From: an uncultured Verrucomicrobiae bacterium
GTDB taxonomy: Bacteria; Verrucomicrobiota; Verrucomicrobiia; Chthoniobacterales; JAFAMB01
Direction of reading: 5' to 3'
DNA: 64,000 bases
Assembly: GCA_963762565.1 (NCBI GenBank)
Contig: CAVXLD010000001.1
Location: forward strand, 992,001 to 1,056,000
In this document: positions 1-64,000 of the stretch, one piece after another
How the letters are laid out: every line of letters starts with the position of its first letter
Position numbering within the stretch: the stretch's first letter is position 1
The notes under the pieces: model-generated
What the model saw: only the letters and a program-made list of their open reading frames with translations
Told to the model about the DNA's origin: nothing
Databases searched by the model: none
Program-made: the position numbers and the translations under genes

Positions 1-1038
1 TTGGGCGCCGGTAACGTTCAAATATTTCTTTTGCATGCTCTCGATAATGTCTTGAGCCAGTTCCGACCGAATCAATGAAACCGTTGAACCTCCAAAACCG
101 CCACCAGTCAGTCGCGATCCGATAACTCCATTCGTCGATTGCGCGATTTCGACCAAGGCGTCCAGATGAGTCGTACTGTTTTCGAAGTTATGCTGCGAGC
201 TTTCATGCGAAGCGAACATCAGCTTACCAAAGGTGTCTACATCCCCTGCCAGCAAGGCTTCGCGACCAGCAAACACGCGTTCATTTTCACCGGTGATATG
301 TAAGGCTCGGCGCTTAACTAAAGGTTCTAGATCGCTGTTCAGTACCTGAGCCGTAGTCGCATCCCGAAGTGCGGGAACCTTAAGAGCTGCAGCCGCGGCC
401 TGGCACTGTTCTCGCCGCTCATTGTATTCACCGCCAGTCAATTCATGCGGTATTCCCGAATCGAGCAATAGTAACGAAACCCCTGCCGGTAACTGATAGG
501 TCTCCGCCGTAATCGAGCGAAAGTCTAAGAGAATCGCCCGGTTATCCTCTCCAAACACCGATGAAGCCTGATCCAGAAGGCCGCATTTCACCCCCACAAA
601 ATCGTTCTCCGCTTTCTGACATAGCTGCGCTATTTTCATGGGTCCGAGCGACCAGTTAGCTAAGTCAATCACAGCAAAAGCAGTGGCTACTTCGAGTGCA
701 GCCGAACTCGACAGGCCGGCGCCAAGCGGTAAATCGCTAGCGATCTCAATGCGGAAGCCATGACTAGGTAGCCCCGCTGCCGCCAGTTCCCGGATCACCC
801 CAAAGCAATAGTTAGCCCACGGTTCTTGCGCAGATGGCACAAGTTGATCTAGATCTTCGATCGCGGTCCGTTGCTTGGTTTGCGAACTAACCTCAATCTG
901 CCGTTGAGGCAGTCGATGAACGGACGCCGTAACGCCGCGATCGATCGCGGCTGACAGCACCACACCTTGATTGTAGTCGGTGTGATTTCCAAGTATTTCG
1001 ACTCGACCTGGCGCAAAAGCTACAACGCGGTTATGCAT
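1..1038 (-). CDS. galK: Galactokinase (3' end runs off the window)
   Basis: Not in the ORF track. Manual translation from ATG 1038 gives MHNRVVAFAPGRVEILGNHTDYNQG, with GHMP motif PLGAGLSSSA, CGLLDQ and GSRLTGGGFGG. Confidence 0.93.
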   Translation of the reverse strand, partial: MHNRVVAFAPGRVEILGNHTDYNQGVVLSAAIDRGVTASVHRLPQRQIEVSSQTKQRTAIEDLDQLVPSAQEPWANYCFGVIRELAAAGLPSHGFRIEIASDLPLGAGLSSSAALEVATAFAVIDLANWSLGPMKIAQLCQKAENDFVGVKCGLLDQASSVFGEDNRAILLDFRSITAETYQLPAGVSLLLLDSGIPHELTGGEYNERREQCQAAAAALKVPALRDATTAQVLNSDLEPLVKRRALHITGENERVFAGREALLAGDVDTFGKLMFASHESSQHNFENSTTHLDALVEIAQSTNGVIGSRLTGGGFGGSTVSLIRSELAQDIIESMQKKYLNVTGAQ

Positions 1039-1183
1039 GGGGATTACTAGTCTATTGCCGGCATTAAAAAGGGTTCATTTTTGAGCTGCACCGGCTTCAT
1101 AGTTCTATATATAAAGGTAAGAATTGTCATACATTTACCCGAACTTTTCTTGCAAATAGAACAACGAAGCATAATTTCTGCCT

Positions 1184-1609
1184 GTGAAATTATCCTCCGC
1201 CTCATTAAGAAAAGCAGCCGATATTCAAGAACGGATCGAACGTTTGGAATCGGAGCTATCCCAGATATTGCAGGGCGAAACAGCCGCTAGGCCGGTTACT
1301 CCTAGCTTAGCGCCAGCAGCACCGCGACTAACCCGAAGAGGCAGGCGTGGACGGTCGCCCAGACCAGCTGTCTTGAACGGACGCGGGCGCGGTCGCCGTT
1401 CGACTTCACCCAGCGGGCCATTGGCTCCGGCGGTTGTGCGAGTCTTGAAATCACGCGGTGCACCAATGGGCGTGTCCGATATTCTGGACGGTCTAATGGC
1501 TAACGGTTACAAGTTCAATTCGCCGGAACCAAAGAAGAATCTATTTGCCCGGATCTATCGCTTAAAAGGCGTTCGCCAAGTCGGTCCTGGTAGATTTGCC
1601 GCCGAATAA
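1184..1609 (+). CDS. Small basic protein: N-terminal coiled coil, Arg-rich linker, C-terminal winged-helix-like domain (candidate nucleoid-associated protein)
   Basis: Heptad N-terminus LRKAADIQERIERLESELSQIL; RRGRRGR linker; C-terminal AVVRVLKSRGAPMGVSDILDGL...VGPGRF resembles a wHTH. Confidence 0.65.
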   Translation: MKLSSASLRKAADIQERIERLESELSQILQGETAARPVTPSLAPAAPRLTRRGRRGRSPRPAVLNGRGRGRRSTSPSGPLAPAVVRVLKSRGAPMGVSDILDGLMANGYKFNSPEPKKNLFARIYRLKGVRQVGPGRFAAE

Positions 1610-1840
1610 TAACAGACGCCGGTTAAATCTTTCCCAAAAGAACGGGTTGCTTGAGCGCGTGGCCCGTAACCGGCAAAATCGGATGTAGAGTCGCCGAGAT
1701 TGATGAGTCAATCTTGGCGGCGTGCATTTCCCCCAAAGTTAACCAGTCAACCGCGCCAGCAGCCTTTCGGTTCCAGCAATTAGCCACTCAGCGATCGTAA
1801 TCGGCGCTTCGATTCAGCCCTGTGCCGCGCGGCCGGTAAC

Positions 1841-2028
1841 CGTGGCGCGCGCCTCGCTTGCGAAGCCGTGGTAAGCAAGGAACATCATGATGCTGGCCCA
1901 ATTTTGATCAGCGCTAGGTTGGCGACGCCTGGCTCTTCGTACGAAACAAGAGCGCAGCCAAGACAATTCAACTTCCAAGCCCCTAAGCTTTGCTCACCAT
2001 GGCCTCGCAAGCGAGGCGCGCTCCACGG
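1841..2028. repeat. REPIN-like palindromic element, family D
   Basis: Arms CCGTGGCGCGCGCCTCGCTTGCGAAGCCGTGGT and ACCATGGCCTCGCAAGCGAGGCGCGCTCCACGG; second copy at 40011-40258. Confidence 0.8.
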
Positions 2029-2047
2029 GCTCCGCCCCTTTTCTCGG

Positions 2048-4729
2048 CTACCCACTTTGAGAACTAGGTAGCTTGGCTATTCGGCGTGCACTATTTACGG
2101 TGTCAATCTGATCTACCGATTTATCGCGACGAATCGCTTTGATCCGCGGGAATCGCAGAGCTAACCCGCTGGAATGCCGGTCGCTCCGCTGGATGGAATC
2201 GAAAGCCACTTCCAAAACTATCTGGGGTACAACTTCATGCAACCGGCCAATTTTTCGCGTGGTCGTGCGCCGGAAATGCTCGGTCAGTTCCTCAATCTCG
2301 GCATCAGTTAAGCCGGAATAAGCCTTACCGATAGTTTCTAATCTGCCGTTTTCCGAGTTTCGAACGGCAAAAGTGTAGTCACTTAGCACGTGGCTCCTCT
2401 TGCCATGCCCTTGTTCAGCACCCACCACTATCACGTCAAGCGTTGCCAGTTCTCGCTTAAGTTTGATCCAGCTGCCGCCTCGCCTTCCAGGCTGATACGA
2501 ACTACCGGGATCCTTAATCATCAGCCCTTCCGTTCCCAGGTCGCGCGCGGTAAGAAACGCGGTCTCGATCTCGCTGGCCGTGATTACGGGCGTGTTGGGT
2601 AAGAGTTGAATCAAGCTCGGTAAAGAAAGGGATTCCAACAGCGACCGGCGTAATTGCAACGGTTCCTGGACCAGGCTTCGATTGTTCAACAGTAGAAGGT
2701 CAAACACCATAAACGCGATCGGTATGTCATCCGTGTCGAACAAATCGCGCGCCCGCTTGCGACCTAAACGGCGCTGCAGATCGAAGAACGTCAGTTTCTT
2801 GTTCGCATCGAAAGCGATGATCTCTCCATCAAGAATCAGATTTTGCGAGAAGGAGAGTCCCGCCAATTCCGGAAACTGTTGAGAGATATTGTGAAGATCT
2901 CGACTATAAACCTCCACCCTATCCGCAGCCGCATGTAACTGCGCTCGAACGCCGTCAAACTTCTGCTCAGCAAACGCCGGTGTTGAGCTAAAATCGTGTT
3001 TGAGCCTTTCCGCGACCGCTTCTGCTGATGGCTCTGGAATGGCCAGCATTGACATTACGGGTCGGAAAAGAGCGATCTGGGCCGTCGTCAGCAGGTTTTT
3101 TTGGGCTAGCACAGACGTCTCACCCAAATCTCCAGTCAGCATGTGAGCTTCTCTAACCCCCTCGGCCGATCTGGTAAACGCCCGGGCGATGCTCTCTTCG
3201 ACTAAACCTTCCTTCAGCCCAATCCGCAGATCACCGGTCAGAATTCGGATTACATAACTTCCATTCAAAGCATTTGATTGATGCAGCCATTCCGCCAATA
3301 TCGTGGCCTTCGTGGCTGGCCCCCGGGCCTGCTCCAAGCGTTCGAACCAATTTCGCGTCTCTACCAACGAATCGCTTCGAGGAGCAGTCCTGCCCAAGAG
3401 CGCCTCGTAAGCGATCTTCCCAGCGTCTCCGTAAGCCGAAGCGATACGACGAAACTCCGATTCCGTTAATTTGGTAGCCTGTAATAGGCCCTTGCGGATG
3501 ATGGACCAACCAACTTGCAGGGTTCGAGTGTCTGCTCGGGAGAAGGCACGGCCGGTCAGAAATATGCACGCTACCCGCAACTCAGACTCCGGTAGTTGGG
3601 TTAGATATTTTGCCAGTAGCTCGATCTTTTTCAGTTTACCGGTAGAACGTCCGATCTCTTCGCAAAGCTGGGTAAAATCGCCGAAGCTTCCTTCGGTAAC
3701 TGCCTCGACCTCCGGAATTTTAGGGACTGCCGCTACTTCGCGGTTAGCCGGTACCGCAATCGATAGTTCAAGTTGATTGCCTTCTCCCAGAGCCCAAGCT
3801 TCGATTCCTTGACGCCGCAAATCTTCAGCAAATTCGCGTGCGTAACCGTGCACGGTTAGAACTCGCTTTGGCTGAATCAGCTTAACATAACGGATCAGAT
3901 CGGGATAGTCGGCATGATCGGACATGGGAAACGCCGCATCGCATTGGAATCGATGAGCCGCGCCTGGATTCAGTGCCCAACCCGTAAGAATAGCAGTTCG
4001 CCGCGGTTTAATGTTCTGCACTAATCTCGTGCCGTTCGCGTTAGGGGGGAATAGCAGGACGCTGCCGGCCAGATCATCTCCTCGGTGGAGACTGAATGGA
4101 GGTAAGTTGTGAAATTTATCGTTATAGACCTTCGTCATTCGGTAAACGCTGGAATGCAGCCGGACCCGCAAATCGGTACCGTGCAGCGCAGCCAGAATTT
4201 CCTGCGCTTTACCAAGAGAATACCCGAACAGAATAGGGGTAGCACCGTCTTCGATGGTCTCACGACAGAACTTAATCAGGTCGGCAATAACCTGCTCGGT
4301 TGGAGGAAACACGAACCGGGGAAGACCATAGGTAGTTTCCATAACCAAGGTCTGTGCTGGTCGCCAAGCAATCGGCTCCGATGCGCGTCCGGGCCGGAGC
4401 TTAAAGTCACCGGTGTACAATAAGGAGCCGGCCTGATGTTCCACAAACAGTTGAGCGGAACCGTAAATGTGACCGGCGGGCAACAGGGTTAGTTCAGCGT
4501 CTCGGAACGGGAAAGGAGCTTGGTAAGGTAACCGGTGTTCGATCCGATCTCCGGGAAGACGTAGCTCCATTAGTTGCGCCGTGATTTCTGTCAAAATGAC
4601 TTCGCGATGATTACCGATGTGGTCACCGTGGGCGTGAGAAATGAAAGCGGTTGCTTGTTCGTCCCACGGATCAAGCCACAGATCAAGTGATGGTAGGTAA
4701 ATACCCCTTTCGTATTGGACATCGATCAT
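2048..4729 (-). CDS. MBL-fold/beta-CASP exonuclease fused to ATP-dependent DNA ligase
   Basis: N-terminal SHAHGDH, AGHIYGS, YTGD, METTYG, SDHAD; C-terminal ligase motifs EQKFDG, LDGEI, EGLMIK, WIKLK, LRFPRI. Confidence 0.93.
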   Translation of the reverse strand: MIDVQYERGIYLPSLDLWLDPWDEQATAFISHAHGDHIGNHREVILTEITAQLMELRLPGDRIEHRLPYQAPFPFRDAELTLLPAGHIYGSAQLFVEHQAGSLLYTGDFKLRPGRASEPIAWRPAQTLVMETTYGLPRFVFPPTEQVIADLIKFCRETIEDGATPILFGYSLGKAQEILAALHGTDLRVRLHSSVYRMTKVYNDKFHNLPPFSLHRGDDLAGSVLLFPPNANGTRLVQNIKPRRTAILTGWALNPGAAHRFQCDAAFPMSDHADYPDLIRYVKLIQPKRVLTVHGYAREFAEDLRRQGIEAWALGEGNQLELSIAVPANREVAAVPKIPEVEAVTEGSFGDFTQLCEEIGRSTGKLKKIELLAKYLTQLPESELRVACIFLTGRAFSRADTRTLQVGWSIIRKGLLQATKLTESEFRRIASAYGDAGKIAYEALLGRTAPRSDSLVETRNWFERLEQARGPATKATILAEWLHQSNALNGSYVIRILTGDLRIGLKEGLVEESIARAFTRSAEGVREAHMLTGDLGETSVLAQKNLLTTAQIALFRPVMSMLAIPEPSAEAVAERLKHDFSSTPAFAEQKFDGVRAQLHAAADRVEVYSRDLHNISQQFPELAGLSFSQNLILDGEIIAFDANKKLTFFDLQRRLGRKRARDLFDTDDIPIAFMVFDLLLLNNRSLVQEPLQLRRSLLESLSLPSLIQLLPNTPVITASEIETAFLTARDLGTEGLMIKDPGSSYQPGRRGGSWIKLKRELATLDVIVVGAEQGHGKRSHVLSDYTFAVRNSENGRLETIGKAYSGLTDAEIEELTEHFRRTTTRKIGRLHEVVPQIVLEVAFDSIQRSDRHSSGLALRFPRIKAIRRDKSVDQIDTVNSARRIAKLPSSQSG

Positions 4730-4780
4730 CTCAGCAGCCGCTTCCTACTCGTGCGCCTAAGTAACACCCAAGCATTGCAT

Positions 4781-5063
4781 GCCCACGGCCTGGAGGGGAG
4801 CCGCTTTTGTGCGTTGCAAAACCTCGCCGCAGGAGCGCAGCTAACACGTCCGGAGACACACCAAAACCAGCTAGCAGGCGGCTCCCGGGAGCAACCCAGC
4901 GTTATATTCTCGCCACTCGGCTCTCCTCCACAGCGGATCGACGTGCAGCGCTGATAGACCTGCATCATCATGGGCTATTCCCGGGAGCCCGCTTGTCCAC
5001 CCCGAAAGCTGCCAAGCTATAGAGCTGCTACACGACAAAGCGGCTCCCCTCCAAGTGCTGGGC
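4781..5063. repeat. REPIN-like nested palindrome, family A copy 1
   Basis: Outer arms CCTGGAGGGGAGCCGCTTT and AAAGCGGCTCCCCTCCA; inner arms GCAGGCGGCTCCCGGGA and TTCCCGGGAGCCCGC. Confidence 0.85.
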
Positions 5064-5214
5064 AACTTCCGCGACACTGGTACCGCTTCCCAAGGACCAA
5101 TCGCGAACGTTCACAAAAGCATCACCCCCATGGAGCAAACCCGACTCCTTCTCCAGCAGAATGGCCTCGGCCTCCGGGAAAAACTGCGAATTGACATGGC
5201 CTTAAGAGCTCGGT

Positions 5215-5757
5215 TTGATGTTGCTAATGAAGAAGTCGCTCGGCGTGGCATTCTTTTTTCTAATATTAGCGAGAAATCTCGCCTGCGCTGACAATCCTAA
5301 TCCCTTGCCTCTGCCGGAAGCGAATGTTCTGCCTCTGGAGCTGAATGACGACTTTCAGTTTCGCAAGTTCGATATCTTTATCAATGCCCAGCTCCGACCG
5401 CGGTCGACCCCGATGGTCACTCGAGAACTGATGATTTACATGGAGCGCCACCGGGCCACCTGGGGAGCGATTGACGGCAATGAGACCAATGAAAAGACGG
5501 GAGAATTCTTTACCTTTTTTTGGCGATCAAAGCGTCAGGCAGATCTGACCTTGCGTTTCGAGTACCGACAGTCCAATCTTAAGAACTTAGTTCAAGCGAG
5601 AGAAATATCTTATCCAGCGGCACGCGGCAGCCATGAATCTCATTTCAATATCCTAGGTAACGACTATTCAGAGGACGGTCGGGTGACTTCTTGGCGAGCG
5701 CTACTCATTGAGAATCAGAAGATTGTGGCGCTTTTGCAATCCCGAGCCTGGAGGTAG
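5215..5757 (+). CDS. Hypothetical exported protein
   Basis: Signal-peptide-like N-terminus (MKKSLGVAFFFLILARNLACA); clean ORF upstream of the STAS gene; TTGACA at 5191. Start is probably ATG 5218 or 5227. Confidence 0.7.
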   Translation: MMLLMKKSLGVAFFFLILARNLACADNPNPLPLPEANVLPLELNDDFQFRKFDIFINAQLRPRSTPMVTRELMIYMERHRATWGAIDGNETNEKTGEFFTFFWRSKRQADLTLRFEYRQSNLKNLVQAREISYPAARGSHESHFNILGNDYSEDGRVTSWRALLIENQKIVALLQSRAWR

Positions 5758-5775
5758 AAGGGGGTTGGCGAGAAT

Positions 5776-5805
5776 TTGACACAAAAAGAGCAAATTACGT
5801 ATATT
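5776..5805 (+). promoter_or_regulatory. sigma70-type promoter for the STAS-rsbU-grpE-dnaJ operon
   Basis: TTGACA (5776-5781), 18-nt spacer, TATATT (5800-5805), just upstream of in-frame GTG 5815. Confidence 0.6.
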
Positions 5806-5814
5806 CAAGGGTCT

Positions 5815-6330
5815 GTGAGTTTACCAGCTTCCATACTGGTAGGGGTGACCGGGAACGCGGTCTACATCAAGGTGCGGGGCAAGGGTTCCTTTCAAAATAG
5901 TCCGGCCCTAAAGGAGTTCGCGCGCCAAATGCTCGAACGCGGTCATCGCGTTTTCGCGTTTGACCTGAGCGAATGCACTGTGATGGACTCCACCTTTATG
6001 GGAACCCTGGCTGGCATGGCGCTCCGGCTACGCGAATGCGGCGGCACCCTGCTAGTGCGCAATGTTAACGAGCGCAATTTCGAGCTTCTACGCAATTTGG
6101 GGTTAAACAACCTGTTTCAGGTCGAGCCGAGTTCCGAGTTGCTGCCGTCCGGGGCAGCCAACGGCGAATCCGCGCTGGAAACCGAAAACGATCTGAGCCG
6201 ATCCGAACACGCAGCATGCATGATCGAAGCTCATGAAGCTTTGGTGGACGCTGCTCCGGAGAATCTTGCGCGCTTCAAGGATGTTCTGGAATACCTCAAA
6301 CAAGACTTGCGCACCGGGGCTGCCAAGTAA
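5815..6330 (+). CDS. STAS-domain anti-sigma factor antagonist
   Basis: FDLSECTVMDSTFMGTL phosphoacceptor motif and LLRNLGL. GTG 5815 preferred over TTG 5776, which overlaps the -35 box. Confidence 0.88.
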   Translation: MSLPASILVGVTGNAVYIKVRGKGSFQNSPALKEFARQMLERGHRVFAFDLSECTVMDSTFMGTLAGMALRLRECGGTLLVRNVNERNFELLRNLGLNNLFQVEPSSELLPSGAANGESALETENDLSRSEHAACMIEAHEALVDAAPENLARFKDVLEYLKQDLRTGAAK

Positions 6331-6340
6331 CGGTGGATAG

Positions 6341-7777
6341 ATGTCGTCCATCCTGCTCACCGGGCTGGTCATCGTACTAGCTATTGGTTGGGCGTTCTCT
6401 GTCAGAAAACAACAACGCACCATCGCCCAACTGAAGCATGCTCGGGAAGAGCTTCAGCTGGAAGAGAGCCGCGTTTTTGATTTTCTGCACGGGTTAGGAG
6501 CGGCGTTTTCCGATGACGTGCATCCATCGGATTTGCATCGCTTGATCGTGGAAGGCGCGATGCGCATCATCGACGCGCATGCCGGAGCTCTTTATCTTTC
6601 GGATCGGACCGGCAAGATGCTGTTGCCGACCTTCATCTCCCCTGGATGTCCACCGCTAGTCGAGGTGCCAAAGTCCATTTTGGTGCAGAGCGGCACCAAC
6701 CCTTCCGCGATCGACAGTTTTTTACGTCTCCAACCGGTAAAGGCGGGCGAGGGACTCTTAGGGATGGTCTGGGAAAAACGGGAACCAGTTTTCTTGTCCA
6801 GCAATGATGATGACTCTCGTCTAGCCAGCCTTAAAAGCAGCACCCAACAGATCGATTCGGTCATGGTTGCTCCCCTGCTTTACGGAGACCAAAATTTAGG
6901 TGTTTTAGCGGTTGCCAATGGCCCCATGAGCACGCCGTTCTCACCTCCCGATTTCATCGTTTTCCAATCGATCGTAGAGCAGTCGGCGTTTGCGCTGTGC
7001 AATGCCATTGTCTACTCCGAAGCAGCAGAAAAACGCCGTATCGATCGGGATTTGAACACCGCTCGGGATATCCAACGAATTTTACTCCCTGCGGCCCCCC
7101 CTGATCTTCCCGGATACGAAATCGCAGGCGTGAATATCCCAGCCAGCCAGGTAAGTGGGGATTATTACGACTACATTCCCATCGCGGCCGATCGGTTTGG
7201 GATAGCGATTGCCGATGTCTGTGGAAAGGGTGTACCTGCCTCGCTAATTATGGCGATGTGCCGCAGTGTTCTCCGGTCGGTGGCCCCGTCGAGTTCCTCG
7301 GCGGCAGGGGCCCTTCATCAGGTGAATCGGCAACTGTACCCGGACATCAGGGAGGACATGTTTATCAGCATGGCATATCTTATTCTGGAAAAATCCAGCG
7401 ATCACCTGCTGCTGGCTCGCGCCGGCCATGATGCTCCGCTCCTTTACCGAGCAGCCGACAAATCGGTCCAAAAGGTCAACCCGCCCGGTATGGCCCTCGG
7501 AATTGACAGCGGGGGCGTTTTCGATAGGGTGACTGGCGATTTTACGGTCCACGTGGAGAGTGGGGATTGTCTGATTCTCTACACTGACGGAGTGACCGAA
7601 GCGCTTGACACCAATGGCATAGAATTCGGGATTGCGAGATTGATCGAGGTGATCCAAGGCAGCGCCGACGAAAGCGCACAAAGGGTCGTCGCTGAAGTGA
7701 CCGAAAAAGTACGGGCCTTCGTCGGCACCCAAGCTCAGAACGACGACATTACCTTGGTCGCCATTCGGAAAGTATGA
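6341..7777 (+). CDS. Membrane-anchored GAF + SpoIIE/PP2C phosphatase (RsbU-like)
   Basis: N-terminal TM, GAF region, VSGDYYD, IADVCGKGVPA, AGH, LYTDGVTEA, QNDDITL. Confidence 0.92.
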   Translation: MSSILLTGLVIVLAIGWAFSVRKQQRTIAQLKHAREELQLEESRVFDFLHGLGAAFSDDVHPSDLHRLIVEGAMRIIDAHAGALYLSDRTGKMLLPTFISPGCPPLVEVPKSILVQSGTNPSAIDSFLRLQPVKAGEGLLGMVWEKREPVFLSSNDDDSRLASLKSSTQQIDSVMVAPLLYGDQNLGVLAVANGPMSTPFSPPDFIVFQSIVEQSAFALCNAIVYSEAAEKRRIDRDLNTARDIQRILLPAAPPDLPGYEIAGVNIPASQVSGDYYDYIPIAADRFGIAIADVCGKGVPASLIMAMCRSVLRSVAPSSSSAAGALHQVNRQLYPDIREDMFISMAYLILEKSSDHLLLARAGHDAPLLYRAADKSVQKVNPPGMALGIDSGGVFDRVTGDFTVHVESGDCLILYTDGVTEALDTNGIEFGIARLIEVIQGSADESAQRVVAEVTEKVRAFVGTQAQNDDITLVAIRKV

Positions 7778-8421
7778 CTGACTCATCAAAAGATTTTGAA
7801 AGCAAGGAACACACTAGAACCGGCGAGAACGCTGAAGAGCAGAATGTGACGCTCGTGACGAACTTAGGAAACACTGACCCAGAAGCGATGTCGACCCAGA
7901 CAAACAGCGCACCGGATCCGTCTTCGGACCCGGCTCGGCAAGTAGCCGAATTACAAGCCGAGGTGAGCAAATACAAAGATGCCGCTCTCCGGGCGGTAGC
8001 CGACCTTGATAACTATCGAAAAAGAGTGTCTCGGGAACGTGACGAATCGGTCAAATACGCAAACACTGCTTTCCTGGAACGCCTAATTCCTATCCTCGAT
8101 AATTTCGAGCTCGGCCTTCAGGCTGCTCGCAACGCTCCGGGGGCCGCCCCCATTGTGGACGGGTTGTCTATGGTTTATAAGCAGCTTCAGGAGTTTCTGG
8201 CCAATAGCGGTGTCGAAATCATCGACGCCGCCGGACACACTTTCGATCCCAACCTTCACGAGGCGTTGGCCCAGGAGGAAAGTCGCGAGGTTCCAGAGGG
8301 TAAAGTCATTCGACAGGTGCGAAGAGGCTATCGTTTGCGGGACCGCCTGCTACGCCCGGCGAATGTTGTAGTTTCAAAAGGCGCCCCCCGGCAAGTAGCG
8401 ACGGAAACGGAGGGAGAGTAA
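7774..8421 (+). CDS. grpE: Nucleotide exchange factor GrpE
   Basis: RAVADLDNYRKR, LIPILDNFE, FDPNLHEA, GYRLRDRLLRPANVVV. Confidence 0.96.
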   Translation: MTDSSKDFESKEHTRTGENAEEQNVTLVTNLGNTDPEAMSTQTNSAPDPSSDPARQVAELQAEVSKYKDAALRAVADLDNYRKRVSRERDESVKYANTAFLERLIPILDNFELGLQAARNAPGAAPIVDGLSMVYKQLQEFLANSGVEIIDAAGHTFDPNLHEALAQEESREVPEGKVIRQVRRGYRLRDRLLRPANVVVSKGAPRQVATETEGE

Positions 8422-8424
8422 GTG

Positions 8425-9588
8425 ATGGCGACCAAGCGGGACTACTACGAAGTCTTGGGCGTCGATCGTAAGGCTTCAACTGAAGAGCTGAAAAAGGCTT
8501 ACCGTAAGCTCGCGGTAAAATATCATCCCGATAAGAATCCCGGCGATCCGACTGCCGAAGAAAAATTCAAAGAGATCGGTGAGGCTTACGAGGTTCTTCT
8601 GGATCCGAATAAACGGGCTGCGTACGACCAGTTCGGTCATGCCGCTTTTTCACCAGGAGCCGCTGCCGGTCGGGGAGGGTTTAGTGGCGGTGGGTTCCAC
8701 GATCCATTCGATATTTTCCGTGAAGTATTCGGAGGAATGGCCGGCGAAGGCGCCGGCAGCATTTTCGATCAGCTGTTTGGCACTGGCGCAAGTCCTCGGG
8801 ATCGCAGCGGACGGCAGCGAGGATCCGATCTCCGGTACGACCTGCAGATCACTCTCGAAGAGGCCGCCTTCGGCACCGAACGAGAGGTCGAGATCCTCAA
8901 ACACGACGCCTGTACGCGTTGTAATGCCACCGGCGCTGAGGCGGGTTCTAAAGCCACCACTTGCCCAGTTTGTCATGGACGCGGTCAAGTCGTTACTTCG
9001 CGCGGCTTTTTCCAAGTGTCACAAACTTGTCCCCGTTGTCGGGGAACCGGACAAGTAATTGAACGTCCGTGCCGCGACTGTAACGGTGAGGGACGCCTTG
9101 AGAAACGTTCTCGGATTAAGCTCAAGATTCCCGCGGGCATCGATGACGGAGCTAAGCTGAGGTCGATGCGAAATGGCGAAGCCGGTGTCCGGGGCGGACA
9201 GTCCGGCGACCTGTACGTGGTGATTCATATCCGCGAACACGAGATTTTTTCGCGGGATGAGGATGATCTCTTTTGCGAAGTACCCATCTCTTTTGCCGTA
9301 GCCGCCCTTGGTGGAGAATTAAAGGTTCCGACCTTGCAAGGGCAGGCCATGCTTAAAATTCCACCTGGGACTCAAGGCGGAACGCAATTTCGGTTGAGAG
9401 GGTATGGAATCACCAATATCGATTCTAAAACTAAAGGGGATTTACGCGTTCGTGTCCTGGTTGAAGTACCGACCAGACTAAACGGCGAGCAGCGAAAGAA
9501 ATTGGAAGAGTTTGCCGCTTCGTGTGGGGATGACAACACCCCCATACACCGAACGTTTTTTGATAAGGCGAAGGATTTCTTCCGTTAG
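8425..9588 (+). CDS. dnaJ: Chaperone DnaJ
   Basis: J-domain HPD, G/F region, four CxxCxGxG-type repeats. Confidence 0.97.
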
Positions 9589-9636
9589 GTTTTGCAACCC
9601 GCAAAAATGCGTGTGCATTTGTAATCGTTGCACACT

Positions 9637-10398
9637 ATGCAGACTCACCGGTTTTTTATTCGGCCTGAATCCTGGGCTCCCGATCGACTAGAGCTTGATC
9701 AGGACGAGGCGCATCATTGCATCGATGTGCTCCGAGCCACCGTCGGGCAGCGGATCGTTGTATTCAACGGGCGCGGCATCGAAGCTGTAGCAGAGATTTC
9801 CGGTACCGCGAGGTCTCGGGTTCAGCTCAAAACTTTGCAGATATCGCAAACGCCTCCGTTGCCCTGCGCCATCACCCTGGCGCAAGCGATCCCAAAGGGC
9901 AAAAACATGGATTTGATCGTTCAAAAGGGGACCGAATTAGGCGTATCGAAGATCGTTCCATTAATTTCAGAACGGACGGTGATACAAATTGCGGCGGAAG
10001 AGAGCGACAAGAAGACAGAAAAATGGCAGCAAATCGTGGTCGAAGCCGGCAAGCAAAGTGGGCAGAGCCGATTGCCGGAAGTGACTCCGCCGGTGACGCC
10101 AAAACAATTCTTCGCTGACTTTGATCGGTACGAAATTGCGTTGATCGCGTCGTTGCAGACTGATGCCCGCAGCTTCAAAAGTGCACTATCGGATTTTCGG
10201 GAACAAAATGGCAGACGTCCAAGGAATGTCCTTGTCTTAATTGGACCTGAGGGAGATTTCACTCCAGCAGAAGCCGCGTTGGCGAAGAGCGCGGGTTGTG
10301 TACCCATCTCCTTAGGTCCGATCGTCCTACGAACCGAGACAGCCGCGATTTACTGTTTGAGCGTTCTCTCCTACGAGCTACAGGGAAACGACGTGTGA
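9637..10398 (+). CDS. rsmE: 16S rRNA m3U1498 methyltransferase
   Basis: HCIDVLR, QKGTELGV, LIGPEGDF, LGPIVLRTETA. Confidence 0.95.
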   Translation: MQTHRFFIRPESWAPDRLELDQDEAHHCIDVLRATVGQRIVVFNGRGIEAVAEISGTARSRVQLKTLQISQTPPLPCAITLAQAIPKGKNMDLIVQKGTELGVSKIVPLISERTVIQIAAEESDKKTEKWQQIVVEAGKQSGQSRLPEVTPPVTPKQFFADFDRYEIALIASLQTDARSFKSALSDFREQNGRRPRNVLVLIGPEGDFTPAEAALAKSAGCVPISLGPIVLRTETAAIYCLSVLSYELQGNDV

Positions 10399-10418
10399 AA
10401 TCAGGCGGACCAAAGAGT

Positions 10419-10491
10419 AACCGCGAATGCACCCGAATAGACGCGAATAGAATGGGATTTTATTCGCGTTCATTCGCGTTCATTCGCGGTT
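10419..10491. repeat. Inverted pair of CGCGAAT-type tandem repeats
   Basis: AACCGCGAATGCACCCGAATAGACGCGAAT versus ATTCGCGTTCATTCGCGTTCATTCGCGGTT. Confidence 0.75.
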
Positions 10492-11588
10492 GGTTTTTTT
10501 CTTCTCTCTTGGTTCTCGCTCTGGTTTTTGGCTTCACGGTTTGCCGGGCATCGGCGTTCAATTGGACAATCCTCAAAGAGAATGGACGTGATTACATTCC
10601 TTTGACCGATCTGGCCCGGTTCTACGATTTCAATACCGCAGAAGTTTCTAACGGAGTCTGCACACTCAATTGCACTGCCGTCCATTTCCAATGCGCATCG
10701 GGTTCCCGCGATCTTTTCCTCAACGGGCTGAAGTTCATCCTTAGTCTCCCAATTCTCGATATCCAGGGTACGCTTTGTATCTCACGGTTGGATTTGGCGA
10801 AGTTGGTCGACCCGGTGCTTCGTCCAACCAAAATTTCTGCATCACCCGTGCGAACGGTGGTCATCGACCCCGGCCATGGAGGAACAGACTCTGGTGCTCG
10901 GGGAATGTTAGGGAACGAGAAAGATTATACTCTCGATGTAGCGCTGCGAGCAGCCGACCTCTTTACTAGAGCCGGTTTTAATGTGCGCATGACCCGGTCC
11001 AGCGATGTTTACGTTCCGCTGGAAAGCCGAGCGCTATTCGCCAGTTTTCAGCCCGACGCTGTCTTTCTCAGCATTCACTTCAATTACGGAATGGGCCCCA
11101 CCGCAGAAGGAGTTGAGACATATTGCCTGGCGCCGAGAGGTGTTCCCTCGACCAACGATCTCGGTCTCACCTTTGCCGATTTTGAGGAGTGTACCGGTAA
11201 TGTTCGAGACCCTGAGAATATTGCTTTGGCGACAGCGATCCATGCTTCGCTCATTACCCGGTTGGTCGTTCCCGACCGAGGAGTTAAACGGGCTCGATTT
11301 CTGGTGCTCCGGAATAACGCTATTCCCGGTGTGCTGATCGAAGGCGGATTTCTGACCAACCCGAGGGACGCACTTCGGGTGGCTTCCCCAGCCTATCGGG
11401 AATTGTTAGCAGACGCTATTGTGCGTGGTGTGATGTCCTACAATCGCGCAATTGCTCGTGGATCCCTTAGGCCGCCAGCCGATATTTCCGCTAAACCTCC
11501 ACCTGTAGGCGGATCGGAGACTTTCTCCGGCAGCCTCATCTGGGATCCCCTCACTTCCAATGTCTTCTCTCGAGACGTCGAACCCTAG
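10452..11588 (+). CDS. N-acetylmuramoyl-L-alanine amidase (Amidase_3)
   Basis: VIDPGHGG, NEK, FLSIHFN, VLIEGGFLTN; hydrophobic signal after ATG 10452 (start inferred). Confidence 0.92.
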   Translation: MGFYSRSFAFIRGWFFSSLLVLALVFGFTVCRASAFNWTILKENGRDYIPLTDLARFYDFNTAEVSNGVCTLNCTAVHFQCASGSRDLFLNGLKFILSLPILDIQGTLCISRLDLAKLVDPVLRPTKISASPVRTVVIDPGHGGTDSGARGMLGNEKDYTLDVALRAADLFTRAGFNVRMTRSSDVYVPLESRALFASFQPDAVFLSIHFNYGMGPTAEGVETYCLAPRGVPSTNDLGLTFADFEECTGNVRDPENIALATAIHASLITRLVVPDRGVKRARFLVLRNNAIPGVLIEGGFLTNPRDALRVASPAYRELLADAIVRGVMSYNRAIARGSLRPPADISAKPPPVGGSETFSGSLIWDPLTSNVFSRDVEP

Positions 11589-12411
11589 CCGGCCAGATCA
11601 ACCCATCGGTGTTTTCGATTCGGGCATCGGCGGACTCACTGTTGTCCGAGCCATCAAGGATGCACTGCCGAAAGAAGACATCTTCTATTTAGGCGATACC
11701 GCGCGTTTACCCTATGGCAATAAGGATCGAACCACCATTGAGCGGTACAGCTTGGAGATCGCCGGCTTGCTCACCGTTGAGGGCGCTAAGGTGATCGTGG
11801 TAGCTTGTAACACCGCCTCAGCTTTGGCGTTGCCTCGGCTTCAAGAAGTCTTTCGAATCCCGATCATCGGCGTAATCGAATCGGGCGCCCGAGCAGCTGT
11901 TGCCGCTACGCGCGAAAAACGCGTTGGGATTATCGGCACCCGAGCCACCGTCGCCAGCGGTGCTTATGAACGAGCAATCCACGCTATCGACCCGGCGATC
12001 GCGGTTCTCAGCCAGCCTTGCCCTCTCCTGGTCCCCCTTATTGAAGAAGGAATGTTCGATCACCCGGTCACGATCGAGATGTTGCATGACTATCTAGACC
12101 CGCTAATGACCGAGGGAATCGATACGTTGGTGCTGGCCTGCACCCATTATCCTCTGCTGAAGAAGGCGATCGCCGGAATGACGGGCGATGAAATTATCCT
12201 CGTTGATTCAGCCGAGAATTGCGCGGCAAACGTGCAACAACTTCTGACCCAATCACAGTTAGCGAACACCGCTGAACGCCCGGGTAACCTACAGGTCGCT
12301 CTCACTGATAGTTCCAACCCGTTCTTCAAGACCGCAGATCGGGCCCTCGAACTGAACATTAACCGAGTGCAAACCCGGATCGTCCAAGGGGTGACCTTGG
12401 CGGCGCTGTAA
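11560..12411 (+). CDS. murI: Glutamate racemase
   Basis: FDSGIGGLTV, PYG, ACNTAS, LACTHYP. Confidence 0.96.
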   Translation: MSSLETSNPSRPDQPIGVFDSGIGGLTVVRAIKDALPKEDIFYLGDTARLPYGNKDRTTIERYSLEIAGLLTVEGAKVIVVACNTASALALPRLQEVFRIPIIGVIESGARAAVAATREKRVGIIGTRATVASGAYERAIHAIDPAIAVLSQPCPLLVPLIEEGMFDHPVTIEMLHDYLDPLMTEGIDTLVLACTHYPLLKKAIAGMTGDEIILVDSAENCAANVQQLLTQSQLANTAERPGNLQVALTDSSNPFFKTADRALELNINRVQTRIVQGVTLAAL

Positions 12412-12413
12412 AA

Positions 12414-12832
12414 GCAGGAGCTAGGAGCTAGTCAGGGGAGGCGCCACGCGCCTTGTCGCAATCGTTCTCGAAGGGTTTGTGCGGCCGTGAATGTGTCGCT
12501 CCCCAGCGCCTGGAGGGGAGCCGCTTTGTAGGTTGGCAGCTCTGTCGGTTGGCTGCAGGCGGCTCCCGGGAATAACCACTGGTAGTGTTTTGTCGAGCGC
12601 CTTCGTTACTCCAATCGCTCTCCGTGATAGAACCGACGCTGGGTCATTCCCGGGGAGCCGCCTGCTCGCAACCATCAGAGCTGCCAACCTATAAAGCGGC
12701 TCCCCTCCAGGCGCTGGGTGTCACACGTACTCCCCGCATTCCCAATTTTCGAGGACGAGGACGACGACGAGAACGATTACGACATGCCGCAGCGCCCCCA
12801 CTAGCTCCTAGATTCTAGCTCCTAGCTCCTGC
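12414..12832. repeat. Composite intergenic element: inverted CTAGGAG heptamer arms enclosing family A copy 2 (12502-12718) and a GAGGAC/GACGAC tract
   Basis: GCAGGAGCTAGGAGCTAG versus CTAGCTCCTAGCTCCTGC. Inner near-perfect hairpin CCCAGCGCCTGGAGGGGAGCCGCTTTGTAGGTTGGCAGCTCTG versus CAGAGCTGCCAACCTATAAAGCGGCTCCCCTCCAGGCGCTGGG. Confidence 0.88.
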
Positions 12833-12846
12833 TTCAAGACCCGCCC

Positions 12847-14157
12847 CTACCCCAGATATGGTATCGTCAGCGGCCCTTGCGGCAGAACCGCAATCCGTGC
12901 TCCATCTCCTGCCCGATCCAGACGCTCTCTCACCGCTTGGGCGATATCATGGCAGGGCTGCAGTTTTGCCTCCGAAACCTTTTCATCCGAGAGTCCGCTG
13001 TAGACCAACACTTCCGCCCGTCGCTGGATCACCATCTGCACGATCACCTGCCATTGTTCCGGTTCTTCCCGGGTTGGGTCTGTGATGTACCGGAACAAAG
13101 CTTCAAATGAGTCTGAGTGCTTTAACAGACGCTCGTAAGGACTGCCGTTCGGTACTCCGTCAGAACATTCGCTAGCGATAATGATGGTTCCGCCTTTCCG
13201 AACGATTCTAGCAGCAGCACTCATCCCTTTTACCGCTTGATAAAGATTTTGGTCCAGCGGGTAACCGCTGTTGGTCGTAACCACTACTTCATAGGGCGCC
13301 GTCACCTTCTGCATCGCGGTTTGCCGCACGAAATCGCAGCCTTCACGATGGGCGCTGATCAAGTGTCCGGAAAAGACTCCAGTGATTTCGCGACTCTCGT
13401 TAAGCGTCACGTTCACGAGAAAACTTTCCCCAACTAACAACGCCAAGTCGCGCATCTCTTCCCAGATCGGATTTCCCTCGAGCACACCAAACGAGGCTTG
13501 CGGATTGCTAAGATTTACGCCGCTGTGATTCTGCAAAACGGTGCGCAACCCAGCCACGCCCGGCATAATCCCTTTCGGTCCTCCACTGAACCCGGCAAAG
13601 AAATGAGGTTCGATAAACCCAGTGCTGATTCGAACATCCGCTTCGACCACGCGCCGGTTAATTAACGCCGGGCCACCGGCTCGGGTGGTTCCAACCTGCA
13701 CCAATTCATTCGGATCATCGGCGTTATGATTCAGCACTCGATACCGCTCTACCACCTCGTCAGTCAGCAATTGTCGCAGCTCTGCGTCCGTGTTTGGCCT
13801 ATGCGTCCCTGTGCCGTTGATGAGGGTGATGTTGCTCGCCGGAACTACCTCAATCAGATACTCGAGCAACCACGGTATGATCCGTTCATTCGGAGTCGCC
13901 CGGGTGATGTCCGTAAAGACAATGCAAACCCGAGCATCGGGAAAAAGATGCTCTCGAAGCGACCTGCTTCCGATGGGATGATTCAGCGACCGTAAGAAAC
14001 TCTCTTTCTCGTCTTTCAAGCCGGGTACCGACACCGGCTCGATGACATCGGTCCGGTCTCCCGGCAATTCAACGTCGAGAAACCCGCGTCCGTAGGCGAG
14101 CTGAACTGTACGGGTTGGGTCCACCTTCCACGATATACCAGCATCTCCAGGGGACAA
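12847..14157 (-). CDS. larA: Nickel-pincer-dependent lactate racemase family (LarA homolog)
   Basis: DITR, GTHR, PHFFAGFSGGPKGIMPG, YPLDQNLYQAVKG. Exact start uncertain. Confidence 0.88.
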   Translation of the reverse strand: MSPGDAGISWKVDPTRTVQLAYGRGFLDVELPGDRTDVIEPVSVPGLKDEKESFLRSLNHPIGSRSLREHLFPDARVCIVFTDITRATPNERIIPWLLEYLIEVVPASNITLINGTGTHRPNTDAELRQLLTDEVVERYRVLNHNADDPNELVQVGTTRAGGPALINRRVVEADVRISTGFIEPHFFAGFSGGPKGIMPGVAGLRTVLQNHSGVNLSNPQASFGVLEGNPIWEEMRDLALLVGESFLVNVTLNESREITGVFSGHLISAHREGCDFVRQTAMQKVTAPYEVVVTTNSGYPLDQNLYQAVKGMSAAARIVRKGGTIIIASECSDGVPNGSPYERLLKHSDSFEALFRYITDPTREEPEQWQVIVQMVIQRRAEVLVYSGLSDEKVSEAKLQPCHDIAQAVRERLDRAGDGARIAVLPQGPLTIPYLG

Positions 14158-14226
14158 ACCTAAGTAATCAGTAAATTCAAGTCTCAGCGCCGGCTTTACC
14201 GCTCTTCACTGATTACTGCTTACTGA

Positions 14227-14719
14227 TTATTTTGTGCCACCTGGAGAGGCGCTTGCAGCCGGAGAAGCAGCCGGAGAAGCAGCCGGAGAAGCGGGCGGAG
14301 CGGGTCGGACGATATCCGCGTCGATCATCTTCGGGTACTCGATACTCACTCCGCCGAGCGTGTCTAGCCGAGCTGCATCACTCAGATCGGCAAAGCTGTA
14401 TATCGCCAGTCGTTGATCCGATAGCCAACCAGCACGGACCCCGACGTCTCCTTTATAGGACACGACATTCCCGTTGCCATCTCCCGGGCTCTCGTTAACC
14501 CGAAGAATAGAGACATTAGTGGTTACGGTCGATCCAACCCATTGCTGGCAAGACCGATGAAACACAACCGCCTTGAATTTGCCGTTTGGAGAAATCTCCT
14601 CGGACGAAACCGCGTTAGTACAAGGCACAGAAGGCCTCGAGCAAGCCGAGAGTATGCCGACCAGGGCAGCTACAGCCCCAAATAGCTAATCGGTTGTGAA
14701 AGTTCCACCAGACGCGCAT
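14227..14719 (-). pseudogene. Lipoprotein gene with a +1 frameshift in a G4 run (or sequencing error)
   Basis: ATG 14719 reads MRVWWNFHNRLAIW. Removing one base of CCCC 14676-14679 joins it to AVAALVGILSA-C (lipobox) and the 14227..14628 ORF. Span is 493 nt = 3n+1. Confidence 0.7.
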
Positions 14720-14763
14720 CCGGTAGAATCGGTGAAAAGTGAAAGGTGAAAAGTGAAAGGTTC

Positions 14764-15004
14764 TGGTAGGGCGAGGCTCCCGCATTTCCCAGCGAAGCGA
14801 TCAGCGCCGGGAATGGTTTCTTAACCGCGCGTAACGCTAGGCCGACTGGCCCGCCGAGCCGTTGACGCTGCGTGTGCCACGCCTGAAGGGAAAATCACAC
14901 GCGCAACCACGGCTCGGCGCGCGTTCGACATCGCAAGTTACATCTAAAAATCACACCACCCCCTCCGCGACAGCCCCTGGTCGTATAGGAGCCTCGCCCT
15001 ACCA
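14764..15004. repeat. REPIN-like element, family B copy 1
   Basis: TGGTAGGGCGAGGCTCC...GCCGAGCCGT...ACGGCTCGGC...GGAGCCTCGCCCTACCA; preceded by GTGAAAA/G heptamers at 14732-14760. Confidence 0.85.
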
Positions 15005-15006
15005 AG

Positions 15007-15516
15007 TTACGCTTCCCGCGCCCGCTTCCTATTTCGAAAAACCGTGCAAATCCCCTTCATTCGGGTGAGCACATAGTAAACCGTGTGACTGCGAGCCCTT
15101 ACGAGTTCTGACCCGATAATTTTGGGGACGAAATCACTAGGTAGATCGAGGACCTCAGACAACGTCGCTCCTTCCAAGCCGCGGCAAAGGATCGAGGTCA
15201 TAGCCTTAGTGAGTGTCTGCACCTGCGGTCCCAGCGTGATACGGAAACGGACTTTGTTTCCTTCTGACACTCCTAAGAAAACGCCAACGGTGTCGGCACA
15301 TTCTTCGTCTTTCCGAATGTCCTCCAGATCGAACGATTCCCCTTCCCGCGGTCGCCACTTCGCCGTTTGCTCGGCGTAAGAAATCAAAGTCTCACGTTTC
15401 TCTTCGTCAGGAAGAGATACGAACAGATCGATGATGCTTTGCAGGCCGGTTGGATAGACAGAGGTGGAATCCACAACCTCTAACGATCCCAACTCATCCA
15501 GTTCCTCGCAATCCAT
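15007..15516 (-). CDS. SufE family sulfur-acceptor protein
   Basis: Acceptor Cys region RKDEECADTV, TLTKAMTSIL, PSDFVPKII; downstream of a rhodanese gene. True start probably further downstream. Confidence 0.75.
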   Translation of the reverse strand: MDCEELDELGSLEVVDSTSVYPTGLQSIIDLFVSLPDEEKRETLISYAEQTAKWRPREGESFDLEDIRKDEECADTVGVFLGVSEGNKVRFRITLGPQVQTLTKAMTSILCRGLEGATLSEVLDLPSDFVPKIIGSELVRARSHTVYYVLTRMKGICTVFRNRKRAREA

Positions 15517-15820
15517 TTGTTTTTGTTACGGTAGGCCAACGCCAGGGAGGGATCGCTGCCTGTCCGACATAGCCCTCTGTGTTGGGGCGGTTCTTGCTCA
15601 GTGTCGGCGACGTCGGATCCTCGCGATCCGCCGCGCCCGAAGCGACTGGCGTTGCTAAACCCGCGGTCATTTCGGCGCCCCTAGACTTCGGCAACGACCC
15701 ATTGGCGCGCGACGCCGCCGCTGCGCTATGGCGCGCCCTACCTCGAGGTCTCATAACGCCAGAGAACATGGCCGCGACGAAGGCCTTGCGTAGTCGGGAC
15801 GCGCGCCTCCCGGTTGATCG

Positions 15821-16678
15821 TTACGGTTTCTGGATCGGAACACGCACGCTATTTCCCCACTCTGTCCACGAGCCGTCGTAGTTCCGGACGTCCTCGAAAT
15901 CGAGAAGCTTGGTCAGCACGAACCAGGTGTGGCTGGAGCGTTCACCGATTCGGCAATACACCACGGTGTGGTCGGACGGAGAAAAGTTTAGGTTCTCGAC
16001 GTAAATCTTTCTCAATTCTTCCGCCGACTTAAACGTCCCGTCATCCTTAACTGCCGTTTTCCAAGGTACGCTTTTTGCCGCCGGAATATGTCCTCCGCGC
16101 AACACACCTTCTTGCGGGTATTCCGGCATGTGAGTGATCTCGCCTTTGAATTCGCCCGGCGATCGGACGTCAATCAATGGTTTCCCGGCTTTGCTTTGCG
16201 CGAGTGCCTCTTCTTTGAACGCACGAATTTCGCTGTCTTTGCGGTCCGACGGAGTCGGGTATTTCGTCGCAGGATACTGCGGTTTTTCTTTCGTTACCGG
16301 CCTGCCTTCAGCAATCCATTTATCCCGTCCGCCATTCACGATTCGCATATCCTTGTGTCCGAATAGCGAAAACACCCAGAGAGCATAACAGGCCCACCAA
16401 TTGGACTTGTCTCCGTAAAAGATCAACGTTGTCTCAGGCGTGATGCCGATCGATTCGGCCAGCTTGGAAAACCCTGCCGGATCGATATAATCACGGACGG
16501 TTTGATCGTTTAAATCTCTACGCCAATCAACATGGACAGCACCCGGAATATGGCCGGTATCGTAAAGCAACACGTCCTCGTTGCTTTCAATGATCCTCAC
16601 CTTGGGATCACTCAGATGTTCGGCCACCCAATCGGTGCTGACCAACGACTCGGGGTGAGCATAATTTTGAGAGCTCAT
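15821..16678 (-). CDS. Tandem-domain rhodanese/thiosulfate sulfurtransferase (SseA/CysA type)
   Basis: [30 protein letters not shown]. Confidence 0.95.
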
Positions 16679-16717
16679 AAGTTACCGATACTAGCCTGGA
16701 TCAGTACCAGGTCAACC

Positions 16718-16780
16718 AAACTATACTCAACCAGTCGGCTAAAGTATACTCAACAGGTCGAGTAAAATATACTTCCCAGT
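16718..16780. promoter_or_regulatory. Three 23-bp-period operator-like repeats upstream of the sulfurtransferase
   Basis: AAACTATACTCAACCAGTCGGCT / AAAGTATACTCAACAGGTCGAGT / AAAATATACTTCCCAGT, with internal dyad TACTC-N8-GAGTA. Confidence 0.5.
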
Positions 16781-16955
16781 ATGATTTTTAGAGTTTCAAC
16801 ATGCGAGTCCGCTTTTGATTAAAAATATCAATCCAAATCATTGATTTTCTTTATATATTTAGTTAAATACCGCGTTTCGATTTGTATTATTAAGCACTCA
16901 AAGCGAGCGCCCCTTGCTTTTCAGACACTAATCCGATCAACCGAGTTTTAAGGCT

Positions 16956-18437
16956 ATGACTACGACCATTCACGACGAACAACTCAAATCGGCCTCGCCC
17001 GGCGCTGAAGGATCGCACCAAAGCGAAGCGACGGCGGAACCGACTGAAACCACGTTCGACTGGCCTCTGGCCTACCAAGCTGAAAGTCTAGTCCGAGATC
17101 TTATCTCAGGGTTCCTAGGGAAAAACTCGGCCTCGCAATCGCTGGCCAAAGACTTGTCGGAAAAGACCGGCAGCGACTTTCTGGAATGGGTGGACCATTT
17201 CACGTTGGCGCCCGAACATGAACTGGAACTCCGAGATGCCGGATTCATCAACGAACCGGTGAGAGCTCAAGCCGGCCAAACGGTGTTTTATCACCCGCGC
17301 GCAATGTTGCCACGAGTGCTGGTCCGGCCCGCAGGCAGCGTGAACTCGGTTCCAGCAAAATTGGCGATCCGGCCGGAATCAGTCGTCGATTTTGTTGCTC
17401 GACAGCAGTTGTCCGGAAAAATCCAGGGAGCGTTCGGAGATCGCCTGCGCGAGGTCGTCATAGGCGCCGAAAGCGGTCATACTTTTAGTGCAATTGAGCG
17501 ATTGGCCTATCGGGACTTCGTTGAGCCAGACCGTGTTCCCGGCTTTGCCGCTGAGGTCATGGCCGTACGCGAGCTTTGGAGAAGCCGAAAGCGCGATTTC
17601 CCAAAAGACGAGGACGGAGTCCGGCATGCGTTGGCCTTACAGCAAGAAGCAATCGACCGGGTCGGAGCGGATGTCGCCTGTGAGCTTTTTTTTGCCGAAG
17701 AGCGCACCTACTGGGAACTCAGGAATCGAGCCGGCCGAATCCAAAAACGGAGACAAGATCTGCTCGGCCTAGGCTGGGGCAATCACGACCATCATACTTT
17801 CCGCTCATCGCGCCGGTTCTTTGCGGATCTAGTGACTTTCCTGCAGAATTTCGGCTTCCAGAAACGGGAGCGGTATTATGCCGGAGCTGAAGCCGGTTGG
17901 GGCGCTCAGATCCTGGAACACGCCGTTACCGGGATCACGGTCTTTGCCGACGTCGATTTGATGCCGGAGGAGACAGCGATCGATTTTTCCAGTCAGCGGT
18001 TACAAGAAGCGCCGGTGTTGCGAACAGTTGGGCTTTGGTGCGCCTTACATGGGGACAGTTTCTTGCAAGCAGGGATGCATCATCTCGAAGCTCGGTTCGA
18101 GTTTGAAAATCTTCGAGCTCAATTGGCCGATGAGGGCGTCACCACGATGAACCCGTTCTCGAACTTCGATTTCCTGAAGCAAGCCTTTACTCAGGGCGAA
18201 CGGTGGCAGGTGAATCCAAAACGAGTAGAGACCCTGCTGGAACGCGATCTCATTACAAAGGAGCAAGCCGCAAAGTTTTTGGAAGAAGGTGCTGTGGGTA
18301 GTCATTTAGAGAACTTACAGCGCCGAGGCGGTTTCAAGGGGTTCAACCAAAAATCGGTCAGCGTCATCATTCAGGCGACAGACCCACGCCGCGCTTACAG
18401 CGCAAATGACAAATCCCAAATAACAAATGACAAATAA
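16956..18437 (+). CDS. Conserved hypothetical protein, probable VOC/HPPD/DUF1338-like Fe(II) enzyme
   Basis: Motifs NHDHHTFRS, GMHHLEARF, SHLENLQRRGGFKGF...IIQATD; first gene of the lysine-catabolism-like cluster. Confidence 0.6.
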   Translation: MTTTIHDEQLKSASPGAEGSHQSEATAEPTETTFDWPLAYQAESLVRDLISGFLGKNSASQSLAKDLSEKTGSDFLEWVDHFTLAPEHELELRDAGFINEPVRAQAGQTVFYHPRAMLPRVLVRPAGSVNSVPAKLAIRPESVVDFVARQQLSGKIQGAFGDRLREVVIGAESGHTFSAIERLAYRDFVEPDRVPGFAAEVMAVRELWRSRKRDFPKDEDGVRHALALQQEAIDRVGADVACELFFAEERTYWELRNRAGRIQKRRQDLLGLGWGNHDHHTFRSSRRFFADLVTFLQNFGFQKRERYYAGAEAGWGAQILEHAVTGITVFADVDLMPEETAIDFSSQRLQEAPVLRTVGLWCALHGDSFLQAGMHHLEARFEFENLRAQLADEGVTTMNPFSNFDFLKQAFTQGERWQVNPKRVETLLERDLITKEQAAKFLEEGAVGSHLENLQRRGGFKGFNQKSVSVIIQATDPRRAYSANDKSQITNDK

Positions 18438-18547
18438 CAAGATGAACGACGGATACCTGAGAAACAAAGAACCGAAGCCCGAGACGGTGCGAGTCGCTCT
18501 CTCGATGCTCCCTATCAATTTGTTATCTGTCATTTGTCATTTGTCAT
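18405..18547. repeat. Inverted AATGACA/AATAACA heptamer arms
   Basis: AATGACAAATCCCAAATAACAAATGACAAATAACAA versus TTTGTTATCTGTCATTTGTCATTTGTCAT. Confidence 0.8.
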
Positions 18548-18558
18548 AAATTCTTGCC

Positions 18559-19665
18559 ATGCGAATTGGAATCATTGGTGCAGGGAAAATTGGGGGATCG
18601 ATTGCCGCGCTGTTGGAGACGTGCGGTTTTTGCGACGAAGTACGGCTAGCTGATAATCGTCCCTTGGACAGCCTGCAGACGTTACCGAAGTCTTCAAGCC
18701 ATATTCTAGATGTCACGTCGCAACCGGCGTTGCGAACATTCGTAGACTCCTGCGACGTGGTCGTGAGTGCTGCACCGTTCTATCTGAACAAAACGATCGC
18801 CTCTGCTTGCGCCGATCTTGAGCGGTCTTATTTCGACCTGACCGAGGATGTTGAAACGACGAATTTCGTGCGCGAGTTGAGCCAGGGCCGGCGCAGCACT
18901 TTCATGCCCCAGTGCGGGCTCGCACCTGGAGCCATTAATATTATTGCTAGCGGTATCGCTAACACCTTCAAACAGATCAGGACCGTGGAAATGCGGGTCG
19001 GCGCACTGCCTTTGTCCGCCAGTAACCAGATGAAGTATTACCTAAGCTGGAGCACTGCCGGATTAATCAACGAATATTGCCAGTTTGGCGAAGCGTTGAT
19101 CCAAGGCCGGCGACTGTTAACGAATCCTCTGGATGGCGTGGAGCGCTTAACCATCGACGGGGTGGAATATGAAGCATTCAACACTTCCGGTGGTGTGGCC
19201 ACGATGTGCGAGAGTTTCGAAGGCAAAGTCACCGACCTTAGCTATAAGACGCTGCGTTATCCCGGTCATCGGGACCTGATGAAGTTCCTGTTGGTTGACT
19301 TAAATTTGTGCCAGAAGCAGGACGTGCTAACGCAGATCTTCGACCAAGAGATCCCGTTGACCTTTAATGATGTCGTTGTGGTTTACGTCAACTCTGTAGG
19401 CTCCGACGGCGGCGCCCTTCTACAGAGGAGCTTCGTGAAAAAGATCTATGCGGGTCAGGTCAGTGGCCGATCCCTTTCCGCGATCCAACTTTCGACTGCC
19501 GCCGGAATAGTCGGTGCGCTTGAGTTGTTTGCCAACAAACAACTGCCCAGCGGTTTTGTGCGGCAAGAATCAATCAGCCTCAGCCAATTTTTTGAGACCC
19601 AGTGGGGCGGCCGAGTCTACGGCGAAGCCGAAACCGTCGCTCCGCGATTCAGTGTACAGACCTGA
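18559..19665 (+). CDS. Saccharopine dehydrogenase family / lysine 6-dehydrogenase-like
   Basis: GAGKIG, YFDLTED, PQCGLAPG, VGALP, LSWSTAGLINEY, AFNTSGG, YKTLRYPGH. Confidence 0.9.
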   Translation: MRIGIIGAGKIGGSIAALLETCGFCDEVRLADNRPLDSLQTLPKSSSHILDVTSQPALRTFVDSCDVVVSAAPFYLNKTIASACADLERSYFDLTEDVETTNFVRELSQGRRSTFMPQCGLAPGAINIIASGIANTFKQIRTVEMRVGALPLSASNQMKYYLSWSTAGLINEYCQFGEALIQGRRLLTNPLDGVERLTIDGVEYEAFNTSGGVATMCESFEGKVTDLSYKTLRYPGHRDLMKFLLVDLNLCQKQDVLTQIFDQEIPLTFNDVVVVYVNSVGSDGGALLQRSFVKKIYAGQVSGRSLSAIQLSTAAGIVGALELFANKQLPSGFVRQESISLSQFFETQWGGRVYGEAETVAPRFSVQT

Positions 19666-19796
19666 TCATGAAGAAGTAATCAGTAATCAGTGTGTCAGTA
19701 ATCAGTTCGGAAGCAGCCCGCGTCTCAACTGAATACTGATTACGTCTCCCTTTGTGCACGAAAAGAAACCTCGCGAAAACTTACTCAAACCGAGCT

Positions 19797-21347
19797 ATGA
19801 CCCCCAACAAATTCGACGTCGCCGCTGTCCGTGACGAAGTCTTCGCCAGCCTGCGCCTGACTCAAACCGAAAACGGCGCCTTCTTCGGCACATGGGCCGG
19901 AAACGGGCCGCTACTGGAAAAACATTCTCCCATCGATGGGTCGCTCCTTGGCGCCGTGCGCCAACCTTCGGAGAAGGATTACCAGACCGCCGTGGAAGCC
20001 GCTTCGCGCGCTTTCGAAGCCTGGAAACTCTTGCCGGCGCCGAAACGGGGTGAGGTTGTGCGCCGGATTGGCGACCGGCTCCGAGCAGTTAAATCCAGCT
20101 TGGGCAAATTGGTCACCCTCGAAGCCGGCAAAATTGTGGCAGAAGGTGAAGGAGAAGTGCAGGAAATGATCGATATCTGCGACTTCGCGAACGGCCTTTC
20201 CCGGCAACTGTACGGGTTGACGATCGCATCGGAACGCCCGCAACATCGCATGTTTGAACAGTGGCACCCGCTTGGCGTCGTCGGCGTGATTAGCGCCTTC
20301 AATTTCCCAGTGGCCGTTTGGTCGTGGAACGCGATGGTCGCGGCCGTAACCGGTAATGCGGTCCTTTGGAAGCCATCGGAGAAAACGCCTTTTACCGCTA
20401 TCGCCTGCACCAAAATCACGGCGGAAGTCTGTGAGCAAGCCGGAGTAGATCCGGCAATTTTCAGCCTGGTTTGTGGTGACCGGCTCATCGGTGAGCGACT
20501 CTCCAGTGATCGCCGGATCCCCTTAGTTTCCGCCACGGGTTCGACTCGCATGGGGCGACAAGTGGCCCAATCTCTGGCGGCCCGCCTGGGTAAGAGTCTG
20601 CTCGAGCTCGGAGGCAATAACGCAATTATTGTGACGCCAAGTGCCGATCTGCGTCTGGTCCAGCGCGCGGTTCTGTTCGGCGCTGTGGGAACTGCCGGAC
20701 AACGCTGTACTACAACGCGCCGACTGATCGTCCACCGTTCGATTCTCGATGAGGTGATCCAGACGTTAAGCGCCGCTTATCGCCAGGTTAGAATCGGTAA
20801 CCCCCTCGATCCCAATACCTTGATGGGGCCTTTGATCGACCAGCCTGCGGTCGATGGCATGGAGAACGCCATCCAGCGAGCGAGAGCGGCCGGTGCAACC
20901 GTGGTATTTGGTGGTAACCGGTTACCAGCAACTGACTATCCCGGAGGGCTCTATGTTGAACCCACGATCGTACGCGCGGAACCCGAGTGGCAGGTCGTTC
21001 AAGAAGAGACCTTCGCTCCTATCCTCTACGTTTTAGCGTACGAACATCTGGACGAAGCGATCGCCATCCATAACTCCGTGCCCCAAGGACTGGCCTCCGC
21101 CATTTTCTCTAACGACATCCGCGAGACTGAAAGGTTCCTTTCTTCCATCGGCAGCGATTGCGGGATTGCCAACGTCAACATTGGCACCAGCGGCGCGGAG
21201 ATCGGTGGCGCTTTCGGCGGCGAAAAAGACACCGGAGGTGGACGAGAAAGCGGCAGCGATTCTTGGAAAGCCTATATGCGGCGTCAGACGGTGACGATCA
21301 ATTATTCGCCGGACCTCCCGCTAGCTCAGGGCATCCGGTTCGAGTAA
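19797..21347 (+). CDS. amaB: Alpha-aminoadipic semialdehyde / piperideine-6-carboxylate dehydrogenase (ALDH7/AmaB type)
   Basis: GEVQEMIDICDFA.GLSRQL, SAFNFPVAV, LELGGNNA, GTAGQRCT, GIANVNIGTSGAEIGGAFGGEK, WKAYMRR. Confidence 0.9.
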   Translation: MTPNKFDVAAVRDEVFASLRLTQTENGAFFGTWAGNGPLLEKHSPIDGSLLGAVRQPSEKDYQTAVEAASRAFEAWKLLPAPKRGEVVRRIGDRLRAVKSSLGKLVTLEAGKIVAEGEGEVQEMIDICDFANGLSRQLYGLTIASERPQHRMFEQWHPLGVVGVISAFNFPVAVWSWNAMVAAVTGNAVLWKPSEKTPFTAIACTKITAEVCEQAGVDPAIFSLVCGDRLIGERLSSDRRIPLVSATGSTRMGRQVAQSLAARLGKSLLELGGNNAIIVTPSADLRLVQRAVLFGAVGTAGQRCTTTRRLIVHRSILDEVIQTLSAAYRQVRIGNPLDPNTLMGPLIDQPAVDGMENAIQRARAAGATVVFGGNRLPATDYPGGLYVEPTIVRAEPEWQVVQEETFAPILYVLAYEHLDEAIAIHNSVPQGLASAIFSNDIRETERFLSSIGSDCGIANVNIGTSGAEIGGAFGGEKDTGGGRESGSDSWKAYMRRQTVTINYSPDLPLAQGIRFE

Positions 21348-21383
21348 GTCCGGCCTGCAGTCCTCTCGACAAGTCGATTCCGC

Positions 21384-22202
21384 ATGGACGCCGATACCGC
21401 CCGTTTCTACTCGCGCGATGGCTTACTATCGCAAATCTACGACCAACTGACGGCCGCGGAATGGGAAGCGTCCCAAAACGATGTTCCATTTTTCCTGGAA
21501 GAAGCCAGGCTCTCCGGCGGTCCTCTGCTTGAGCTCGGCTGCGGCACGGGCCGGCTATTGATCCCTCTGCTTTCGACAGGAGTTCAAGTCAGCGGACTGG
21601 ACGCCAGCGCCGTTATGCTGGAGGCCGCCAAGCGAAAACGTGACCAACTTCCTGCTGATATCGCCGGACGGTTACATCTTCACCAGGGCAACATGTCGGA
21701 GTTCGAACTCGGGCAACAATTCGCTTTGATTTTGGTCGCTTTCAGATCATTCCAGCTTTTGTTAACTCCTGAAGCACAGCGGTCCTGTTTAATTTGTATC
21801 GGCAGGCATCTGGTTCCGAAAGGTAGAGCGATTATTAACCTGTTCGATCCGCGCTACGATTTAATCACCGCGGGGACACAAAAGAGCGTTTCGTCACCCA
21901 AAGATCTTATTCACCCTCTTTCCGGGAATCATATACTGGTGGAGACTTTGGAGCGCGAGAACGATCCGTTGACTCAAACCTTCAAAGAGCGGTGGCGCTT
22001 CACCGAAACCGATTCTAGGGGAGCATTGGTTCTGCAGGAAGAAGCACAACTCCAAATGCGTTGGACCTTCCGCTACGAAATGCGCCACCTGGTCGAGAGC
22101 TGCGGCTTCGTCGTTGAATCCGAGTACTCGGATTTTCGCCGTTCTGCTCCTCAATATGGCAAGGAACAAATCTGGGTCCTGAGGCACGGCACCGAACACT
22201 GA
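21384..22202 (+). CDS. Class I SAM-dependent methyltransferase
   Basis: LLELGCGTGR, GLDAS, QGNM, HLVPKGR. Confidence 0.88.
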   Translation: MDADTARFYSRDGLLSQIYDQLTAAEWEASQNDVPFFLEEARLSGGPLLELGCGTGRLLIPLLSTGVQVSGLDASAVMLEAAKRKRDQLPADIAGRLHLHQGNMSEFELGQQFALILVAFRSFQLLLTPEAQRSCLICIGRHLVPKGRAIINLFDPRYDLITAGTQKSVSSPKDLIHPLSGNHILVETLERENDPLTQTFKERWRFTETDSRGALVLQEEAQLQMRWTFRYEMRHLVESCGFVVESEYSDFRRSAPQYGKEQIWVLRHGTEH

Positions 22203-22413
22203 TCTAAACCAAAGATCACAAAGGCCACAAAGACGGGTTGGCAGCGAAAAAATCGTCCTCGTCCTTCGTCGTCGTCCTCGTCCTTCGTCGTCGTGCGTGT
22301 AGCAACCCCACGGAACGGCTCAAAACCGGCGCGTTCTTTCCAGCCTGAATTCAGAATCCTGGGCGCGCCGAGTTTTTCGCCCTACCGGTTTTGCAAGCCG
22401 ACGACCCCACTTC

Positions 22414-23307
22414 TCACCTCTCACTTCTCACTGTCCCCACCTGCGGTTCAGCGCTCTGTCGGGCCAACAGCATCGTCTTTTCAATCCAAGTCAGATAGTC
22501 TTCCAAGACACGAGTTCGGCTTTTCTCGTTGTGCAGCTCGTGCAGGAGCCCATCATAGACTATGAGATCTTTGGCCGGAGCCTTGAGGCGTTCGTAAAAT
22601 TCAATTGAGGCTTCAACGGATGTCACGGGATCAGGTCGGCCTTGGGCTATCAACACCGGAGCGTTAGCGCGAGGATCGGCTGACAATCGGCGGGCTTCGG
22701 CGCTTATCTCGAAGAAAGTGCGTGCAGTGATAAATGTGTGACTGAGGTCCAGATCTACCAGAGAATCGAGATGAGCTTCATCGCTGGAGTTCTGGCTCCG
22801 CTTGAGCCCGGTTGGAAAGCGACACTGCGGAAAAAATTTGTTAACGAATGAAGCGAGACCCACTAGCCATGCAGCCGGCGGCTTGGTTAACGCCAGCCAA
22901 GGGCCACTGACCACGTAACCCGCGATATCAGGCTCACCTCGCGCCGCCACTGCGAGCGCTAACTGCCCACCGAAACTGTGACCGAAGATGAACAAAGGAA
23001 AAACCTTGACCATGTGGATACCGGCTCGCACGTCTTCAAGAAATTGATCGTAACGTTCCACATAACCTGGCGTCCCCCCGCTTCGCCCTTGGCCCCGCAC
23101 ATCGATCCCAATAATGTTAAAACCTGCTTTTCGAAAGAAATCGCCGACGTGGACGTAACGGCCGGTGTGTTCGCCCAATCCTGGAATCATGAGAATGGTT
23201 CCTTTCGCCGGACCCTCTATTTCCCATTCTCGGCAGAACAATTTGGTTCCATCGGTACTTAGCACATTCCGCCAGCTTGAATGATCAGGTATTTTAAATG
23301 ATTCCAT
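22414..23307 (-). CDS. Alpha/beta hydrolase (lysophospholipase/monoglyceride lipase type)
   Basis: GLGEHTGRY, DVRGQGRS, nucleophile GHSFGG, HELHNE. Confidence 0.9.
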   Translation of the reverse strand: MESFKIPDHSSWRNVLSTDGTKLFCREWEIEGPAKGTILMIPGLGEHTGRYVHVGDFFRKAGFNIIGIDVRGQGRSGGTPGYVERYDQFLEDVRAGIHMVKVFPLFIFGHSFGGQLALAVAARGEPDIAGYVVSGPWLALTKPPAAWLVGLASFVNKFFPQCRFPTGLKRSQNSSDEAHLDSLVDLDLSHTFITARTFFEISAEARRLSADPRANAPVLIAQGRPDPVTSVEASIEFYERLKAPAKDLIVYDGLLHELHNEKSRTRVLEDYLTWIEKTMLLARQSAEPQVGTVRSER

Positions 23308-23349
23308 CGACTTTTTGCGGCTATGAGCCAAACATCATTCTAGGCAGGC

Positions 23350-23730
23350 ATGCGTCTAAATAGCATCTTTGATTATTTACCGGCAGGCGGCGCGTTGGCC
23401 GATTCTAAAGATCGCTTGATTAGCGCGCGGATAAAGCAAGAACTCAATATCCAGCTAGCACGATACGGCCAAGTCTTAGATGTAAAATTAAATACTCGCG
23501 AGCAAAGCGTGGAGCTTTCGATGGCTCTGAAAGGCGAATCAGCCCCGATTACGGTTAAGATTGGCAAATACTCACTGACCAAAGAGAACGACCAGCTATG
23601 GTTGGCGGTTGATAGCCAAGCCATCGAAGCTTCTAGAGAATGGGTGGCTTTGCTGCTGCAAGATCAAGCCAGACGCCAAAAGCTGCCAATCCCGCAAAAA
23701 TACGCCTGGTTGGTGGAATTTTTGGGGTGA
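23350..23730 (+). CDS. Hypothetical protein
   Basis: Clean ATG ORF with protein-like composition, divergent from the hydrolase. Confidence 0.65.
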   Translation: MRLNSIFDYLPAGGALADSKDRLISARIKQELNIQLARYGQVLDVKLNTREQSVELSMALKGESAPITVKIGKYSLTKENDQLWLAVDSQAIEASREWVALLLQDQARRQKLPIPQKYAWLVEFLG

Positions 23731-23782
23731 ACGGGGCCGCCGGGGACCTTCGTTCTCGTCCGGTTCCAGCGTACGGATTTGC

Positions 23783-24074
23783 TCTGTGGCGCCTGGAGGG
23801 GAGCCGCTTTGGCGCCTAGCAGACGACCTCGCGATATTCGGTTCGACGTTCAGTCCAACCACGAAATGTTGCAACAGGCGGCTCCCGCGAATAACCCAGC
23901 GCGATGATCTGCCCATGGCCCCGATTCGTTTACAAACGGCCTTGGAGCGGAGAACCGTTGGGTCGTTCTCGCGAGCCGCCTGTTTTCGCACGGTTCGGAC
24001 GGGTCAGCGTTGAGAAGAATTTCGCGAGGGCGGAGAGATGAACGCCAAAGCGGCTCCCCTCCGGGCGCAACAGA
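23783..24074. repeat. REPIN-like nested palindrome, family A copy 3
   Basis: TCTGTGGCGCCTGGAGGGGAGCCGCTTTGGCG versus CGCCAAAGCGGCTCCCCTCCGGGCGCAACAGA; inner AACAGGCGGCTCCCGCGAA versus TTCTCGCGAGCCGCCTGTT; GACGAG tract follows at about 24105-24135. Confidence 0.85.
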
Positions 24075-24156
24075 CCAATTCCAAGCGCCGGGCAAGAACG
24101 TTCGAAGACGAGGACGACGACGAGAACGAGGACGATCCCCTGACCCCCCTACCCCC

Positions 24157-25041
24157 CTACCCGCGCCGAGAACGAAAAGTCAGCTCAGACACCCCAGACT
24201 TATCGATGTCGCCCAATCCAAGCTCGATCATACGGTCATATTGCCGTTTGGAAGCCTCCAGCAACGGCAGATTTAGCCCTTGCTCTTTAGCCAGAGCCAA
24301 GGCGATACCGCTATCCTTGGCGGCGTGCGCCGCAGAAAAGAACGTGCTGTGCTCGCGATCTAACATGTCCGGTCCATCGGTTTCCAGCACCCTAGAATTG
24401 GCTCCGGTTTGCGAGAACACTTCGGTAACCACTTTGAGGTCTAAGCCCAAGGCATCCGCCAACCCCAGACCCTCGGCTAATCCGGTCGTGTTGATGTTCA
24501 TCACCATGTTAACCAAGGCTTTCAACTCAGCAGCTTTTCCGGGTCCACCGACATACTTCATCTTCACGCTCAAATCCTTCAAAAGCGGCTCGGCTTTATC
24601 GATAACAGCGGGATCACCAGCCAACATGAAGAATAGTTTGCCTACTCGGGCATGAGTCACACTAGAGGCCATCGGTGCTTCGATAACCATGGCGCCAGCC
24701 TCAGTGCCTTTCTCGGCGATGGCAACGTGAACCGATGGACTGATCGTCGCGCAATTCACAAACAAACGCCCGGACGCATGCGCAAAAAGATTGTCGTCAC
24801 CAAAATAAATCTGTCGTGTGGCATTATCGTCCGTGACCACTGTGAACACAGCGTCAGCTAATTCGCTGACTCGCGACACCTGGCCGGGAGCGTCACAATC
24901 GAGCTCCTTAGCCAGTTCAACCGCGATTTCTCGATTCGAATCGAATACCGCGACCACCGGATAACCGACATCTTTTAAGCGCCGCGCCATGTTTGCCCCC
25001 ATTCGGCCGACGCCTACGAACCCGATCTTCGTGGATTTCAT
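24157..25041 (-). CDS. NAD(P)-dependent beta-hydroxyacid dehydrogenase (3-hydroxyisobutyrate DH family)
   Basis: IGFVGVGRMGANMA, catalytic K in LKALVNM, KDSGIA. Confidence 0.88.
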   Translation of the reverse strand: MKSTKIGFVGVGRMGANMARRLKDVGYPVVAVFDSNREIAVELAKELDCDAPGQVSRVSELADAVFTVVTDDNATRQIYFGDDNLFAHASGRLFVNCATISPSVHVAIAEKGTEAGAMVIEAPMASSVTHARVGKLFFMLAGDPAVIDKAEPLLKDLSVKMKYVGGPGKAAELKALVNMVMNINTTGLAEGLGLADALGLDLKVVTEVFSQTGANSRVLETDGPDMLDREHSTFFSAAHAAKDSGIALALAKEQGLNLPLLEASKRQYDRMIELGLGDIDKSGVSELTFRSRRG

Positions 25042-25131
25042 GGTGGAGAATAACCTCTAAAATAGGGTTTTTCGAGGATTCAGACGGTGTAAACAATGAG
25101 CACCCTAGTCGTGCTCTAGGAACCCAGGGCG

Positions 25132-25251
25132 GGGAGGGCGCGCGTCCCCGCGCGCCGTTCTTCGCGAAGCCCAAGGACAGACCAGATCGAGCGTTTGGCT
25201 AATTCCACGACCCAGACCAGTTCGCGGCGCGCGAGAACGCGCGGCCCTCCC
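25132..25251. repeat. REPIN-like element, family C
   Basis: GGGAGGGCGCGCGTCCCCGCGCGCCG versus CGGCGCGCGAGAACGCGCGGCCCTCCC; same left arm at 32857. Confidence 0.8.
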
Positions 25252-25260
25252 ACAATCAGC

Positions 25261-25809
25261 TCACTGAGCCGTGGGCGTCGCTGAGGCTGCCTCGCTTGCG
25301 CTCGGCGTAGCGGCCGGGCTGCTACTTGGGCTAGGAGACGGCGATGCCTGAGGAGCCTGAACACTTACACCGATCCCGTGCTGAAAGACCAAATGTCCTC
25401 CCAGTTGAGCAGCTCGTAACACGAAGAAACTCGCCACGAGCCCAGCCAGAGCGGTTAGGATGGCCACGATGCGCCGGCTTCTCCCGAAGCGGAGTAGGCC
25501 GAGTGCAATCAAAGAAAGCACCGCCGCCACAATCAATGCGATTAAGGCGTTGTCGCCCCACGTAGCATGTTCTCCCACCAGTTGCTTTTGCTCCGCGGTA
25601 AGCGTTGAGAACAACGATTCCTGTGATTCACCCGCCACCGTCGCAAACTTGGCTCCGAGGGCAGCCAGGACCAGAATGGTTGCGGTATAGAGCGGCAACC
25701 ACAGACGACGCGTGATGATCGATACCAACGCAAAGAGGGTTCCCAAGAAGGTTAGGACGATCGGTAAATGAACGATCGCAGGATGAAGCGGGTTTGGGAG
25801 TTCAAACAT
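25261..25809 (-). CDS. DUF2231-like membrane protein
   Basis: PLHPAIVHLPI, four TM segments, H in GEHA, GGHLVF.HG. Confidence 0.8.
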   Translation of the reverse strand: MFELPNPLHPAIVHLPIVLTFLGTLFALVSIITRRLWLPLYTATILVLAALGAKFATVAGESQESLFSTLTAEQKQLVGEHATWGDNALIALIVAAVLSLIALGLLRFGRSRRIVAILTALAGLVASFFVLRAAQLGGHLVFQHGIGVSVQAPQASPSPSPSSSPAATPSASEAASATPTAQ

Positions 25810-25960
25810 GGCGGCGTCTCCGTATCTCTCTTTCGTCTATCAGTTTGGCGGCTCCGGGCAAAATAAGATTTGGCAGGCCCGGGACAGGATCAATCGAGCG
25901 TAAAATAAATCGACTTTTTTTCTTTAAAAAGTGAGCTACGATTTCCGTTCTCTCAGTAAC

Positions 25961-26033
25961 GGGGTCTTAGCTCAGTTGGTAGAGCGCCTCAATGGCATTG
26001 AGGAGGTCAGGGGTTCGAATCCCCTAGGCTCCA
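25961..26033 (+). tRNA. tRNA-Ala(GGC)
   Basis: Cloverleaf with acceptor GGGGTCT/AGGCTCC including G3:U70, anticodon loop ATGGCAT and GTTCGAAT T-arm. CCA tail not encoded. Confidence 0.97.
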
Positions 26034-26215
26034 GACTTCTCAAAACCCAAGATGATCCACTCCAAGAGGGGCGAAGTCTGCCCGACATAGCCTCCTGGAG
26101 TATAAAACGACAGGGCGACGTCGGGCTTGTTGTGTAACCCCGTCGTCCAGACTCCGGAAAGCTACGGCTGGCAGGCCAAATTCAGCCGAGGCCTCACATC
26201 AACGCACTACGCCTA

Positions 26216-26782
26216 TTGACGTTTTTTCAGTTTCATTGCTACTCCGGCCCAGGCATTCTTGGACCATTGAGTGCTCCACCGCTGCCACCACCGCTACCCA
26301 CGCCACCCGCGCCGCCGTCACCGCGCACTGGACGAGTAGCAACCTGCCTGGGTTGCGCCGTGGCTCTAGCGATCGGGATAGTGGTTGCCATTATTCTTCT
26401 CGTGATCGCCGAACAAAAGATCACGGACGCGGCGCACTCCACCGAAAGCCACAACTCGGTTATTGGCTCTATTTATGTCGGCGATTGGCAGGACGTGAAA
26501 AACCCGGAAAGCGTTATTCAGATACTTCCCAACGGCTCGGCCAGTTGCCGGATTGTGAACGGGACGACCAATTATAACATCACCGGTGCCCAGGCTACGT
26601 TCGATAAGCAAACCAATCGGCTTGCCATCAAACTTTTCTTGTTCGGCCCAAGCTGGCACGTCGATGAGCCGCCACACGAAACCGCGGACGGATTAGTGAT
26701 GAAGCTCGATGGCCAGACCTTCCGGAAATTCCAGAGCTATCCTTCTCCTTCTGGCACCCAAGCGCCAGGGGTGGCAATTTAG
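26216..26782 (+). CDS. Hypothetical single-TM protein with Pro-rich N-terminus
   Basis: PPLPPPLP, then TCLGCAVALAIGIVVAIILLVI TM, then a beta-rich domain. Start uncertain. Confidence 0.65.
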   Translation: MTFFQFHCYSGPGILGPLSAPPLPPPLPTPPAPPSPRTGRVATCLGCAVALAIGIVVAIILLVIAEQKITDAAHSTESHNSVIGSIYVGDWQDVKNPESVIQILPNGSASCRIVNGTTNYNITGAQATFDKQTNRLAIKLFLFGPSWHVDEPPHETADGLVMKLDGQTFRKFQSYPSPSGTQAPGVAI

Positions 26783-26793
26783 GAGGAGTTGCA

Positions 26794-27012
26794 GGAGTGG
26801 TAGGGCGAGGCTCCGGAGAGACCGAAAAAAGAGGTTCAGGGCGAAATCACGTTTCGCCGGTATATCCGAGGCAATTGTCTAGGAGCGGCCGAGCCGTGGG
26901 TCGCGCCATTCACGGCTCGGCAACCATCAGGCCTTGCATTCGCTATATTATGGCGTGCCATTTCGCGCAGCGATCACCTCTCGAATATTCCGGAGCCTCG
27001 CCCTACCACTCC
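26794..27012. repeat. REPIN-like element, family B copy 2
   Basis: GGAGTGGTAGGGCGAGGCTCCGGA versus TCCGGAGCCTCGCCCTACCACTCC; inner CCGAGCCGTG / CACGGCTCGG. Confidence 0.87.
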
Positions 27013-27053
27013 TTCCCCTTGAACTCCTTGAACTCCTTCTCTACTGATGAACC

Positions 27054-28079
27054 GTGACCGAACGTTCAGGTATTCTCGCTGCCGGCAACTGGATTGTTGA
27101 TCACGTTAAGGTCATTGACATTTGGCCAAGCCAAGACGCATTGGCTATCATTCAGAGTGAGACTGACGGTAACGGCGGGTCTCCCTTTAATGTCCTGATC
27201 GATCTGTCGCGGTTGGGCGCGAACTTTCCTTTGCAAGCGGCCGGTATGATCGGCACGGATGCAGCCGGAGACTGGATCCTTGACGTCTGCCGGCGACATC
27301 GGATCGACGTCTCTTCAATGCATCGCACGGATGCAGCGCCCACTTCTTACACCGATGTCATGACGGTGGTGTCGACCGGCCGCAGAACCTTCTTTCATCA
27401 ACGAGGCGCCAACGCGCTTTTGAAAGGCAGCCACGTCCTACTCGAATCCTCAACGGCAAAGCTTTTCCATCTTGGTTATCTTCTGTTGCTAGATAGCCTG
27501 GATGAAGCTTGTCCAACCTTCGGAACCAAGTCCGCTGAAATACTGCACCGCGCATCGGATCTCGGTTTTGTCACTTCGGCAGATGTTGTTAGCGAAGAGA
27601 GTGATCGTTATCGCCAGATTGTTTTCCCCGCTCTACGCCATCTCGATTTGTTATTCATGAACGAGTTCGAAGCTGGACACATGGTCGATTGCCAGATTCG
27701 GGTCGGTGACGCGATCGATCGCGCCACCTTGGTGTCCACAGCGGAAACGTTGCTCAAAGCCGGTGTCCGCCAATGGATCATTATCCATTTCCCTGAAGGT
27801 ATCTTAGCGATGTCACCCAGCGGTAAGAAGCTCTATCAGCCCAGTCTGAAACTACCAGTAGACAGAATCAAGGGCGCTACCGGCGCCGGCGATGCCGTCA
27901 CTGCCGGTGTACTGTTTGGTTACTTAGAGGGCCTCCCCATGGAGACCTGCTTGCTCTACGGAGTCTGCGCCGCCGCAGCCTGCATGCTGCACCCGAGCGC
28001 TTCCGATGGAGTGCTTCCTCTCCCGAAGTGCCTAGAGTCCGTCGACGAGCTCTCGTTTCGCCCAGACCTCTTCCGATAA
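27054..28079 (+). CDS. PfkB family carbohydrate kinase
   Basis: GGSPFN, G.IGTD..G, MNEFEA, GATGAGDA. Confidence 0.9.
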   Translation: MTERSGILAAGNWIVDHVKVIDIWPSQDALAIIQSETDGNGGSPFNVLIDLSRLGANFPLQAAGMIGTDAAGDWILDVCRRHRIDVSSMHRTDAAPTSYTDVMTVVSTGRRTFFHQRGANALLKGSHVLLESSTAKLFHLGYLLLLDSLDEACPTFGTKSAEILHRASDLGFVTSADVVSEESDRYRQIVFPALRHLDLLFMNEFEAGHMVDCQIRVGDAIDRATLVSTAETLLKAGVRQWIIIHFPEGILAMSPSGKKLYQPSLKLPVDRIKGATGAGDAVTAGVLFGYLEGLPMETCLLYGVCAAAACMLHPSASDGVLPLPKCLESVDELSFRPDLFR

Positions 28080-28249
28080 CCACTGAGATCTTAGTTAAGA
28101 GGAATCTCAAGCAGCGCGGCACTCATAATCCCTATAGGTCCTATAGGTCCCATGAGTCCTATCCGTTGCCCGCCCAGCGCAAACTAACTCTGACCTGATG
28201 TTTGACGAAACGCGTGATGCTTTCAGCCCGGACGAGCAAGCCACCGTCC

Positions 28250-28984
28250 CTACCGGCCAAACAGCGCCTGGAAAAAGGACGGCCTCGATCCACCGTTGCT
28301 GGCCGCGAACCGCGTGACGGCATTACGGGTGTCGAAAGGCTTGGTGGCTATACCAGGAAAAGTTGGCATCGTGTAAGTGCGTATATCGACTACCATCTTT
28401 CCGGGCACTGGCTTCAGCGCTCGATGCTGCATGATGAATGCCGACGGCTCCTCATAGTTGGCCATGGTTCGCGTAGCCGCAGTATGAACAACCCCGATGG
28501 TGGTGTTGCGATGAATCTCAAAGTGCAGATGCGGATGGTAGAGTCCGTGAGCGTTCCCGACCAAGCCGATTTCTTGGCCTCGCGTAACCGGTTGGCCTTC
28601 GGCCACAAAAATCTTGTCTAGATGCGCGTACAAAGAATCAGCGTACTTAAGTTGGCCGCCTTCGTAGAAAGCGTGACGAATCACGATCACATTGCCCCAC
28701 GCACGTTTGAAATCTCTCGCCAAACTAACCACGCCGTTTCCGACCGCGTGCACAGGCGCTCGGTAGATTGCGCCCGGCCCGGCCGCGCTAACCCAATCTT
28801 CACCAAGGTGACCATGCACATTAAATCCGCGCGACATTTGGCACCCTTCAGCGTTTGGACCACCAACCGGAAAGTCGAACCGATCCGCAATTGACGTAGA
28901 AACCATGGTAGGATCACCAAAGGCAACCGTCGAGAACGCTAATAGGGAGGAAGCAAGTCCGATAACGAGCACTAGCCGGGACAT
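28250..28984 (-). CDS. M23 family metallopeptidase
   Basis: Signal peptide, HLGED, YAHLD, HPHLHFEI. Confidence 0.9.
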   Translation of the reverse strand: MSRLVLVIGLASSLLAFSTVAFGDPTMVSTSIADRFDFPVGGPNAEGCQMSRGFNVHGHLGEDWVSAAGPGAIYRAPVHAVGNGVVSLARDFKRAWGNVIVIRHAFYEGGQLKYADSLYAHLDKIFVAEGQPVTRGQEIGLVGNAHGLYHPHLHFEIHRNTTIGVVHTAATRTMANYEEPSAFIMQHRALKPVPGKMVVDIRTYTMPTFPGIATKPFDTRNAVTRFAASNGGSRPSFFQALFGR

Positions 28985-29221
28985 GCGGCTTGCTTGTAGA
29001 CGTGAATTAGCACATTGGCAAGGCAAAAATACAGATTTCGGACAACTCCTTCGAAGTTGGGAACACTACTCCGTCCGCAGAGCGGCTCTAGCACTTGATT
29101 CGGCCGTTCTACGTATTTTTTCAGGAAACGAAAATAATTTTGGGCCGCCCGAAGCGCAGCGCAGGCAGGACTTTAGCCCACTAGACCGAAATTACACTGC
29201 TCCAGGTGACACCTTAAGATT

Positions 29222-29380
29222 GGTAATATCCGCAGATTACGCAGATTTCGCAGATTTCGGCATCAGGCTTGGACGAGGCTCTTCTGAATAGGCACGCCTT
29301 TCTGGCTCGGTCACGTTTTCTGTAACCCCGGGCATCATATGAACCTCAAATAGAAATCTGCGTAATCTGCGGATATTACC
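29222..29380. repeat. Perfect 28-bp inverted repeat built from CGCAGATTA/T nonamers
   Basis: GGTAATATCCGCAGATTACGCAGATTTC (29222-29249) versus GAAATCTGCGTAATCTGCGGATATTACC (29353-29380). Confidence 0.85.
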
Positions 29381-29386
29381 TTCACG

Positions 29387-30586
29387 TCACGCATACGAGC
29401 TCTCGCCGCGAATACCCAAAGCAATCCTGCGCTCTTTCCGCTCCTCTGCAGTCCGTGCGGCATACCCGCTTTCGCGAAATGCTCGCAGTGGGTCCCCTGA
29501 TAAACCACAGCTCTTCCGCCATTCAACCAGCGCAGGCCGAACATCGGTGAAAAACGCCTCACGCAAACATTCCTCAGCATCGATTTCAGAATTGGTTTCC
29601 TGATACTCGGCCAGCTCTGAGTGCCGCACCAGTGCGGCTTTGGCATACAACTCTTGGGCAGTGCAGACGGTCTGGATCGTCGCTTCGATCTTCGGTTTGT
29701 CGTTGTGCGATTGATCGATCATGTAGGCAATTTCGGGTCTGCGACCTGTTTCCCAGCCATAGAATAAGATCTCATTGAAGATGCGGAAAATCTGATACGG
29801 ATCGATCGACCCAAGAGTGAGATCGTCATCCGCGTAACGGCGATCATTAAAATGGAACCCGCCGAGCATCTCTTCATCCAACAGCCAAGCCACGATTTGC
29901 TCGATGTTTTGCGCCTGGTAATGGTGACCCGTATCGACTAACACTTTCGCTTTTGGTCCAACAGCTTTGGACACAATGTAAGCCATCCCCCAATCGGCCA
30001 GATCGGTATGATAGAACGTCGGTTCGAACGGCTTGTATTCGACCAACATGACTTGGTCTGAGTCCATCTCGGCGGCAACTTCCTGCAGCGATTCCGTGAT
30101 CGCCTTCTTCCGCCACCGAATATTTGCTTGTCCTGGATAATTCGACCCATCCGCAAACCAAAGAGACAAGTAACGGCTGGAAAGTTGTTTCGCGATCTTA
30201 ACGCTGTCCAGGATGTGAGCTCGGGCCGCCTTTCGGGCGTTCGCGTCCCGGTTGCATAGGGAACCATACTTATAGATCTGGTCCTGGAAGACGTTGGGGT
30301 TAACTGAACCCAGCTTCAGTCCCATCTTTTCTGCTGACCGTTTTACGCTGAGCGGATCTTGCGCGTCTTTAAAATCCCAAAGCACATGGACCGCCATGGT
30401 CGGGCAGCAACCGGTCACTTGGTGCACTTGGGCCGCATCAGAAATCTTGTCGTTGATATCGATCGCAGCGCCATCCTGAAGAAATTTACCGAAGCGTGTC
30501 CCAGTATCAGCAAACCCCCAGCTCGGAGTCTCAATCTGAAATTCGTTTAGAGCCGCCAGGACTTTATCAATTAGTTCGGAGTTCAT
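29387..30586 (-). CDS. rhaI: L-rhamnose isomerase (RhaI type)
   Basis: ETPSWGF..TGTRF, WFADGSNYPGQ, EYKPFEP, DTGHH, FHFNDR; rhamnose operon context. Confidence 0.9.
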   Translation of the reverse strand: MNSELIDKVLAALNEFQIETPSWGFADTGTRFGKFLQDGAAIDINDKISDAAQVHQVTGCCPTMAVHVLWDFKDAQDPLSVKRSAEKMGLKLGSVNPNVFQDQIYKYGSLCNRDANARKAARAHILDSVKIAKQLSSRYLSLWFADGSNYPGQANIRWRKKAITESLQEVAAEMDSDQVMLVEYKPFEPTFYHTDLADWGMAYIVSKAVGPKAKVLVDTGHHYQAQNIEQIVAWLLDEEMLGGFHFNDRRYADDDLTLGSIDPYQIFRIFNEILFYGWETGRRPEIAYMIDQSHNDKPKIEATIQTVCTAQELYAKAALVRHSELAEYQETNSEIDAEECLREAFFTDVRPALVEWRKSCGLSGDPLRAFRESGYAARTAEERKERRIALGIRGESSYA

Positions 30587-30653
30587 TCTGTTTTGGGGGT
30601 TACCAAGTCAATTCGTCACGCTGGTTTGCGAGTAATTTGCTATCTGCTATTTG

Positions 30654-31418
30654 CTATTTGCTATTTTGGACGAGCCTCAGCGAGTCACCCCCGCCTCCCA
30701 CCAAAATAACGGTCAACTTCCTCGGCCCATGCGCTCCTAAAACCAAGACCCTTTCGATATCTCCCGTCCGGCTGGGCCCGGTGATGAAAGTCATAAAGCT
30801 CGGAAAGTTTGGCGCATACTTCCGCTCCAGGAACTCAAAGGCGGCCGGCAAATCCGGCACCAACTGTCCAGCCGTCGCGATGACCACGTGATGAACAGGC
30901 AGTACCGATAACGCTCTCCCACCGCCGCTCTTCGCGGTCAACAACACACTTCCAGTTTGGGCAATCAATGCGTCACAACTGGTAATACCCGCCGAAACTT
31001 TCTCGAGATCGGTTTTCGCCGTCGATTGGCTCACTTCGAGTTTCCGAATCGAAAGATTTCTTAGGAGTGTTTGGGCTTCACTATCAACGGGGAAAGCAAT
31101 CGACTCCCATCCTTCGCGATCAGATAACTGCTGAAGTTGCGCACTTGCGGCCGCTTGATCTCGGCACGCTAAAAATTCGGTTTTCAACGTCTCGCTTCGT
31201 TCAGCAAATAGAGCCACTTGGCCGGCGAAATCATCGGGCACCTTCGGTAGAAGATGGCGAAAACCGCTCGATTGATCCGCCGCCGCTTCGCTATGGCGCG
31301 ACAGGTCCGGCGCCGCTTCGCTTAAGGGCGACGCATGACCAGAACTGCCGCCTCGCAAGGCCTCACGCACCCGGGCCAGAATGGAATCACGAGCGTTCAC
31401 GAAGTCCGTTGTTTCCAA
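30654..31418 (-). CDS. lutC: Lactate utilization protein C (LUD domain)
   Basis: IAQTGS, LPVHH, ITGPSRTGDIE..LVLGAHGP. Confidence 0.9.
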   Translation of the reverse strand: METTDFVNARDSILARVREALRGGSSGHASPLSEAAPDLSRHSEAAADQSSGFRHLLPKVPDDFAGQVALFAERSETLKTEFLACRDQAAASAQLQQLSDREGWESIAFPVDSEAQTLLRNLSIRKLEVSQSTAKTDLEKVSAGITSCDALIAQTGSVLLTAKSGGGRALSVLPVHHVVIATAGQLVPDLPAAFEFLERKYAPNFPSFMTFITGPSRTGDIERVLVLGAHGPRKLTVILVGGGGDSLRLVQNSK

Positions 31419-32794
31419 AGATCACGAAACGATTTTCTAGCGAACGAAGGTAATTCGCGGCTTTTGGTCCAAGACCAAGCCGGATCGGCTGCAGTTGCGT
31501 TAAACAAACGCTGTAGAGGCGCGAGACCTTTCATGACTTCGGTGGCGTACCCAAATAGACGCGGCCGATTAACCACAAAAGCAAAAGCCTTAAAACCAAG
31601 CTGCTGAAAGGGCGAACTCTTCTCCGTCACAGCGTTTCGCCGATTTTGTAAAAGATGATGATGCAGATCGATCTTCACCGGACAAGTCTCAGTGCAAGCG
31701 CCGCACAGCGATGAAGCTTGCGACAGATGCTGCCACGATTGCAGTCCTCGCAAATGAGGGGTTATGACTGAACCGATGGGACCTTGATAAGTGGTGCCAT
31801 AAGCATGTCCGCCAACATTTCGGAAAATTGGGCAGACATTCAGACAAGCCCCGCACCGGATACACCGTAAGGCGTCTCGCTGCTCGGCGTCGGCCAGTAG
31901 CCGAGTCCTACCGTTATCCAGCAGCACAACGTGCATTTCTTCCGGACCGTCAATCTCGTCAGCGCTGCGCGGCCCTCCGATTAGCGAGTTATAGCAAGTG
32001 AGCTGCTGTCCGGTTCCAGCCGTAGCTAACATCGGTAAGAAAAGCGCCAAATCCGCCAATCGCGGCAAGATTTTTTCAATGCCGATCAAAACCACATGCG
32101 TCTTCGGCAGGGCAGAAGTCAGCCGCGCATTCCCTTCGTTCTCGGTGATCGAAATCATTCCTGTCTCGGCCACCGCAAAGTTCGCGCCCGTAATGCCCAT
32201 GTCCGCCGTCACATATTCCTGGCGCAGCGCTTTCCGCGCGGTCATGGTCAGCGCTTCCGGGTCAGAAGTTGGCTCCGCTCCTAGCTTCTGTTGAAACAGG
32301 TCGCTAATCTGTCCTCGGGTCAAGTGCATCGCCGGAAACACGATGTGATAAGGGGGTTCCTGCCGCAGCTGCACTATAAATTCGCCCAGGTCAGATTCTA
32401 CGACTTGGAACCCGGCCTTCTCCAGTGCCTCGTTCAAGTGAATTTCCTCGGACACCATCGTCTTGGATTTGACGATGGCTCTGACTTGCTTGGCTCGTGC
32501 TAAATCCAGGACGTAAGCCCTTGCCTCAGTCGCATCGTTAGCCCAAAAAACCTTGGCGCCACGGGCAATGAGTTTTTCTTCAAATTGCGCCAGGTACTCA
32601 TCCAGATGGCGAATGGCTTCATCTTTAGTTGCCGCTGCCTGCCCCCGGGCCGACTCCCAGTCCTGAAACCGGCCGGCATTGGCGCTGCGCGTCGTTTGGT
32701 ATCCGGCGAGCGACTGCTGCACCATTTGGCGATGCCCGAGATCCGCCACCATGTGGGTCGCATCAGTATTAAATTGTGAAGCAGGAGAGGGCAT
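31397..32794 (-). CDS. lutB: Lactate utilization Fe-S protein B
   Basis: KSKTMVSEE, DLGEFIVQL, ENEGN, CIRCGAC..CP, CGAC..CPVKI. Confidence 0.93.
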   Translation of the reverse strand: MPSPASQFNTDATHMVADLGHRQMVQQSLAGYQTTRSANAGRFQDWESARGQAAATKDEAIRHLDEYLAQFEEKLIARGAKVFWANDATEARAYVLDLARAKQVRAIVKSKTMVSEEIHLNEALEKAGFQVVESDLGEFIVQLRQEPPYHIVFPAMHLTRGQISDLFQQKLGAEPTSDPEALTMTARKALRQEYVTADMGITGANFAVAETGMISITENEGNARLTSALPKTHVVLIGIEKILPRLADLALFLPMLATAGTGQQLTCYNSLIGGPRSADEIDGPEEMHVVLLDNGRTRLLADAEQRDALRCIRCGACLNVCPIFRNVGGHAYGTTYQGPIGSVITPHLRGLQSWQHLSQASSLCGACTETCPVKIDLHHHLLQNRRNAVTEKSSPFQQLGFKAFAFVVNRPRLFGYATEVMKGLAPLQRLFNATAADPAWSWTKSRELPSFARKSFRDLWKQRTS

Positions 32795-32808
32795 TACGAA
32801 GCGTGATT

Positions 32809-32976
32809 AGTGAGAGGTGAGACGTGAGAAGTGAGAGGTTGTCGAAGCCCCTGATCGGGAGGGCGCGCGTCCCCGCGCGCCGCGGTTGGGTCGACGACTA
32901 TTGATGTACTCAAACGCTCGACCGAAGCACCCGTTGGGCTTCGATAACAAAGGATCGCGAGGACGCGATCCCTCCC
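32809..32976. repeat. GTGAGAG/A heptamers plus a family C palindrome between lutA and lutB
   Basis: AGTGAGAGGTGAGACGTGAGAAGTGAGAG, then GGGAGGGCGCGCGTCCCCGCGCGCCG versus CGCGAGGACGCGATCCCTCCC. Confidence 0.75.
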
Positions 32977-33131
32977 GGCGCCGGGTGATGGAGCTGCCTA
33001 TAGTTGTCAGCATAGCCTTTGCACCTAATGCGTTTTTATTCAAACAGCGGGACGGTCCGGCGTAGCCGGAATGTTCCGCTGTCGTAGCCTGCATTGTTAG
33101 AAAATGTATGATCATTTTCGTGCAATGCAGG

Positions 33132-33851
33132 CTAATGAAAATTAGCTAACACCTCAGCCAAGTGAAGCGTCTTCATTTTTGCGCCTGAACGTTTCAGCAA
33201 CCCTTCCAGGTGCATCAGACAACTGGAATCATTCGAGATAAGGTATTCGGCTCCGGTCTTTGTCGCCAAACCGCATTTGGTTTCTCCCATGGCGGTGGAA
33301 ATCATAGGAAACTTAACCGCGAAAAGGCCGCCAAAGCCGCAGCAGGCTGTGGTGTCTTCCATCTCGATCAGGGTAAGGTCCTTTACCTGCCGCAACAACG
33401 TTCGCGGCTGGGTGCGCACCCCGAGCTCACGCATTCCATGACAACCGTCATGAAACGTTGCTGAAGCCTGGAACCGGCTGCCTAGGTCGGTAACTCCAAG
33501 TTTATCCACCAAAAATTCGGAAAACTCGAAGACTCGTAAAGCAAGCTGATTCACCGTCTCTTCTTGTTTACTGCCGGCGAACATCTCCCGATAGAAAACT
33601 CTGATCATGGTCGCGCATGAACCGGAAGGCACGACCACAAGCTCCTTATCAGACAACCGCTCGATGACTTTGGCGGCCACCTCCTTGGCTGCCGGCCAGA
33701 AACCCGCGTTAAACGCAGGTTGCCCGCAACAAACGAGGTGGGGATCAAAATCGACTTCGTGACCCAGGTGCTCGAATACTCGTACAACGCTCAGACCAAC
33801 TTGGGGGTAAAACAGGTCGATATAGCAAGGTATGAACAGAGAGATTTTCAC
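33132..33851 (-). CDS. lutA: Lactate utilization protein A (CCG domains)
   Basis: FIPCYID, CCGQP, SGSCA, HDGCH, CCGFGG, SCLMHL. Confidence 0.93.
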   Translation of the reverse strand: MKISLFIPCYIDLFYPQVGLSVVRVFEHLGHEVDFDPHLVCCGQPAFNAGFWPAAKEVAAKVIERLSDKELVVVPSGSCATMIRVFYREMFAGSKQEETVNQLALRVFEFSEFLVDKLGVTDLGSRFQASATFHDGCHGMRELGVRTQPRTLLRQVKDLTLIEMEDTTACCGFGGLFAVKFPMISTAMGETKCGLATKTGAEYLISNDSSCLMHLEGLLKRSGAKMKTLHLAEVLANFH

Positions 33852-36025
33852 CGAAGAAACGCTTCTGCCAGACCTCCGTCAACGGCGATAATCTGTCCAG
33901 TCGTCTTGGCTAACCGGCCAGATAGCAAAAGAAAATAGGCTTCCGCTTGGTCCTTCGGCAAGATCGGCTCCTTCAACAAACTGCGTTCGGCATAGAAGCG
34001 TGACAACTTATTCACTAAAGAATCAGTCGGCTCATCTTCAGAGAACGGTACCTGATACTTGGACAACGAAGAGATGACGCGGTCCCGAGGGAACATCGTG
34101 CTGCCCTGTACAACGGTAGCCGGTGCGACCGCATTGACCCGACCGAGCGGCGCCAATTCAATCGCTAACTCCCTCACCAAATGGTTCAAAGCCGACTTAC
34201 TAACGTCATAAGCGAAACTGCCTTTCTTAGCCACGACAGCGTTCGCACTGGAAGTCAATACAACGGAGCCAGCCAGCTTTTGCTCCCGCAAGATCTTGCC
34301 AAATTCATCCGCTATCACATAGGAGCCGGTTACATTCACATCGAGCGTAAACCGGAATTTCTCATCCGGGATACGGCCTGCATTGTCGGGCGGTACGAAA
34401 ACTCCGGCCGTCACCACCAAATCATCAACTCCCCCGTATGCGAGCACCGATTGCTTAAGAAGATTGCGCGCCTTGTCCCGGCTCGTGATATCCGCTGCTA
34501 ACCCGACTGCCGGACCGCATCGCGAGATGCCGGAGCCGGCTACACCGATCCCCTCCCCTAGCTTTGTGGTGATCTCGCCGGCTGTCTGAGCGGCGGCTTC
34601 CGCTGAAAGGTCAGCCGAAACCACTTGAGCGCCCTCACCCGAAACTCGATGAGCTAACTCTTTTCCAATCCCGCTGCCCGCTCCAACCACTAGCACTATG
34701 TGGCGCGCCAATTCTTTCTCCGGCGGCATCCGGCGCAGTTTGGCCTCCTCCAGTTGCCAGTACTCGATATCGAACGCTTCCTGGACCGGCAAAGCGATGT
34801 ACGAACTGATCGCTTCAGCGCCGCGCATAACTTCGATGGCGCAGTTGTAGAATTCCGCTGTTACCCGGGACTCACTTTTGTCTTTGCCCCAGGCGATCAG
34901 GCCAAGCCCGGGAATCAGCACTACGGTCGGATTAGGGTCTCGAATCGGCGGTGAATCCGGCCGTTTGCACTCCCGATAATACCTCTCGTAAAGACCCCGG
35001 TAGGTTCCCAGCCCCAGCTCCAGCAAAGATCTCAGCCGTTCGACATCCTTCGACGAGGGATCCCACTCCACATAAAGGGGTTGGATCTTCGTCCGGAGAA
35101 AATGATCCGGACAGGAAGTCCCTAAAGCAGCTAACCGGCTAGCGTCGTGGCTATTGACGAAGCGGAGAACGTTGTCGTCGTACTGCAGCGTAGCTACCAA
35201 CCGCTTAGTCCGGCCGATTTGCCCGCGCAACCAAGGTAGCAAAGCAAAAAGGAGTTCTTCCCGGTCCACGTCCGAAACACCTGAATACTTCTGGCCGCCG
35301 AATGTGTTATCACCTTTGTCTTTGGACGCGATGTATTCCGCCGCCCTTTCGATCAGGTTCAGGGAGAGCTCGTAACATTCTTTTTCGTCATCAGCCCAAT
35401 TGATCAAACCGTGCTGCCCGAGAATCGCTCCTTTTGCTTTCGGATACTGCTGGCACATTGCTTGCAGTTTCAGCCCCAGATCGAACCCGGGTCGTTGCCA
35501 CGGCAACCAAAATACTTCTTCGCCGTAAATTTCTTGAGTCAGTTTTTTGCCGTCGCCCGCAGCGGCAACCGAGATGACTGCGTTCGGGTGGGTGTGATCG
35601 ACATGCCGGTAAGGGACAAACCCGTGCAACGGCGTATCGATCGAGGCGGCGCGCGGATTCAGATTGAAAGTGCAATGCGGATAAGCAGCAACCATCGAGT
35701 CTTCCACGTCCGTCTTGAGCCCCCGGTTTGGAGAAGCCTCGTAGACCGAACGCAACCGTTCCAAGCCTCGCATATACAGGCTGGAGAAATTCTCCTTTTT
35801 TGAGGTTCGCAAATCACCACCGGACCCCTTGACCCAGAGCACTTCAACCTTTTCACCGGTCAACGGATCGGTCTGCTGCAACTTAGACGACGTATTTCCG
35901 CCGCCGGTGTTGGTGATTCGCTGATCTGAACCTAAAAGGTTTGACCGGTAAATCAGGCGTTCGACTGGATCCAGACCGGCGGCTTTGGCGTCATCCCACA
36001 GGTAGTCAACAAAACGTGTCTTCAT
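33848..36025 (-). CDS. rhaEW: Bifunctional rhamnulose-1-phosphate aldolase / short-chain (lactaldehyde) dehydrogenase
   Basis: GGGNTSSK, SIDTPLH, DHTHP, CPDHFLRTK, EYW.LEEAKL, then SDR motifs GAGSGIG and YDVSK. Confidence 0.93.
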   Translation of the reverse strand: MKTRFVDYLWDDAKAAGLDPVERLIYRSNLLGSDQRITNTGGGNTSSKLQQTDPLTGEKVEVLWVKGSGGDLRTSKKENFSSLYMRGLERLRSVYEASPNRGLKTDVEDSMVAAYPHCTFNLNPRAASIDTPLHGFVPYRHVDHTHPNAVISVAAAGDGKKLTQEIYGEEVFWLPWQRPGFDLGLKLQAMCQQYPKAKGAILGQHGLINWADDEKECYELSLNLIERAAEYIASKDKGDNTFGGQKYSGVSDVDREELLFALLPWLRGQIGRTKRLVATLQYDDNVLRFVNSHDASRLAALGTSCPDHFLRTKIQPLYVEWDPSSKDVERLRSLLELGLGTYRGLYERYYRECKRPDSPPIRDPNPTVVLIPGLGLIAWGKDKSESRVTAEFYNCAIEVMRGAEAISSYIALPVQEAFDIEYWQLEEAKLRRMPPEKELARHIVLVVGAGSGIGKELAHRVSGEGAQVVSADLSAEAAAQTAGEITTKLGEGIGVAGSGISRCGPAVGLAADITSRDKARNLLKQSVLAYGGVDDLVVTAGVFVPPDNAGRIPDEKFRFTLDVNVTGSYVIADEFGKILREQKLAGSVVLTSSANAVVAKKGSFAYDVSKSALNHLVRELAIELAPLGRVNAVAPATVVQGSTMFPRDRVISSLSKYQVPFSEDEPTDSLVNKLSRFYAERSLLKEPILPKDQAEAYFLLLSGRLAKTTGQIIAVDGGLAEAFLR

Positions 36026-37497
36026 TTAGTTAAATTTTCGTATCTTTGCAGCGCTTCAGCCCAAGGCGCGGCATCCTCAGGCTCGAACTCCTCGATGGTG
36101 TAGGAGTTTCGAATGACCTCTCGTAAATCTTCCAATGACCCGAGTTCGCCGGAGGCTACGGCTTGGATCAAAATATTGCCCAGTGCTGTCGCTTCCACCG
36201 GCCCGGCCGCAACCAGCATACCTGACGCACTGGCAGTCAAACGGTTCAAGAGACGGTTCTGGCTGCCTCCTCCGACGACGTGCAACACCTTGATCTCAAT
36301 CCCCAACATCTCCTTTAGCTGGGCGAGCTGAGAGGCGTAGCTCAAGGCTAAGCTCTCCAGAATACAGCGGGCCAACGCCCCCGGTGTCTCCGGAACCGGT
36401 TGGCCGGTTCGCCGGCAAAAATTTTGCACCTTTTCAATCATGTTGCCCGGCTTCAGAAATTCCGATTCGTTCGGGTGAATCACTGAGACCAAAGCCGGAG
36501 CGTCTTCCGCTTGTCGGACCAGAGCCGGATAATCAATATCGGCGCCGTTCTGCACCATTTCCCGGCGCGTTTCCTGCAAGATCCAAAGTCCAAGGATATT
36601 TCTGAGAAACCGAACCGTTCGCCCGAAACCGAGCTCGTTAGTGTAGTTCTTCAAAAGGCACGCTTCGCCAAGAAACGGTTTGTCGAGTTCGACACCGAGC
36701 AAAGACCAGGTGCCGGAGCTGAGATAAGCCCAGTTATCTCCCTTTGCCGGGACGGCAGCAACCGCAGCTCCGGTATCGTGCGAACACGTCGCAAAAATTG
36801 GGAATGATTTGAGGTTAAGTCGTCCGGCCAACTCCGTGCTCAAACTGCCAATCCGGGTTCCGGAATCCACTACTGGCGCAAAAACTCGCTCCGGCAGCCC
36901 CAAAAGTTGGATCAGACGAGCGGACCACCTGCCCTCCACCGGACTGAAAATCTGGGTCGTGCTGGCGTAGCTTCTTTCTACAAAGGGTTGCTGGCACAAA
37001 AGAAAATGGACGTAGTCCGCGATGCCCAGGAAGTGTTTAGCGATTTCGACTAAGGGCTTTCGATTGAGCGCGTCATCATACAGTTGGTACAACGTGTTGA
37101 TCTGCATGAACTGGACACCGGTCTCATTAAACACCAGTTCTTTGCCGGCCAGCTTCACGAAGCCAGGGAACGTTGTATCCGTCCGGGCATCCCGATAATG
37201 AAAGGGCAGGCCAAGCAGAGGCTCTTTCTCTGAGAAATAGGCGTAATCGACGCCCCAGGCATCAACACTTAGGCCGGCAATGTCTCGAGTCTTCTTTCCG
37301 ACGGCGTTCAAACCGTTCTGGATTTCGTCGTAGAACTTCAATAGATCCCACCGGAGGGATCCATTCACGACGGTTGGGCCGGTAGGAAATCGATGGCATT
37401 CTTCGAGTCGAACTTTGCCATCCGCCAGCGATCCAAGCACGACTCGGCCGCTTTCGGCTCCGAGGTCGCAAGCGACATAGTTCTTCGCACTGCTCAT
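36022..37497 (-). CDS. rhaB: Rhamnulokinase
   Basis: DLGAESGR, DAWGVDY, HYRD.RT, INTLYQL, SHDTGAA, SSGTWSL, VGGGSQN. Confidence 0.93.
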   Translation of the reverse strand: MSSAKNYVACDLGAESGRVVLGSLADGKVRLEECHRFPTGPTVVNGSLRWDLLKFYDEIQNGLNAVGKKTRDIAGLSVDAWGVDYAYFSEKEPLLGLPFHYRDARTDTTFPGFVKLAGKELVFNETGVQFMQINTLYQLYDDALNRKPLVEIAKHFLGIADYVHFLLCQQPFVERSYASTTQIFSPVEGRWSARLIQLLGLPERVFAPVVDSGTRIGSLSTELAGRLNLKSFPIFATCSHDTGAAVAAVPAKGDNWAYLSSGTWSLLGVELDKPFLGEACLLKNYTNELGFGRTVRFLRNILGLWILQETRREMVQNGADIDYPALVRQAEDAPALVSVIHPNESEFLKPGNMIEKVQNFCRRTGQPVPETPGALARCILESLALSYASQLAQLKEMLGIEIKVLHVVGGGSQNRLLNRLTASASGMLVAAGPVEATALGNILIQAVASGELGSLEDLREVIRNSYTIEEFEPEDAAPWAEALQRYENLTK

Positions 37498-37647
37498 AGG
37501 GGGGATCGGTCAGAGAGTTTCACGGCTTTAAAAGACGGTGACTCAACACGCGTACACTCATCAGCTGGAGCAGCCTTGCTTGCAAGCGACGGCTAGGCCA
37601 TCACTCGGCGGGCGGCAAGGCCACGTCGCGCTAGAGGCTGCACCAAA

Positions 37648-37803
37648 ATCGTGCTCGTGCACGTCCTCGTCCTCGTGCTCGACGGTAAGCGTTAAACCGA
37701 AGCTTCGCGCTTGTCTGTTGGACTCGTTGTCATGGGTGAACAGGTCCAGTCTGAGCTCGATTCCACACCAAATTCTCGAGCACGAGGACGAGCACGAGCA
37801 CGA
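37648..37803. repeat. Inverted hexamer (TCGTGC/TCGTCC) arms
   Basis: TCGTGCTCGTGCACGTCCTCGTCCTCGTGCTCGA versus TCGAGCACGAGGACGAGCACGAGCACGA. Confidence 0.8.
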
Positions 37804-37916
37804 AAAATCCTCGCGAAAATCCTCGATTTACTAAGGCAGTCCTACATCATGAAACTATTTATTATAACGTTATTATCTAAAGTTGTATACTATAGAACTT
37901 CTGTTACCCTCCACCT

Positions 37917-38375
37917 ATGGGTACGACCAACAATTCAAACCAGACGGCTTTCAGTCTCGGCGATAAGATAAAATCATTCATCGAACCGGCTCTAACCGAT
38001 CTCGGTTCAAAAATTCGGGGTTGGGGCTGGATCGTAGGCGCCTATGAATCAATTAAAGAGTGGTTCCAGGCCAGTTCCGACTATGAAAAGGCGGCCGATC
38101 CGAAGATAGGCGCGGGAGCACAACAGGAGTACAAGCTAGCCGGCGACGCGCACGGCAAGCTCGCGGGCCAGGAAGCACTCAGCACTGTCCTTGCTCAAAC
38201 GGGATTTCAACAAGCCTCCTGGGGAGTCGATCTGGCCGGTATAATCGACCGGGCGATGGATAATCCTGCGGAACACGAGCAAAAAGCCCAGAAACTAACC
38301 TTCGATGATATCAGAAAGGACGCGGCAAAACAGATCATAACCAGTGTTCCTCTTGATCACCGCAACACGCCTTAA
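37917..38375 (+). CDS. Hypothetical protein (no family recognised)
   Basis: 152-aa ATG ORF after an AT-rich promoter-like stretch (37845-37900). Confidence 0.6.
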   Translation: MGTTNNSNQTAFSLGDKIKSFIEPALTDLGSKIRGWGWIVGAYESIKEWFQASSDYEKAADPKIGAGAQQEYKLAGDAHGKLAGQEALSTVLAQTGFQQASWGVDLAGIIDRAMDNPAEHEQKAQKLTFDDIRKDAAKQIITSVPLDHRNTP

Positions 38376-38384
38376 AACATCTCC

Positions 38385-38693
38385 TTAATGGTCTCGCTCG
38401 CGTAGTTCATCCGCGCGTAACTGCCTCTCGCCTCGCATCACATGCAGAATCAAGACCCGTTTGCCGTCGTACCGATAGAAAACTCGGCATGGAGCTTCCA
38501 CGATCTGCCGATAGCGCGAGCCGCGCAGCTCTGACGGGACCGAACCGCTTTCGGGATATCGTTCCAATTGGTCGACGTGCTCGAATATTCGTTGGACTAG
38601 CTGGCTAGCAGCTGCCGGGTTATCAAAAGCAATATAATCCGCGATCGCATCCAAGTCGCTAAGCGCCGGCTCAGTCCAAACTACTTTAGCCAT
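38385..38693 (-). CDS. Type II toxin, RelE/ParE family
   Basis: VVWTEPALSDLDAIADYIAFDNPAAA, YPESG, CRVFYR, ILHVMRG. Confidence 0.92.
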   Translation of the reverse strand: MAKVVWTEPALSDLDAIADYIAFDNPAAASQLVQRIFEHVDQLERYPESGSVPSELRGSRYRQIVEAPCRVFYRYDGKRVLILHVMRGERQLRADELRERDH

Positions 38694-38938
38694 CGAGCCA
38701 TTCGCCGCTTCGCCTCCGCATTTGAGACGGTCCGCCCCTCTTCAACAGCTCGCTCACCGCGTGCAATGCCACGGAGTATCCGCAGTTGATTTTGAAGCTC
38801 GTCGTACGTCTCAACGTCGACCAAATACGCAGCAGGCCGACCGTGCTGGGTGATTAAAATAGGCGCTTTTTCATTCGAAAGTTCGGCCAGAATCTCGGTC
38901 GCCTTCCGTTTGAGAGTCGTGACGAGCTCGACGCGCAC
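38681..38938 (-). CDS. Type II antitoxin, Phd/YefM family
   Basis: VTTLKRKATEIL, PILITQHGRPAAYLV; overlaps the toxin start. Confidence 0.92.
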   Translation of the reverse strand: MRVELVTTLKRKATEILAELSNEKAPILITQHGRPAAYLVDVETYDELQNQLRILRGIARGERAVEEGRTVSNAEAKRRMARWLK

Positions 38939-38940
38939 AG

Positions 38941-38960
38941 AGTGATACTAAAGTGATACT
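38941..38960. promoter_or_regulatory. Probable TA autoregulatory operator
   Basis: Tandem AGTGATACT-AA-AGTGATACT immediately upstream of the antitoxin start. Confidence 0.55.
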
Positions 38961-39037
38961 TTTTCCAGAAGCAAATTGTAAATCTATAAAGATTCGGCTC
39001 CTACGGGCACGGATCCGGCGTGCCGCATTTCCGATTG

Positions 39038-39901
39038 CTAGCCCCCGCCGATCTGTTTAGCGGCGAGAGCGAAGACAAAAATGGCAAACGCGATGCAGTA
39101 AACGCCAAAGAATCTCCAGCGCCCGGTCTCAAGCCAGTGAGACAGCAAGCGCAGCGCCAGCAGCCCGGCAATGAAGCTGACCACCATGCCGATGATTCCC
39201 GGCAGTGCCAGTGGTAGCAGGCTTGAAACCTTGGTTGCCTCAGGGTGAGTCTTTACCAACCGCCACAGTTCACGCGCCATGGCCGGAGGCGTGATGATGA
39301 CCGCCAACGCAAAACTGAACTCTTCCATCCGCGACCGGCCAATTCCGGCAAGGAGCCCCGTTGAAATGGTCGCTCCGGAACGAGAAAGCCCTCGAAACGG
39401 GATACAAACGCCTTGCACCGCCCCGACCAAACAAGCCGAAGTATTCGAGACGTCATGTCCTTGCCTCGGTCCAGGTGCGCGAATCGCGGACACAATGATT
39501 AAAACACCGGTAATGAGCAGAGCGATCCCCAGCAAGGGTAACTGCGAAAACAGAGTCTCAATATCGCCCCCCTTCAGAAAAATCTTTTCGATCACGAGTG
39601 TTAACGGCAGCCCTACAATCGCGGTACAGATGGTTGCCAGAACCACTTCCCGAATTGTGGCGATTAAAATCGCCCTGCTGGCAAAGTATCTTCTAAGCCA
39701 AGCGTTCCAGAAATAGACAATCACGGCAAACATCGTCCCCGTGTGCAACATCACTAGCACAAAGGTCCATTCGGGGCTAGACGGGTCCAACCCCAATAAC
39801 TTCTCGACCACAATCACGTGAGCAGAACTGGATACCGGGAGCAATTCCGCGGCGCCTTGGACCAGTCCTAGAAGCAAGATCTGCAGCAAATGCACGGGCA
39901 T
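39038..39901 (-). CDS. uppP: Undecaprenyl-diphosphate phosphatase
   Basis: LGLVQGAAELLPVSSSAH, LHTGT, GLSRSGATI, EEFSFAL; start at ATG 39901. Confidence 0.93.
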   Translation of the reverse strand: MPVHLLQILLLGLVQGAAELLPVSSSAHVIVVEKLLGLDPSSPEWTFVLVMLHTGTMFAVIVYFWNAWLRRYFASRAILIATIREVVLATICTAIVGLPLTLVIEKIFLKGGDIETLFSQLPLLGIALLITGVLIIVSAIRAPGPRQGHDVSNTSACLVGAVQGVCIPFRGLSRSGATISTGLLAGIGRSRMEEFSFALAVIITPPAMARELWRLVKTHPEATKVSSLLPLALPGIIGMVVSFIAGLLALRLLSHWLETGRWRFFGVYCIAFAIFVFALAAKQIGGG

Positions 39902-40010
39902 GAATATGTTTCCTGAAGAATCGCTCGCTCCTTCGACGTTTTGGCCCCCGGTTGCAACCAATTTTTGTGTAGGTAGGCCGGAAATTCGGACCAGACGAGG
40001 CACGGCGGAT

Positions 40011-40258
40011 GTGAAGCGCGCCTCGCTTGCGAGGCCGTGGTGAGCAAGGAGACAAAATAAGGCAGGTCCCTGCCGGCGTCTGCGCTCTGTACCGCCGCGA
40101 CGAACAGACAACGGCGCTGTCGCTGGAATCTCGCAGGTTGAATCCATGGAAACACGAGACAGCTCCGCAGTCGAAATTACATAGTGCAGCTCAGACTATG
40201 GAGGGCCTCACTCTCTCGCCCTGGTCACCAACGGCCTCGCAAGCGAGGCACGCTCCAC
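40011..40258. repeat. REPIN-like element, family D copy 2
   Basis: GTGAAGCGCGCCTCGCTTGCGAGGCCGTGGTGA versus TCACCAACGGCCTCGCAAGCGAGGCACGCTCCAC. Confidence 0.82.
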
Positions 40259-40262
40259 AGGG

Positions 40263-40896
40263 CGCCCTACCAAGTCTCCTCGCTCGCCTTTTGCGACCGG
40301 GTCAAGTCGGCAGCATCGCAGTTTGCGATGGAGCGTTCTTCCCGCCGTTAACCTTGACGTCTGAGACTGCATTTTTCTGCAGACTTCTTCAGAACAGCGT
40401 TCCCCTCGGACGTTGCCGGTTGGTAACGAAACCGCCATCCCTTAGACGCCGGTTTTGCTGGGTCCTGGCTTGTAGGGCGAGGCTCCCGATGACCGAAACG
40501 CGCGCAGAGCGAAATGGATTTCGGCGGTTGTGACATGCACCGTCTAAGATCTGCCGAGCCGTTTGTGGCGCGACCACGGCTCGGCAGCTTTCAGTTATTG
40601 CCTCCCATATACCGACGAAGTGCCGTTCGGCGTCGCGACCTCTCTCGGCTATCACGGAGTCCGTCTCCGCCAAGCTTACGGCGCGGCAAGCTCTCGCCCT
40701 ACCAGCCTCCTCGCTCGCCTTTTGCGACGGGGCAGGTCGGCGACATCGCAGTTCGCGATGGAGCATTCTTCCGACCGTTGCGCTTGACGTCTGAGACTAC
40801 ATTTTTCTGCAAACGTCACCAGATCTTTTCCCCCTAGGACATTACCGATCGGTAACGAAACAGTCATCTCTTAGACGGGGCTGGTCCTTGGCTTGC
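40263..40896 (+). repeat. Diverged ~200-bp direct duplication (40263-40472 and 40695-40896) flanking a family B element (40471-40704)
   Basis: Shared blocks CGCCCTACCA, CTCCTCGCTCGCCTTTTGCGAC, CATCGCAGTTyGCGATGGAGC, CTTGACGTCTGAGACT, GGTAACGAAAC, CTTAGACG, TGGCTTG. Confidence 0.85.
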
Positions 40897-40904
40897 TTCC
40901 TGCA
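40889..40904 (+). promoter_or_regulatory. sigma54-type (-24/-12) promoter of the porin pseudogene
   Basis: TGGCTTGCTTCCTGCA, GG-N10-GC spacing, about 56 nt before ATG 40961. Confidence 0.55.
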
Positions 40905-40960
40905 TGGCGCGGGGAGAGATAGGAGTGGATGGTGTGTTGGGGTAAAAACAGTGGGTCTGG

Positions 40961-42359
40961 ATGAAGGATGGACTGAAACCAGACAGGCGACTAATTCTTG
41001 GACTCGGAGTGGTTCTTATGTTTTCCCAAGCCCGTCTTTATGCCGGTGACGGAACCGCTGCTGCAGCCCAAGCCCACGTCGAGCCCGGCAACCTACGAAC
41101 CCTTGATACCGGTTTGTTCGACGCGTTCAAACAAGCGTTGACCAGCCCGCCTATACACCGCCTGAACCGGGATCACACCAACTCAACGACATGGCGCTTA
41201 TCCGTCGCCTTTCGATGATCCGCCATTCTTTACTCAGACTACCAGGTTGGCGGCACTCCCGTTATCGGCGATCACAACGAGGCCACTCTCTGGCCTTTGA
41301 TGAAGGCGATCTATGGGAGCGGAACCTTCGGGCAATGGCTGAAGGACAACCGCATCAATCTCTATGGCTGGGTGGAAGGAGGGTACAACGTCAGCTCTTC
41401 GAGTCACTCAAACGTCCCAGAGGCCTACGATATACGACCCGATCAACCGGAGCTGACCAGGCCGTTGTTTACCTCGAACGCTTGCCCGACGAATTCCAGA
41501 CAGATCATATGGACTGGGGCTTTCGCGTCTCTGCGATGTACGGCCTAGATTACCGGTTCACCATCTCCAGAGGCCTCTTCAGCTCGCAGTTGCTAAAATA
41601 TAACGAGAAGTACGGCTTCGACATGCCGATGATCTATTTCGACTGGTACATCCCGGGGTTTTTCGACGGAGTGAACATTCGAATCGGCCGGTACATTTCT
41701 CTTCCCGATATCGAAGCCCAGCTCGCCCCGAACAACCCGATGTATACTCACTCGCTTCTTTACACGTTCGATCCGTTCACCCAGGAAGGGATCATGACGT
41801 CGATTAAGCTGAGTCCCAATTGGACCTTTCAATTCGGAGTTAGTGCGGGTAACGACCAGGCAATCTGGGATTCTCAGCGAGGCTAACCGGCACGGTAATG
41901 CTGCAATGGATCTCCTCTACCAATATGGACTCTGTGTACATCGCAGTAATTCGTTCAATGACGGTGAGTACTCTTACAACAATCTTCAGGACTACGTCGC
42001 AACCTGGACGCACAAGTTCAATGATATCGTCAATACGCAAACCGAGGCCTGGTTCATGTACATGAAGGGCGTACCGGGAATCGGCTGGTCGCCTGAATGG
42101 GCCGTGGTCAACTACACCTTCTTCCGGGTATCGAAGAACGTTTTTTTCACTGTCCGAAACGAGTACTTTGACGATGCCTCAGGCCAAAGAACCGGCGTAA
42201 AAGACGTCTATTCCGAGCACGCGATCGGCTTCACCTGGTGGCCAAACAGCATCACCACTATCCGGCCGGAGCTCCGCTTTGACGCGCCTATCAGCGAGAA
42301 GCCTACGACAATCAAACCGCAAGAACCAGTAATACGTCGACATGATCGTGCATTTCTGA
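40961..42359 (+). pseudogene. Outer-membrane beta-barrel (BBP2/DUF1597-like porin) broken by many frameshifts
   Basis: Fragments in different frames: signal peptide; INLYGWVEGGYN; DQAVVYLERLP..DWGF; NPMYTHS; RNEYFDD..GQRTG; IRPELRFD; ends DMIVHF* at 42359. Similar to the intact neighbour. Confidence 0.8.
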
Positions 42360-42406
42360 TTTGGCGCCACAACCTCTTCGCAGGGCAGAGCAGGGCAGAC
42401 ATACCA

Positions 42407-42431
42407 GTCCGGGGCGCTCAGCGCCCCGGAC
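42407..42431. terminator. GC-rich hairpin between convergent porin genes
   Basis: GTCCGGGGCGC-TCA-GCGCCCCGGAC, perfect 11-bp stem, no strong U-tract. Confidence 0.45.
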
Positions 42432-42446
42432 CCATCTTCTCACTCA

Positions 42447-43730
42447 CTAAAACTCCAGGATGATGTCGAGCCCCAGAGTCCATTGACTCTGAGACGAGCC
42501 CTGAGCGAACGGTTGGCTGTTGTTCAACGCCCGGTCGTAGCGTGCTTCAGGTCGAATCAACAGACCAGCTAGCGGTTTAGGCACCGGAGGTTTAATGGTA
42601 ACGCCCAAAGTCGTTTCGAAATACGTCGTGTTCCCACCACTGTAGTCACTTGGGTCAGACGGAATTGGGTCTCCTCGCTCAAGATGAATGAAATCGTTGT
42701 TATCCGCAAATTCGGCTACGAAGAAACCCTTGTCATCCCGCCAGATCTCACTTCTAAGGCCAAGGGTTAACCAGTCGTTAACTGCGTAAGTAAAATATTG
42801 AGCAACACCGCCGGCCCAGGCATTTACCGATGCCTCGTAGACGAAGTTAATATCAGTGATCCAGGTTAAAGCTTTCGTTACCTTCCAGGTGGTTGTTATA
42901 TCATTTAAATAGCGATAGTCATGATTGTTGCCTGGGTCTTCCGGTCCGATGTGAGTCAAAGCGACGGTAGCCAAATTTCCATCCAGCAGGTTCAAGCCGA
43001 AACCTCCTTCAAAGGCAAGGGAACTATTATTGTCTTTGAAAGTGGCGTTCTCACCTCGATTGAGTCCGCCATACAAGTCGAGGTATTTGTTGACGTGAAA
43101 AATGGCGAGGAACCCGGTATCAGTAGTTGGCACGCCAAAGTTAAAGATGTAGCTGTGCGAATAGAATACGTTGTTCCGCGGATCGATGGTTTCAGCGCTC
43201 ATAGGGTCGGCATATTTTCCGACTTTGAGGTCGAGTCCTCCGGTCGTGCCGATCGGGATGTGCGCACTGACATAAACTTCAGGAAAATCCGGCTGTATCC
43301 GAGAGTCGGTCGCTAGGTCCAGAAGTCCCATCGACTTTGTATAACGAGAATCGCTTCCTTCCATGAACCAAGCCTTGAAGCCCCAATCAAAGCCGGTCGC
43401 GTTCGGATCTAAGGCACGTTCCGCGACAATTGAGACTTGGTTCAAGAGCGGTTCGTTTGCCCGATCTGTATACAAATGCCCAAAGTTATGGTTATCGATT
43501 GGCGAATCCGGGTTTCCCGTAATTCCTCCCTCAATCCAGCCGTAGAGTTTGAATCGGGGCTCTGGCGGCTTCGGCGTTTCGACTGCCTTCTTTCCATCCT
43601 TTACTGCTTTACCGTCTGGCGCCGGCGAGGGTGAAGTTGCCACGGTCTGGCTAAAGGCCGGCGGACAAAAACTTAAAACGCACAGCAGCCCGAAGGCAGC
43701 CGCCGCAGCACGTCGTTGTGCGACTCTCAT
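42447..43730 (-). CDS. Outer-membrane beta-barrel protein (BBP2/DUF1597-like porin)
   Basis: Signal peptide, KLYGWIEGG, FDWGFK, NVFYSHSY, IRPEARYD, terminal Phe. Confidence 0.85.
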   Translation of the reverse strand: MRVAQRRAAAAAFGLLCVLSFCPPAFSQTVATSPSPAPDGKAVKDGKKAVETPKPPEPRFKLYGWIEGGITGNPDSPIDNHNFGHLYTDRANEPLLNQVSIVAERALDPNATGFDWGFKAWFMEGSDSRYTKSMGLLDLATDSRIQPDFPEVYVSAHIPIGTTGGLDLKVGKYADPMSAETIDPRNNVFYSHSYIFNFGVPTTDTGFLAIFHVNKYLDLYGGLNRGENATFKDNNSSLAFEGGFGLNLLDGNLATVALTHIGPEDPGNNHDYRYLNDITTTWKVTKALTWITDINFVYEASVNAWAGGVAQYFTYAVNDWLTLGLRSEIWRDDKGFFVAEFADNNDFIHLERGDPIPSDPSDYSGGNTTYFETTLGVTIKPPVPKPLAGLLIRPEARYDRALNNSQPFAQGSSQSQWTLGLDIILEF

Positions 43731-43861
43731 GAATTGATTTCTTTCCAATGATATAGAGGCGGCTCAGATCCTATGCTAAAGCCGCTGTTGGTTAAGGTGG
43801 TTAAGGCTAAGGATGAATCCCTTTGGAGACTGACAACTATGTTTTACCCGAATGCCCAGAC

Positions 43862-43877
43862 AGCAGGAAACCTACCA
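43862..43877 (-). promoter_or_regulatory. sigma54-type promoter of the intact porin
   Basis: Minus strand TGGTAGGTTTCCTGCT (GG-N10-GC). Confidence 0.5.
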
Positions 43878-44175
43878 ATCGACAGGAAGCACCCATCAAA
43901 ATGCATTTAGTAAACCAAAATAACGGGTTCGTACCGTGAGGGTTAACGCTGTTGCTCGATCCCGAGCTCGACGTTAAGAGGCACGCTACTTCTCCCTTTG
44001 CTCCGCATATGTACTCTCGCTTTTGCGAGTTTTCTTTCCTGCGAAGATCGCAATTTTCACCGCTCAGCACCAACCACGAGAGCCACTCCTTTCGGGCGCT
44101 TTCGTGGGTGATCACCGCCGCAAGCCGAGCTCCCCTGTTTATCTAGGGAGCGCGGCTTTAAGGACGCCGGTCGCG

Positions 44176-46011
44176 TTATGCGTTGGACGGCACCAAGACA
44201 GATTTTGCCTTCTTTTTACTGGCGCCCAAGAAATAGAACGCGCCGTAGAGACCCCAAACCGCAGCAATTGCTAGCGCCACATAAGGCTCCTTAAAACTCA
44301 TGCCCGCGACCGAGAACGGTCCGATCAAGTAGAAGAGCATACAAAGCAGATTCGCGACCAGACCGAACACTGGCACCACGACGTGCTTAAATCCATGGAA
44401 GGAGTGATGCTCCCGAAAGGCAACAATCGCCAGGATACAGGTCATCATGTAGAGCAAGAACGTACCGAAGTTGCTCGTCAGTGTGATGATGAGCAAGCTT
44501 TGCGGTATGTTAACCGCCATGTCATGAGGCCAGACACCGAACGAATACCAGAAATTCTTCGGAAGGGCGTTGATTGCGTCCGTGGTTTGGGCAGCTCCGC
44601 CGCAGAAGTAGAAGATTACTCCAAAGATACCAATGATGATCGAGATAATGGCTAACGTCCAAATCGACCGGTACGGTGTCAGGTTTTTCGGATGGAGCAC
44701 ACCCAGGTTACCAGCGAGCTCGTCGTCGCGACCCATAGCGTAGGTGACGCGCGCTCCGGTGTTAATACACGCCAGGGTTGTACCGATGAGTGCAAGAAAA
44801 ACGGTGATTGCTTGGATGAACATGAACCACCATCCCGCTTGCGCGCTACCAAAAACCCAGGTGCCAACGATCTGCATCATATCTCCGATCGGCGCCGGCG
44901 ATGCGGAAGCTGTCGTGGCCGTGTAACCGCTGTTCAAAAAGAAGTTCGCTCCAAAATATTCGAACAGGTAACAGAATGCGCCCTGAATCGCGAGCGATAG
45001 CAGCACAGCTCGAGGGATATCCCGCTTGGCGTTCTTCGCCTCTTCACCCATCGACGTAACCGATTCGAATCCGACGAGAATGAGAATAGCAATACACGCC
45101 TGGACGAATACAAAACTGAATCCGTGCGGAGCAATCACCGAAGCCGCATCAGGATGAAACTCAAAAGTATCCGCCGGATTCTTTGGGTCGCTCCCTTTGT
45201 CGACGGCGTGATCCGGCGCATAGGTCAGGGTGTAATCTTTGTCGGTGCCGTCAGCATTTTTTTCGAAGACGAAATTTCCGTCTTTATCCTTCACCGGACC
45301 CGTGGTTTCGACCCCTTTATCATCCTTGGTTGTCGCCGTCGCGATCACCTTTGAAATCGGGGTTCCGTTCGGATCCAGCGTGATCCCTTTTGACCCCTCC
45401 ACGTGATTTATGCGATACGCAATCGCAATCACTGTGAATACGATGAGCGCCGAGATCTGGATCACATTGATGGCGAGGTTCACCGCGGTTGAGGCGTTCA
45501 CCCCGGAATAAGCAATCCATCCCACAAACAACGGGAAAACGACACAGAACAGGATCATCAAAACCGGACTCGGTGTCGCCGCGCTGAACACGCTGGGAAA
45601 TAACTGGCCAGCGAGATATCCGACCAGCAGTGCGGTCACGGTCACCATCACTCCCGGGTATACCCAGTAGTAGAGGTGACTGGCCCAGCCCACGGTAAAC
45701 TTCGCAATCCGAGCGAACTTGAAGGCTTTCGATTTCGATAGGAAAGCCTGTTCGGCGAAGAAGTACGATGATCCCGCGCCGGGATACAGTTTAGAAAGCT
45801 CGGCATAAGAGATGGCCGTCGCGAAACAAAGCAACAGCGCCAATAAAATGCCGAACCACATCCCAATTGCGGCCATAGGTTGGCCGTAGAGACATTGTTG
45901 AGCAAAGGTCAACCAAAGGAATGCACCAGGCGCAATCAGTGCCATGGCATTCACGGTTAGACCGGTTAAGCCGAGAGTCGGCTTGGTTTGAGGTGCAGGG
46001 GTTTCTGACAT
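44176..46011 (-). CDS. APC family amino acid/amine permease
   Basis: About 12 TM; SYAELSKLYPGAGSSY, VGFES...GEEAKNAKRDIPRA, ARVTYAMGRD; large extracytoplasmic loop. Confidence 0.9.
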   Translation of the reverse strand: MSETPAPQTKPTLGLTGLTVNAMALIAPGAFLWLTFAQQCLYGQPMAAIGMWFGILLALLLCFATAISYAELSKLYPGAGSSYFFAEQAFLSKSKAFKFARIAKFTVGWASHLYYWVYPGVMVTVTALLVGYLAGQLFPSVFSAATPSPVLMILFCVVFPLFVGWIAYSGVNASTAVNLAINVIQISALIVFTVIAIAYRINHVEGSKGITLDPNGTPISKVIATATTKDDKGVETTGPVKDKDGNFVFEKNADGTDKDYTLTYAPDHAVDKGSDPKNPADTFEFHPDAASVIAPHGFSFVFVQACIAILILVGFESVTSMGEEAKNAKRDIPRAVLLSLAIQGAFCYLFEYFGANFFLNSGYTATTASASPAPIGDMMQIVGTWVFGSAQAGWWFMFIQAITVFLALIGTTLACINTGARVTYAMGRDDELAGNLGVLHPKNLTPYRSIWTLAIISIIIGIFGVIFYFCGGAAQTTDAINALPKNFWYSFGVWPHDMAVNIPQSLLIITLTSNFGTFLLYMMTCILAIVAFREHHSFHGFKHVVVPVFGLVANLLCMLFYLIGPFSVAGMSFKEPYVALAIAAVWGLYGAFYFLGASKKKAKSVLVPSNA

Positions 46012-46028
46012 ACCGCGGAGTGCGTCTA

Positions 46029-46044
46029 AGCAGCAGTCATGCCA
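46029..46044 (-). promoter_or_regulatory. sigma54-type promoter of the APC permease
   Basis: Minus strand TGGCATGACTGCTGCT (GG-N10-GC). Confidence 0.65.
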
Positions 46045-46324
46045 ATCGCCGGATAACCACCTATTCCCCTCCAGAAATTGGGTTATTGCCTCAAATCCGT
46101 CACATCCGAGTTTTTTACGATCTAAATTGATTAAAAACAGACACGCCTGACCACTATCATGCAGTCCGGGTCCAGTTTATTTTTGTTCTTCTGCGGTTGA
46201 CGATCTTTCTCAGTTTCATCTTTCTGCAGAAATGCGGCTGAACCGAGGATGGCCCTAGTACATTGTCTTTGTCCACCCGAACTCAGGTCTACTATGTTAA
46301 CGCAACTGATTGATCCGGAAGCCT

Positions 46325-47284
46325 ATGGTTAAGTCTTTTCACGATCTATCCGACAAAGAAATCCTCGCTCTAGCCATCTCCCTGGAGGAAGAGGATGGAA
46401 AAATCTACGGAGAGTTTGCTGACCGCCTCAAAGAGAATTTCCCGGCGACCGCTTCCTCGCTCGAGTTGATGCGCCAGCAGGAATCCAGTCATCGGCGACA
46501 ATTGATCGATCTGTTTCAGCAACGGTTTGGCGAAAAAATTCCTCTAATTAGACGACAGGATGTAAAGGGATTCATCCATCGCCCGCCTATCTGGCTGAAC
46601 CCGACTTTGTCGCCTAAACGCGTTCGGAACCAGGTCCAGACGATGGAATCGGAGACTCGACGATTCTACCAGCGGGCTCTAGCCAGGACTACGGACGCAG
46701 AAACCCGCAAACTGCTCGGCGATCTAGTAGCGACCGAAACGGAGCACGAACATTTCGCGATCGAAGAGATGAGCCGAAAAGACAAAGAAGGCGCCAGGGA
46801 GGCTGAAGATGAATCGGCTCGAAGACTTTTTGTTCTCCAGGTGGTCCAGCCCGGCCTGGCAGGCTTAATGGATGGCTCGGTTTCAACATTAGCCCCGGTG
46901 TTTGCCGCCGCTTTTGCGACCCGAAACAGTTGGGACGCCTTTTTGGTAGGGATCGCGGCTTCGGTCGGAGCGGGTATCAGCATGGGATTTGCCGAATCGC
47001 TCTCTGACGATGGCGCGCTGAGCGGTCGCGGCCAACCGGTGGTGCGCGGTGTAGTATGCGGACTAATGACCACTCTGGGAGGTATCGGCCACACGTTACC
47101 GTTCCTGATTCCGACTTTTTTATGGGCCACAGCCATCGCCGTGGTCGTAGTCGCCATTGAGCTCGGCGTTATCGCGTGGATCCGCAATCATTTCATGGAT
47201 ACCCCTTTGCTGTCGGCAATCTTCCAGGTCGTCCTCGGCGGTGTCCTTGTATTTATCGCTGGTATCTTGATTGGGTCTGCGTGA
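46325..47284 (+). CDS. mbfA: Iron exporter MbfA (rubrerythrin-like + VIT1/CCC1)
   Basis: [14 protein letters not shown] motifs, [30 protein letters not shown]. Confidence 0.92.
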
Positions 47285-47407
47285 GAGGCGTCAGCGAATC
47301 GTCCTCGTCGTCCCGCCTCCGCAAGGCCTACGGCGCGGCAGGCTGTCCTCGTCCTCGAAAGATGTTTTTGGCCGAGAGGATTTTTCTAAGACTGCGTTTG
47401 ATTTGGT

Positions 47408-47685
47408 CCCATGACACCTGGAGGGGAGCCGCTTCGTAGGACGGCAGGTCTATAGGTCGGCAGCCACCGAAAGGCTTCGGGGCGGGCAGGCGGCTCCCGG
47501 GAACTACCCAACGTCAGGCCTTTACCAAGCAGCGCCTATATTAAGCCCACCAAATTCAGAAACGCCTACAGATCTGCCGGGTTATGGGTCATTCCCGGGA
47601 GCCGCTTGTTTACCCCGAAGCCTTTCGGTGGCTGCCATCCGCTAGACTTGCCACGCTACAAAGCGGCTCCCCTCCAGGCGCTGGG
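47408..47685. repeat. REPIN-like nested palindrome, family A copy 4
   Basis: CCTGGAGGGGAGCCGCTT...GGCAGCCACCGAAAGGCTTCGGGG...GGCGGCTCCCGGGAA versus TTCCCGGGAGCCGC...CCCCGAAGCCTTTCGGTGGCTGCC...AAGCGGCTCCCCTCCAGG. Confidence 0.87.
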
Positions 47686-47928
47686 TACGGGAACCCCACA
47701 GATCGCAGCCGCCCAATCGAGAACGATGACGATTTACGGCCCCAAAAGAATCGCCCATCCCTTCTTTGCATTCGCAGTCGATCGCAACTTCTCTATAATC
47801 GCGTCGACTTTAGAAATGCGAGATAGCCGCCCCCAGAGCTCATCATCGGTTTCGCACATCGGCGAAGCCGCGTCGTCCAGAGATGAATTCTACCCGGGCC
47901 ACTGAACCCGTTGATTAGGACTTAGCAC

Positions 47929-49167
47929 ATGCCCTGGAACGAACTCCGAAACCTGACCCGAAAACAATGGAATGCGATCATCGCCTGCTACCTCGGCTGG
48001 ACGCTGGACGCGTTTGACTATTTCATCCTCGTCTTCGTGTTCCCAGACATTGGCAAAACGTTCGGGGTCGAACATACCACCGTTACCTACGCGGTCTGGC
48101 TTACCCTCGCGATGCGGCCGATCGGCGCTTTTCTATTCGGAATATTGGCCGACCGATTTGGCCGGCGCCCCACGCTGATGCTCGACATCATCTGCTACTC
48201 CGTTCTGGGATTCGCTAGCGGCTTCGTAACCTCCCTGGGAATGCTTTATCTTGTGCGCGCACTTTTCGGGATCGCCATGGGCGGAGAATGGGGCGTCGGT
48301 TCTTCCCTGACCATGGAGACAATCCCGCCTTCCGCTCGAGGCCTCATTTCCGGCCTTCTACAAGCCGGTTATCCTTCCGGCTATTTACTCGCATCGATCG
48401 CCTACGGGCTGCTTTTTGATCATATCGGGTGGCGTGGAATGTTCATGATCGGTGTACTCCCAGCGCTACTCGTGGTCTTCGTCCGAGCGGGCGTCGACGA
48501 ATCACCTTCCTGGCTGGAGAGAAAACCGAGCACCATGCAGATCGTTGGATCGGTCGCCCGTCATTTTCCGCTCTTCATCTTCGTGGTGCTATTGATGACG
48601 GCTTTCAATCTCTACAGCCACGGGACTCAGGACGTTTATCCCGCCTTCCTGAAGGTGCAGCACAAGTTCAATTCAGAAACGATCGGTATAATCAATGCCG
48701 TCGCCGCCATCGGAGCGATTCTTGGTGGCCTGGTATTTGGCGGGTTTTCCCAGCAGATCGGCCGGCGGAAAGCCATCGTGATTGCTGCTCTCATTTCCAT
48801 CTTGGTTATTCCGATGTGGGCGGGCGCTTTATGGGACATTGCCCCCGTCCTGACCGTGGGCGCATTCTTAATGCAGTTCATGGTCCAAGGGGCCTGGGGA
48901 GTTATCCCGGCTCATCTCAACGAGCTATCGCCTAATGACGTCCGGGGCACGTTCCCCGGATTTGGATATCAGATCGGCAATTTCTTTGCCGCCGGAATCC
49001 TGACGTTTCAAACCGGTGTAGCCGAGGCGCATAGCAACAACTTCGGCGGTGTCATGGCCATCGTCACGGGTGTGGTCGCGGTAGCCGTCGCCCTGTTCGC
49101 GGGTTTCGGCCCACAGGCGAAAGAAGTTCAATTCAGCGGCACAACCGCGTCAGCATCGACGGAATGA
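47929..49167 (+). CDS. MFS transporter, JEN/NanT (carboxylate/sialate:H+) family
   Basis: GWTLDAFD, RPIGA..FG.LADRFGRR, GIAMGGEWG, NLYSHGTQDVYP, GAWGVIPAHLNELSP. Confidence 0.9.
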   Translation: MPWNELRNLTRKQWNAIIACYLGWTLDAFDYFILVFVFPDIGKTFGVEHTTVTYAVWLTLAMRPIGAFLFGILADRFGRRPTLMLDIICYSVLGFASGFVTSLGMLYLVRALFGIAMGGEWGVGSSLTMETIPPSARGLISGLLQAGYPSGYLLASIAYGLLFDHIGWRGMFMIGVLPALLVVFVRAGVDESPSWLERKPSTMQIVGSVARHFPLFIFVVLLMTAFNLYSHGTQDVYPAFLKVQHKFNSETIGIINAVAAIGAILGGLVFGGFSQQIGRRKAIVIAALISILVIPMWAGALWDIAPVLTVGAFLMQFMVQGAWGVIPAHLNELSPNDVRGTFPGFGYQIGNFFAAGILTFQTGVAEAHSNNFGGVMAIVTGVVAVAVALFAGFGPQAKEVQFSGTTASASTE

Positions 49168-49281
49168 CAAATAACAAATGACAGATGACAGATCGCGGCT
49201 TTCCCTGTCCGAAGGACGATCTGGCGTCGGTATTACTGCTTACTGCTTACTGCTTACTTTCCCAGCGGTTCGTTGCACCCC

Positions 49282-50367
49282 TTAATCCGCAGACTCCAAT
49301 GATCGATCCACTTCCCTTGCGGATGCTCTCCCCGTCAGGGCCATGGCGTAGTTGAATTCTCGAAGCAAAAGATCCACGCACCTCGCGACACCCTCCTCGC
49401 CCCCGACCGACAATGCGTAAAGGTAAGGCCGACCAATCATAACAGCGGTAGCGCCGCGCGCCAGCGCTTTGAGCACATCTGTTCCCCGGCGGATACCACC
49501 ATCCACGATGACGGGGACTCTTCCGGCGACTCGGCTGCAGACACCAGGTAATGCATCAATCGTCGCGGGCAGCGTGTCCAAGTTACGTGCGCCGTGGTTT
49601 GAAACCATAATCCCATCCACTCCCATTTGGATCGCTTGATCGGCATCTGCAGGATGGAGAATGCCCTTGAGCCAAAGCTTAGCTTTTACAACCGAGCGCA
49701 ACCACGCGATATCGTCCCATTGCAGCGGGCTATGCAGACTCGGATCCATTCTCCCTCGAGCCCCTGACCCACTACGATTGTGCGGAGTCACTATACCGGG
49801 CGGCAATTGAAAGCCCGCCCGAAGCTGCCGGGTTCTAACCCCTAAAACCGGAGTATCAACCGTAACACAGATCGCCTCACAACCCGCTGCCTCGACTCGT
49901 TGAATCAAGTCCAGCGTCACGCTCCGATCATGTTGTACATAAAGCTGAAACCAAAGAGGCGCACTAGCGACGCCGGCGAGTTCTTCGATCGCAACGGTCG
50001 TATTCGTACTTACAACGAACGGGACGCCGGCCTTCCCCGCACCCAGAGTGGTACCAGTTTCACCCAACGGATGCATCGTCTTTTGATACGCTGCCGGGGC
50101 CAATAAGACCGGTGAACGCAGCTCCTTGCCAAAGAGAGAGACACGGGTATCGATCGTGCGCACATCCCTCAGGACTCTCGGCCAGATTCGGATCCGATCG
50201 TAAGCTCTCTCGTTATCGCCGAGCGTAAACTCATTGCCGGCCCCGCTAGCCACGTATTCGTAAACAGCATGCGGCAGCACCTGTTTCGCTGCAGGCTCGA
50301 AATCCGAGAGAGCAAGAAATTGTTCTAGAGGAATCGGGGACTTGGTTTGATCCGGTACTGGATTCAT
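49282..50367 (-). CDS. FMN-dependent alpha-hydroxy acid oxidase/dehydrogenase
   Basis: WFQLY, TVDTP, LKGI, SNHGARNLD, DGGIRRGTDVLKALA.GA, IGRP. Confidence 0.93.
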   Translation of the reverse strand: MNPVPDQTKSPIPLEQFLALSDFEPAAKQVLPHAVYEYVASGAGNEFTLGDNERAYDRIRIWPRVLRDVRTIDTRVSLFGKELRSPVLLAPAAYQKTMHPLGETGTTLGAGKAGVPFVVSTNTTVAIEELAGVASAPLWFQLYVQHDRSVTLDLIQRVEAAGCEAICVTVDTPVLGVRTRQLRAGFQLPPGIVTPHNRSGSGARGRMDPSLHSPLQWDDIAWLRSVVKAKLWLKGILHPADADQAIQMGVDGIMVSNHGARNLDTLPATIDALPGVCSRVAGRVPVIVDGGIRRGTDVLKALARGATAVMIGRPYLYALSVGGEEGVARCVDLLLREFNYAMALTGRASAREVDRSLESAD

Positions 50368-50479
50368 CACTGGGGCTTTTGAACCCCTGGCACGAGCTAA
50401 CACTATATTTAATCCCGCAAAGGAGGGTTAGGCCCCAGACGCCGGGAACCCAACCACGCCGAACGCCAAACGCCAAACG

Positions 50480-50929
50480 CTATATGTCTACTCCGAAACC
50501 AACTTCTGCCACAAACTCGAAGAAATCTTCATAGTCCGTATAGCTGAGGTCCCCGCCGGCTCCCTGTTCAGCCACCCACACGTCCTTCGAGCAAACACCG
50601 TTTTCGACTAGGAAGGCATAGAAGTTCCCGTCGCTATCCTCTGCAAACGGACAGCCGGTCTCCCGATTAAACTCTTCCTTCCCATCCCACATGGAAAACT
50701 GGCTCTCCGGGTCCGGCGATAGCACCGTAATTGTGCCGATCTCTCCGGCACCATATTTCTTAACAAAATACCGATATTCCTCGGGGAATTTAAACCCGGC
50801 CTTCTGCTCAAATTTGATAATCTTATCCTCCTTGATCGGATCCTCCCGCACCAAGAACTCAGAGCTCAGCTGGTCTGGGTCTTCTTCTCGGATTTCGTTA
50901 ATTAGGTTGTCGAAATCTTCCTGAGTCAT
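50480..50929 (-). CDS. SMI1/KNR4 (SUKH) family protein
   Basis: I.KFEQKAGFKFPEEYRYFVKKYG, PFAEDSDGNFY, DFFEFV. Confidence 0.85.
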   Translation of the reverse strand: MTQEDFDNLINEIREEDPDQLSSEFLVREDPIKEDKIIKFEQKAGFKFPEEYRYFVKKYGAGEIGTITVLSPDPESQFSMWDGKEEFNRETGCPFAEDSDGNFYAFLVENGVCSKDVWVAEQGAGGDLSYTDYEDFFEFVAEVGFGVDI

Positions 50930-51108
50930 AGCCGATGAAAGCCATACATTGCACCTTTCTTACCCGCAGCAAGTGCATAAACGCGTCATAGCGTTGAAAT
51001 GACAGATAACAAATGACAAATGACAGATTGTCGGCGGCTTACGGGAGACCAACGGGCACCAATTTGTCATCTGTCATTTGTCATTCGCCATTCCTTCCAG
51101 GTTTTCCC

Positions 51109-51124
51109 TGGCACGAACCTGGCT
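51109..51124 (+). promoter_or_regulatory. sigma54-type promoter of cynS
   Basis: TGGCACGAACCTGGCT; -24 box matches the TGGCACG consensus. Confidence 0.65.
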
Positions 51125-51160
51125 TTATAGAGGCGAGAATCCAACCTCGGCCACACATCT

Positions 51161-51610
51161 ATGTCCACCTCTCCATCCGAAGCCATCGCGCTAGTCCGGG
51201 AAGCAAAGGGAAAAAAAGGTCTGACCTGGGAGCAAATTGCGCAGCATGTCGGGCGCTCCCCTGTGTATATCACTTCAGCGTGTCTGGGCGAAAATAGCCT
51301 AATCCCGGAAGACGCCCAAAAGCTTGGCGCGCTCCTCGATCTGGGTCCGGACCTGGTCGCCCTCCTGCAATCCTGTCCTAAGAAGGGCTCAAGATCGCAG
51401 GACATTCCCAAGGACCCCCTGATGTACCGGTTCCATGAGATTAACTTGGTCTACGGAGATACGCTTAAAGAGTTGATTCACGAGAAATTTGGAGACGGGA
51501 TCATGAGTGCGATCGATTTCACGATGGACGTCGAGAAAGTGGAGGATCCCAAGGGAGACCGGGTCAAAGTGACGATGTGCGGCAAGTTTTTGCCTTATAA
51601 GAAGTGGTGA
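51161..51610 (+). CDS. cynS: Cyanate hydratase (cyanase)
   Basis: DPLMYRFHE, EKFGDGIMSAIDF, GKFLPY. Confidence 0.96.
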   Translation: MSTSPSEAIALVREAKGKKGLTWEQIAQHVGRSPVYITSACLGENSLIPEDAQKLGALLDLGPDLVALLQSCPKKGSRSQDIPKDPLMYRFHEINLVYGDTLKELIHEKFGDGIMSAIDFTMDVEKVEDPKGDRVKVTMCGKFLPYKKW

Positions 51611-51615
51611 GAGAG

Positions 51616-51836
51616 AGGAGTCAGGAGCCAGGAGAAACGAGCGGGCGAAACGGCGAATGGGCGATTCGAGGCGCAAAGCGCTGGGCAGATTTTAGCCTGG
51701 CTGGCTGCTTTTTTGGAATGCGTACCTAGGACTCGCAAGCTCATCCGAGGGCTGCCGGACTAGGGTTTCCTTCCAGCGCTTTGCGCCTCGAATCGCCCAT
51801 TCGCCGTTTCGCCTACTCGCCCACTCCTGGCTCCTG
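51616..51836. repeat. Perfect 41-bp inverted repeat (GGCGAAT/A units) inside CAGGAG-type arms
   Basis: 51644-51684 is the exact reverse complement of 51773-51813; outer arms AGGAGTCAGGAGCCAGGAG and CTCCTGGCTCCTG. Confidence 0.87.
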
Positions 51837-51954
51837 TCTTAAAACAGCCACCTCTGACCAAGCCAGAGGCACCACGTGGTCTTTTCTTCCCATCGTAATA
51901 GTGAAAAACCTGGCACTTACTCCCACCTCCTCGGTCGATCCCATTTGGATGACC

Positions 51955-51970
51955 TGGCATAGCAGCTGCT
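51955..51970 (+). promoter_or_regulatory. sigma54-type promoter of PII-glnII
   Basis: TGGCATAGCAGCTGCT (GG-N10-GC). Confidence 0.65.
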
Positions 51971-52177
51971 AACGTAAGCATTGGCTTCATTCGGGGGGAG
52001 GTCCGAATGTATATCGCGCGTAAGGAGAGGCCGGTTGAAACGGCGACGGGAAGAAGGGGTCGATCAACTTGAGCTGAGGGTGCGTGAAGTCTCTGGCGAG
52101 GAAGTGGGCTTGGAGGGAGCACCACTTCCTCGCTCCTCTCTGTTAGACGCGGTCAGGCACGGCGCAAAGTTGCCCGC

Positions 52178-52513
52178 ATGAAAAAAATTGAGGCGATCAT
52201 AAAGCCTTTCCAGCTAGAAGAAGTCAAATCCGGTCTTGCCGAATTGGGGATCGAAGGTATGACCGTTACCGAAGTCAAAGGGTTCCCCGTAGCTTTGGTT
52301 GAGCAAACAACCTACACAGGCCTGGGGGCTCCTCGTTTCTTACCCAAATTAAAAGTAGAACTGGTCGTAAGAAACGATTTGCTTGGCTCAGCGATTGCTG
52401 CCATTAAGGAATGCGCCCGCTCGGACCGAAATGACAACGGGAAAATTTTTGTGCAGGACCTCCTTGAAGTAATCCGTATTCGGACGGAAGAGCGCGGAGA
52501 ACGGGCGATTTAA
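52178..52513 (+). CDS. P-II family protein with non-canonical T- and B-loops
   Basis: MKKIEAIIKPF, GMTVTEVKGF, FLPK, GKIFV, IRIRT match GlnB/GlnK; loop sequences differ. Confidence 0.9.
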   Translation: MKKIEAIIKPFQLEEVKSGLAELGIEGMTVTEVKGFPVALVEQTTYTGLGAPRFLPKLKVELVVRNDLLGSAIAAIKECARSDRNDNGKIFVQDLLEVIRIRTEERGERAI

Positions 52514-52571
52514 CCGGTACTCCTGCGACCCAATTCTCAAAGGCGAGCTAGCCTTTTCTAGAACTCAAATC

Positions 52572-53594
52572 ATGGCGAAATATAAATTGGAATACATCTG
52601 GCTAGACGGCTATGCGCCGGTTGCCAATATCCGCGGGAAGACCTTAGTTAAGGACTTCGAAACCTTTCCTACTTTGGAGCAGATACCAAACTGGGGATTC
52701 GATGGCAGTTCTACAAGGCAAGCCGAGGGACATAGTTCCGACTGCGTGCTGAAGCCGGTGGCCGTTTATCCCGACAAAACGCGGGTGAACGCGGCGGTTG
52801 TGATGAACGAAGTTTTGCACCCCGACGGCACTCCTCACTCAACCAATGCCCGTGCGACGATTCTGGATGATCCGGATACCTGGTTCGGCTTCGAGCAGGA
52901 ATATTTTTTGTGGAAAGACGGCCTGCCCCTTGGCTTCCCTAAAGCTGGGTTTCCCGATCCACAAGGTGAATATTATACCGGTGTCGGTTACAAAAACGTA
53001 GGTAATATCGCGCGCGAGATCGTCGATGCTCACCTCGATCTTTGTATTGCCGCCGGCATTAACCACGAGGGCATCAATGCCGAAGTGGCCAAAGGCCAAT
53101 GGGAATACCAGATCTTCGGCAAAGGCTCCAAAACTGCCGCGGATCAAGTGTGGGTAGCCCGGTATCTGTTGGCGCGGCTGTGCGAAGCTTACGAGGTGGA
53201 AGTTCAATTGCATTGTAAGCCGATCCTGGGCGATTGGAACGGTTCCGGGTTCCATTGCAATTTCTCGACCAAATACATGCGGGAGGTTGGTGGTAAAGAA
53301 TATTTCGAAGCGCTTATGGCTGCGTTCGACAAGTACAAGAACGAACACATCGCGGTTTATGGACCGGACAATCATCTGCGTCTGACCGGTCTGCACGAGA
53401 CACAATCGATTGACAAATTCAACTACGGCTTGGCCAATCGCGGCGCATCCGTTCGCGTGCCGCATAGCTTCATAAATAATGGTTATAAGGGCTATCTTGA
53501 AGACCGGCGTCCGAACTCCGCCGGGGATCCCTACAAGATCGCCAGCCGCATTTTGCAGACGATCGCAACGGTCCCGAAACCCAACGGTGCTTAA
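52572..53594 (+). CDS. glnII: Glutamine synthetase type II
   Basis: 340 aa; LEYIWLDG, WGFDGSST.QA, WFGFEQEY, GINAEVAKGQWEYQ, DWNGSG.H, GYLEDRRP. Confidence 0.95.
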   Translation: MAKYKLEYIWLDGYAPVANIRGKTLVKDFETFPTLEQIPNWGFDGSSTRQAEGHSSDCVLKPVAVYPDKTRVNAAVVMNEVLHPDGTPHSTNARATILDDPDTWFGFEQEYFLWKDGLPLGFPKAGFPDPQGEYYTGVGYKNVGNIAREIVDAHLDLCIAAGINHEGINAEVAKGQWEYQIFGKGSKTAADQVWVARYLLARLCEAYEVEVQLHCKPILGDWNGSGFHCNFSTKYMREVGGKEYFEALMAAFDKYKNEHIAVYGPDNHLRLTGLHETQSIDKFNYGLANRGASVRVPHSFINNGYKGYLEDRRPNSAGDPYKIASRILQTIATVPKPNGA

Positions 53595-53732
53595 GCAGTA
53601 GGTCGGGTCAGGCCCCGAAAAAATTTTGCGAATCGGCATCGTGGGGGGACGGATTTGTCCGGCGCCGCCGGATTCGCCGAATCCTTCCGCACTTGTGCGC
53701 CGCGGCGTGGCGGCGCATTTTGAGCGGTCCGC

Positions 53733-54146
53733 ATGCTGGAAGTGAAAGATACGTTGAGGGCCACCGTCCGTCTCAGTTACGACGGGCGGGTCTATAAGAC
53801 TTTTCACGGCCCGGACTCCCAAGAGCGCTTTAACAACGAAGTCCGGGTGCTTCGTCATCTCGAGAAGCAAAATTGTAACTTCGTGCCCAGGTTACTCGAG
53901 GCAAATCCGGAACTGCTCCGAATCGTCACAACAAACTGCGGTGCACGAGTCGAGCATTTGGATAGGCAGCGCGCCGGTGAGATTTTTGCGGAATTGGAGC
54001 CATACGGCGTGCACCACGAGGACGCTGAGGTGCGCAACATTACCTATCGACAAACCGATGGACGCTTTTGCGTAATCGATTTCGAGTTCGCGACGATTCT
54101 TCCCGGCTTCGAAGAAGCTGCCAATGGATCACGATCATCTCAATAG
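53733..54146 (+). CDS. Minimal protein-kinase-like (PKL fold) protein
   Basis: VYK (beta3 Lys), NNEVRVL (alphaC Glu), VPRLL, HHEDAEVRN catalytic loop, VIDFE metal motif. Confidence 0.75.
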   Translation: MLEVKDTLRATVRLSYDGRVYKTFHGPDSQERFNNEVRVLRHLEKQNCNFVPRLLEANPELLRIVTTNCGARVEHLDRQRAGEIFAELEPYGVHHEDAEVRNITYRQTDGRFCVIDFEFATILPGFEEAANGSRSSQ

Positions 54147-54981
54147 TCCAAACAACGAATCGATTTCACATCGCCTGCAATGGTGGGGAGCTACTGATCG
54201 CGGCAAGATTCGTTCGAACAACGAGGATTCGTTCTTGGGTTTGCAGCTTGACTCCAGAGAGGTCCATCATCTAGGACGGCACGGCGAAGCATCGACGGAA
54301 ACCACTGATCTCGCCTTCGCGGTAAGCGATGGAATGGGCGGCGCTACCGCCGGAGAGTTCGCCAGCAGGATCACCGTGGATCGGGTAACCCATCTCCTCC
54401 AGCGGTCGTTCAAACAATCCGCCGTTGGCATCGAAACTTATTTTGCTGACGTGTTTACCACTCTTTTTGACCAGATTCATCAATCGTTGACGCTGGTTGG
54501 GGAGAGTTATGCGGAATGCTTCGGCATGGGAGCGACCCTGAGTATCTGCTGGTTCAGCCGCGGCTGGATGTATTTCGGGCATATCGGCGATAGCCGTGTT
54601 TACTATTTGCCCGCCCAGGAAAGAGTTATACGACAGATCAGCCACGATGATACCCATGTAGGCTGGCTCCGCCGAAACGGCGATATCAACGAGCGCCAAG
54701 CTCGGACTCATCCGCGCCGGAATGCGCTCCAGAAGGCTCTAGGCGCTGGCAACCAATTTGTCGATCCTCAGGTGGGCGCCGTCGCCTATGAAAGTGGCGA
54801 TCTTTTTCTGCTCTGCACCGATGGTCTAGTCGAAGGACTTTACAATGACCAGATTCTAGAAATTCTGCGCTCTCCTGAAGCTCTGCGCCTGGACCGAAAC
54901 GTCGCCCAGTGCTTGGTTCAAGCGTCATTAGAAGGTGCAGGCAGCGACAACACGACTGCGCTAGTCATCAAGGTGCTCTGA
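54124..54981 (+). CDS. PP2C/PPM Ser/Thr protein phosphatase
   Basis: R.NNED, VSDGMGG, GATL, HIGDSRVY, LCTDGL, SDNTT. Confidence 0.93.
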   Translation: MDHDHLNSPNNESISHRLQWWGATDRGKIRSNNEDSFLGLQLDSREVHHLGRHGEASTETTDLAFAVSDGMGGATAGEFASRITVDRVTHLLQRSFKQSAVGIETYFADVFTTLFDQIHQSLTLVGESYAECFGMGATLSICWFSRGWMYFGHIGDSRVYYLPAQERVIRQISHDDTHVGWLRRNGDINERQARTHPRRNALQKALGAGNQFVDPQVGAVAYESGDLFLLCTDGLVEGLYNDQILEILRSPEALRLDRNVAQCLVQASLEGAGSDNTTALVIKVL

Positions 54982-55191
54982 ACCAGGGCAATTTCGCCGA
55001 CCAAAAAAGCAAGACAATCTAACAGAAACCACGCATAAAATGTCGAGCGACGAAAAGGAGCATACTTTTTGCTGCATGCAAGGTTTTGTAGTTGCTAAAT
55101 CCTTGCGCGCTCATTCCACAACATGCAGTTTCGCAACAAACACCTCCAAAAAAGAAGCATACAAAATATAAATAACTGATAACTAGCATTT

Positions 55192-56601
55192 ATGACACCA
55201 GCTGAAGTAACCCAACTCATCGAAAAACAGGGCATCAAGTTAATTGATTTCAAGTTTGCTGACCTTCTTGGAACTTGGCAGCACTTCACCACGACGCTTA
55301 CTGAATATAGCGAAGATCTTTTCACTGACGGCCTCGGATTCGATGGTTCGAGTATTCGTGGCTGGAGGGTCATCAATGCCAGCGACATGCTGGTCATCCC
55401 CGACCCAGACACAGCTTGGGTGGACATCTTCAATGAGGAGCCGACGCTGAGTTTCATCTGCACCATTGAGGATCCTATCACTCGTGAGCCTTATGACCGC
55501 GACCCGCGAGGTGTGGCCGAGAAAGTCGAGGCCTATTTAAAGAGCACCGGAATCGCGGATACAGCGTTTTTCGGCCCGGAGGCTGAGTTCTTCATCTTCG
55601 ATGATGTTCGCTACGACTATACGGCTAACTCATCGTTTCATTCCGTAGACAGCGTTGAAGGCATTTGGAACTCAGGCAGAGAAGAGTTTCCTAACCTTGG
55701 CAATAAGATCCGCCACAAGGAAGGTTACTTCCCGGTTGCTCCGACCGACACTCTCCAGGATATCCGCAACGAGATGTGTCTGGAGATGGAAAAAGCGGGT
55801 ATCCCGATTGAGCGCCAGCACCACGAGGTCGCAACCGCAGGCCAAGCTGAGATCGATATCAGGTTTGCTCCTCTAAAACAGATGGGTGACCACATGATGT
55901 ATTACAAGTACATCACCAAGAACGTCGCCAAGAAGTATAACAAAGTCGTGACGTTTATGCCCAAACCGCTCTTCGGCGACAACGGGTCGGGTATGCACAC
56001 CCATCAATCGCTCTGGAAAGATGGTAAGCCGTTGTTTGCCGGTGATAAATACGCGGGATTGAGCGAAACCGCTTTGTTCTACATCGGCGGGATTCTCAAA
56101 CACGCCCGAGCCCTAACTGCATTCACTAACCCGACCACGAACAGTTATAAGCGGTTGGTTCCCGGATTCGAAGCTCCGGTAAATCTTGCTTACTCCGCCC
56201 GGAACCGATCCGCGGCCATTCGTATTCCTACTTACTCTCCGAATCCGAAAGCCAAAAGAATCGAGTTTCGTACTCCGGATCCCGCCGCTAACCCTTACAT
56301 CGCCTTCGCGGCGCTGCTGTTGGCCGGTTTGGACGGTATCCAGAACCGAATCGACCCGGGCGACCCACTTGATAAGAACCTTTACGAGCTTCCGCCGGAA
56401 GAACTCGCCAAGGTGCCTAGCGTACCCGATTCGCTAGCCGGCGCATTGGACGCCTTGGAAGCGGATCATGAATTCCTGCTCAAAGGCGATGTCTTTAACA
56501 AGGACTTCATCGGTAACTGGATCGAGATGAAAAAGAAGGAGTACGACGCCCTTCGTCTGCGTACGCATCCGTACGAATTCTTCATGTATTTCGACCTGTA
56601 A
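55192..56601 (+). CDS. glnA: Glutamine synthetase type I
   Basis: [51 protein letters not shown]; adenylylation-site motif NLYELP. Confidence 0.97.
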
Positions 56602-56627
56602 GCCTAACAACCCAAGCTTATTTGCAG

Positions 56628-56660
56628 AAAGCGCCCGGATTTCCGGGCGCTTTTTTGTTT
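56628..56660 (+). terminator. Rho-independent terminator after glnA
   Basis: AAAGCGCCCGG-ATTT-CCGGGCGCTTT followed by TTTGTTT. Confidence 0.88.
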
Positions 56661-57031
56661 GATGATGGAGCGGGTGCTCAACCACGCCCATCTCGGAGGG
56701 GCGCCGCATTCCGCGTTTTAGCTGGGGCGGGTGTCGGCGCCTGCAATCGTTGCCGCTTCCAACTTTGGATAGAGGCGGCGCCCAGAACCCAGCGCTTATT
56801 CGACACGTTTTGGGGTTGAAACCTCCCTGGATCATTCCACGTGCACAGGGAGCCGCGGTTACATACACGTCTCGGCTGGCGTCACCATAGTCCATGTCTC
56901 GGTCCAAGGACGGAACCTCTCCAATGCGGCTCCCCTCCGATCTGCGCAGGCTAAACATTTCGACCTGGCTTATATTCTGTCATTTGTGATTTGTCATTCC
57001 CCCGGATTGGTTTCTCGTTACCCAATGTTCT

Positions 57032-58615
57032 ATGGCTAAAGGCTATTTCGCACTCTTGCTGCATGCCCACCTCCCCTTTGTAAGGCATCCGGAGTACCCA
57101 GACTTCCTGGAGGAAGACTGGCTTTTCGAGGCCATCACCGAGACCTACATCCCGCTCTGGCAGGTCTTCGAGGGACTGACTCGCGACGGGGTACGGTTTC
57201 GCCTGGCCATGTCAATGACGCCCACGCTCTGCGCCATGCTGGACGATCCGCTGCTGCGAGCGCGGTATCTGAAATATTTGGATCGCGCGATCGCGCTCTC
57301 AAAAGCAGAAATCGATCGCACTCAAAACCAACCCGACTTTAATCACCTCGCTCGCTACTACCACAGCCGTTTTCTCGAGTGCAGGGAAATCTACGTCGAC
57401 CGTCTCAGATGCGATTTGGTTGGCGCTTTTCGCCGTTTCCAGGAAGCCGGGTTCATCGAGATCATCGCTTGCACCGCGACCCACGGTTTCCTCCCCCTTC
57501 TTGAGCGATATCCTAAAAGCGTCTGGGCTCAGATCGCTATCGGCCGGGACGCTTACGTCAACTCATTCGGTTGCGCGCCTAAAGGAATCTGGTTGCCGGA
57601 ATGCGCTTATCACCAGGGCTTGGACCAGCAACTGCAGGCAGCCGAACTTCGCTGGTTTGTCTTAGATGCTCATGGACTGATGTTCGGGTCTCCGCGTCCG
57701 CGCTATGCCATCTATGCACCCTGCTTTACCCAGGCAGGGCCCGCGGTTTTCGGACGAGACAGAGAATCCAGCAAACAAGTCTGGAGCGCCCAAGAAGGTT
57801 ATCCCGGTGACCCAGCTTACCGGGACTTCTATCGCGACATCGGCTTTGACCTCGACTTGGACTACCTTCGCCCCTTTCTGCCGGACGATGGTCACAGAAA
57901 ATTCACCGGTATCAAATACTACCGGATCACGGGGCGAACCGCTCACAAGCAATCGTATGTCCCAGGTTGGGCGCAGGGAGCGGTGGATCATCACGCGGGG
58001 GATTTCCTTACCAGTCGCGTCAAGCAAATCGAGCATTTGGCTGGCATCACCAATATCAAACCAATCATCGTCTCTCCCTTTGATGCAGAGCTCTTTGGTC
58101 ATTGGTGGTATGAAGGTCCCCAATTTCTGAATTTGTTCATTCGGAAGGCGGTCTACGACCAAACAACCTTCGAATTGATCACTCCAAGCGATTATTTGGA
58201 AAAACATGACACCCTGCAGGTCATTTCACCTAGTCCTTCAAGTTGGGGAAACCGCGGCTTTTGGGAGGTATGGCTGGACGAAAGCAACAGCTGGATCTAC
58301 CCCCATTTGCACGCCGCCGCTCGCCGGATGACCGAGTCTGCCGAGGCGGTAGAAAAGACGCCCGCAAAATGGAAAGAGCGAGTGCTACGCCAGCTGGCCC
58401 GGGAGCTACTCCTGGCGCAATCCAGCGATTGGGCATTTCTAATGAGGACCGGTACCGCGAAAGACTACGCTGCTATGCGGACGAAGACTCATATTCTGAG
58501 ATTTACTCGAATGTACGACCAACTTCGAGGCGGAGTGATCGACGAAGGATTTCTCGCGAATTGTGAATGGCGAGACAATCTGTTCCCGGAGTTACAGTGG
58601 AAATATTATTTATGA
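57032..58615 (+). CDS. GH57 1,4-alpha-glucan branching enzyme (with DUF1957)
   Basis: LHAHLPFVRH, ETYIPL, GIWLPEC, PFDAELFGHWWYEG, RELLLAQSSDW. Confidence 0.93.
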   Translation: MAKGYFALLLHAHLPFVRHPEYPDFLEEDWLFEAITETYIPLWQVFEGLTRDGVRFRLAMSMTPTLCAMLDDPLLRARYLKYLDRAIALSKAEIDRTQNQPDFNHLARYYHSRFLECREIYVDRLRCDLVGAFRRFQEAGFIEIIACTATHGFLPLLERYPKSVWAQIAIGRDAYVNSFGCAPKGIWLPECAYHQGLDQQLQAAELRWFVLDAHGLMFGSPRPRYAIYAPCFTQAGPAVFGRDRESSKQVWSAQEGYPGDPAYRDFYRDIGFDLDLDYLRPFLPDDGHRKFTGIKYYRITGRTAHKQSYVPGWAQGAVDHHAGDFLTSRVKQIEHLAGITNIKPIIVSPFDAELFGHWWYEGPQFLNLFIRKAVYDQTTFELITPSDYLEKHDTLQVISPSPSSWGNRGFWEVWLDESNSWIYPHLHAAARRMTESAEAVEKTPAKWKERVLRQLARELLLAQSSDWAFLMRTGTAKDYAAMRTKTHILRFTRMYDQLRGGVIDEGFLANCEWRDNLFPELQWKYYL

Positions 58616-60087
58616 GGACACGCGGACGGGTGTTACCGGCCGTGTGGGTCTGGGTAAGTCTCTGGTTGTTTGCGCCGCGACTCTTTGCTGGCGGTGAGGA
58701 AAACGTAGAAACAAGTAAGCAGTTAATTTTTGTCCCGCCTCCAATCGAAGGGGTGATCAGTCTCGGCGTCTACGATGCCCATGGAAAACTGGTGCGAGTG
58801 CTAAAGCAGGCAGCCGAGATCGATTCGTTCAAGCCCGGCCTCAATGGGCTGTTTATTGATTGGGATGGCGCGGATGCCGACGGCAAAGTGGTACCCGCCG
58901 GCAAGTACTCCGCCCGAGGCGTGCTAATCGGCGATGTTAATATTTCCGGGGTTGCTTATCACCTGAACGACTGGGTGGACGACGCGCAAAATCTCAGAGT
59001 CAAAACGATCAGTTCGCCAGCTCTGCTCGGCGGACGATCTCTGGCCGTATTAGCCGATACCGGTCGCCCCGAGATTTTGATCGTTGATGCCGGTTCCCTC
59101 AAAGCGCAGCGATTTTCAATCGACCCGGGTGTCATCCGGCTCAAATCGGATGGTGCTAACCTCTTGGCAATTTACTCCGATCACATCGCAAACATCACGG
59201 CGCCAGACGGGACGATCACGGAAAGCAATGCAGCAATTAATATCCGTGACGCTGACCGTTCGGGTTCAAATTGGGTCATTCTGACCGATCGGGAGATTCA
59301 GTACAAAAATGCGGGACAGACCACCACGATCGCGCTGCCTGACCCTAACATCAGCCGGTGCGCTCTTTTAGCGACATCATTGGTTGTCGCAAGTCCAAAT
59401 GGAAAACTGTGGCGCACAGAAAGTGATCACCTGGTCCAGGTCGACCTGGATGCACCTGGGGAACTACTCGACCTCAGCGCAGGCACGGGGGATCAAATTT
59501 GGTTGCTCATCGGGAACGGACCAAAAACCTGGTTACGGCAAGTCGATCTCGCGGCGAAAACCAGCAAAGATTTCGATCTGCCAGAGGGGCTGCCGAAAAT
59601 TCGCCAGCTATCCGCGTCGAGAACGAATACTGATTTGCTCCTGGACGCCGATCTGAATCCAGGTCAGCGGGTGATCGGCTTACATTTTCAGACCGTTAAA
59701 GATCAGCAATCGGTATGGGAGAAATGGTTTGATCGGTCGCTCGTGCCTCATCAATTCTTCGACGTTCACGCTGGGACCGTTGTACGAGCTGACACCAAAA
59801 CAGATTCACCCGCATTGCTGGTCCGTCCCGAGAACAATCCCTTGGAAAATACGCGCCAAGCTAACTTTTTGTTGAGCGCGGTCGCGGACAACCAGGGTGT
59901 CCATCTGGCGACCAGCGACGGGCTGCCCCTGCTCCAGATTTCAAAGACGAAGGGAATCGATCAGGTCAAATGGGAACCGAATGGTCCTACTGGGATGAAA
60001 GTCTACCTGTCGGACGGAACCGCCGTTGAGGAGTATAGCATCACGGGTTTGGGAAATCTGTACCGCTTTGACGCCGGAAGCTTCTAA
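58612..60087 (+). CDS. Exported hypothetical protein with FlgD-like Ig domain and beta-rich C-terminus
   Basis: Signal peptide; SLGVYD..GKLVRVL...WDG.DADGK.VPAGKY FlgD-like motif; ATG overlaps the GH57 stop. Confidence 0.75.
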   Translation: MRTRGRVLPAVWVWVSLWLFAPRLFAGGEENVETSKQLIFVPPPIEGVISLGVYDAHGKLVRVLKQAAEIDSFKPGLNGLFIDWDGADADGKVVPAGKYSARGVLIGDVNISGVAYHLNDWVDDAQNLRVKTISSPALLGGRSLAVLADTGRPEILIVDAGSLKAQRFSIDPGVIRLKSDGANLLAIYSDHIANITAPDGTITESNAAINIRDADRSGSNWVILTDREIQYKNAGQTTTIALPDPNISRCALLATSLVVASPNGKLWRTESDHLVQVDLDAPGELLDLSAGTGDQIWLLIGNGPKTWLRQVDLAAKTSKDFDLPEGLPKIRQLSASRTNTDLLLDADLNPGQRVIGLHFQTVKDQQSVWEKWFDRSLVPHQFFDVHAGTVVRADTKTDSPALLVRPENNPLENTRQANFLLSAVADNQGVHLATSDGLPLLQISKTKGIDQVKWEPNGPTGMKVYLSDGTAVEEYSITGLGNLYRFDAGSF

Positions 60088-60089
60088 AG

Positions 60090-60238
60090 AATGACAAATG
60101 ACAAATGACAGATGACAAATTGGCAGTCGTTGCTGACTCGACTGATGCGAAAGCCACTCCGGTAACGGTGTGTGATAACGCGCAATGGATGTTTCTTTGA
60201 ATTTGTCATTTGTCATCTGTGATCTGTCATCTGTCATT
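60090..60238. repeat. Inverted AATGACA/GATGACA heptamer arms
   Basis: AATGACAAATGACAAATGACAGATGACAAAT versus ATTTGTCATTTGTCATCTGTGATCTGTCATCTGTCATT. Confidence 0.85.
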
Positions 60239-60269
60239 CTCCGCAGCTCTGTAGGGAGAGTTCTTAGCT

Positions 60270-60806
60270 ATGGATTTGGTTTATTTCGATCTGGAGACAC
60301 AACGAACTGCCAATGACGCTGGCGGTTGGCACAACAAACAGGACATGAGGATGTCGGTCGGCGTTACTTATAGCACCGCTTCAGGACAGTACCGGATTTA
60401 CTCTGAAGCCCGAGTAAATGAGCTGATTGATCAATTGCTCAAGGCAGACTTGGTCGTAGGGTTCAACATCTTGAACTTCGATTACGAAGTGCTCATGGGC
60501 TACACCATCCTAGACTTACCTCACCAGCTCAGGACATTGGATATATTGGTTGAGGTTGAAAAGCGCATCGGTAGCAAGCCCAACCTCGACAACCTCGCTA
60601 TGGCAACTCTAGGCGTCAAAAAAACTGCCGGCGGCGTGGACGCGATAAAATGGTGGCGCGAAAAGCGAGTGCTCGATATCGCGGAGTACTGTTGCTTTGA
60701 TGTTAAGGTCACCAAGATGGTGCACGAATTCGGCGTAACAAACCGTGAGCTGTTTTACAGCGATAAGTTCAATCGCCGTCAGAAGATGGCAATCGACTGG
60801 CAATGA
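60270..60806 (+). CDS. RNase H-like (RNase_H_2/DnaQ-like, YprB-type) exonuclease domain protein
   Basis: YFDLETQ, VGFN..NFD, AEYCCFDV. Confidence 0.85.
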   Translation: MDLVYFDLETQRTANDAGGWHNKQDMRMSVGVTYSTASGQYRIYSEARVNELIDQLLKADLVVGFNILNFDYEVLMGYTILDLPHQLRTLDILVEVEKRIGSKPNLDNLAMATLGVKKTAGGVDAIKWWREKRVLDIAEYCCFDVKVTKMVHEFGVTNRELFYSDKFNRRQKMAIDWQ

Positions 60807-62068
60807 TTCAGCCGCTGCGCGCAACCAGAGAGACATGGCGAATCGATTGGTTCGACGTCGACTCACCAATCCCTTTTGGATCGATGTTCATTCTCCCAAC
60901 CTGCATCTACGTCATTCATCGTTACACAGGGATGCTGATCGGCCACGAATTTATCCGGGAGCTTGATCAAAGACGGGCGGAGATCCTGATACACCGTCTT
61001 TTCCAAGAGAGAGGTATACCGGATGAGATTCAAATCCCCGATCTGGAAGAATGGGACGACTCCGTCTGGCAAGGTCTCTCGCGAGAGTACCACTGCGAAG
61101 TGCAGCTAGTAGATAACGATCGCGGAGAAACCGACCCCACCCAGCAGGAAGCGGTACGCCAGCGTCTTGACTCCATGATCGCAGGTTCTGCTCAAACGCT
61201 TTTGAGTTCTTTGGGACCAAAGACCGTTGCGCAGGGATTGGTGCAAGCGCTGAAACACCTCCGCTCGATTGACAAGAAACGAGCCCTTCTCACCAAAGCA
61301 CTGGAATTGTCTGAGAATTTTCCCGAAGCGCTGGTCGAACTGGCGGACCTCGAGCTGCAAGATGGCAACGTCGACTCAGCAGCGGAAAAGTTTGCCAATG
61401 CCGCGGCCAGCTCTGCCGCGTTCCATGAACCCGGGGAAGCGAGTTGCTACATCCGCGCTCTTCACGGACAACTGTTGACCGCTTGGCAACGAGGAGATTT
61501 GGCTCAAGCGATCCAGATGGGTGAGCATCTTCTCCAACGCAACCCGGTCGACCATCCCGGCGTTCGTTTCCTCATTCCGTTGCTCCAACTCCTGGCCGGC
61601 CAGATCGATGAGTCTCAAGAGTATTTTTCCTGGTATCAACAGACCTATCCAAACGATCTGGAGGATCCCGGATTTCAGTTCGCCTGGGCTCTATCGCTGG
61701 TCGACCGAGACGACGAAAAGGCTGCCGTCGACAAGTACCGCCGAGGCATGATCCAGAACTTGTACCTCGCTCCTCTTCTATTGGATGTCCCAGAACCCGC
61801 TCCGGACATCTGGCAGCATAACGACCGGGGCGACATTCAATACGCCGCCGATTTCCTAAATTCGTTTGGAGTGATTTGGGAACGGGACGCCGCCGCTGTC
61901 CGCTTCCTGCGGGAAGTCTATACTGAGTCCGGTCCCTTGCTGGAACGCTTAATCGCCTTACGCCGCAAAATGGCCGACTTCCAAGACCACCGCTACGAAC
62001 CCAAACACCGAGAGAACTGGCAGCAGCTCATCGAGCAAGAGCAAGCGCTGATTAAGTCGTGGACGTAG
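60803..62068 (+). CDS. TPR-containing hypothetical protein
   Basis: KALELSENFPEAL, LQRNPVDHPGVRFL helical repeats; ATGA overlap with the exonuclease. Confidence 0.7.
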   Translation: MIQPLRATRETWRIDWFDVDSPIPFGSMFILPTCIYVIHRYTGMLIGHEFIRELDQRRAEILIHRLFQERGIPDEIQIPDLEEWDDSVWQGLSREYHCEVQLVDNDRGETDPTQQEAVRQRLDSMIAGSAQTLLSSLGPKTVAQGLVQALKHLRSIDKKRALLTKALELSENFPEALVELADLELQDGNVDSAAEKFANAAASSAAFHEPGEASCYIRALHGQLLTAWQRGDLAQAIQMGEHLLQRNPVDHPGVRFLIPLLQLLAGQIDESQEYFSWYQQTYPNDLEDPGFQFAWALSLVDRDDEKAAVDKYRRGMIQNLYLAPLLLDVPEPAPDIWQHNDRGDIQYAADFLNSFGVIWERDAAAVRFLREVYTESGPLLERLIALRRKMADFQDHRYEPKHRENWQQLIEQEQALIKSWT

Positions 62069-62075
62069 TCTAATT

Positions 62076-62340
62076 TGGTGGGGCGAGGCTCCCGAACGTC
62101 GAGGACAGGTTCGCAAGGGAATTCGGTTTTCTCCGTAGCCACGAAGTGCCACACCGCTACGCCTGCCGAGCCGATCCCAGCGTCTGACCCTCGCCCAAAG
62201 CCAATCAACGCCCGCGATCGCATCTCGCCGGGCGTTTACCCACCTTCCTAGAATGGCACACGCCGACTCGCCCTTTCGCCCCTTCGCCGCATCGCCCATT
62301 CGCCGTTTCGCCCTTGCTATCTGCTATCTGCTATTCTCTT
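62076..62340. repeat. Degenerate family B element plus TCGCCC/TGCTATC heptamer tracts
   Basis: TGGTGGGGCGAGGCTCC, GCCGAGCCG, CTCGCCC, ATCGCCCATTCGCCGTTTCGCC (same arm as 51792-51813), TGCTATCTGCTATCTGCTAT. Confidence 0.65.
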
Positions 62341-62350
62341 ATTCCCTAGC

Positions 62351-63325
62351 ATGGCTCGGTATTTAACTGGCATTCAACCATCAGGGATTTTGCATATCGG
62401 CAACTACTTCGGCGCACTGCGGCCGGCCGTTGAACTGCAGGAGCAAGGTGATGCGTTCTATTTCATCGCGGACTACCATGCTCTCACCAGCTTGCGGAAC
62501 CCGGAAGAGCTTCGCCAGAACGTGCTTGGTGTGGCTCTCGATTTCCTGGCTTGTGGTCTGGACCCCGACAGAGTCTGCTTCTTTCGCCAATCGGACATCC
62601 CTATCGTGACCGAGTTGACCTGGATACTGAGTACCGTGACTCCGATGGGTCTATTGGAACGGTCCCATTCCTACAAGGACAAGCTTGCCCGCGGACTTCC
62701 GGCTTCTCACGGGCTCTTTGCTTACCCGGTACTGATGGCTGCGGACATTCTACTGTACGAAAGCGATGTAGTCCCGGTTGGACAGGATCAAAAACAGCAT
62801 CTCGAAATGACGCGCGATATCGCTGCAAAATTTAATGAAACCTACGGCCAGGTTTTGAAAATCCCGGAACCCAGAATCCGTGAAGAAGTGGCGACGGTCG
62901 TCGGTCTGGACGGTCAGAAGATGAGTAAAAGCTACGGGAACACGATCGAAATTTTTGCCCCGGAAAAAGCGTTGAGAAAAAAAGTGATGGGCATCGTTAC
63001 CGACTCGACGCCAGTAGAAACGCCCAAAGACCCTTCGAATTCGATCATCCTGCAGCTATACAAGTTGTTCGCCAGCCCGGAAGAAGTCGAATCGATGACC
63101 CAAAGTTTTCGCGCCGGTGGAACCGGGTACGGAGAGTACAAGAAACAGCTTTTTGAGGTCCTTTGGAACGCTTTTGAGCCGATGCGCAAAAAGCGGGCTG
63201 AACTGGAAGCAGATCTGGGGTACGTGGAATCGGTGCTCCGACACGGAGCAGAACGCGCTTTAGTGACAGCCCAACAAACCATCGCTAAAGTCCGCACCGC
63301 GGTTGGACTTCTGAATTTTCATTAG
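62351..63325 (+). CDS. trpS: Tryptophanyl-tRNA synthetase
   Basis: TGIQPSG.LHIGNY, YPVLMAADIL, VPVGQDQ.QH, KMSKS. Confidence 0.97.
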   Translation: MARYLTGIQPSGILHIGNYFGALRPAVELQEQGDAFYFIADYHALTSLRNPEELRQNVLGVALDFLACGLDPDRVCFFRQSDIPIVTELTWILSTVTPMGLLERSHSYKDKLARGLPASHGLFAYPVLMAADILLYESDVVPVGQDQKQHLEMTRDIAAKFNETYGQVLKIPEPRIREEVATVVGLDGQKMSKSYGNTIEIFAPEKALRKKVMGIVTDSTPVETPKDPSNSIILQLYKLFASPEEVESMTQSFRAGGTGYGEYKKQLFEVLWNAFEPMRKKRAELEADLGYVESVLRHGAERALVTAQQTIAKVRTAVGLLNFH

Positions 63326-63520
63326 TAAATTTTCTTTCGTTCTTACACTAAATTCCTATCTTCGAGCGAATGACCGGTTACAGGGTTGCTTTCTCTAAGG
63401 CCTGTCGCGCCGTCTTGTCCGCCATAGTTCGGGAACAAGGGACGACGGAGGGAAGGCTTTGCGAAGGCGGAAAGCAAAGGGCGGTCATGGCGCCCCCGAA
63501 TTTGGCAGGAACGTGAGGTT

Positions 63521-63751
63521 ATGATTAATAGCAATACAGCACACGGCTCTAGCGATCCCCTCGCTTCGGAGAAGATTCAGGTCGATCGAAAAGTGTTCTT
63601 TCTGGATCTGAAAGAAAATCAACGCGGACGCTTTTTGAAGATTACCGAAGACGTCAGTGGCCGGCGCGACACCATTATGCTCCCCGCGAGCGCCCTTAAA
63701 GATTTTGTCAGCGCACTTAGCCGCCTAGTTGATCTGGAAGAGCGACTGTAG
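63521..63751 (+). CDS. Single PUR-repeat nucleic-acid-binding protein (Pur-alpha-like)
   Basis: LASEKI...RKVFFLDLKENQRGRFLKITE....RDTIMLP matches the PUR repeat pattern. Confidence 0.85.
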   Translation: MINSNTAHGSSDPLASEKIQVDRKVFFLDLKENQRGRFLKITEDVSGRRDTIMLPASALKDFVSALSRLVDLEERL

Positions 63752-63794
63752 TCCCCGTCAGCAGGCCAGCCCCCCGGGACGCGTGACGGTTTTA

Positions 63795-63898
63795 GTGGAC
63801 GGAGTAGACCGAGTGGACGCAGTGGACACTCGCTTCGGCTAAGGGTCGGTTCCCTGTCCACCAGGTCCACTCTGTCAACTTTGTCCACTCCGTCCACT
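63795..63898. repeat. Inverted GTGGAC nonamer arms
   Basis: GTGGACGGAGTAGACCGAGTGGACGCAGTGGAC versus GTCCACCAGGTCCACTCTGTCAACTTTGTCCACTCCGTCCAC. Confidence 0.8.
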
Positions 63899-64000
63899 TT
63901 GGGCTCTTAGCGACTGACCGCGGATCCCAGGCTTTCCCGGTTGAGTTTTGCCGCTCCACCGTTAACCTGCATCGCTCATGCCGCGCGACACTTCTATCCG

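Follow-up and report, generated by a model that had tools for sequence, protein, structure and literature searches.

Three genes follow one another on the same strand of the 64,000-nucleotide stretch of DNA analysed here (the window), encoding a protein without a name, called X below, an oxidoreductase of the saccharopine dehydrogenase family and AmaB (Table 1). The first-pass annotation had placed the X reading frame upstream of a saccharopine/lysine dehydrogenase gene and an AmaB gene, and this arrangement was confirmed; the three motifs that it had quoted, NHDHHTFR, MHHLEARF and HLENLQRRGGFKGFNQKSVSVIIQATD, are all found in the translation of X. It had also called the protein unannotated, which agrees with our searches. 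X has no match in Pfam at E ≤ 10, none in NCBIfam and none by tblastn against plasmids, and the source names shown for its relatives all read "hypothetical protein". A PDB sequence search with X alone returned a single chance-level match, GerE (E = 0.17), and the best matches to the family profile, EzrA and 4-hydroxyphenylpyruvate dioxygenase (HPPD) at E 0.4-0.8 (HPPD 0.74), are not significant. X is nevertheless a real conserved gene and a member of a large family of "hypothetical proteins", mostly from Verrucomicrobiota: 6309 of the 8000 candidate proteins scored reach E ≤ 1e-3, and an exhaustive search at the same threshold gave 781 clusters (50% identity).

Table 1 Features of the X locus (nucleotide positions in the window unless residues are given)
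Feature	Position	Strand	Remarks
Three tandem 23-nt units, TATACT-like ends	16711..16779	.	divergent intergenic region upstream of X; candidate operator
Protein X	16956..18437	+	ATG start, 493 aa
X, variable N-terminus	residues 1-29		disordered
X, N-terminal VOC domain	residues ~30-195
X, helical linker	residues ~197-268
X, C-terminal VOC domain	residues ~277-474		catalysis predicted
Motif D278-H279-H280-T-F-R283-S-S	17790..17813	+	first beta-strand of C-terminal domain; R286 directly after
Motif H375-H376-L-E-A-R380	18078..18095	+	start of beta-strand 376-380 (AF2 model)
Motif H450-L-E452-N-L-Q-R456-R-G-G-F-K461-G-F	18303..18344	+	last long beta-strand 446-456, then C-terminal helix 465-474
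Saccharopine-dehydrogenase-family oxidoreductase (SDH)	18559..19665	+	368 aa; Pfam Sacchrp_dh_NADP + Sacchrp_dh_C
AmaB / L-piperidine-6-carboxylate (2-aminoadipate semialdehyde) dehydrogenase	19752..21347	+	NCBIfam NF050084 equivalog

The SDH product matches no named NCBIfam family, and its best PDB relative is 3abi (PH1688; E 7e-15), which we take to be a lysine dehydrogenase. It is probably an L-lysine 6-dehydrogenase that converts lysine to 2-aminoadipate semialdehyde/P6C. AmaB scores 802.9 bits against the NF050084 cut-off of 730, and matches Pfam Aldedh at 1.3e-134; its ORF opens at TTG, its relatives align from about residue 5-37 onward, and the start is likely the ATG at 19797 (residue 16). 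The SAM methyltransferase gene downstream (21384-22202) was rejected as a cluster member, with a relative in none of the 80 related loci. Upstream of X, two of the 23-nt units were found by repeat search and the third was read by eye; the units are kept in L001 and L002, the loci nearest to this one, and are not conserved in loci L004-L006.

Predicted fold of X and its relation to known families

The AlphaFold2 model of the whole protein (pLDDT 91.6, pTM 0.90) consists of two tandem VOC domains, and the model of the C-terminal domain has a pLDDT of 94.0. The order of secondary-structure elements in the models fits paired beta-alpha-beta-beta-beta VOC modules, with matches to VOC proteins only. 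In the ESM Atlas, the structure matches of X are VOC, HGLS and HPPD clusters; against VOC clusters, TM is 0.90 by row for residues 236-482 and 0.78 by query for residues 30-200. The AlphaFold2, Foldseek and ESM Atlas results together predict the VOC fold that had been proposed for X, and the extra N-terminal domain suspected at the outset is real, being a second VOC domain. Conservation across the family is concentrated in the C-terminal domain, while the N-terminal domain is poorly conserved and is probably structural, as in HPPD.

In Foldseek searches with whole X, HPPD and hydroxymandelate synthase (HMS) rank first (E 1.4e-9 to 8.5e-9 over 456-489 columns), but the whole-protein TM-scores to them are only 0.19-0.28 by query. 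For the C-terminal domain, the top PDB match is 3lho (E 2.2e-7, TM 0.57/0.58), and the scores are TM 0.61/0.52 for rice hydroxyglutarate synthase 6w1k, 0.53/0.44 for 3iuz, 0.49 for YdcJ 2rjb and 0.46 for HglS 6w1h. The likeness to both HPPD and DUF1338 noticed earlier is therefore seen in the structures, with HPPD/HMS as the best matches of the whole protein and 3lho, 6w1k and 3iuz as those of the C-terminal domain. The available portion of PMC7286885 lists 3LHO, 3IUZ and 2RJB as DUF1338 structures. Short-type DUF1338 proteins, among them 3LHO and FLO7, are the closest structural matches of the C-terminal domain of X. Methylmalonyl-CoA epimerases and HPPD/HMS reach TM-scores against this domain similar to those of DUF1338 (0.46-0.61, modest); since generic VOC enzymes score like DUF1338, structure alone indicates a VOC fold and not a specific reaction. 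The VOC fold supports many chemistries.

By sequence, X is not a DUF1338 member. Pfam HGLS (PF07063) matches 0 of 70 X family members even at E ≤ 10, and Glyoxalase (PF00903) matches 2 of 70, with a best E of 0.052. Profile alignment of the X family with YdcJ alone by hhalign gave a probability of 0.3%, and alignment with nine YdcJ/HglS sequences gave 0.4% (E 0.17, 20 columns), the latter set comprising long-type proteobacterial and actinobacterial proteins only, eight of them homologues from plasmids. A search with E. coli YdcJ was of little use for diversity, as the 120 matches listed are all E. coli/Shigella proteins at least 93% identical to it. The proposal of a divergent HglS-like family thus stands as far as the VOC fold and the residue spacings described below are concerned, but not as DUF1338 membership detectable by sequence.

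Conserved residues and the predicted metal site

Residue conservation was counted in 70 aligned X family members, and a second count covered 81 copies. In the first motif, all 81 copies keep H279 (67/70), H280 (63/70), R283 (67/70) and R286 (70/70); the first metal ligand is predicted to be H279, and R283, at His+4, is predicted to bind the distal carboxylate. In the second motif, H375 is present in 64 of 70 members and H376 in 66, and H376, the predicted second ligand, is kept in all 81 copies. The third motif contains H450 (63/70), E452 (66/70), R456 (67/70), K461 (63/70) and G462 (70/70), with E452 and R456 kept in 81 of 81 copies and E452 as the predicted carboxylate ligand. On the basis of motif spacing and beta-strand positions, the C-terminal domain is predicted to carry a 2-His-1-carboxylate site, H279/H376/E452, amid the basic residues R283, R286, R456 and K461. 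The His/His/Glu set picked out by the first-pass annotation accordingly consists of near-invariant residues and is joined by an arginine at the first His+4, and the C-terminal E..R..GF...helix that it described is present as near-invariant E452 and R456 followed by helix 465-474 of the AF2 model. H280, H365, H375 and H450 are also conserved in the family, and a simple triad leaves them unexplained.

The spacings H-x3-R and E-x3-R of X are those of YdcJ (H68/R72 and E290/R294). In turn, YdcJ H68-x3-R72 aligns to HglS H70/R74, H224 of the YdcJ segment N-H224-L-T-P-R corresponds to HglS H226, and E290 of E290-x3-R294-G corresponds to HglS E294. In HglS, H70, H226 and E294 form the metal triad, while R74 binds the distal carboxylate and its replacement in R74A yields an inactive enzyme (PMC7286885, available portion). 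Judged by spacing (H279+4), R283 of X, present in 67 of 70 members, would match this specificity arginine.

Gene linkage across related loci

Linkage was counted by tblastn over 80 X-related loci, within the fetched flanks. The expected synteny with amaB was found: amaB lies beside X on the same strand in 52 of the 80 loci. Among the 51 loci whose flanks reach at least 3.5 kb in either direction, the count is 34. Several gene orders occur, namely X-SDH-AmaB (31 loci), X-AmaB (4) and AmaB-X (17). Wherever an AmaB-X locus extends far enough upstream (12 loci), the order is LAT-AmaB-X, and this LAT scores 588 bits against the cut-off of 520.8 for the NCBIfam L-lysine 6-transaminase equivalog. In a quick tree, the deepest split separates the X-SDH-AmaB order from the AmaB-X order (support 100 on each side), and the presence of LAT in place of SDH in the other clade supports the lysine-dehydrogenase role of the latter.

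Thirteen loci encode, divergently upstream of X, a protein of ~990 aa with FAD-oxidase and Fe-S domains. Of the NCBIfam families, YdiJ D-2-hydroxyglutarate dehydrogenase matches it best, at 569 bits where the cut-off is 1350, and this divergent YdiJ-like protein is a candidate enzyme of that kind. It occurs only in a single Opitutaceae clade of 16 rows and may therefore reflect one event. According to the available portions of the sources, PP_4493/YdiJ oxidises D-2HG in the lysine catabolism of P. putida, and HglS homologues often lie beside such genes (10.1101/450254; PMC12297413). No canonical HGLS gene was found in the 80 loci or in the window, and no aminotransferase gene for the step from 2-aminoadipate to 2-oxoadipate is conserved near X across the related loci. 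A scan of 44 window ORFs yielded neither an aminotransferase for this step nor a YdiJ-like gene.

In 26 of the 80 loci, 16 of them with long flanks, there is no lysine gene nearby. No coherent alternative theme emerged from the 102 of 168 candidate neighbour ORFs scanned in these loci (those of 140-2000 aa lying within 2.6 kb), and the neighbours are miscellaneous. An ABC-2 membrane pair lies upstream of X in five of the unlinked loci.

Proposed role of X and comparison with known systems

HglS converts 2-oxoadipate to 2-hydroxyglutarate, and the bacterial step from 2-oxoadipate onward was solved only in 2019-2020 with this DUF1338 enzyme. We propose, with moderate confidence, that X is an Fe(II)- and O2-dependent enzyme that converts 2-oxoadipate to D-2-hydroxyglutarate and stands in for HglS; we infer its metal binding, substrate, product and stereochemistry. 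X heads an operon, and the products of the two genes behind it would take L-lysine to L-2-aminoadipate, the lysine-6-dehydrogenase-like enzyme acting first and AmaB second. An aminotransferase encoded elsewhere would then make 2-oxoadipate. X would hold the 2-oxo-acid end of this substrate at Fe(II), with R283 binding the distal carboxylate. Decarboxylation and hydroxylation by X with O2 would give D-2-hydroxyglutarate, which the YdiJ-like dehydrogenase that adjoins X in some relatives may return to 2-oxoglutarate. X would thereby be the functional replacement for HglS (DUF1338) in Verrucomicrobiota.

If X carries out the HglS reaction, a gap in lysine catabolism would be filled for an entire phylum, whose members live in soil, in fresh water and in association with the gut, and hundreds of sequence clusters of "hypothetical proteins" would gain a testable function. 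X would also represent a third architecture, beside HPPD/HMS and DUF1338, among the few oxygenases whose own 2-oxo-acid substrate is both decarboxylated and hydroxylated. D-2-hydroxyglutarate could then be made or sensed with enzymes built on a new scaffold.

X may instead be a VOC metalloenzyme of lysine catabolism with another intermediate or reaction. It might act on some other 2-oxo acid, for example, or carry out an oxidative decarboxylation to glutarate without hydroxylation, or use 2-aminoadipate/P6C directly and so bypass the aminotransferase. Such a role would fit the absence of a conserved aminotransferase from the cluster, the lack of sequence homology to HglS, the equally good match of generic VOC enzymes to the C-terminal domain, and the extra conserved H280, H365, H375 and H450, which point to a more complex site than the triad of HglS. 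However, the arginine spacings at His+4 and Glu+4 equal those of YdcJ/HglS, and the YdiJ-like 2-hydroxyacid dehydrogenase adjoining X in 13 loci fits a 2-hydroxy-acid product. No VOC enzyme is known to act on amino acids or cyclic imines, which speaks against direct use of 2-aminoadipate/P6C. Taken together, we regard an alternative of this sort as somewhat unlikely. Should the reaction differ, the conserved operon would point to an undescribed lysine pathway.

Less likely still, X could represent a two-domain VOC oxygenase of a new type, whose histidine-rich site (HH on each of the two ligand strands, together with H365 and H450) carries out undescribed chemistry, for example using 2-aminoadipate/P6C directly without an aminotransferase or yielding a product other than 2-hydroxyglutarate; either would mean that bacteria have a new way of feeding lysine into central metabolism.

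For the C-terminal domain, the top matches include methylmalonyl-CoA epimerases (TM by target 0.57-0.61), and a fold that allows many chemistries could also belong to a VOC protein without oxygen chemistry, be it an epimerase/isomerase, a lyase resembling glyoxalase or a protein that binds a metabolite. These epimerases are, however, single domains of ~140 aa, for which high TM by target is expected; no acyl-CoA gene is consistently linked to X, and the H...H...E set with its flanking arginines and C-terminal helix matches the 2-oxo-acid oxygenase branch, which makes a non-oxygenase function improbable. An enzyme of the HPPD or hydroxymandelate-synthase type, acting on a monocarboxylic 2-oxo acid, aromatic or otherwise, and lying near amaB without sharing its pathway, would account for the best whole-protein structural matches, the common two-VOC-domain architecture and the 26 of 80 loci without nearby lysine genes, but is highly improbable given the amaB linkage in 52 of 80 loci with three gene orders and two alternative lysine-oxidising enzymes, a conserved Arg/Lys-rich site that suits a dicarboxylate, the non-significant sequence match to HPPD (E 0.74) and unlinked loci without an aromatic-catabolism theme.

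X has in common with HglS/YdcJ/FLO7 (DUF1338, PF07063) the VOC-type central beta-sheet of its C-terminal domain, the conserved His, His and Glu with Arg at the first His+4 and at Glu+4, and the genomic association with amaB and a YdiJ-like dehydrogenase. It differs from them in the lack of detectable sequence or profile similarity, in the additional N-terminal VOC domain and 70-residue helical linker, in its ligand positions (predicted at 279/376/452, compared with 70/226/294 in HglS), in its extra conserved histidines and in its occurrence mostly in Verrucomicrobiota. With HPPD/HMS, X shares two tandem VOC domains, of which the C-terminal one holds the conserved site and ends in a helix, and ligands (predicted in X) ~80-100 residues apart in that domain, whereas the whole-protein TM is low, the sequence match is not significant, and X has a long helical insert between the domains, a predicted arginine-rich pocket and a genomic context of lysine rather than tyrosine catabolism.

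The closest known pathway is the D-lysine/2-aminoadipate route of P. putida (AmaB, PP_4108, HglS and YdiJ), which shares the AmaB equivalog with the X operon and, in the available portions of its descriptions, the same logic of funnelling 2-aminoadipate to 2-oxoglutarate, a YdiJ-like gene adjoining X in 13 relatives. While the P. putida route is entered via AmaD/DpkA/AmaA, the X loci would start from L-lysine through a lysine-dehydrogenase-like enzyme or LAT, and the HglS step would fall to a family unrelated to HglS by sequence.

The operon and the family of its first gene product

Protein X, the 493-residue product of the first gene of the lysine-degradation operon, contains all three motifs that the first-pass annotation had read in it (NHDHHTFR, MHHLEARF and HLENLQRRGGFKGF). 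Pfam and NCBIfam also placed a saccharopine-dehydrogenase-family gene and then an AmaB gene behind X on the same strand, which is the gene order that had been claimed. The alignments of relatives of AmaB begin only at about residue 5–37, which makes the ATG at 19797 the probable true start of its gene. None of the 80 related loci that carry X homologues has a relative of the SAM methyltransferase gene, which was therefore probably added to the operon locally; its top NCBIfam match is a daptide-type RiPP methyltransferase (101.9 bits, cut-off 175). The rhodanese gene is common to only the five closest of the 80 loci, and both genes lie outside the conserved cluster.

Features of the window and predicted domains of X
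Feature	Position	Strand	Description
893-aa ORF	2048–4729	−	three ATP-dependent DNA ligase domains and an N-terminal metallo-hydrolase RNA-specificity (RMMBL) region
LarA-type lactate racemase homologue	12847–14157	−	Lar_N and LarA_C domains; ~3 kb upstream of the operon
Rhodanese-type sulfurtransferase gene	15821–16678	−	upstream of X, opposite strand
Three tandem 23-nt units	16711–16779		GTC...AA..TATACT-like; intergenic, between X and the divergently oriented rhodanese gene
X	16956–18437	+	ORF with ATG start, 493 residues
X, beta/alpha domain	residues ~40–195		AlphaFold2 model
X, helical segment	residues 197–268		~70 residues; AlphaFold2 model
X, second beta/alpha domain	residues ~277–474		ends in a helix; AlphaFold2 model
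Saccharopine-dehydrogenase-family protein	18559–19665	+	368 aa; both saccharopine-dehydrogenase Pfam domains
AmaB (L-piperidine-6-carboxylate dehydrogenase)	19752–21347	+	NCBIfam equivalog, 802.9 bits against a cut-off of 730
SAM methyltransferase gene	21384–22202	+	starts 36 bp past amaB
Sugar-acid cluster	29387–37497	−	LutA/B/C-like genes (CCG, LUD, Fe-S domains), a 725-aa class II aldolase/short-chain dehydrogenase fusion and an FGGY kinase

Two of the 23-nt units were detected by a repeat search and the third by eye. They are kept in the two loci closest to the window (L001 and L002), are absent from L004–L006, and represent a candidate operator for some regulator. Elsewhere in the window, the combination of DNA ligase and RMMBL regions in the 893-aa ORF is an unusual fusion, and the sugar-acid cluster looks like a rhamnose/fucose-type catabolic cluster unrelated to the finding on X.

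X is nameless but not an orphan. It matched nothing in Pfam even at E ≤ 10 and nothing in NCBIfam, and its sole match among PDB sequences was at chance level (E = 0.17). A word-seeded search in which 8000 candidates were scored returned at least 6309 relatives at E ≤ 1e-3; every name among the matches listed is "hypothetical protein", and every named organism listed is a Verrucomicrobia MAG. An exhaustive search of 50%-identity representatives put the family at 781 clusters with E ≤ 1e-3, of which 499 reached 1e-10 and 204 reached 1e-30; the full-length representatives are mostly of 440–480 aa, with an alignment spanning about residue 30 to about residue 480. When one genome per species was scanned, at least 590 X-encoding stretches were recovered, the best 80 of which make up the locus set. 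Nearly all of these are titled as Verrucomicrobiota (Opitutaceae, Chthoniobacterales, Pedosphaera, Methylacidimicrobium), while L068, L048, L079, L055, L057, L061 and L067 are MAG contigs titled Bifidobacterium, Saccharimonadales, Bacteroidota, Solibacter, Acidoferrum or Acidobacteriota. Because the X copies of the latter nest within Verrucomicrobiota clades of the protein tree, these titles probably reflect binning errors rather than gene transfer.

Predicted fold and active site of X

The AlphaFold2 model of X, predicted with an alignment of 70 full-length members, has a mean pLDDT of 91.6 and a pTM of 0.90, with disorder limited to residues 1–23 and 486–493. When the whole model was compared with the PDB by Foldseek, the two-domain VOC oxygenases HPPD and hydroxymandelate synthase (HMS) came first (E 1.4e-9 to 8.5e-9, 456–489 alignment columns), with a low TM of 0.22–0.28 by query and an rmsd of ~20 Å; therefore, the domains match those of HPPD and HMS while their relative placement or the linker differs. 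We also modelled the C-terminal part alone, and its first-ranked match was a DUF1338 structure.

Foldseek matches in the PDB of X residues 236–493, modelled alone (pLDDT 94.0)
Entry	Protein	E	TM
3lho (ranked first)	DUF1338 structure	2.2e-7	0.57/0.58 (query/target)
6w1k	rice hydroxyglutarate synthase FLO7	2.7e-6	0.61/0.52
3iuz	DUF1338 structure	2.1e-6	0.53/0.44
2rjb	YdcJ	3.0e-5	0.49/0.36
6w1h	P. putida HglS	1.3e-4	0.46/0.28
several	HPPD/HMS	1.1e-6 to 1.3e-4	0.34–0.51 (query)
several	methylmalonyl-CoA epimerases, ~140 aa	7.8e-7 to 1.1e-5	0.57–0.61 (target)

3LHO, 3IUZ and 2RJB are presented as DUF1338 structures, and a VOC fold with a similar metal site as common to HglS, HMS and HPPD, in PMC7286885. 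In the ESM Atlas, which uses its own model, residues 236–482 matched VOC, HGLS and HPPD clusters, and residues 30–200 alone matched VOC clusters with a TM of 0.78 by query, in keeping with the extra N-terminal domain that the first-pass annotation had proposed. Since both halves have matches in the PDB and the ESM Atlas, X is predicted to consist of two tandem VOC domains in the HPPD/HMS architecture, its modelled C-terminal domain being closest to a short DUF1338 protein. Both HglS and HPPD, the folds to which X had been likened, are thus among its structural matches.

At the sequence level, the Glyoxalase model matched two of the 70 aligned members (best E 0.052) and PF07063, the DUF1338 family, matched none at E ≤ 10. 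The hhalign probability of the family profile was 0.3% against YdcJ and 0.4% against a nine-sequence alignment of YdcJ and eight plasmid-borne homologues (42–63% identity), a comparison confined to long-type DUF1338 proteins. By these measures, X is not detectably a DUF1338 member in sequence. The description of X as a divergent HglS-like family stands on its structural neighbours, site spacings and amaB context, and fails on these sequence measures.

The C-terminal domain carries most of the conservation; on its N-terminal side, up to residue 270, the positions conserved in at least 90% of the 70 aligned members are limited to W36, D80, G96, G158, E181, R182, R211, R213, E249 and R250. Beyond it, R286 is kept in all 70, H279, R283 and R456 in 67, H365, H376 and E452 in 66, H375 in 64, and H280, H450 and K461 in 63, and all eleven residues are present in the 81 X copies of the 80 loci and the window. 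The His/His/Glu set that had been claimed is thus conserved, and the C-terminal domain of the model ends in a helix as described; H280, H365, H375 and H450 are conserved though they go beyond a simple triad. In the model, H279–R283 belong to strand 277–283, with which the domain opens, while H376 begins strand 376–380 and E452 falls within the last long strand (446–456). YdcJ of E. coli K-12 carries H68-G-A-I-R72, N-H224-L-T-P-R and E290-I-E-Q-R294-G, and these sites align to H70/R74, H226 and E294 of the HglS chain. H70, H226 and E294 are reported as the HglS triad, with R74 binding the distal carboxylate of 2-oxoadipate and R74A inactive (PMC7286885). X has the same spacings as YdcJ and HglS (H279-x3-R283, H376-L-x-x-R, E452-x3-R456), and from spacing and strand position we infer that H279, H376 and E452 correspond to the HglS triad and R283 to R74.

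Gene neighbourhood across 80 loci

Neighbours were counted by tblastn over the 80 loci, with X flanks of at most 8 kb. An AmaB relative lies on the strand of X in 52 loci; of the 51 loci in which each flank measures 3.5 kb or more, 34 have one. The synteny proposed with amaB is found in several orders: X, saccharopine-dehydrogenase-like gene, AmaB as in the window (31/80), X then AmaB (4/80) and AmaB then X (17/80). The saccharopine-dehydrogenase-like gene occurs alone in two loci, one of them truncated, and neither gene is present in 26, ten of which have short flanks. L015 (X at 8001–9371) has the saccharopine-dehydrogenase-like gene after X with no AmaB relative within 8 kb on either side, and is the only long-flank locus of this kind. 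The loci lacking lysine genes have miscellaneous neighbours with no shared alternative theme (102 of 168 candidate ORFs scanned). Five of them (L057 and L060–L063) have a pair of adjacent ABC2_membrane_6 genes, encoding ABC-2 transporter permeases, immediately upstream of X in the same orientation.

A quick maximum-likelihood tree of 81 X proteins has two groups, each with an SH-aLRT support of 100. The first holds all 17 AmaB–X loci and 20 unlinked ones; the second holds 32 rows with the order of the window (the window included), four X–AmaB, two with only the saccharopine-dehydrogenase-like gene and six unlinked. Therefore, X adjoins AmaB in both of the groups formed by the deepest split, and these differ in gene order and in the first enzyme: lysine 6-transaminase in one group and a lysine-dehydrogenase-like protein in the other. 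Wherever an AmaB–X locus extends 3.4 kb or more upstream (12 loci), the order is aminotransferase, AmaB, X, and a representative aminotransferase exceeded the cut-off of the NCBIfam L-lysine 6-transaminase equivalog (588 bits, cut-off 520.8). Both first enzymes would make 2-aminoadipate semialdehyde/P6C from lysine. The best argument for reading the saccharopine-dehydrogenase-family gene as a lysine 6-dehydrogenase is this substitution, because the transaminase takes its place in the other clade. The nearest PDB relative of its product is 3abi (E 7e-15), which we take to be a lysine dehydrogenase.

In 13 loci, a ~990-aa protein with FAD-oxidase and 4Fe-4S/GlpC-like domains is encoded divergently from X, 125–349 bp upstream in 12 and 2.7 kb in one. 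Its top NCBIfam family is the YdiJ D-2-hydroxyglutarate dehydrogenase, at 569 bits, far below the equivalog cut-off of 1350. The YdiJ-type PP_4493 is reported to oxidise HglS-made D-2-hydroxyglutarate in P. putida, and HglS homologues to adjoin often "glycolate dehydrogenase" genes of YdiJ type (10.1101/450254; PMC12297413). Because all 13 loci fall within one 16-row Opitutaceae clade, they count as one observation, and the adjacency may go back to one evolutionary event. Near X, the related loci share no conserved aminotransferase gene for the step from 2-aminoadipate to 2-oxoadipate, the class I/II aminotransferase of L079 matching only itself; Pfam annotation of 44 ORFs of the window revealed no aminotransferase and no YdiJ-like gene. 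A canonical HGLS gene was found neither in the window nor in the flanks, of at most 8 kb each, around X in the 80 loci.

Proposed route and comparison with known oxygenases

In the route that we propose, the dehydrogenase-like enzyme, or the transaminase in the other clade, would first oxidise C6 of lysine, AmaB would yield L-2-aminoadipate, and an aminotransferase encoded elsewhere would give 2-oxoadipate. X would hold Fe(II) by H279, H376 and E452, the Fe(II) taking the 2-oxo-acid end of the substrate and R283 binding the distal carboxylate, with R286, R456 and K461 nearby. With O2, X would decarboxylate and hydroxylate 2-oxoadipate to D-2-hydroxyglutarate, the type of reaction that HglS, HMS and HPPD carry out on their own substrates, and a YdiJ-like dehydrogenase would form 2-oxoglutarate. 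That X is a VOC-fold enzyme acting in lysine catabolism is very probable, and we somewhat favour an Fe(II)/O2 enzyme producing D-2-hydroxyglutarate from 2-oxoadipate in this route, for which metal, substrate, product and stereochemistry are our deductions. The gene, its conservation, predicted fold, structural neighbours and linkage come directly from computation; the first-pass observation is confirmed and, as far as computation reaches, its interpretation supported. The finding gives a large family without a name a predicted function that is credible and can be tested, and is not a new kind of system. No description of the family turned up in a full-text search of open-access literature.

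X is predicted to resemble HglS in function, as judged by predicted site, context and structural neighbours, while it fails the sequence membership tests of PF07063. In its predicted structure it shares two VOC domains, a C-terminal site and a terminal helix with HPPD and HMS, whereas it fails their sequence tests and sits in a different pathway. The best description of X is a new VOC-superfamily family, probably a third lineage of the oxygenases whose own 2-oxo-acid substrate is both decarboxylated and hydroxylated.

Follow-up and report, generated by a model that had tools for sequence, protein, structure and literature searches.

A compact kinase-like/PP2C gene pair beside glnII: a candidate nitrogen-assimilation switch in Verrucomicrobiota

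Across their phylum, Verrucomicrobiota carry a highly conserved, compact pair of genes, encoding a miniature protein-kinase-like protein and a PP2C phosphatase, that from its sequence looks like an undescribed nitrogen-assimilation switch. The usual genomic companion of the pair is glnII, and the two proteins could be a dedicated writer and eraser of phosphate on type II glutamine synthetase (GSII), a reading that we favor tentatively and with somewhat less than even confidence. To our knowledge, how bacterial type II glutamine synthetase is controlled after translation has hardly been charted; if the reading is true, GSII would have a covalent switch, and the pair offers a concrete and cheap candidate both for the control of GSII and for the question of the PII kinase. 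Soil and water harbor Verrucomicrobiota in abundance, so a distinct nitrogen-assimilation switch in the phylum would bear on the response of these organisms to ammonium.

Gene organization and the kinase/PP2C unit

The locus is located in a window of 64,000 nt, the whole stretch of DNA analyzed, and comprises five ORFs, all on the + strand, encoding a PII-like protein, GlnII, the kinase-like protein, a PP2C phosphatase and GlnA. The features, in window coordinates, are as follows:

51955..51970, + strand: sigma54-type -24/-12 element TGGCATAGCAGCTGCT, with 208 nt from its end to the ATG of the PII-like gene
52178..52513, + strand: PII-like gene, 111 aa (Pfam P-II PF00543, E 9.4e-23)
52572..53594, + strand: glnII, type II glutamine synthetase, 340 aa (NCBIfam GlnII, 374 bits; 4bax, E 5.9e-90)
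53733..54146, + strand: gene for a mini protein-kinase-like protein, 137 aa, of which the core makes up ~125 aa (Pfam APH, 29.4 bits; catalytic set; structure model)
54124..54981, + strand: PP2C (PPM) Ser/Thr phosphatase gene, 285 aa (PP2C_2, E 4.7e-17)
55192..56601, + strand: glnA, type I glutamine synthetase (GSI), 469 aa (TIGR00653, 665 bits, cut-off 429)
56626..56655, + strand: strong intrinsic-terminator-like hairpin followed by a T-run, which closes the cluster (13 pairs, 8 of them G-C)

An earlier note on this DNA had described five co-oriented genes behind a sigma54-type motif, with the 137-aa kinase-like gene overlapping the PP2C gene by 23 nt between glnII and glnA, and the ORFs and the element bear out both descriptions, the overlap extending over positions 54124-54146 with the two genes in different reading frames.

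The phosphatase belongs to the PPM/PP2C family, scoring 62.7 bits against a cut-off of 24 for PP2C_2 and 23.7 against 20.3 for PP2C in Pfam, whereas it stays under the cut-off of the Stp1 equivalog (169 versus 230). The solved relatives comprise (i) PstP (E 6e-26), (ii) chain 2j82_A (2e-21), and (iii) Stp1 (9e-17), and the D/G motifs of the metal site are invariant among the fused relatives described below.

Related loci number at least 585 in a species-representative genome collection, and genomic neighborhoods were surveyed at the 80 of them with the highest similarity. These 80 display 66-86% identity to the window kinase, so that gene adjacency among them, that of glnII included, may partly reflect shared ancestry. 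The PP2C gene lies directly 3′ of the kinase gene in 77 of the 80; the exceptions are two contig ends and one rearranged locus. The start codon of the PP2C gene overlaps the kinase stop by 4 nt in 23 of the 76 split pairs, and the two genes are fused in one locus of the 80. Among relatives of greater length, kinase-PP2C fusions account for 12 of 13 representatives of ~400 aa, and the PP2C Pfam domain is present in 119 of the best 120 of 797 matches in the longer length class. The kinase-domain tree (128 sampled rows) needs 14 changes between fused and split forms, at least four of them forced by well-supported branches. The kinase and the PP2C are thus a conserved unit, obligately paired and repeatedly fused or split, and the pairing pointed out in the earlier note is strongly supported by the adjacency and the fused forms alike.

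A stripped protein-kinase-like core

The model shows the small protein stripped down to a protein-kinase-like core of ~125 aa, in which every catalytic residue is kept. APH (PF01636) is the sole Pfam family to exceed its cut-off (29.4 bits versus 23.2), the match covering only profile positions 139-199 of 239, which correspond to the catalytic core; the NCBIfam Bud32 model TIGR03724 gives 24 bits, far below its cut-off of 125. The catalytic set of the window kinase comprises K22, E36, H95-x-D97 (H95-E-D97), N102, and D116 within a DFE motif; an alignment of 69 sequences shows no variation at K22, E36, H95, D97, or D116 and keeps N102 in at least 90%. The β3 Lys, the αC Glu, the HxD...N motif, and the metal-binding Asp of the protein-kinase-like superfamily are therefore all in place, whereas the Gly-rich loop and the C-lobe are missing: residues 1-21 contain no GxGxxG or other Gly-rich loop, and sequence and model show neither a C-lobe (αF onward) nor a segment for activation or substrate binding. 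Both the conserved sequence and the model stop at about residue 125, one strand past DFE, and the protein ends ~10 residues after that motif. The family of the pair, which as sampled bears taxonomic labels almost only from Verrucomicrobiota, is large: clustering at 90% identity gives more than 7,900 clusters. Among the kinase-like domains with a complete catalytic set of which we are aware, the mini-kinase may be the smallest.

The structure model is confident (pLDDT 92.1, pTM 0.85) and matches kinase folds with E values from 2e-7 to 1e-4, the nearest solved structures being the RNA kinase Ark1, PRPK/Bud32, and Rio2. The top structural match is Ark1 8yv4_A (E 2.2e-7, 28% identity, TM 0.65, query-normalised), and ArkI, the nearest solved relative, is reported to phosphorylate tRNA (PMC9095486). 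This match, together with the DFE variant of DFG common to the mini-kinase and ArkI and with APH standing alone above its Pfam cut-off, would suit a kinase acting on a substrate other than protein, either RNA, as in ArkI, or a small molecule, as in the APH family, with the PP2C pairing lying outside a protein phospho-cycle. We judge this very unlikely, since the mini-kinase displays HxD where ArkI has HGQ and lacks the C-terminal elements of ArkI, namely a specific α6 and a long α7 with a YKR motif, which the same paper ties to RNA binding (PMC9095486); moreover, the PP2C matches protein Ser/Thr phosphatases in fold, and the context is nitrogen assimilation rather than tRNA maturation.

The absence of a substrate-binding C-lobe and of an activation segment, the early end of the chain after DFE, the obligate pairing or fusion with the PP2C, and the presence of Bud32/PRPK and Rio2 among the fold neighbors can also be read in favor of an ATP-binding or ATP-hydrolysing regulatory domain, which would gate the PP2C by energy or nitrogen status while another kinase makes the phospho-substrate. 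The activity of Bud32 and RIO proteins is largely that of an ATPase. The invariant or near-invariant phosphotransfer set, including Asp97 and Asn102, does not discriminate here, since an ATPase needs the same residues; against such a regulatory domain, however, a kinase encoded beside a PP2C usually forms a writer/eraser pair with it. We consider the gating domain distinctly unlikely and infer that the small protein works as a protein kinase, not as an ATPase. The lobe by which an ordinary kinase binds its protein substrate is missing from the mini-kinase, and the surface that it normally gives would be provided by the PP2C. The structural interest of the family lies in this combination of a kinase-like core with full catalytic residues, the loss of the usual substrate-binding lobe, and repeated fusion to the opposing phosphatase.

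Linkage to glnII and the putative substrate

The loci informative for glnII, defined by at least 1400 bp of upstream sequence, number 72; glnII is adjacent to the pair (within 700 bp) in 55 of them, lies 1.4-7 kb away in four more, and is not found in the fetched flank of the remaining 13, where the upstream genes are heterogeneous. Its arrangement is divergent in 53 loci, co-oriented and upstream in the window and in L001, and downstream in L037, whereas L055, the sole fused form seen with its context, has glnII at 1.8 kb. Of the 63 loci whose flank is long enough, 25 have a glnK-amtB pair downstream and convergent, just past the PP2C gene; it never shares an operon with the kinase/PP2C pair. 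Recurrent neighbors include AmtB (21 loci) and PII (20 loci), and other than these and glnII no real neighbor family exceeds 5 of the 80 loci; KEOPS genes are not among the neighbors, which comprise glnII, PP2C, and glnK-amtB. The association with nitrogen genes in other genomes, on which the earlier note had made its proposal depend, is therefore present (glnII, 55/72; glnK-amtB, 25/63), whereas the five-gene module as it was drawn there is not conserved.

The sigma54-type pattern TGGCAY-N5-YTGCW has three matches in the window, TGGCATAGCAGCTGCT being one of them, against a mean of 0.28 in shuffled sequence and at least three in 1 of 100 shuffles. The element displays the GG-N10-GC signature and the conserved position upstream of a gene that characterize sigma54-dependent promoters and, judged by motif recurrence, is more than a chance match, because the glnII-directed motif recurs in 39 of 57 related intergenic regions in its strict form and in 57 of 57 in a looser one. 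Directed at the kinase gene, the same motif is found in 0/57 (strict) and 6/57 (looser); in the relatives, the predicted sigma54 promoter is one that serves glnII and not the kinase operon. The closest of the fetched loci, L001, carries such an element 135 nt before glnII. Within the 64-kb window, no gene for rpoN or an enhancer-binding protein was found.

The predicted GSII of the window has 4bax as its best solved relative, aligned over residues 4-334 (E 5.9e-90), scores 374 bits on the NCBIfam GlnII model NF041605, whose cut-off is 500, and aligns with relatives of 79-93% identity. In the mechanism that we tentatively prefer, a conserved two-enzyme switch, formed by the ~125-aa kinase-like ATP phosphotransferase and the PP2C phosphatase, translationally coupled or fused, would add phosphate to GSII and remove it, tuning GSII activity after changes in nitrogen supply, a role for GSII parallel to that of GlnE adenylylation for GSI; we infer here GSII as the substrate, as well as the direction and the signal of the regulation. 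A wider formulation, possible but doubtful, envisages a new covalent-modification cycle for GSII or for Ser49 of GlnK, in which the kinase domain would have to be docked on, or fused to, its eraser phosphatase in order to function; a single two-domain machine would then respond to a nitrogen signal by setting the state of modification. A still bolder reading would replace phosphorylation by adenylylation, giving a GlnE-like cycle built from unrelated folds. Kinase folds that AMPylate (SelO) and PP2C folds that de-AMPylate (SidD) both exist.

The main rival target is Ser49 in the T-loop of the canonical PII protein GlnK, whose invariant RGSEY sequence is an equally plausible phospho-acceptor; Verrucomicrobiota would in that case have their own version of the cyanobacterial cycle of PII phosphorylation, in which the PP2C corresponds to PphA and the PII kinase is the mini-kinase. 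The stretch IYRGSEYTVD, containing Ser49 and Tyr51, is identical in 31 of 38 PII matches of the loci; some loci, such as L040 and L067, display glnK-amtB with no nearby glnII; and the solved structures most related to the PP2C include 2j82, 2xzv, and 2y09 (E 2e-21), chains that we take to be the PII phosphatase tPphA of cyanobacteria. The cyanobacterial PII kinase, sought for decades, is reported as unidentified in 2015 (PMC4285133) and again in 2023 (PMC10651672), the latter naming SpkB only as a candidate. Nevertheless, we regard GlnK as an unlikely substrate: the linkage to glnK-amtB is weaker than that to glnII and never takes the form of a common operon; PstP fits the PP2C better than the tPphA-type chains and the enzyme is therefore generic as a phosphatase; and the atlas search returned no cyanobacterial relatives of the kinase, a point on which the representative library, which carries no taxonomy, does not bear. 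In addition, a PII protein uridylylated by GlnD would likewise have an RGSEY T-loop with Tyr51.

Besides GSII, the earlier note had named the Thr-containing T-loop of the adjacent PII-like protein and GSI as targets of the modification. Both of these genes flank the pair in the window, apparently within one transcription unit running from the sigma54 element to the terminator. The window GSI carries NLYELPPEE, the motif of the adenylylation site. The window PII retains the Pfam P-II domain, K58, and the RxR motif, but it lacks R38/Q39, scores 101 and 88 bits on NCBIfam equivalogs with cut-offs of 202 and 181, and departs from canonical GlnB/GlnK in having non-conserved sequence in place of the T-loop. 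Across its subfamily the T-loop (residues 37-53) is degenerate and hypervariable with no conserved residue, and Thr44, Thr45, and Thr47 are lost even in relatives of 86-93% identity. None of the 80 loci has a member of this PII subfamily within 8 kb of the kinase, the best PII match there being 56% identical, and GSI (glnA) is linked in 0 of 80; L001, with the order DoxX-glnII-kinase-PP2C-unknown-MFS, has neither. The PII-like gene is, by alignment, lineage-specific and outside the conserved core, and glnA is not part of the conserved module, being adjacent in the window only. A modification of this PII or of GSI is hence hardly credible. The idea of a writer and an eraser survives from the earlier note, with GSII or canonical GlnK as the likely target, because glnA and the atypical PII are not linked to the pair and the T-loop Thr is not conserved.

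Relation to known systems

The pair resembles Stk1/Stp1, PrkC/PrpC, and PknB/PstP, in which adjacent and often overlapping genes encode a kinase and a PPM phosphatase as writer and eraser, and the PP2C is of the Stp1/PstP type found in such Hanks-type pairs. It differs from them in (i) the size of the kinase, ~125 aa versus ~270 aa for a Hanks domain, lacking the Gly-rich loop, the activation segment, and the C-lobe; (ii) the gene order, kinase then phosphatase; (iii) the absence of membrane or PASTA sensor parts; and (iv) the frequent fusion into a single polypeptide and the tie to glnII.

The small kinase-like core finds its nearest folds in ArkI/Ark1 (COG2112, AQ578 family) and Bud32/RIO. 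The mini-kinase shares with ArkI (PMC9095486) the replacement of DFG by DFE, but keeps the HxD and lacks the C-terminal helices with the YKR motif; unlike Bud32, it falls far short of the family cut-off and occurs outside any KEOPS or tRNA context. With the cyanobacterial PII Ser49/PphA cycle, the module would share a PP2C in a nitrogen context and a nearby GlnK with a predicted RGSEY T-loop, whereas its strongest linkage is to glnII, not PII.

Finally, the proposed scheme, in which a central metabolic enzyme is covalently and reversibly modified by a bifunctional or paired enzyme dedicated to it, would be analogous to GlnE/GSI, AceK, and PpsR/PDRP. GlnE adenylylation controls GSI, ppsR adjoins its target gene ppsA and is divergently transcribed, and AceK is encoded in the ace operon. 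Folds and chemistry are unrelated to those of GlnE, AceK, and PpsR, and the proposed target of the verrucomicrobial pair would be GSII, not GSI.

The gln cluster of the window and its surroundings

The cluster spans positions 51955-56660 on the plus strand and comprises five consecutive ORFs preceded by a sigma54-type element, with the kinase-like and PP2C ORFs overlapping by 23 nt in different frames; the description in the earlier note is accurate.

Features of the gln cluster in the window
51161-51610, cyanase gene, 5' of the sigma54-type element
51955-51970, sigma54-type element TGGCATAGCAGCTGCT, 5' of the PII-like gene
52178-52513, plus strand, PII-like gene (Pfam P-II, E 9.4e-23)
52572-53594, plus strand, type II glutamine synthetase gene glnII (NCBIfam GlnII, 374 bits, below the equivalog cut-off of 500)
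53733-54146, plus strand, kinase-like ORF of 137 aa (mini-kinase)
54124-54981, plus strand, PP2C phosphatase gene (PP2C_2, E 4.7e-17)
55192-56601, plus strand, type I glutamine synthetase gene glnA (TIGR00653, 665 bits)
56626-56655, strong terminator-like hairpin, 3' of glnA

The best solved relative of the glnII product (GSII) is 4bax, aligned over residues 4-334 with an E-value of 5.9e-90. The spacer between glnII and the kinase gene measures 138 nt, and over its full length its folding is not better than that of shuffles (z = -1.33). It contains a 9-bp G+C hairpin (about 53695-53718) followed by UUUUG, with only four U; this hairpin, some 15 nt 5' of the kinase start codon, may act as a weak terminator or attenuator separating glnII from the kinase operon. 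The Rfam scan of the whole window returned a single match, a tRNA at 25961-26033, and no glutamine riboswitch or glnA RNA.

The region from the stop codon of the cyanase gene to the sigma54-type element contains a long inverted repeat (51619-51839). Its main arms (51638-51684 and 51773-51819) comprise 47 nt each, are 96% complementary and separated by 88 nt, and a second pair (51619-51634 and 51824-51839) lengthens them. No other copy of the arms occurs within the window, and the repeat may represent a MITE-like insertion, a large hairpin or terminator following cynS, or a sigma54 upstream binding region.

Elsewhere in the window, the gene of a STAS-domain protein (5776-6330) precedes that of a GAF-SpoIIE/PP2C phosphatase (6341-7777), and the two look like a partner-switching pair unrelated to the kinase/PP2C-glnII finding. 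In an 893-aa protein encoded on the minus strand (2048-4729), an N-terminal metallo-hydrolase RMMBL segment is joined to a complete ATP-dependent DNA ligase. The BBP2 beta-barrel porin family is matched by three ORFs at 41191-43748; two of them, both short (41191-41886 and 41843-42463), cover successive parts of the profile and may derive from a single gene interrupted by a frameshift.

Genomic linkage of the kinase/PP2C pair to glnII

A genome scan with a 15-sequence alignment of the mini-kinase disclosed at least 585 related loci among 597 candidate stretches, and the 80 most similar of these (66-86% identity) were used for the context counts. Where at least 1400 bp of upstream flank is present, glnII lies within 700 bp of the kinase gene in 55 of 72 loci, in three arrangements: (i) divergent in 53, (ii) co-oriented upstream, as in the window, in one (locus L001), and (iii) downstream in one (locus L037). 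In four further loci of the 72 glnII is found at 1.4-7 kb, and it is absent from the flank in 13; the upstream genes of loci lacking glnII are mutually unrelated. The divergent arrangement recurs in four more loci with shorter flanks. Downstream, the glnK-amtB genes, encoding a PII protein and an ammonium transporter, converge on the PP2C gene in 25 of the 63 loci with at least 3600 bp of flank, and no other real neighbour family occurs in more than 5 of the 80.

The earlier note had proposed a single control module reaching from PII to the type I enzyme (GSI). Among the best 80 of at least 585 loci, the neighbourhood of kinase homologues bears out a tie to nitrogen genes, namely glnII and glnK-amtB, and leaves out glnA, with no real match to GSI in any of the 80. 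Locus L001, the closest of these 80 (kinase 86% and GSII 93% identical), reads DoxX-glnII-kinase-PP2C-unknown-MFS and carries neither PII nor GSI. The recurrence of glnII, the absence of GSI and the gene order of L001 therefore define the conserved core as the kinase/PP2C pair together with glnII; the PII-like gene and glnA on its flanks are peculiar to the lineage of the window. A GH57-type branching enzyme gene stands beside the gln cluster in the window (57032-58615) and beside the kinase gene in another locus (L030:3-1445), a proximity that is probably leftover synteny.

The sigma54-type motif reported in the earlier note gains support from these relatives. In the 57 divergent intergenic regions, the strict motif TGGCAY-N5-YTGCW faces glnII in 39, at 85-149 nt ahead of its start, and the kinase gene in none; a looser GG/GC pattern faces glnII in 57 of 57 and the kinase gene in 6. 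The element of L001 sits 135 nt ahead of glnII. In these organisms glnII thus bears a conserved promoter element of the sigma54 type, which does not serve the kinase operon of the relatives. Within the gln cluster of the window, the only sigma54-type element is that preceding the PII-like gene. NtrC-type palindromes were scarce in the 57 divergent regions, with TGCAC-N5-7-GTGCA in 0 and GCAC-N5-9-GTGC in 2.

A second strict sigma54-type element, TGGCATGACTGCTGCT, is located in the window at 46029-46044 on the minus strand, with the gene of a 611-aa amino-acid permease (44176-46011) following 18 nt downstream, and in a related locus (L005) a permease-Usp fusion adjoins glnK-amtB, which together hint at a wider sigma54-controlled nitrogen gene set.

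A minimal kinase-like protein obligately paired with a phosphatase

The mini-kinase belongs to a large and compact family, with 7,979 of 8,000 scored candidates of similar length at E ≤ 0.001, the best 120 of them sharing 73-95% identity; a library of 1.84 billion representatives contains only 293 of its clusters at 50% identity, and the source names among the matches listed are Verrucomicrobiota, plus one Planctomycetota label. Alignments place the start at Met1, the upstream extensions of some gene calls being devoid of conservation, and the conserved region stops near residue 125. The catalytic set comprises the beta3 Lys, the alphaC Glu, an HxD-x4-N catalytic loop and DFE replacing DFG: K22, E36, H95, D97 and D116 are invariant in 69 sequences, and N102 and E118 nearly so. 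The Gly-rich loop is missing, and the chain stops at the strand after DFE.

In Pfam only the catalytic core of the protein matches APH (29.4 bits, profile positions 139-199 of 239), NCBIfam gives a weak match to Bud32 (24 bits against a cut-off of 125), and a sequence search of solved structures gave nothing significant (best E-value 0.24). The AlphaFold model is confident (pLDDT 92.1, pTM 0.85), and its top fold match is the 171-residue Ark1 RNA kinase from Geoglobus acetivorans (8yv4_A; E 2.2e-7, 28% identity, query-normalised TM 0.65), followed by PRPK/Bud32, Rio2, CK2 and other kinases. According to the ArkI report (PMC9095486), HGQ replaces HRD and DFE replaces DFG in ArkI, and its C-terminal helices with a YKR motif are the proposed RNA-binding part. 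DFE is thus common to both proteins, whereas the mini-kinase keeps HxD and lacks the C-terminal helices, and for these reasons it is filed under neither ArkI nor Bud32 and forms a minimal branch of its own within the protein-kinase-like superfamily. Two other assignments were rejected: a defence system, the PADLOC matches reaching only 13 bits for the kinase and 22 bits for the PP2C, and a phage origin, small phage kinases scoring 0.95-0.96 in the atlas against 0.99 for the kinase's own Verrucomicrobiota clusters, so that the phage likeness is taken as no more than a distant similarity of fold.

The PP2C gene lies immediately 3' of the kinase gene in 77 of the 80 related loci, the three exceptions being two contig ends and L037, where it is divergent and upstream. 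The two proteins also occur as one chain. A search for longer proteins with the mini-kinase gave 797 matches, with the PP2C_2 Pfam domain in 119 of the best 120, and 12 of 13 representatives of about 400 aa are fusions with the mini-kinase at the N-terminus and PP2C at the C-terminus, both catalytic sets intact and a linker of variable sequence and some 15-40 residues between them. The model of a fused protein displays two confident domains and a disordered linker (residues 126-136; pTM 0.67). Among the related loci one is fused (L055, the single locus giving the genomic context of this form) and 76 are split, the first in-frame PP2C start overlapping the kinase stop by 4 nt in 23 of the latter. 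A FastTree phylogeny of 128 sampled kinase domains (57 fused and 71 split, from 129 and 149 eligible), poorly resolved with 130 columns only, requires 14 fused/split changes, 4 of them forced by well-supported branches. Recurrent fusion and fission is classical evidence for two proteins acting together, and the 23-nt overlap of the window is one state in this fused-split continuum.

Candidate targets and relation to known systems

Enzyme-dedicated kinase/phosphatases encoded beside their targets exist. By this analogy, and because the adjacency to glnII is strong and kept through three arrangements, the pair may tentatively be read as a dedicated writer/eraser for nitrogen assimilation with GSII as its most probable substrate, on which the mini-kinase would place a phosphate and the PP2C would remove it. 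The kinase has no C-lobe and its pairing is obligate, which suggests a role for the PP2C, or for the N-terminal extension of the PP2C, in completing the kinase or presenting the substrate.

The serious rival, and the first in order, is that the pair acts on Ser49 of the GlnK encoded beside amtB near it. The T-loop sequence IYRGSEYTVD, including Ser49 and Tyr51, is identical in 31 of 38 PII matches and corresponds to the cyanobacterial type; set against this reading is the more frequent linkage of the pair to glnII. A review of 2015 (PMC4285133) and a study of 2023 (PMC10651672) describe the cyanobacterial PII kinase as not identified, SpkB being only a candidate in the latter, and with the RGSEY T-loop this keeps GlnK Ser49 in consideration. 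Second in order, the mini-kinase would be an ATP-sensing ATPase gating the phosphatase, and third, a kinase for a non-protein substrate.

Last comes the proposal of the earlier note that the pair targets the atypical PII, through its Thr-containing T-loop, or GSI. The PII-like protein is a member of a genuine subfamily, with some 118 of the 120 clusters listed (P0271-P0390) at 58-95% identity and some labelled Chthoniobacterales, with a highly conserved protein body; nevertheless, the T-loop (residues 37-53) has no conserved position and lacks the canonical R38/Q39, and its Thr residues are missing in relatives 86-93% identical. Since a regulatory phosphosite is expected to be conserved, this loop is an unlikely target, and its sequence suggests that the atypical PII no longer senses or signals through it. 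A second divergent PII group (L002:3582-3917, L003:3618-3953, L007:3571-3906 and L012:3637-3972), 42-44% identical to the PII of the window and about 2.8 kb beyond glnII, keeps GRQKG (ARQRG in L012) with a variable distal half of the T-loop.

Open-access full text in PubMed Central and bioRxiv yielded no literature linking glnII or glutamine synthetase to a bacterial PP2C/kinase pair and, as far as seen there, no description of the minimal kinase family, its recurrent PP2C fusion or its tie to glnII. Pairs of a kinase with a PP2C are of a known kind, as is the control of glutamine synthetase by covalent modification.
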